From Jimgerdemannia flammicorona (Eukaryota): a stretch of 32,026 nt of DNA. Shown in pieces: positions 1 through 32,026 of this stretch (its first letter is position 1; every line of letters starts with the position of its first letter). Under the pieces are notes generated by a model, which was given only the letters and a program-made list of their open reading frames with translations, searched no databases and was not told where the DNA came from. Both the position numbers and the translations under genes were made by a program. The stretch is taken from NCBI GenBank assembly GCA_003990765.1, contig RBNJ01000367.1, positions 1-32,026 on the forward strand, written 5' to 3'.

Positions 1-254
1 AAAAAAAAAAAATTATAATAATGGAATAATAGTTAAAACTAAATATAAAAATTTATTAGTCAAAATATATTTGTATTATAATTATTATTAATGGGTATAT
101 CTATAATATAAGGGTTTTTATATATTTATATCATTATATTTACTATATTATTATATATTAATATATTATAAGTATTCAATTTATAATTAATTGGAATTAG
201 TTATTATGGGACAATATTCTATATTTACCAAAATTAATATAAATTATTATGACA
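1..254. repeat. Extremely AT-rich decayed repeat, probably an LTR end
   Basis: CpG-free, TpA-rich sequence ending abruptly at TATGACA (248-254), an LTR-type ...CA terminus, where CpG-rich sequence begins. Confidence 0.35.
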
Positions 255-771
255 TCAGTATCCTGTGTAATTTGGTATTTTTCTACAATGTGCGTGACAA
301 ATTTCTACGTCACTTCGCTGCGTCAGCAGCGCATAAAATCGCGTAACTTGTACATCCCGCGGATATCCCAACATTGAGTGCAATCGGAATTTGCGGATCG
401 CATCATTGGAGACGTCATTCTTTACGCCATCAATTACCATGAGCATCTCTTCAACCGCAAGCCGCTAAGCCGTCGAGTCCGAATTTCGGACGTCTGTTTC
501 GGAGGAATACTCTCTAGCAGCAATTTACATGCGAACGCCTAGAGCGCGACAATTTTGAAAGCATGTTTCAGTTCATGTTACTCGGTGTCATCGGCTCTGA
601 TCCACTACCAACACAGTATTTGTTTTTTGGTGGTTTATTGTACAACTTCCTCTTTACTCCGTTTGCATTATTGCCGGAAGCAATATCATCCAGTTTGGCA
701 CCCTCCCATCCCATGCTTGTTCTCACAGTCCGTTTCACGTTCAAAGAACTGACCAATAACCACGTTAATTC

Positions 772-798
772 TTTTTTTTTTTTTTTTTTTTTTTTTTT
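772..798. repeat. Poly(T) homopolymer, 27 nt
   Basis: Read directly from the sequence. Confidence 0.95.
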
Positions 799-1132
799 GG
801 ACACAACGTTTCACGATTCATGACTTCGGCTGTTCTGTTTCGGCGGTTATTACAATTGTTCCAGCCCTTGGCTGAACGACGTAGGTGTTTTAGCCGCGAA
901 ATTTTTTTTAATTTGTGACGTCATGGCTATTTTGTTTATATTAGCAAAGGCAACACATACTTCACTCATTGTCGTTCGCAGAGAGAATTATTTCTGGAGG
1001 CAATTATCACATTCTTTCATATATGCGCTTCATTCACGTCTTTTATCTCCTATTCCAGGCCACTAACACTCATTCCTTTCAAAGCCATTGGTTGAGGGTT
1101 TGACGGGCCTAGTACTCAAGTTTAATTGGTGG

Positions 1133-1354
1133 AAAACGCCTTTCTTACGAACATGCTCAAGGTACCGGGTTCTCCTCCCTTGGTTTGGACCGCTTACCTC
1201 CTCAGCTGGGTAGGGCTCATACCGGAACATGTTTCATGGAATGTCATGGCATCTCAAGGTGACGAGGAGTTCATCCGCTGAATTCCTAAGATCCTTGAAC
1301 ATGTGTGGCAGGAAGTGTCTTGCCAAGCACTCGTGGTTCGGACGACGCATTTTT
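1133..1354. other. Putative structured RNA segment (long branched stem plus hairpin)
   Basis: ACATGCTCAAGG 1151-1162 pairs with CCTTGAACATGT 1293-1304 (11/12). CTCCTC-CCTTG 1172-1182 pairs with CAAGG 1255-1259 and GAGGAG 1264-1269. Inner hairpin CTTACCT 1193-1199/GGGTAGG 1208-1214. Hairpin TGGCAGGA 1306-1313/TCTTGCCA 1318-1325. Ends at T5 (1350-1354). Confidence 0.4.
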
Positions 1355-1454
1355 AAGATAAGTATTTACTATTTATGGCTTTGTTCAAAGTTGTTAAGGT
1401 TGTTGGTAATGGTACTGAAAAATTCGCGGCCTTCTCCGTCGAGGGACGGGGACT

Positions 1455-1537
1455 GGCCGTTCTTGGTTGCTTTCGCGTTATAATTAGGACGTGACAAAAC
1501 CAACTGATGAGTCCCTTAAGCAAGGACGAAAACGGTT
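1455..1537 (+). ncRNA. Type III hammerhead ribozyme
   Basis: Core CTGATGA 1504-1510. Stem II GTCC 1511-1514/GGAC 1524-1527. GAAA 1528-1531. Stem III GGCCGTT 1455-1461/AACGGTT 1531-1537 (5 Watson-Crick + 2 GU). Cleavage triplet UUC, cut after C1462. Stem I TTGGTT 1463-1468/AACCAA 1498-1503, extended by TCGCGTT 1473-1479/GACGTGA 1488-1494. Confidence 0.93.
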
Positions 1538-1637
1538 CCAGATAATACACTACTGTATCAAATAAGTCCTTTAACAGGTATATTCTCTAAATTCTCGTTC
1601 GTCGGGAAGAGAGGTTGCAGAAATAACTGGTCGATTT

Positions 1638-1905
1638 CCGTCCATCCGCCATAAATCCATCCATTCATCCGCCACCATCCATACATCCATATATCCGCCA
1701 CCATCCATACATCCATACATCCGCCATCCATTTTTCCATCTATTAATCCATCCATCCATCCATCCATCCATCGATTTACCACTAACCATCATTCTAATTC
1801 ATCCATCCATCCATCGATTTACTACTAACCATCATTCTAATTCATCCATCCATCCATCCATCCATCCATTTACCATTAACCAACATTCTAATTCATCCAT
1901 CCGCC
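1638..1905. repeat. (CCAT)n-derived microsatellite with three ~43-bp higher-order units
   Basis: CCATCC/CCATAC runs. Unit CGATTTACCACTAACCATCATTCTAATTCATCCATCC at ~1772, ~1815 and, diverged, ~1866. Confidence 0.9.
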
Positions 1906-2862
1906 AGTCACACATACAACCCTCGAACGAATGTTCCCTTCCCGATCGTGTCGTAGTCTGTATAAATGGCAGGGAATTGCGGTACTATTCTTTAGAGTGC
2001 AGTTGTTTAGTGGGTAATGGTAGAATACGTATCACGTCGTGGAATAGGAAGAAAAAGGGACCCAGACAATTATAACATTGGTTATAAATTGTACGTCATG
2101 AAGTAATAAACGCATGGTTTGCTGTCATCGTCTGTGTGCAGTGCTGAATCCTCAAACGGTCCTGTTTCAGGTTTGTTTGCTACTCACACACTCCAACTAC
2201 GATATCCGAAAGCCTTAACTTCAGCTACTATTCATTTGAACCTGAGGGCCTATCATCAAAGAATGGAATTTTATTGTGCCTTTCTGAGTTGGTCGTTTCC
2301 AATCAATAACTAGATACACGTCGTGACAAATTTGTGAATCATGAAGCTATACCAATCTTCTAAGTCTCTACCTTTCAAAAATGGAACTATTCTATAGTAT
2401 CCGAGCAGATTACTTCTGTCAAGTATACAGCAAAACTTTATTGAGATATATAATGTTATAGTTTGTTATAAAATAAAATAAATATATACAAAAAGTGCAG
2501 CAAAGGATTAACGCGTAATCCTGGATTTAATGAAAACAGACGTGTCCTGTCGTTCTCAGCCAATAACAGTTAGCTCAACAATAAGACTTTGAGAATGACT
2601 AAGTGTCATTCATGTGTTCAATTCATTTTAAGCGACCTGCATTACTTGCCGAAATTACTACCCAGCATAATATAATTTAGCCTCTCAATATTATATAAGG
2701 TGTTCAATTTGATACTTTATGATTCTGAAAATTATTTCTGTTTTATTTGTATCTATCTATTTCTTTCCCCCACAGATAGGGTCTCTGAGCTAGTAGCAGA
2801 TATTAACCATTTCAGAGTGTTTTATAGTAGATACTAATTTCTGAAGGAGTGCTATTCATAAT

Positions 2863-5800
2863 TGTTATAAAGTTAGAGAAAATAAGTAAAGCAAGAAGTA
2901 ATTGTTTATTGACTATGTAAGTTGTACTTTTATATATCAATATAGATAATATTTACATAATGATATAGTTAAGCTGTATTGCTATATATTGAGTTACTAT
3001 ATAACTAAGATATTTCAATACTTCTGCTCAATGAGATATATATATATAAAGAAATAAAATTCAAAATAAAACTAACTAAATTTAACTAATAGAATACTAT
3101 CTAAATGAGTAGAAAATGTCTAAATTCCCTACTTATAAGTATAAAAATAAGTAAAGATTATAGTAAAAGATTATCTTTAGCTGAATGAGTATAGATAGAA
3201 ATTGATAATATAGATCTATTTATAAATAAAGAGATGTAAGTAATGTTAGAGAGGCTTATTAGTACTCTAAAAGACTTTTTATTATATTCTATTATTATTA
3301 TTACTTGTTACTTACTTGTATAGAATTGCTCATAAGTCTTAATCCTTGTATATATAAGTTAAACTTTATCCTTAGAAGAACTTTAGTTAATAAATCTACT
3401 ATCATATACTCTATTGAAGTATACTCTAGATATATAGTATATTTTTCACATATTTCTATATGAAATAATACTATATATTAATATACTTCATTCTAACATA
3501 ATATATAGAGTTCTTTGCTAGAGTAATTATAGACTAGTTGTTTTACTAGAGTAGTAGAGTATTATTGCTTATATCCTAACTCCTTTAGAAGTTTATAAAG
3601 CTATATAAATTCCTTTACCACCATAGATAATATTTAATATTTACTTATATAAATGATATTACCACTGAAGATTGCTTGTATATTTGTTACAAAATAGCTC
3701 TTTTGCTGATTTTAAAGAGATATCTGATTATAGACTATCTGTCATCCAGATTACCTATAGTACTTCTACTTTATCTCTTATTATTACTATCTAAACTGAG
3801 CATATAGTATACCATACCTTTTATATATCTGAAAATATACTTAATTATCATCCAATACATATTATTATAGTATGAGAAGTATTACACTACTTTGTTGATT
3901 GTGAAATAGATATCAGGCATTATTCCTTATTTAAGATATATGTAAGTATAAGAGATTCTACTGCTTACTAATAAAGAATATTATTAGTTCTGAGTATAGT
4001 TTCAGATATGATATTACTGGACTTCTTTAGTCTTACAGATATCTCTATAAGGGTTTCAACTAGTTTATATTTATTTATGTCAAATCATTCAAGTATAGTC
4101 TGAATATAGAGTTCTTAACTTAGTTATATAGTCTATATATTTCTATTATATACATATAATGGATATATTACTCATATCTGTCATCTTGAATTCCTGGTAT
4201 AGTTTTGTCTTTATATTATTGATCTTATTCACTATTTCAATCAGAATAATATCATTCATCCAAATATCTAAGTATATCATTCCTGAGAATATACTAGATA
4301 TATATATTAGCTTCACAATGCTTATATATATCTGTTATCTAAGAGATATTTATTGATCTATTTATTTCAGATATATACTACTTACTTGATTTTGTATAAT
4401 ACTTTATATAGTTTATATATAAACTTATTTTCATTATTATTGTATAGTTCATATCTTTATAGCTAATATATAGCTCTGTATTTATGTTATCATTCAAGAA
4501 TGCTATCTCTTAATATCTATTTTATAGATTTCATAGTTATATTTGGCTATAATTATAAGAAGTATTATAAGCAAAGTAAGTTTGAATACTGGGAAGAATG
4601 TCTTATTGTAGTTTATATTATATCCTTATAAATATCCCTTTGCTATAAATTAAACTTTATACTACTTTATACTGCTCTAGCAATTATATTTGATTTTATA
4701 GACTCACTGAGATCTAATAGCTTACTTATCTATCAGGAGAGAAACTAGATCCCAGGTATTATTTTTGATAAGTAAACTATACTTCTCATCTATTGCTTAT
4801 TGTTATTATTTATTATTAGGTGATGATACAGCCTTATTATAGATTACAGACTTATCTATTATTGCTATGTAGATATATTTACAAGTTCTGATATAGTTTA
4901 CATACTGTTTATTATTTAATATATATTTCTTTTTACTCTTTCAAGAGATATTCTCATTGTTATTCTCATCTATAATTTCTATAATTCTTGACTCTGATAA
5001 TCTCATTGATATATATATGTACTGTACTGATATCAGTATAGGTACTAGAGATATCTTTATCAGAATTTTAACTACTATTTTAGATATAGAGATTGTTCTA
5101 CTTATCTTTGAAGTTAGTATAGATATTGCTGACTATACTATTAAATTAGATATAGAGATAGAAATTTTCATCTGAATTTTCTACTTAGTCTCCTTGAACT
5201 AAATATTATAAGAGATTATTGAATAGTATTTCTGCAAGTTCCACAGTCTATATGCTACTCTATTATATCTATAAATATATACTTATTTACTTTAGACTCA
5301 AACTTATCTTTATTATTACTATTATTTAGAATATAAGTCTCACTTCTAAATATATATAGATGTAAAATATCAGACTTGGATCTACTCTATAATTCTTCAA
5401 GAGTAAGATCAGTATTATTTTTAAATTATTGATTATTACTAAATTCCTTACTTAAAGTTTGAGAAATATAATGATTTCAGATATATACTACTATATTCAC
5501 TACTTTGGCCCAAAAAGAGTATAGTAAGCCAGCTATATTTATCATTATTTAAGCTATCTTTACTAATGTTTAATTAAAGCATTTTACTATACTATTCTAC
5601 TGAGATATATAGAGAGCTATTGTAGAGTATTAAATACTATGCTTCTTTAAGAAGTACATATCTAAAGACTCTTATTGATATATTCCTTACCATTATCTGA
5701 GTATAAAGTCTGTATCTTATATTCTGTTACATTCTTTATAGTTATATTGAATTTTTGGAATTTTCAAATATCTCATTCTTTATTATAAGGAAATATATAT

Positions 5801-6590
5801 AGACTTTATAAGTATAATTATTAATAAAGATAATAAAACACCACTTCTCTAAGTGTTTTAGAGTTTATATAAAGTAATAGATAGCTGTATGAATCAGGTT
5901 AAAAATACTAGTCATCCACTTTATCTATTTCTGAAAAGGTTACCAGATAGCCTTATTTGCTATATATCTATTATAAAAGAGTTTAGAGATATATAATCAA
6001 GTAATCCTCTTACTAAGCTACTCCTTATTATTTATTTTAATCTTATCTTGTAAATATATCCTAAGTATTTATATTATATATATCAGATATTCTCTCCAGT
6101 CATAGTTGAAGAATATATAGATGATACATTACTTAGTATACAATCAATTGTATATATATTTCTCTTTATATATATATACATATATTAACTTTTTATTATT
6201 CTTCATATTAATTACTGTTATACTTTTTGAATATATATTTACTCCTCTGACTCCTCAAGCTATCATCTGGCATATCAAGAAGAGGTTTCTATCTTTATCT
6301 AATATATATAGTATATTTACAAAGATATCTGAAGGTTTATTAATATTCCCATATAGATATAGAGTGCTCAAACTTCCTATATATAGAGAACTACTTATAG
6401 TATATTATCATATATTATATTATACTAGAATCAATAAGTTAGACTTCTTTGTTATATATATAAGTGTTTAGTATATAGCTTATATTAGTGCTGATACTAT
6501 TGATATTAGCAATACTGTTTTTTACTATCTGAAAATATTTTCCAAATTCACTCTTATATCTCCCTCTGCAGGTAAGTAGATTGCTATTAT
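2863..6590 (-). mobile_element. Ty1/copia remnant 1 (protease-integrase-RT-RNase H, PPT, 3' LTR); gag and 5' LTR missing
   Basis: Decayed minus-strand motifs: *LIDSS protease (~6430), YKYLGY (from HKRLGH, ~6065), LIHT..FIIFINNYT integrase (~5800-5900), TLAKNSIYYVRMKYINI..MIVDLLTKVL RNase H (~3370-3540). PPT TGAGCAGAAG at 3030-3021, then LTR starting TATTGAA (from TGTTG) at 3020. Left LTR boundary is approximate. Confidence 0.85.
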
Positions 6591-9500
6591 TATTGTAAAA
6601 GAGAGACACTTTATTGAAGTTGTATAGGTTACATATTTCTCTATATTACTGATGAATGACATAAGTCTGATGAAATGCCATAAGATCACATACTGGTATA
6701 TTGAGTTGTTATTTCAATACTCCCACTCAATGAGATATGTAACCTAAAAAAAAAATACAAACTAGAATAGAAGCAAACTAGAGTAAACTAAAAATGATTA
6801 ATGAAATGCTATTTAGATAACTGCAGAAGGTCAAAATTTGCTACTTATAAGTATGAAAATATATCCAAAAATACCCATAGATGAAGAATATAAAGAATTT
6901 AATATATATAATATACTTGTAGATGAGGGATATAATCAATATAGATATCAAACATATATATAATATATAACATAGTAAGGGAGGCTTTTTGCAGTCTGAA
7001 AAATATTCCATGATCAAGCAAATACTAGTATAAGACTCATTCCTTTACAATATAGCTTGAACTTTGGCTTTGGAAGAACTTTTGTAAGGAAATTGGTGAT
7101 CATATACTCTATGGAGATATATTTTAGGTGTATTGCACCAGTTTCTATATATTCATATATAAAATGATGCTGTATATTGATATATTTCATTCTGCTATAG
7201 TATACTGGATTCTTGGTGAGTACAATCATAGACAGGTTATTTTGGCATAGTATAGTACTTTCTTGTATAAAGCAAAGCTCCTTTAATAGTTTGCAGAGCC
7301 ATATGACTTCCTTTGTTACCAATATAGAAGAGATATCTAGTTATAGATCAAGGCTTATCTAAGTCTCTAGCCCAATTGTCATCATATATACTGAATAGCT
7401 GGATGCTATTACTTTTGCCATTACTCTTGCTTAATCCAATGTCACTATTGCCCAATGTGAGTATATAGTATACTGTATCTTTTAGGTACTGGAATATTCT
7501 TTTAATAATACTCTAATGTGAATTATTATAGCTGGAGGAGTACTGCACTACCTTATTTATGGCATATGATATATTAGACCTCATTCTAAGTATGAGATAT
7601 ATAAGAGAACTGACAACTTACCAATAGGAAATATTAGTACTATTCTTGGCAGGCATGTTGTCATTATCTTTGAGAGTAGTATCTGGCTTCCTTAACTTTA
7701 CAAAAGTCTTCATAGGAGTATCAACAGGCTTGTATTCACTTATATTAAAACATTCAAGAATTATTTGAGTATATATCACTTGTGAGAGATATATAATATA
7801 TATATTCCTATTATATATAATAGATATCCCTAAAAGAGAGAATGTATTGCTCATATCTATCATCTTGAACTCTCAGTATAGGGTTTTTTTTACTCTGTTA
7901 AGCCTGTTCTTACTGATAATGATGATGATATCATCTACTTATATACTAATAAATACTATGATACTATTGTTATAATACTGGATATATATACAATTATCTG
8001 CTTTACACTATGTAAATCCATTATTAAGAAGATATTTATTGAACCTTTTATTCCATAGGCATACTGCTTACTTAATACTATATAGTCTCTTATATAATTT
8101 ATATATGAACTTCCTGTTTGAGCTATCATATAGTTTAGTGTCTACATCATTGTTCAGAAATGCCATCTTGATATCTATTTGATGGATTTCGAGATTGTAT
8201 ACCATACTGATCATAAGAAGTATTCTAAGTGAAGTAAGCTTGAACACTGGCAAGAATGTTTCATCATAGTCTATGCCAAATCTTGCAAATAACCCTAGGC
8301 AATTAAATGAGCTTTATACTGCTCTACATTGTTATCAGTATTGCACTTTATCCTATATACCAACTTGAATCCAATTGCTTGATAGTTTGGCAGAAGAGAT
8401 ACTAGATCACATGTGTTATTCTTAATGAGTGAATTATATTCTTTATCTATTGTGCATTTCCATTTCTTATTGTCTACATTACTTATAGCTTCATTATATA
8501 TATGCTTCAGCATAGCTCATGTAGTTCTTATATTACTATCTAGGGCTTGCAAGTGTATTCCAAAAACTTTCTAATTCTGAATGAGTTTTTTGCCAAATAT
8601 TAGATCACTTTTTACCCTTTATAGAGGATCCTTTATCATTATATTCACTATCATCATCTTTATCTTTGATCTTGGTAATCCTTGGCTCAGGTAACTCTGG
8701 CTTAGATATATATTGCAGGTAATTTTCAACTGGCTATATTTGAAAAATATTTTTCTTTACTGCTGGAGAGGTAGATAACAGTTGTTCTAGTTGCTATATT
8801 TGTGCTAACTGGGATGTAGAGCTTGTTTCAACTAGTACTTCTATGTGGATCTCTGAGGCTTTTTCTCTGAACTACATATTATGCAAAATGACTATATGTT
8901 ACATACATAGATCTTATAGTCTATATGCTTTGCTAGAATATCCAAGAAATATATGCTTGCTAGCCTTGGGTTCAAATTTATCCTGGATAGTATTACTTTT
9001 ATCAAGGATATATGTATTATATCAGAATATATACAGATGGAATATGTTGGACTTTATTCTACTTTATAACTAAGAGTAACATTATTATCCTTATACTTAT
9101 TACTATTAGCTTTCTTACTGAGTAATTGAGATATGTATTGGTTACAGATATATACTACCATATTGATGACTTTGGCTCAATAGGAATATTCTAGTCTGGT
9201 CGTTACATTAATCTTCATTTGAGCTATTTTAATGATTATATGGTTAAATTACTTGGTTATATCATTTTACTGAGGCATATAAGGAGCCATTATTTGATGA
9301 CTTATACTGTACTTTATCAAGATTTCCCTGAATATATTATTGATGTATTCACATCTATTATCTGAGCATATGTCATATATTCTACATTCTGTTTTGTTCT
9401 TAATGATTGCCTTGAATTCTTTAAATTTCTCCAAGGCTTTGCTCTTTACTAATAGAAAATACACATATATATATCTTGTACATATAATCAATGATAAACA

Positions 9501-11260
9501 TCAGAAAATATCTCTTTGTGAAATATGATAGGGTATATATCAGGCCACATATATCCATATAGATTAGATTGAGAATCCCTAAGATATACTTCTGTTATTC
9601 TTCAAACAGTCACTTGGAGACTTCATTTTCCATATATGACTCACAAAAGCTATCCTTCAGATATATATGCTGATAATCCTTTTACTGAGTCACTTCTTAT
9701 CATATGTTTGAGGCTCATCTTACTGATATATCTTAAGTATTGATACCACATATTGGATATATTAGATGTAGTTATTGCATAAGTAGAGGCTCTCATGCCA
9801 TTTAACATCTTATTAATCATATAAAGATTTCTACATTTCAAAGCTATCATTAGCTTATCATCATGCAAATTATATATAGTGGTACCTTTTGCATATATAT
9901 AGATCTCTTTATTGCTATAGAATATTATTTTCTTATCAAAACAAGATTCTTTCTGATTTCTGAGATATATAGTACATTAATGAAGGTATTGGTAGATTCT
10001 ATGATATTGCTATAGAGATATATCCCCATGTTTCTTTTTCCTTAAGTATAGATGATATTATTATCTCTCAGTTTGATAGATACAGAGTATTCAAATGGTT
10101 GGTATATAGAGAACTATTCCCTGTATGGCATTATGTATTGTATAGCTCTAGAATTCATAAATCAGATATTATTGTTATTAGTTATATTAGCAGATTTGCT
10201 GCTGGGTATATAGTTGATGTCATCACTACTTTTTATTAGCCAAAAAGTGTTTTGCTGACTGGAATTTGTAGATGATGGGTTGATAGATTTGGTGGTAGAT
10301 CTTGTGGTGACAAAACTGGCAGAACTGGTACTAGTAGAATTGATAGGACTTTTAGGTCCATAAATGTTATCTTTCTGATCAGATTTCATAGATGTGGTAG
10401 ATTTCACACTGGCAGAACTAGTATTGGAGCTTGTGATGGAACTAGTGGCTATACAAAAAATAGATTACTGCTTTCATCAGTTTCAGTAGTATTTGTATTG
10501 CCATGCTTCTCTTTGTCTTGATAGTTGATTCCACTGCTCTCATATGTATTACCAATACTGGCTTCCATATTGTTGCTTATTTTCACTACTCTCCTTATCA
10601 TTCTCCCAATGATAACAATGGCATTTCCTGCTATAGTATTCACAGTAACCATCATACTTGGTTGATTGATTGGTGGACTGGTTATTATTATATTGTTGAA
10701 CTTGGGTTTGAGTTCATTAATCTATTTGATCATACTTTTGACCTTATTTGATACTGCCACATCCATGAGACCCATAGAGGGCATTTTCATCATTATCATT
10801 AGCACTCTTTCCTTGATGCATTTCCTCATTTATAAGGCTTATTATTACATAGACATAGTTCAAAAGACTGCTGCTTTCATATATAGCTGTGATGACAATA
10901 TTATATATGTTCAGAAGTCCTCTTGTAAGTGCTATAACCTTATCTTTATTGCCAATATAGTCTGCAGATATACTGATAGAGTTTACTTGATTAACTAGAT
11001 CATCAATGCAACTGGCATATTTACAGATACTCTTCTTTGGCTTAATTCAAAGATTGAATAGCTGAGATTTCAGGTGAAATTAATTCAATATAGATACTTA
11101 TATGTATATAATACTTGTGTAGGGCTTCCCACACCTTGTGAGCCATCATGGTATACATTATAAGCTTTATTTGTAAGTTTGACAATATGAATGTGATCTT
11201 ATATAATGCTTGGCAATTATTTGCAGGGTTATAATCTTGAATTAGCACTTATGGCTTTAT
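6591..11260 (-). mobile_element. Ty1/copia remnant 2 (gag-PR-IN-RT-RH, PPT, 3' LTR); 5' end truncated
   Basis: ORF fragments: RNase H 7014-7322 (KNPVYYSRMKYINIQHHF...MITNFLTKVL), RT 7618-8513 (IHQIDIKMAFLN, YKAHLIA), integrase 9267-9491, pre-integrase 9650-9868 (WYQYLRY), protease *FMNSRA ~10150, gag ~10650-11250. PPT TGAGTGGGAG 6729-6720, LTR starting at 6719. Confidence 0.9.
7014..11250 (-). pseudogene. Copia gag-pol polyprotein pseudogene
   Basis: Domain motifs in copia order (PR-IN-RT-RH), interrupted by many stops and frameshifts. Confidence 0.88.
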
Positions 11261-11264
11261 GTAC

Positions 11265-11898
11265 TCCACTAGGCTATGGTGGTGCATACTGAGGAGGAAT
11301 GTCATGCTCAACTTCTGCTCAGATCATCTTATCAAGGGGGATTGCTTCGACTGTGAGGAGTACTACAATGTCAGGCAGAAAGGAGGATATGTATAGATAC
11401 CTAAACATTGGCTAGAAGAGTATAAGGTACTTAGTGACTTTTGGCAGGCTATTGGAGACTACTTAGGGGTAGTGTATAGAGGAGATGGCACATGGGGTTG
11501 GTGGGAGGATTTGAAGGATAGACTAGTGGGGGGGGTGGGAAAGAAGTGGCTTATATTAGGCTGGGTTTTAGCAATTTGAGTGGGGCTGACCAGTTACTGG
11601 CTATTTGTATTTGAAGATAGGAGGAGACTGGGCTTAGAAGACTGGTTGCTGCATTGGCATAGCCTTATGGAAGACACCTTGATGGGCTGGTGGCTTGGTT
11701 GGGGGCTATAGAGTGGTTGAAGGCATCACTTAGTAGAGAAGCTATGTAGGCAGAGTGGGGGGAGGGTGGGAGTAGTGGGCAAAAAGGTAGTCTTTATTCA
11801 TAATAGTATAGAGAGAGGCTCCTCTATGGGGATTGGATAGTGGGAGGTGATACTGTATACTTATTAATAGACTGGTAATAAATGGCAGAGTCCAAGTG

Positions 11899-11935
<37 letters not shown>
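11265..11935 (+). mobile_element. 5'-truncated LINE (L1/Tx1-like) 3' end, copy 1
   Basis: Decayed ORF2 C-terminal zinc-finger region (RRNVMLNFCSDH...FDCEEY...PKHWLEEY...DFW). AATAAA 11877-11882, A32 tail 11904-11935. Homologous to ~12440-13071. Confidence 0.8.
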
Positions 11936-11939
<4 letters not shown>

Positions 11940-13086
11940 GTCTTGGGCTGGTTGATTTTCTGAAGAGACTGTACTATCTGAGAGCATAGTGGCTGAAGAG
12001 AGTGGTGGAGTTGAGAGGGGATAGCTGGGTTCCCCTAATGCAGAAGGTCTGAGAGATGAGGTCCTCACTGAGAGGCTCTACAAGAGATCTACTGTCCTTG
12101 GTTGGGCTTCAGAATAATAGATACATATGGTACAAGGACTTCTGGTAGGAGGTATTAGATGGGGTATACCACATTGGAATCCACTGGAGGAGAAATGAAG
12201 GAGAGGTACCTTGGGACTCAGTAATGTAAAGATGGGATAGAGTTTTATTGAGAGACACTCTTCTGGTCAATTTCAATATTAGCAATGAGATTGAGTATCA
12301 AAGGGGCCCAGGGCAGGATCTGTGGCCCAGAGGATAGCAGTTGGCAGGTATTGGAGAGGAGTGGGATTGGAATGGGGTTTGGAACTGGAGTACTAAGGTA
12401 TGATAGTGGTTGCTACCAAAGTACTAAGTGGTCTGATGGTATATGCTGCAGAGAAATATCATGCTCAACTTCTGCTCAGACCACCTTGTTGAGGGGAGAA
12501 GCTTTGACTGTGAGGAGTACCACAATGTAGAACAAGAGGGAGGATTTGTACAGATGCCAGAACATTGGCTAAGAGAGTATGAAGTACTTGGTGACTTTTG
12601 GCTAGTAGTTGGGGATTAATTGGATATTATATATAGGAGAGATAGTAAGCAGGGTCAGTGGGAGAATTTGAGAGACAAATTGGTGGGGGGGGGGGTAGAA
12701 AAGGAGTGGCTGACTTTAGGTTGGACACTAGAAGTTTGGGTGGGGTTGGTAGGTCACTGGTTATTTGTTTTTGAGAAAAGGAGGAGTCTGGAGTTGGGGA
12801 TGAGGCTGTTGAGATAGCAAGGGTTAATGGAGGACATTATGACAGATTGGTGGCTTGGCTGGGGTCTGCAGGATGGTTGGAGGCATCACTTGGTAGAGAA
12901 AATCTATAGGCAGAGTGGAGGGAGAATTGGGGTTATGGGTGGTAAGGTGGTCTTTAAATGTGAAGATATAAGAGGAGACTCTCTTATGGGGATTGGGTAG
13001 TGGGAGAAAATCCTGTAACTGTAACTATAATAATATAGACTGGTAATAAATAGTAAAGTCCAAGTAACTATAAAAAAATAAAAAAA
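11936..13086 (+). mobile_element. 5'-truncated LINE (L1/Tx1-like) 3' end, copy 2
   Basis: + frame reads EGLGLVD...LRA*WLKR...FW*EVL...WNGVW...LPK...DCEEY...PEHWLREY...FW, i.e. the post-RT GGLGL motif and a decayed CCHC finger. AATAAA 13045-13050, A-rich tail 13072-13086. Confidence 0.82.
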
Positions 13087-13384
13087 GAACCATATTATGA
13101 AATTTCCTAATTGAGTATTATCTGTAGTAATATATCAATTCAACTAAGCCAGTCTTAGTTTCTTGAACTTCCTGAAATACAGAAAATCCTGAATATTCAA
13201 AACTAGTCCAAAAAAGGACTTTGATTGAGATATTAAACCAATCTTGAAATCAATAAGTATAGAGAATATACTCTATATAAAATTGATCTTAACCTAAAGA
13301 AAATGGTCTTCCAGAATATCCAGAACTTCCAGAAAACCCTTTTAGAACTACATAATAGTTACCTTAATAAGTAACTCTCTTATA
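13087..13384 (+). repeat. 5' LTR remnant of host gypsy element
   Basis: ~300-bp direct repeat of ~27427-27732, followed by a PBS-like sequence. Confidence 0.85.
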
Positions 13385-14792
13385 ACTTAGTAGTAATGGT
13401 TTACAATCTAATTCTACTTCAAGATGCTTTCTTATTCCACTACAAACCTCTATAAGAATTCCTATAAGTTAGTATAGAGCCTAACCTCTGAACTGGAATT
13501 TATCCCAAACTATCTAACAATCTAGAGAGAATTGAATCTGATGTATAAGGACAATTTGACCTCCATACCTGCAACAAGTGGGACAGACTTCATTCACAAA
13601 AAAAAGTACTTCAATTAAACTAGTAAATAGGTGAAATTCTATATACCAAACTCCTTGCTCTATACCCTGTAAGTCAAGATAAAGAAGATCTTATAGAAGC
13701 CTTCTTTACTCTTCTCAATAAGAGTTTTGTTAGCTCCACAAATCTGAGCAACCTAGGACAACCAGCAGCTGTCTTTCTAGCTTTAGTTCCTTATAAAGCC
13801 CAAGCCTCTATAGTCAAGTGGCTCAACTCTACCAACTTTCACCATACCAGGACCAAGACTGCCTTATACTACTACTTTCAAAATTGCAAGATCCACTATA
13901 TTCTTAAAGAAGAAGCTAGAGAAACCTTCTGTCAATAACCTGACCCTAAACCAGAAGTAGGCTCAATTATAACTCTATCTAAAACTAAGTCCAATACTGA
14001 ATCAGAACTATATTTTGAATTAAGCCTATCTGAAATCAGATATATAACTAATTCTATCTACTTTGATACTAAGCAAACCCAATTACATAGGGACCAAAGC
14101 CAAGAAGAGGAGGAGTATCTCAGTGAATTTGATCCTGGATATACTACTAAAGGAGATACACCTCCATCAGGACAAAATACACCTATATAGTGTAGCATCG
14201 GTTATGTATAATGAACTTCGACTGCATGGCTCAATGTGTGCCACTGGTGAAGCGCGTGATGGATGTGAGTGCGTTCACGATGGTTATGGGTCGATGGTCA
14301 CGTGATCGGGTCATTCGAAATGTGCAATAATAGTGGGACTTCGATCGTTCAATGATGACTCAATTGTTTAGTGGATAAGGGCAGCAATTATGCTGGCTAA
14401 GTTTCCTGGCAGCGATTAACTTGACGGCAAACTTGAATTTATGCAGCGACCTTGAATTTATGCGGTCAATTAAAGCAGGCAATGGTCTTGACTTTAAGCG
14501 GTTCGTGGCACAGTAGGTCGGGAAAATGGTCGACGGCTTGCTCGTCCGTCTTGTTTAGCTTGAGAGAGCAGGATAACTTGGGTCTTTGATGGTCGTTCGA
14601 GTATCTTGGAGGGTCTTAGGCTGTGGTTTTGTTTCCTTTGGCTGGGTATTCTTGGGTTTCTGGGTCTTGAATCTCAAATGGCAGTCTGAATGCACGGTCT
14701 GAATGGCAGCGGTCTGAATGCGTGGTCTGAATGGCGGCAGTCTGAATACGCAGCGGTCGTGGTCTTGAATCCTTTTTGTGGCGGCAAAATTG

Positions 14793-15826
14793 GCGGGCAG
14801 TCCATGGTCTTAAATCCTTGGCTGGGTAACTTGGGTCTCGAATGGCGGCGGTTGGGTAATGTTTTCTTTCTGTAGCAAGAGAAAATTCTTTAACTCAAAC
14901 TTCCAAGTGATCTGTTGCTCTAGGTTGTTATCTTGTTCTCAGAATTTATCCGGTCTCTTGGAGGCAGTGTGTTTTTTCTGTAAAACTGTCTGACTTGCGG
15001 GCAGTCCGTGGTCTTGAATCCTTGGCTGGGTCTTGGGTCTCGAATGGCAGTCGAATGGCAGCAGTCGGGTAACGTTTTCTTTCCATGGCAAGAGTAAATT
15101 CTTTAACTCAAACCTCAAGTGATCGTTGCTCTAGTTATCTTGTTCTCAGAATTTATCCGGTCTCTTGGAGGCAGTGTGTTTTCTCTGTAAAACTGTCTGA
15201 CTGAATTGCGGGCGGTCCATAGTCTTGAATCCTTGGCTGGGTCTCGGGTCTCGAATAGCGGTGGTCGGGTAATGTTTTCTTTCCATTGACAAGAGAAAAT
15301 TCTTTAACTCAAACCTCGAGTGATCGTTGCTCTAGTTATCTTATTCTCAGAATTTATCTGGTCTCTTGGAGGCAGTATGTTTTCTCTGTAAAACTGTCTG
15401 GCTGAATTGTGGGCGGTCCATGGTCTTGAATCCTTGGCTGGGTCTCGGGTCTCGAATGGCGGTCGAATGGCGGCAGTCGGGTAACGTTTTCTTTCCGTGG
15501 CAAGAGAAAATTCTTTAACTCAAACCTTGAGTGATCGTTGCTCTAGTTATTTTGTTCTCAGAATTTATCCGGTCTCTTGGAGGCAGTGTGTTTTCTCTGT
15601 AAAACTGTCTGACTGAATTGCGGGCAGTCCATGGTCTTGAATCCTTGGCTGGGTCTCAGGTCTCGAATGGTAGTCGAATGGTGGCGGTCAGGTAACATTT
15701 TCTTTCCGTGGCAAGAGAAAATTCTTTAACTCAAACCTTGAGCGATCATTGCTCTAGTTATCTTGTTCTCAGAATTTATCCGGTCTCTTGGAGGCAGTGT
15801 GTTTTCTCTGTAAAACTGTCTGACTG
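14793..15826. repeat. Tandem array, five units of ~201-211 bp
   Basis: Unit starts GCGGGCAGTCCATGGTCTTGAATCCTTGGCTGGG (with variants) at 14793, 14997, 15208, 15409, 15620. Confidence 0.95.
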
Positions 15827-15829
15827 AGG

Positions 15830-15861
15830 TTTATTCACTCTAAGAATATGGGGTATTTATA
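15830..15861 (-). promoter_or_regulatory. LTR TATA box (TATAAATACCCC) followed by AATAAA
   Basis: TATAAATACCCC 15861-15850 and AATAAA 15835-15830 on the minus strand. Same arrangement at 31313-31281. Confidence 0.65.
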
Positions 15862-15980
15862 CAAGTTTGCTAGCTATGGGGGAGGGGGCGCGACTAAGGC
15901 TAAGGTATACTATATTGTGGCGAACTTATGCTATTGGTTTGCATGATGTGAGGTGCAGGCTATTGTTTACTACAGATTGG

Positions 15981-16298
15981 GTTGTAGGGGATAGCCATGC
16001 TGGATTCGGACCTACTGACAAAATGCTGAAAACGGTGGTACTGGGTAGCAATGCTGGATTCGGATGAGCTGACATGATACGATGATTGTTACCAGAAGCA
16101 GTTGTGGAGGGTGGCAACGCTGGATTCGGATGAGCTGACAAAATGCTGAAAATGGTGGTACTGGGTAGCAACACTGGATTCGGATGAGCTGACATGATAC
16201 AATGATTATTGCCAGAAGCGGTTGTGGAGGGTGGCAACGCTGGATTCGGATGAGCTGACAAAATGCTGAAAACAGTGGTACTGGGTAGCAACACTGGA
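15981..16298. repeat. Tandem array, ~2.7 units of 120 bp (54+66-bp subunits)
   Basis: CTGGATTCGGATGAGCTGACA core recurring; 16021-16080 and 16141-16200 are near-identical. Confidence 0.93.
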
Positions 16299-16347
16299 AA
16301 CAGACTTGCTGACAAAAGCTGGGTTCTCACGGCTGATGGGCGGTACT

Positions 16348-17334
16348 CTAGAGAAAATAGTACCCTTCGTCTGTGGCAGGCAAATCTTGCTGGGTTGTGA
16401 TTTCTTCTTCATCATATCTCTCCTCAAAGGGGGGAAGCGCTGGCCAAGAGGTGAGGGGGTAGAAAAGTGGCCAGTCATCTTCAACAACATTTTCCAATCC
16501 CTGAACTACTTGAATGCAGACAGAGGACTGGTAGACTCTCTGTTGCTCCTCTTCTTCTTCTGAAGACTCATCAGTTTCAGTGTCAGAGGGGGTTTCTTCA
16601 GGAGCAGGGCCTTGGAGTTCTTGGGCCTCCTCTTTAAAGACAGGAACTTCTTGGGCTTCTTCTTGATTCAGTTCCCAAATGATGAGGTGTAAATTGTGGC
16701 TGATAGAGTGGTGGGTGGTTGGGGTAGCTTCAACGGGTACCTCTATAGTGATGGGTGGTCCTTCAAATATCTCCATAAGACTCATTAGGTGACCTTGATG
16801 GTTGTCTCGGAGTGGGGTGGTGTGGAAACCTGGTTGAGTAGGTTTAGTTTGTTGGCTTCCTACGGTGATGCAGTTGCTGCCAATAGCATTGGCTACTTCA
16901 GATTCTATCCAGTCAGCATCTTCAGTTGAAAGACAGGAGAGACTGCTAGCTGTTACTCCTTGCAAGTGTGCTATAGCCCAGGGGATATGGCGGAAGATTT
17001 GATGGACATGAAGGGCTCTCTTGATTAGCCGGCTGGTGGTTAACATTTCGGCAATGAGGTCTTCCTGGTCGTCTTCTTGAGTCTCATTGTGGAGGTGGTG
17101 TCCGATTTCATAGTCATACCAGAGGGTCATTCGTTCAGTAGTATCTTTGAGCTATTGGGTCATTATATACCGGTAGTTAATGAAGTGTCCAAGGTCCTCA
17201 GTGTAGAAGTTCAAGTGTTCGGAAGTATCTGGGCACCAGATGGCCTTCTTGATAGCTTCAAAGATCAGGGTCTTTGGGCCAGGCAAAGGGGTAGAGCAGC
17301 GGGAGGTCTGGTTGGTTCAGCGAATGGAAGGCAT
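16348..17334 (-). pseudogene. Unknown ~328-aa protein with acidic C-terminus (HQIFRHxPW family), two nonsense mutations
   Basis: The 260-aa ORF 16348-17130 extends in frame to ATG 17334 through TAG (17154-17152) and TGA (17319-17317), each one C>T step from CAG/CGA. Homologous to the ORF at 31524-32024. Confidence 0.72.
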
Positions 17335-18326
17335 TGTGTGGTGGGTACTTGGTTCTTTGGTGCCGATCCTTGAGGCAGAGTATGGTTCCTTAAATAATGT
17401 AGTCTTCATTTTGGCTCAGATCATCTTGTCTTCTTTTGGGATGATCACCTAATGGGTCAGGCTATCTATTTGATTGTCACGCCATTATGTCATCTGATCT
17501 TAGCAGTCACCGGTACTCCATTATTAATTGTGTATGTCACAATAGCAACAAACAACTATCTATCAAGCCCTTACTCCAGACTTATAACTATTACTCCAGC
17601 AACTTACACAGACTCAAAGAACATCATCACACTCTGCACCAGTACCTCAAGTAGTACCAGTAATACCACTACTAGTAGTTCAACCACCTCCAGTAAACAA
17701 TATAGCAAACCAATAGATTCTAGACCTTATAGCTCAGAGGGCTATAATGACAGCAACCATCACTGCCTTAGCTAAACAGATCTGACCAATAAAAAATCTG
17801 AGCCTATCTACCTTCAATAGTACTGCACAAGAAGTTCAAAGCTTCATTAGTATAGTTGATACTAATTTCAAAGCTAACCAATAGACCAATGAGTGAGTTA
17901 CTGACTGCCTTCTGACAAATAATCAAGACCACACTCTGAAATAACTCTTTGCTACTACTATGGCCTATGTCTGTTGAATTGTTACATTCTTCTAAGGACC
18001 TGCCAAAGAATGGTGGTGAACTCTTCCTAAAAAACCCCTCATATGGGATACTTGACCTACAATTGTTGTCAAAATATAGCAAATAATATCTCAGAATATG
18101 GAGTATATCCTGCAGCTTCTGGACTCAAACAACTCATAATTGCTCAATACTACAGTGAAACTCTGATTGCCAAATCTCAAGTATATAAAACTCTATAACC
18201 TTAAATTTGATATATATAGAAAGAAGGAATTCAAAACCTTCTATACAAAACTCAAGTCACTCCTGAATACCATTGACCTAGAATATATTATCAATAATGA
18301 AGTACAAAATAGTACAAGAGTAGACC

Positions 18327-18790
18327 TGTAATAATTTTACAGTCATATTTAGTCATAGTACATTTTCATGTCTTTTAGTTAGTCTTTTCTTATCATTTCT
18401 TGAATATTCTACTATGTTCCACCACCTTCTACTTGCTTAGAAACCTTCTCTTGGTGCACAGATACCATTAGAACATTCTTGTCTTTCCTTAGTACCAAGT
18501 ATCTTATCTTAGCTAGTCATGGAACCTTTCAGAACATTGTAGAATAGTATTAGTCAGCTTTGCTGAGAACCTATTTCTTGGCATTTCTCTTTCTTTCCAA
18601 AATCTTTCTGGATCTTTCTTTCAGATCATATATAAATATCCTTGTTCTCTACGTAAATAAAGCTCAGAATATTTTCTCTCAGAAATTCTTCAAGAACACT
18701 TGAACCTTTAAGTATCTCTTCAAGCTACTTTAGGCCAACTAGAACTTTCAGATTTAGCTGCTTCCTCTTAAAGAAACTAGAACTATTATA
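18327..18790 (+). repeat. 5' LTR
   Basis: Direct repeat of 23968-24417, differing mostly by transitions. Confidence 0.95.
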
Positions 18791-18880
18791 CTTGATAGCA
18801 GTGGTATCATTATATCTTGCCTTATTAAGAAACCTCACATGAATTCAGAAACCAGTCACAAATAGTTATACAAACCCAAA

Positions 18881-21800
18881 ATGAGCCATGAAGAGTCAGT
18901 CTACCAGCCAGACCCCTCTGCTATAGAAGAAGTAAGAGGATTATAGCTCAACATAGAAGATATGATCAATGCTATGGTCCACCAAATCCAAGAACTTCAA
19001 GCACAACTAGAACAGCAGAAAACAAGAACTGTGAGTATATCATATTCTGCTATAGTATTAGTCAGTTTTAAGTCACTCAAGCCAGATATCTTCAATAGCT
19101 ATTAAGGAGAGCTATCTACAGATGCATGGACCTTCCAGTTAGACCAATACTTTAAGCTCATAAGAATGGAAGAAGACATGTAAGTCTAATTTTCCACCAC
19201 ACTTCTCTGAGGAAATGTAGCTATCTAGTGGTATAATTATATCATGGTTACCTCTGTACACTTATATATATATATAAATCAGAGACTGAGAAGCCTTCAA
19301 GAGAGCCCTTCATAAGCAGTTTAAGCCTGCTAATGCTACTAAACTAACTAGGGACAAGCTAGCAAACATCAAGTAACTCAAGTCTGTACAAAGTTATAAT
19401 GCACAATTCTTGTCAATCCTACTTGAGCTATCAGTGATATCTAAGGACAAAAAGATAGACTGCTATATCCAAGGCTTAAAGGGAAATACATAAGTCAAGG
19501 TCAAGCTAGAAGAGCCCAAAAACCTTGATGAAGCCATGAGAATTACCAATAGGTTTGATGTTATTACCTTTGGTAACTACTTTGAACCAGAACACTACAA
19601 GAAGAACTACTTTAAGAACTACCACAAGAACCAATCAAGGACAGTTGGCCTGGCACTAATGGACTTAGACATTATGAACAAAAAGAATACCAAGCTTATC
19701 TCTGAAGAAAAGGACTGCTTAAAGAAATCCAGGGCCTGTTTCTTCTGTTGCCAAACAGGACACATTGCAACTAAATATCCTAAGAAGACTAGTGAACCCT
19801 CAAGACCAGTCACTGTATTGTCCAAAGACACATCTGTTAACCCCACCACCAGTCAACCTAAGCTCAAGATCAAGAAGCTTCATCTGAGAGTCCAGATCCC
19901 TTAATATCAAACAGAAGGAGCTATTGGTCTTGACCTACACTTTATCAAACAAGTCACTATTTCAGCCAAGGGCCAAACTCTGGTACCTACTGGAATTGCA
20001 GTTCAATGTCCTGAAGGACATTATGCTAGAATTACACTATGATTAGGACTCAGTGTTAAACATAATTTAGATATAGATACTGGTATCATTGACCCAGACT
20101 TTTGAGGACAAGTTCAAGTTCTGCTTATCAACCAGAAGGATCAAGACTATATAGTCAAGAAAAGAGACTGAGTCATACAAATGATCTTAGAAAAAGCCAG
20201 TCAACTCAAGATTACAGAAGTCCAAGAACTCTCTGAGACCAAATAAGATTAAAAAGATTTTGATAGCACTGATCAAGCAGTAAGTCTTAGTGAAAATCAA
20301 GCTCAAGCTATACTCATTTTCAAAGGTCTAGTCAAAGGAAAAGAAGTTCAAGTACTCATAGACAGCAGAGCTGCAGAGAACTTCATCAATTAGAATCTCA
20401 TTGAAAGTTTCGAGATCCTTACCAAGTCTATACCTAAGAATTATAGTATAGTTACTACAGATGATACTCTGCACCTCATTGAGTCATTTGCTACCAAACT
20501 ACTCATCAAGATTCAGAAATATTGAGAATGAGTAGACTTTGAGGTTGTACCACTAAGAGATCATAACCTGATCTTAAAAAAAACCCTGACTTATAAAATA
20601 CAACCCAGACATCAATTGGTGTAAGAATGAAGTCATCTTACTTTAAGATGGAGCCAATATCACTATCAAGATAGACAAGACCATGAGCAAGACCCAGATT
20701 ACAATACTATCAGCTATATAGTACAAAAGAGCACTCAAGACAACAATGCATGCCTTTATTGTAATGGTCTATCCTAAGAAATAAGACAAGAGACTATTAG
20801 TTAATGAAAGTGTCAAGTTACTGCTAGAAGAATTCAAGGATATCTTTTCAGACAAGCTACCTGGTCTACCACCTATATGAGAAGTTGATTATGAAATTGA
20901 ACTGACTCCAGGAGCTATACTACCCAAGAAACATATATACTGCATATCACCACTTGAAATTGAAGTAGTCAAGAAAGAACTAGAAGAACTACTTACATGA
21001 GGAGCCATTCAGTCAAGCAAATCTCCTTATGGCTCACCAGTCTTATTCATCAAGAAGAAGGATAATACCCTGCAAATATGTATAGACTATCATATACTCA
21101 ACAAACTCACTGTTAAGAACTGCTATCCACTACCCTTAATTGATCAAATCTTTGATGCTCTTAAGAATACCAAGTACTTCACCAAGTTGGACCTTATGTC
21201 AGAATACCACCAGATTCGAATCAAGCCAGAAGATATTCCCAAGACTGTATTCATGACCTCCTTTGGACTCTATGAATTTCTGGTCTTAGCATTTGGTCTC
21301 ACCAATATACCTGCCACATTTCAGACCCTGATGAATAAGATATTCAAGGACCAACTATTTATTTTCCTATTGATATATCTCAACAATATCCTGATCTTTA
21401 GTGCAACTAAAGAAGAATACCTCAAATACATTTGAATAGTTCTGGAGATCCTGCAAAAATACAAGCTTTATACCAAGCTCAAGAAGTATGAATTCTTTAA
21501 GGAACAAGTTGAATACCTTGGCCATATTATCTCTATATAAGGTATTCAAGTAGACCCACACAAAATAGAAGTAATTAAAGAATGGCCCATTCCATCAAAC
21601 CTTACAGAACTCCAATCCTTCCTTGGTCTAGCTGGCTACTACTACTGCTTTATCAGAAACTTCTCTAGTATTGCTGAGCTACTGACTAATCTCATGAGGA
21701 AGACTCTACACTCAGACCACTATATACCCTATATCTGAGACCTCTTCTGTCAATAAGTCTTTTAAGAACTCAAGAACTACCTGACCCATGCTCCAGTCCT

Positions 21801-23657
21801 GATAATGCAGATCAAGGCCTAAAATTCACAGTCACCACTAATACATCAAATTTTGCTATTGGAGCAGTCCTATCATAAGATGATGGCAAAGAATATCATT
21901 CCATTGCTTTCAAGTCCCATAAGTTAACTCTAGCTGAACAAAAGCTAGTCACTTATAAGAAGGAACTACTGGCAATAATACATGTACTAGACTACTGGCA
22001 ATGCTATCTAGAAGATATTGAGTTTGATGTCATTACTGATCATCAATCTCTCAAGTACATCAATACTTAATCTACTCTATTATATCTATAAGCCAAGTAG
22101 AGCCTCAAGCTTCAAACCTTCAATCCAATAATCATCTACAAGTCTGGCAAGACACTTGTAGTACCAGATACCTTATCAAGATACTCAGACCTTGCCACAA
22201 TTATGCAGGTTACCTTGGCATCAGAATTCCTAGACCAAATTAGACAAGCTTACAAAGAAGACATAGTTGCTACTAGAGTTTTCTCAAATGAGCTCAAGGA
22301 TACATATACTGTTGAGAATAACTTGATCTATCATCAAGATTAAGTCTATCTACCTGAAAACATGAATCTACACTATAAGGTTTTATAAGAACACTATGAC
22401 TCCCCTCTTACTAGTTACCTGAGAATTGAGAAGACTGTCAAGAATATCTAACACTACTACTATTAGCCAAGCATGGTCAAGGAAATCAAGAACTATATTG
22501 CTAGCTATGATCTATATCAGCACAACAAGTCTACCAATCAAGCACCAGCTAGTTTGCTACAACTATTACTAATTTTCACTAAGAAATTCAAGCAAGTTAC
22601 CATAGACTTTATAACTCAACTACCATGAACTCAATCTGGTACTGATGCTATCATCATATTTGTTGACTGCCTGACCAAGACTATGGTTGCTGAACCAACC
22701 ACTATCAATACTACTATACCTGAGATTGTAAGAATCTTCTTCAAGTCTATCTTCTGTCACTATGGTCTACCATGAGTAATTGTCAGTAATTGTGACCCTC
22801 AAGTTCACTAGTTACTTCTGACAAACTCTCTTCAAGACTCTGAAAACCCAATTAGCTATGTCTACTGCTTTTCACCCACAAACTAATGAACAAACTGAGT
22901 ACATGAACAGAATTCTAGAACAAATACTTAGAAACTATATTTCTTATAAGTAAGATGATTGAGACCACTATCTGACTTATATAGAGTTTATATATAACAA
23001 TACTGTCCAATTATCTACTGATCTTTCTTCTTTCTGGTTACTCCATAGTCAAGATCTCAAGACCTCTACAAGTCTATTCTTTTTTAAGAAAAGCAGTTAA
23101 ATACAAGTCTCAATCACCAGGAACCTTACAGACAAAATGGATGAACTACTCAAGATTGCTACTATGAATCTTCAGAAGGCTCAATAGCATCAAGCCAAGT
23201 ATACTGATAAGAAATGCCATGATATCACTTACACTATTGGAGATCAAGTTTTACTGTCTACTGAATCTCAAGATATAATCTCAAGTCAACCACCCTTCAA
23301 ACAAGTTCTAACCTAAATATATTAGACCTTTCAAGATTACCAAACAAGTCTCTGTATCCTCCTACTACCTCAAGCTACCTGAAACCATGAGAGTATACCC
23401 AGTCTTTCATGTGTCACACCTCAAGATCTGGAATCAGTCACTGCTCTACTCTGATCAAATTCCTAAGCCTTCTATCCCTATGATTATTGAAGACCATATT
23501 GAGTATGAAGCTAAACAATTAAATCTGCTACTACTGTCCTGAATACCTAGTCAAGTGGATGGATTACTCTGAATATGATACTATCTGAGAACCACTGGTC
23601 AACCTCAAGAACTCTCAAGATCTAGTTTAAGACTTTGAGACAAAATGCATTATCTAA
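18881..23657 (+). pseudogene. Gypsy gag-pol pseudogene
   Basis: gag DAWTFQLDQYF and knuckle CFFCCQTGHIATKY; protease LIDSRAAENFI (~20360); RT AFGLTNIPATFQ...YLNN (from YLDD, 21187-21435); RNase H and integrase (FHPQTNEQTE ~22880); chromodomain EYLVKW..*EP..NL (~23540-23610). Many stops. Confidence 0.93.
19860..20273 (+). pseudogene. dUTPase domain between gag and protease (nested element)
   Basis: All five trimeric dUTPase motifs in decayed form: AIGLDL, RITL*LG (PRSG), GIIDPDF*G, RD*VIQ (GDRIAQ), *D*KDFDST (RGxxGFGST). Confidence 0.92.
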
Positions 23658-23967
23658 TCTCTATAGTGACTTCCTTGGATTGTTGACAACCTTTAGCAAT
23701 AATCAGTGCCTTATGTATTAGAAGTTTACTTTAGGACCCCAGAACTAGTAGAACATTTAATGAATAAGAAGTCCACTGAAATAAAGCTACTAGCTGGGTT
23801 TAAACCCCTCCTAGTTGGTTAGTCTGGTAATAGATTCTCTGTTCTATATAAGGATAGCCAATCTCTGCCAATGTACTGATATAAGTTTGAGAAATTTTGG
23901 TTAAGTATATCTAGTTTTGTGTTACCTAAGAACTTAATGAGAATGTTAGTTCTTAAGAAGGGAGGGA

Positions 23968-24417
23968 TGTAACAATTTTACAGTCATATTTAGTCATAGT
24001 ATATTTTTGTGTCTTTTAGTTAGTCTTTTCTTATTATTTCTTAAACATTCTACTATGTTCTGCCACCTTCTACTTACTTAGAAACCTTCTCTCAGTACTC
24101 AAACACTACTAGAACATTCTTATCTTTCCTTGGTACCAAGTACTTTGTCTTAGCTAGTTATGAAACCTTTTAGAACATTGTAGAATAGTATTAGTCAGCT
24201 TTGTTGAGAATCTATTTCTTGGTATTTCTCTTTCTTTTCAGATCTTTCTTTTAGATATATAAATATTCTTGTTCTCTGTCTGAATAAAGCTCAGAATATT
24301 TTCTCTCAGAAATTCTTCAAGAACACTTGAACCTTTAAGTATCTCTTTAAGCTACTTTAGACCAACTAGAATTTCCAGATTTAGCTGCTTCCTCTTAAAG
24401 AAACTAGAACTGTTACA
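23968..24417 (+). repeat. 3' LTR
   Basis: TGTAACA...TGTTACA, preceded by the PPT. Confidence 0.95.
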
Positions 24418-24865
24418 AGACTATTTATTTGATATACTACCTGAATAGTTTATAAGGAAAATCTGAGAACAAGGACACCTAGTTGGTTGTGATCACCAAT
24501 AATGATGCCTGGTAAGAATCAAGACTATGGTCAAGTAAATCCTAACAGCTAGACCAATTCTGCCTCAAAGACAATTCAATAACAGAGAAAAGACTTGGAC
24601 CAAGAAAGAAGAACCCAAGTATAAAACATTCCAAGCTTCCTCTATATCCATCTTATAGACACCCTGAAATCCTAAACCTATCCAGCCAAGTACCTTCAAG
24701 AAACTTATCAAAGGAGAAAGAAATAAACTTTGAAGAAGTAGAGCATACTTATATTACTGAAAGACAGGATATATGACCAGTGCCTACCTCAACTGAAAAC
24801 CCCAAACAGCAATATGAGCAACTGTTACTACCCTGTACCACCTCAACAATCTGACTACTAAGATA

Positions 24866-25263
24866 GTAAACTTTGTCAAGTTAAGGCAAACTACTAAAGC
24901 CCCAACCAAAGAAAGTCAAAAAGTGGCTGAATACAATCTATATATAGCCAAAGAAGCTATAGTTTCCAACTGAGAAGTTAAGTAAGTCTATAGAATTCAA
25001 ATCTCTAAAGGATATATTAGAAGAATATACTATTGCAGCAGTCTAATATTGAAAGAACTCTCAGTAGAAGAAGGAGTTATTGATGAGGATTATACAGGTA
25101 AAATCATTATCCTCATCCAAAACCATAGTTAGACACTCTTCAAGATCTCTATTGATTTCTGCATCACCTAGATCCTATTCAAAAAACTGAGTCAACCCTG
25201 ACAGTTAAAGAAGTCCCTGAACTACTGCCTACTATCTGAGGATTCAAAGGATTTAGCTCATCA
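24866..25263 (+). pseudogene. dUTPase domain between gag and protease (host element)
   Basis: VNFVKL...VAEYNL (AGYDL), EGVIDEDYTGKI, CIT*IL (RIAQ), then after a frameshift *GFKGFSSS (RGxxGFGSS). Confidence 0.88.
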
Positions 25264-26279
25264 AACATGGCTCCAGCCTAACCCACTATGAATAAGAAAG
25301 AATAATTCTATAAGAAAATTAAAGATAGATATATACCAAGTGGCTAATACCTCTATGACATTGAAATGTACTCTTTCTGAATAATTGATGATTGCTTCTC
25401 TTATATTAATGAACTAGCCCAAAGGAGAACCAATAGAAGGAAAGCTCTTACAACCAAAATCACTACTATTGAATCAGACAAACTGCTTACACTCCAAACT
25501 TTTGTCAACTAAGTATCTGTTAAGATTATGATAGATATATAGCAGTGCCTCAGACAACTTCATCAATGAAGAAACAGCCAATAGATTCAAAGTCCTGACC
25601 TCTTTGGTACAATAGACTTAAGCAGTTACCATAGCTTATGAAACCTCCCATATTATTAGCAAGGAAGTCTGTATCTTATCCTTCCAAATTAGCGACTACT
25701 AATTATATATTACTCTTTAGATCATACCACTTCCTGATAATGAAATCATTCTTAGGATCTCATGGTTAAAACAAGAGAACTCTATAATTGATTGGGTAAA
25801 CTATTCCTTAACTATTAAGAAGAGATGCCATAACTTCAAACTGCAAGATATGTAAAAAAGACCCACTTGATTCTAGTGACTCTGGACCAAAGATCATCCA
25901 TATCAATAAACTATAACTCAATAAACTGACTAAGAAATGCCCTCTCTTTGTTATCTCCATCTGACCATCCAAAGAAGAACTCAAGAACTCTGAAGAAGAC
26001 TTTTCCAAAGTTGACAGCTATGTCAGACTATTACTCTAGAAATTTCAATATATATTCCTGAACTGAACTGCAAAACCACCTATATCTGTTATTATTAATA
26101 ATCAGAAAAAATATCAAGTTGAACAAATTCTCAACAAACACAGTCACAAGAACCATCTAAATGGTATAATAATACTAGATCAAATTAGAAGATCTCAATG
26201 AGGATATCAAAAGCTAAGAAGGAGAGAGTTGTAAGCATATAATCTCTAAGTCATCAAAATCACATATTACTCTTAAAAC

Positions 26280-27425
26280 CAATTCAGAAACCACATGTGA
26301 GACTATAAAACAAGTTACTGAAGAGATTACCTAGTTATACAAAATATACCAGCAAGCATAAGGACTTACTGCCAAGATATAAGAATACTAGAAGAAGTAC
26401 TATAACCATAAGACTGACCCTGAATCTCTACAATTAGTTTTGGTGTACTGTACTATTACAAAAGGAAACTGAAGTACCAAACTCAAACCAAGATAAGAAG
26501 AACCCTATCTTATCTATTAAAGGTTCATGAATCACACTTATCAACTCAAGACCAAGATATACTGTAACTATATAAGACCTCATTACTTAGTAGAAGCAAA
26601 ACATATTTGAATAATCCTATTTATTCTATCTGTATCACCTCTATTAGAGAATGATAGATGCTTCATCTGAACTCAAAAAAGCTAACATTGTTGAAACTAA
26701 TCTCAAGTCTATCTACATGATAGATATTACTACTAGAAATTGCCTCAGATTATAGAAAATATCATTTTCAAGAGATTTGAACCCCCAGCCACAATAATGA
26801 GAGCCCTTGCTCTAGACAAGAATGGCCAGTTCTTGTAAATATGCCAGCAGTCTAAAAAAAAAGAGAACCAAGACCTGTTATTCTTATACAACCATCACTA
26901 TCAAGGACAGCTTTAATTTTGTAAGGGGCAGATGTGATAACACCTTTGAAACTGATGATATCAGGAGTCAGAAAACTGCTCAGACATTATCAGAGATGAT
27001 ATCATCAATAGTGATGTTATTGAGGACTATTCAGACAGTGTCTAAATCTATAAATAGCCTAGCAGTCATTAGTATAGTTAGATTAGCCTTGTATAATATA
27101 ACTGTAAACTGACTCAGTAGTCAGACAATCTCTTGATATGTCAGATTACACTTGTACTATATAACTGCATTCTGACTCAACAAGGTACTAAGTATTATAT
27201 TCATATTCAGCCTAGTTCAGATAGCCTCTCACTAGTATAAATACCCCCTCCCCCAGACCTCAGAATCTTGGACTTAAATATACAAAAATAATTTTGAACA
27301 CTTTCCCACAATATCCCTTCACATAACTACTCCTAGTATAGCAATATCATGAATAGTAAATAAACCTATTTAATAACCCACAAACCACTCTTAAGTAAAT
27401 CTACACCCTGTTAGATCCCACTCCT
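26280..27425 (+). mobile_element. Fragment of another gypsy element: integrase C-terminus, PPT and LTR, inside the host 3' LTR
   Basis: KKYYNHK...LVLVY...KLKPR*EEPYLI...TYQL (GPY/F region) ~26390-26550. PPT AAGGGGCAGA 26923-26932, LTR start TGTGATA 26933, TATAAATACCCC 27236-27247. Boundaries approximate. Confidence 0.65.
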
Positions 27426-27426
27426 A

Positions 27427-27732
27427 ACCATATCATGAAATTTCCTAATTGGATATTGTCTGTAGTAATATATCAATTCAACTAAGCCAGTTTTAGTTTC
27501 TTGAACTTCCTGAAATACAGAAAATCCTGAACATCCAGAACTAGTCCAAAAAAGGACTTTGGTTGAGATATCAATCTGATCTTGAAATCAATAAGTATAG
27601 AGGACATACTATATATAAAATTGATCTTGATCTAAAGAAAACAGTCTTCTAGAATATCCAGAATATCCAGAACTTCCAAAAAAAACCTTTCAGAACTATA
27701 TAATGGTTATCTTAATAAGTAATTCTCTTATA
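27427..27732 (+). repeat. Distal part of host 3' LTR
   Basis: Direct repeat of 13087-13384. Confidence 0.85.
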
Positions 27733-29200
27733 AACTACATTGATGAAGATTTTAATATTATTATTTTTTCTACTAAATATGAGAATTTATAAGGTCATAG
27801 TTAGTTTGTTCTGTTTGGCAATTCATCCTACTATCTCTGCTAGTATGACTAGCTGAATAATCAGAGCTGTAATATTGATATCTACTATTATATTAACTAT
27901 TAGTAGTAGGCCTGTAAGAGTAGATTCTCCTGAAGATTGTTCTGCCTGATGAGACTATAGTGCTATATAACTTGGGGTTACTTGATTCTCAGAGATCAGA
28001 TCAAAGAGTTCGGTAAGAGAGGGTAAACCAAACCTCTGTATAAGTGGCTGGATTGGTTCTAGGGTCTGGTCTTTTTGACCTGTGGATCCTTGGTAAATTC
28101 CTAGACCTACTATTCCTTATTGACTATTGTCAGACTAGTATTCTGTAGAGTCTTTATCTGACTTCCTTCTCTGATGAGATAGTATATCCTCATACTAACT
28201 AGGTCCTTCAAAGAGGATATCTACTTCTGGTAAGATAGATGGGTCTGCTTCTTGATTGGTAGTAAGAGATGGGTAACCTGCTTGCTTGTTCTCATATCTT
28301 GTTATAGCAGAGGCATAGTAAACAATTAGTTTATAGTAAAGGGAGGTCCTGATAGGAGTATGATGATATCTATTAGATATAATCTACTTGATAGCTACTT
28401 TTCTTACTATAGGGAGTGAGATATAATCTAGAAATTCCTGGGTGACTACAGTAGTAGATTCTGAAGTTCTAGTGGTTCCAAAGTGGCTATGGAGAAGTAT
28501 ATAGAACTTATAGCAGCTAACTATATTTCTAAGTTCTGGGTGGAAAGTCCTAAAGACCTAGTATAGATCCTTATATACTTGGTCAATTATAAGATTGTAG
28601 ATCTCTGTATCTATGGTTTTCTGATACTATCTAGTCCTAATAATAAGAGCTTGTCTGGCTCTGGTTTGGGGGTTTGTTCTTAGAGAATCTATAATTGGTT
28701 CTGAGAGTTACTCCTGTCTAAGGTTGATCTTGTTCTAACTTCTCAGAAGTATATTCTTAATGCCTTCTTAGCTTGGTAATCTGTTGCTATCAAGTTGTAA
28801 TAACTATTATTTCTATCTCTTTCTTATCCTTTGGATAATTAGGGAAACAAAGTATTACTTAAAGACTTGGTACACAATATGTACCAAGAAGTCTTTAGTT
28901 TGAGAAAGTACTTGCTTGAAAGTAGTTATAGCAGTAGTGTCCTTCTTATCAATCTTAGTTATAAGAGACTTATTCTTTACTATATATAGACTGAATTTGC
29001 CTTAGAATTCAGATTTAATAGGATTACTTAAGTCTTTGTGATTTATATACTAGTCTCAGTTCTGGCAGAAGTTAGCTAGGCTTCTGGAGTTTAGTCAGAA
29101 ATACTAGAGTTACTTCGGTATTATTAATAAGACTCAGAAGAATGTGTGTATAGAGGGGAACTTGATTCTTATATCAAGGACTGAACTAAAACTGCTAAGT
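27733..29200 (-). pseudogene. Decayed gag-like reading frame truncated by the host LTR
   Basis: Long minus-strand frame with scattered stops, ending *ILIFSRKNNNIKIFI, which resembles the gypsy gag IPxFxG motif. Weak identification. Confidence 0.4.
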
Positions 29201-29529
29201 TGGTCTGTAATTTATAACTAAGTATAAGTGACTAATTTAGTAACTATGGTGAGATTTGTAATTGTAATCTTTGTCTAATGGTTTGTGATCAAAACTACTT
29301 TGTGATCAGGATTTCAATTGCTAAGTAATAATCAGTATTAATGTAGTACTGATTGCTACAGTACTGATTGCTGGAGATAAGCTGAATATTATTTTTTACA
29401 TCATTTATATTGTTCATTACATTCATTGTTTGTATATTATATATTATACTCAATTATGACATCATTGTCAAGTTATATAATCTCTTATCATATATATATT
29501 GTATCTCATCTGTTCACTTATTCTATTAT

Positions 29530-30715
29530 AGAGTGATAGAGAGTACTGAAATGAGTAATAAAGAGTACTGGAATGAGTAGTAGAGGGTATTAGAATGAGC
29601 AGCAGCAACTCTCTCTCTCTAAAAAAAAAAAAAAAGAAGTATTAGAAGACAGAAAGACAGGGTGAGGTTTTGAGCTATACAATGAGAAGAATTTTAAAAG
29701 CTCTGAATCTTCTGATTCTTTTTTTCTCTATTGACTGGAATGAGCAGTAAGATGAGTAATAAGTTGAGATATATTAGAGTAAGTGATGAGTTAAGGCAAT
29801 ATCAAGTGGCTGGAATAAGTAATAAAAGATACTAGAATGAGTAATAAAGAGTATATCAAGCATTGAGTCTCCCCCTAAAAAAGAAGCTTCAAAAGACAGA
29901 AAGGTAGAGTGAGATTTTAGACTATATAATAAGAAGAATTCTAAAAGCTCTAAACCTTCTATTTTTTTTATTATTTTTTTTCTACTGACTGGAATGAGTA
30001 ATAAAGTATATTAAAATAAGTAATGAGTTAAGATATATTGGAACAAGTGATGAATCAAGATATGTTAGAGCAAGTGATGAGTTGAGGTAATATTAAATAG
30101 CTGGAATAAGTGATAGAGAGTATATTAAGTATTGGCCCCCCCCCTCTCCTTTCTTAAAAAAAAAAAAAGCATTAGAAGATAGAAAGATAGGATAAGATTT
30201 TAGATTACATAATAAGAAGAATTCTAAAAGCTCTAAATCTTCTGATTCTTTTTTTTCTTCTCTATTAACTAGAATAAGTAGTAAGATATATTAGAATGAG
30301 TGATAGGTTGAGGTATGTTAGAATAAGTAATAAGTTAAGATAATGTTGAATAACTAAAATGAGTAAAAGAAGATACTAGAATGAGTAGTAGAAGGTACTA
30401 GAATAAGTAGTAGTGAGTATATTGAGCATCAGACCCTCTCTCTCTCTTTTAAAAAAAAGGAGCTTCAGAAGGCAGAGAGATAGAGCAAGGTTTTAGATTA
30501 TATAATGAGAAGAGTTCTAAAAACTCTAAATCTTCTATTTCTTTTTTTTTCTTCTCTATTGACTAAAATAAGTAGTAAGGTATATTGAAATAAGTGATAA
30601 GTAGAGATATATTGAAATGAGTGATAAGTCAAGATATGTTGAAATAAGTAACAAGTTAAGATAATATCAAATAGTTAGAGTAAGTAGTAGAAGATACTAT
30701 AATGAGTAGTATATT
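29530..30715. repeat. Compound tandem array, four units of ~265-300 bp with ~21-bp GAATGAGT subrepeats
   Basis: CT-rich tract + poly(A) + AGAAGACAGAAAG...AGAAGAATTCTAAAAGCTCT + poly(T) block at ~29608, ~29867, ~30136, ~30434. Confidence 0.88.
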
Positions 30716-30729
30716 AAGTAATATTCCCT

Positions 30730-31075
30730 AAAAGGAGAGAGAGTATGATATTATAATAAATATAGTAAATAGTATTCTAAAGGATTTAATTTATCATGTA
30801 ATAGTTTGATTTAAATCTCAAATCTGATATAATTTAAGCTAACTCAGATCAATCTAAATTACTCAATCTGAATTACTCAATCTAAATTACTTAATCTAAA
30901 TTCTTTAATCTGAATCCTTCAATTTGAATCACTCAATCTAAATTACTTAATCTAAATTCTTTAAGCTAAATCCTTCAATCTGAATTCTTCAATCTGAATT
31001 CTTTAATCCAAATCTGCTATATGATTTATATACTAGATACTCTCATATAAATATATATACAAATATACAATATAT
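30730..31075 (+). mobile_element. PPT and start of a decayed LTR, interrupted at 31076
   Basis: AAAAGGAGAGAGAG 30730-30743 followed by TATGATA (probably from TGTGATA) at 30744. Confidence 0.5.
30851..31014. repeat. 14-bp minisatellite, 11 full units plus a partial
   Basis: AATCT(A/G)AATT(A/C)(C/T)T(C/T) in 14-bp phase from 30851. Confidence 0.93.
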
Positions 31076-32026
31076 TGTCACATAGTGGTCGCTGAGTCCT
31101 TCAAATACGCCAGATTCTCTTCAAGGTGTATCTCTTAGACTAACTCAAGTTGTTATAAGCAAGTTCTTATTGGAGTGCCTTCCCAAGGTCTTATAGTCCT
31201 CAAATTTCTTATCTTTAACTGTCTTGTTATCTCTTAGATTGCTTGCAAGGAAGTGTGTAAGTGAACCAGATAGAACTGACTTTATTTCAGAGGAAATAAG
31301 AGGGGTATTTATACAAAATATAATTCAATGGTTGCTAAGGTATAAAGCTAAATATAAATTCCAATAACTAAAACTACTGAGTTCCAAGGCTGGCATTATT
31401 TAGTACCACATCAAATACCGGTGCTGGAACAATTTCGCATCACCTCAGAATACCGGTGCTGGCATTATCCAGTGTTACATGAGAATACCGGTGCTGGCAT
31501 TATCCAGTGTAACAAAGAACTTTTTAGAGCAGAAAGTTCAGGATCATGGGAGCTTCATCATCATCATCATTACTGAAGGAGATGAGATCCGCGAACTCTT
31601 CATGCAGGTCGCGCGTTTCGTGTTCGCGTGCTTCGGGTATGTCACGTGGGATGACGTCATCGATGACGTCATCACGTTCGGCTGTGGCGGGAAGGTCCAG
31701 AGCTCTCCAGTCTATGAGGTTCTCTTCCACAAAATAAGGAACAAATGTGGGGTCTTGGGGGGATCTAACTCGGATGCTGGGGCCTTGGAATGCTGAGATT
31801 AATCCTTGCAGGAATTGGTCTGGGTTGTTCTGAAGGATAGGGTACCAGAAGTCTTCTACTTCTTCGCTGTTGAGGGTGATGGTGGACTGGGCTTCTGTAG
31901 CTACCCTGGCTTCTAGTGCATTGATACGGCGGGATGACAGGTCTCTGAAGTCTGAGACTCTAACATACTCCAAGTTGGGGATCGACCATGGTGCATGCCT
32001 GAAGATCTGATGGATCTTCTTTGCTG
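31076..32026 (-). mobile_element. Young LTR-like element, 3' part, extending beyond the window
   Basis: Terminus TGTCACA 31076-31082. Minus-strand TATAAATACCCC 31313-31302 and AATAAA 31286-31281. 35-bp repeats AATACCGGTGCTGG at 31414, 31449, 31484. Upstream ORF homologous to 16348-17334. Confidence 0.7.
31524..32024 (-). CDS. Unknown protein (HQIFRHxPW family), 5'-partial, acidic C-terminus
   Basis: Frame is open from the window edge: AKKIHQIFRHAPWSIPNLEYVRVS... The TTG at 31973 is internal. CpG-rich, no stops. Homolog in this window. Confidence 0.72.
   Translation of the reverse strand, partial: AKKIHQIFRHAPWSIPNLEYVRVSDFRDLSSRRINALEARVATEAQSTITLNSEEVEDFWYPILQNNPDQFLQGLISAFQGPSIRVRSPQDPTFVPYFVEENLIDWRALDLPATAERDDVIDDVIPRDIPEAREHETRDLHEEFADLISFSNDDDDEAPMILNFLL

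Follow-up and report, generated by a model that had tools for sequence, protein, structure and literature searches.

Genomic setting and structure of the ribozyme

The window (the whole 32,026-nucleotide stretch of DNA analyzed here) carries one hammerhead ribozyme, located on the plus strand near its left end. In a domain scan covering 32 of the 58 window reading frames of at least 70 amino acids, all domains identified belong either to copia (RVT_2, rve, gag) or to gypsy (RVT_1, SH3_Tf2-1), although distant or decayed copies could escape such a scan. The decayed copia block is on the minus strand at about 7000–11050, and the decayed gypsy element has long terminal repeats (LTRs) at 18327–18788 and 23968–24415. 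These blocks flank the ribozyme island, consistent with the original prediction that it sits amid dead retrotransposons. That prediction also described the element as fungal. This label is unsupported, since every named best match of the gypsy reverse transcriptase is from a green plant or green alga, a pattern that annotation bias could explain.

The ratio of observed to expected CpG is 1.06 in the island (270–2450) versus 0.01–0.05 in the element blocks (2450–11000 and 18000–31000), and when the two LTRs of the gypsy element are compared, transitions account for 39 of the 41 differences. The element blocks show the pattern of CpG-targeted hypermutation. Classic RIP was rejected because the indices are unlike those of CpA-targeted RIP and the depletion is specific to CpG. 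Elsewhere in the window, two minus-strand frames (16348–17151 and 31524–32024) are paralogous (34% identity over 98 amino acids, E = 3e-14) and match no Pfam family. The first of these adjoins tandem repeats of 120 and about 210 bases (14838–16340).

Positions 1453–1541 (+) contain every hammerhead core base and three helices, as can be read directly from the letters. Stems I and II end in loops, stem III stays open, and the cleavage site lies near the 5′ end, which defines the type III topology. The 5′ strand of stem III (1453–1461) is followed by C1462 at position H17, and this assignment is supported by reading, folding, and covariation among type III copies. The inner part of stem III pairs CCGUU with AACGG (1457–1461 with 1531–1535; reading and fold), whereas its outer part, obtained from the context fold, pairs CUGG with CCAG (1453–1456 with 1538–1541) across a two-base bulge at 1536–1537. 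The bulge and outer helix replace two G-U pairs that had previously been drawn on this stem. By direct reading, the A15.1-U16.1 pair is A1531-U1461, and H17 is a C and not a G.

Stem I comprises a proximal helix, UUGGUU/AACCAA (1463–1468 with 1498–1503; reading, fold, and covariation), and, by reading and fold, an internal loop GCUU/CAA (GCUU at 1469–1472) and a distal helix (1473–1479 with 1488–1494) capped by a loop at 1480–1487. The core segment CUGAUGA (C3–A9; 1504–1510) leads into stem II, GUCC/GGAC (1511–1514 with 1524–1527), in which G10.1-C11.1 is G1511-C1527. Stem II closes the nine-base loop 2, CUUAAGCAA (1515–1523), and is followed by the core segment GAAA (1528–1531). All of these elements are on the plus strand, and those from the core through loop 2 to GAAA were read directly. 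The internal loop of stem I and the nine-base length of loop 2 had both been anticipated.

When 1455–1537 is folded alone, the minimum free energy structure is the three-way junction (−22.8 kcal/mol, z = −1.88), and 9 of 200 shuffles are equally stable. The minimum for 1430–1545 is likewise the hammerhead junction (−39.2 kcal/mol, z = −2.71), a stability equaled by 1 of 200 shuffles. The motif is a genuine, sequence-intact type III hammerhead ribozyme, and the complete core and three helices originally proposed agree with both the direct reading and the fold of the isolated motif. The predicted cut is between C1462 and U1463, the same site named at the outset, and the RNA would cleave itself there whenever the catalytic fold is adopted.

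The bare CTGATGA..GAAA pattern is not rare, with three matches in the window versus 0.97 expected. A full descriptor requires the core, G10.1-C11.1, U16.1, H17, and three helices, and was applied in strict and relaxed versions. It has one match in the window and none in 60 Mb of random sequence with window composition or 60 Mb with island composition, in either version. The lack of matches in 120 Mb of random sequence, together with the covariation in the family described below, rules against a chance motif.

Only one ribozyme copy is present in the 32 kb even when eight substitutions are allowed, and a covariance model built from relatives also has one match, so the single copy first noted holds across the window. 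On the minus strand, there is no descriptor match in the window and no Rfam match at E values up to 1 in 250–2500. No flanking direct repeats or LTR pair surround the ribozyme in 250–2600, and no target-site duplication was found at the ribozyme module. A primer-binding-site motif has four matches versus 2.26 expected, and none is beside the ribozyme. The possibility that 1424–1462 is a decayed neighboring hammerhead was discarded because a comparison by eye with the sequence one period downstream gives 13 matches in 39 bases, which is near random.

No Rfam model matches the window at its gathering threshold. RF00008 (Hammerhead_3) covers viroids, satellite RNAs, and plant LTR retrozymes, and shares the type III topology and core with the window motif. 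In E-value mode it scores 15.5 bits (E = 1.1) versus a gathering score of 48.5, with an alignment that skips the long stem I, and thus the model named in the original prediction does not recover the motif at threshold. The score is low because stem I carries a 25-base insert, and the model cannot span the resulting 41-base stem I region. Relatives of the motif score 23–36 bits with RF00008, and compact type III relatives align over the full model at 30–36 bits. This indicates that the low score in the window reflects the insert and not a defect. Rfam thresholds miss real hammerheads with an extended stem I: Among 20 relative loci, one passes any model (L046; Hammerhead_1, 42.4 bits). The bases of the core and the compensatory helix changes that characterize the hammerhead class (Rfam clan CL00010) are both present.

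Other ribozyme or RNA families have no Rfam match in 250–2500 at E values up to 1, and a tRNA search found none. The exact 28-base core has no match in viral contigs or in prokaryotic genomes. Looser pattern matches in viral contigs (nine loci, L001–L009) are unrelated hammerheads with other stems and contexts and were dropped. Literal sequence strings have no match in searchable paper text. Because figures and supplements lie outside such a search, a published drawing of the family may well exist.

Relatives of both permutations

Across 64 metagenome loci, there are 71 exact matches to the 28 bases that make up the core, stem II, and loop 2. Out of the whole 32 kb, only 1449–1539 matches these loci, and thus the ribozyme is conserved without its flanks. 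The majority of relatives are circularly permuted, type I forms with an open stem I and only a minimal hairpin (such as ACCGGUC or ACGUC) for stem III. For 43 distinct copies of type I, the share of paired cells is 93.4% versus 21.7%–49.8% with the partners slid, the covariation score is reached by none of 500 shuffles, and all six pairs of stem I change on both sides. A covariance model built from the type I copies finds 101 sites in 65 sources and one in the window. Stem II variants among the relatives also covary (GACC/GGUC, GCUC/GAGC, GUCU/AGAC).

The window topology is shared by L020, L013, L058, L034, and L039, the last with three copies. For seven type III copies including that of the window, 90.8% of cells are paired versus 21.5%–45.8% in slid controls, and eight pairs in stems I and III change on both sides. 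Copies with compensatory stem changes, which the original prediction had proposed to look for, therefore exist in metagenome loci in both type I and type III form. The closest type III relative, L020, is 83% identical over 88 bases. It matches the window copy in its stems, with stem III reaching 11 bp, and its flanks are unrelated.

Type I relatives are found in tandem, with three copies 183 bases apart in L021 and spacings of 189 bases in L069, 70 and 150 in L047, and 99 in L073. These arrays look like Penelope-like elements and non-LTR retrozymes, which fits the earlier suggestion that the motif belongs to a repeat-borne family. The same prediction set the motif apart from the type I hammerheads of Penelope-type elements, a contrast that fails because those are its closest sequence relatives. 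In L039 (465–2036, −), three type III copies lie 472 and 1048 bases apart, each after a GC-rich hairpin, and this is possibly a type III, non-LTR retrozyme-like array. Two of the L039 copies share an identical 69-base hairpin-plus-ribozyme unit with no LTR-like repeat. Some metagenome hammerheads are arranged back to back with almost no cargo, at start-to-start distances of 56–58 bases (L033, L043), 70 (L047), 77 and 99 (L073), and 83 (L038, with which L063 is grouped). Some of their partners have decayed cores.

Beside a type I copy in L035 is a short-chain dehydrogenase that is 81% identical to that of the bdelloid rotifer Didymodactylos carnosus, and its other named matches are from Adineta and Rotaria. 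This likeness identifies at least that group of loci as rotifer DNA. No reverse transcriptase was found in 64 reading frames of at least 130 amino acids from the 64 loci, a search that decayed or distant copies could escape. As judged from these sequences, the family is widespread, eukaryotic, and repeat-associated, and includes both the type I and type III permutations.

Hammerhead repeats of bdelloid rotifers have already been described (PMC7229834, PMC4209133), and published accounts place type I hammerheads of metazoan repeats in non-LTR retrozymes and in Penelope-like or Athena-Terminon elements (PMC7229834, PMC4209133, PMC8557442). The window motif is identical to such ribozymes in 28 bases of core, stem II, and loop 2, and has the same register, with the 5′ strand of stem I followed by GCU(U). 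The relatives found here also resemble the metazoan type in their tandem arrays and minimal palindromic stem III (ACCGGU). In contrast, the window copy is circularly permuted, with stem I closed and stem III open and 9 bp long. It is also solitary and preceded by a hairpin, and the relatives of the window's retrotransposons are plant- or alga-like and not animal. Eukaryotic hammerheads from animals are mostly classed as type I and those from plants as type III, whereas one family here spans both permutations. A single family with both permutations in unrelated hosts is a natural series relating permutation to stem III length and tertiary contacts.

One such contact is predicted between stem I and loop 2. 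GCUU (1469–1472), located directly after the proximal stem I helix, is complementary to AAGC (1518–1521) in loop 2. The search pattern for relatives fixed loop 2 and left the stem I side free. At least four bases complementary to loop 2 are present in 31 of 41 intact type I rows, and the rotifer group (seven rows) has three. Where loop 2 is changed and the core is intact, the stem I side changes with it: UAGC is matched by GCUA (L018:439–494), GAGC by GCUC (two L039 copies), and AAC by GUU (L052:1479–1551). In L043:941, the loop change produces a G-U pair. Loop changes without compensation (L038:205, L063:153, L018:253, L056:1849) occur in copies with broken cores. The GCUU-AAGC pseudoknot is thus supported by three different compensatory variants, and the stem I–loop II contact foreseen in the original prediction takes the form of this covarying interaction. 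Hammerhead pseudoknots linking stems I and II are already known, with a figure of ∼40% of hammerheads given in one report (PMC3088659).

Contigs of a probable transcript and a predicted upstream hairpin

Three public runs (X1–X3) were compared with 250–2600, all in the form of contigs, which carry no RNA-end information. X3 is an RNA library, X1 and X2 are taken to be RNA by guess, and X1 may be the source of the window itself. Stretches without contig cover were left out as evidence. An X3 contig spans 1083–1341 without difference, and its nine loose bases match the window only at 989–997, which implies a GC-AG intron at 1000–1084. An X1 contig that covers 1905–2114 passes directly from 1574/1577 to 1905/1908, and the stretch that it skips, 1578–1907, has GT..AG ends. 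Both splice-like junctions are on the plus strand and have short sides of 9 and 27 bases. The ribozyme therefore probably lies in an exon at 1085–1577 (+), between the GC-AG intron and a GT-AG intron at 1578–1907, and a probable downstream exon extends from 1908 to 2114 (+). These exons are graded as probable because the junctions rest on 9 and 27 bases and X1 and X2 are RNA by guess. An AATAAA at 2105–2110, just before the last contig ends, is a weak hint of a 3′ end. ATG-started frames in the spliced model reach at most 84 codons. These contigs suggest that the ribozyme is probably exonic within a plus-strand transcript (989–2114) that is spliced and apparently non-coding. The downstream intron contains a CCAT microsatellite and 43-base repeats (1640–1905).

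In X1 and X2, many contigs with differing flanks pile up on 1435–1592, with loose ends before 1486–1497 and behind 1531–1574. The differing flanks suggest that the core is present in several sequence contexts of that organism. Summed contig depth, which is not a copy number, is 780–1390 over the core versus 13–40 in the flanks. Variant contigs carry C1476U and U1492C, and both changes keep the distal stem I pairs. One X1 contig with its loose end before 1496 has the 5′ strand of stem I plus GCUUU joined straight to 1496, and this would be a ribozyme copy without the 22-base distal stem I extension.

An 8-bp hairpin, UCUCCGUC GAGG GACGGGGA (1433–1452, +), is predicted to abut stem III directly. 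It is more stable than 99.9% of the 28-base windows in the first 3 kb. In every type III lineage, a hairpin ends 0–10 bases ahead of stem III and ranks among the most stable 0.1%–9% of local windows. Just upstream, GCGGCC (1426–1431, +) is predicted to pair with GGCCGU (1455–1460), so that an inactive, extended hairpin would trap the stem III 5′ strand. This pairing is in the minimum free energy prediction for every context that starts at or before 1420. In contexts that include 1426–1431, the catalytic fold is 5.8–9.0 kcal/mol above the minimum and the probability of stem III is near 0, both values omitting pseudoknot energy. Because the pseudoknot is left out, the alternative fold does not deny activity in context.

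A similar sequestration is predicted in L013 and L058, where GGCCU pairs with GGGUC and the catalytic fold is 6.2 and 6.8 kcal/mol higher, respectively. One pair of the L013/L058 hairpin changes on both sides. Much less sequestration is predicted in L020 and L039, and the hairpins of L039 and L034 adjoin stem III without sequestering it. The original prediction considered the ribozyme probably active. The intact core, helices, and pseudoknot partner are in agreement with this view, whereas transcripts that include 1426–1431 are predicted to sequester stem III. Control of the ribozyme by GCGGCC is an extrapolation from these models.

Origin and possible function

On balance, we favor the explanation that the motif is a solitary type III copy of a hairpin-plus-ribozyme module (∼1424–1541) from a repeat-borne eukaryotic family, residing in a non-coding island that is transcribed. 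The module, small and either mobile or duplicating, would have landed here as a single copy, by retroposition or duplication, and would now sit in an exon of a spliced non-coding plus-strand RNA, within an island of normal CpG content flanked by decayed copia and gypsy elements. Since there is no target-site duplication, it is the unrelated flanks alone that point to a mobile origin. The catalytic fold, steadied by the pseudoknot, would cut the RNA to leave a 5′ piece ending in the hairpin and a 2′,3′-cyclic phosphate and a 3′ piece with the ribozyme body. The upstream GCGGCC may keep the ribozyme largely off. With only one cleavage site, no unit-length or circular RNA would be released.

The same arrangement could instead be a module kept by the host, in which cleavage makes the hairpin-protected 3′ end of the upstream RNA or silences the transcript, and in which the helix between GCGGCC and stem III is the gate. 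We regard such a domesticated, self-gated signal as unlikely, even though several features suit it. The stable hairpin precedes stem III in all type III lineages, L013 and L058 are likewise predicted to sequester the cleavage strand and have one hairpin pair that changes on both sides, the type III topology would leave only nine extra bases on the upstream product, and the upstream part is represented in the X3 RNA contig. However, no orthologous locus was found, L020 sharing the ribozyme but no flanks, and the gate is derived from energy predictions alone. The hairpin in L039 and L034 abuts stem III without sequestration, and the hairpin of the module could do no more than stack on a stem III that is short.

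It is improbable that this locus is a retrozyme or Penelope-like retroelement that makes circular or unit-length RNA. Relatives do occur in tandem, including the three type III copies of L039, and metazoan non-LTR retrozymes, those of rotifers among them, have been described (PMC7229834). Those retrozymes are tandem repeats of ∼150–450 bp with a type I hammerhead, and the locus has a single type III copy. Plant LTR retrozymes have two LTRs with hammerheads, a primer-binding site, and a polypurine tract, a set not found here. The term retrozyme used in the original prediction hence does not suit this locus, which has no second hammerhead, no LTR, and primer-binding-site matches at chance level. 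The window frames scanned yielded only copia and gypsy domains, with no telomerase-like reverse transcriptase of the kind that accompanies pseudo-LTRs in Penelope-like elements, although decayed or distant copies could escape.

We are equally doubtful that the ribozyme is an inactive relic, intact because of its recent origin and locked in vivo in the alternative hairpin with no effect. The energy advantage of that fold is in its favor, and the alternative hairpin would form first during transcription because its strands precede the 3′ strand of stem III. Nevertheless, the core, helices, and pseudoknot partner are all intact, whereas broken-core copies exist in metagenome loci, and the paralogous changes in the run contigs preserve distal stem I pairs. 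An endogenised viroid-like RNA, another of the original suggestions, or a ribozyme-bearing RNA virus would account for a topology typical of viroid-like RNAs. Viroid-like RNAs have ribozymes in both polarities and a small circular genome, but here the ribozyme is on the plus strand only, viral contigs lack the exact core, and no polymerase gene was found. The random-sequence searches and the covarying family oppose a chance motif as well, and we consider an origin of either sort very improbable.

Single conserved hammerheads in host transcripts are not without precedent. A type III hammerhead pair is reported in Arabidopsis transcripts (PMC7761336), and mammals have intronic hammerheads with pseudoknots (PMC3088659). 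Like these, the window motif is a conserved motif in a host transcript with no tandem repeat, and it shares the pseudoknot between stems I and II with the mammalian examples. Unlike these, it is apparently exonic in a non-coding RNA and derives from a family with multiple contexts in the same organism. Among fungi, hammerheads have been noted in interspersed repeats of Yarrowia lipolytica (PMC3088659) and, as type I variants whose helix III is large, in fungal Penelope-like elements such as those of Serpula lacrymans (PMC4209133). Repeat association and monomer stability are common to these and the window motif. The fungal ribozymes are type I, however, and lack a recognizable contact linking stem I to stem II.

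A more elaborate possibility is a self-gated switch in a spliced non-coding RNA, with GCGGCC as captor of stem III until something frees it, a hairpin-capped 3′ end on the upstream RNA after cleavage, a design that recurs in the independent lineages L013 and L058, and a family that crosses kingdoms. This full combination is rather unlikely. If it were true, a ribozyme family identical in 28 bases in rotifers and a non-animal host would have crossed between kingdoms. The single copy, in what is probably a spliced non-coding RNA and beside a hairpin predicted to compete with it, offers a concrete and inexpensive system in which to examine regulated self-cleavage in a eukaryote.

The L020 locus has a gene close to its ribozyme. 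The ribozyme (322–400) lies ∼190 bases upstream of an RCC1-repeat gene (590–2317, +) on the same strand. This gene is intron-less and includes a SUMO-like domain, and the neighboring protein has distant relatives only, with 27% identity to fungi.
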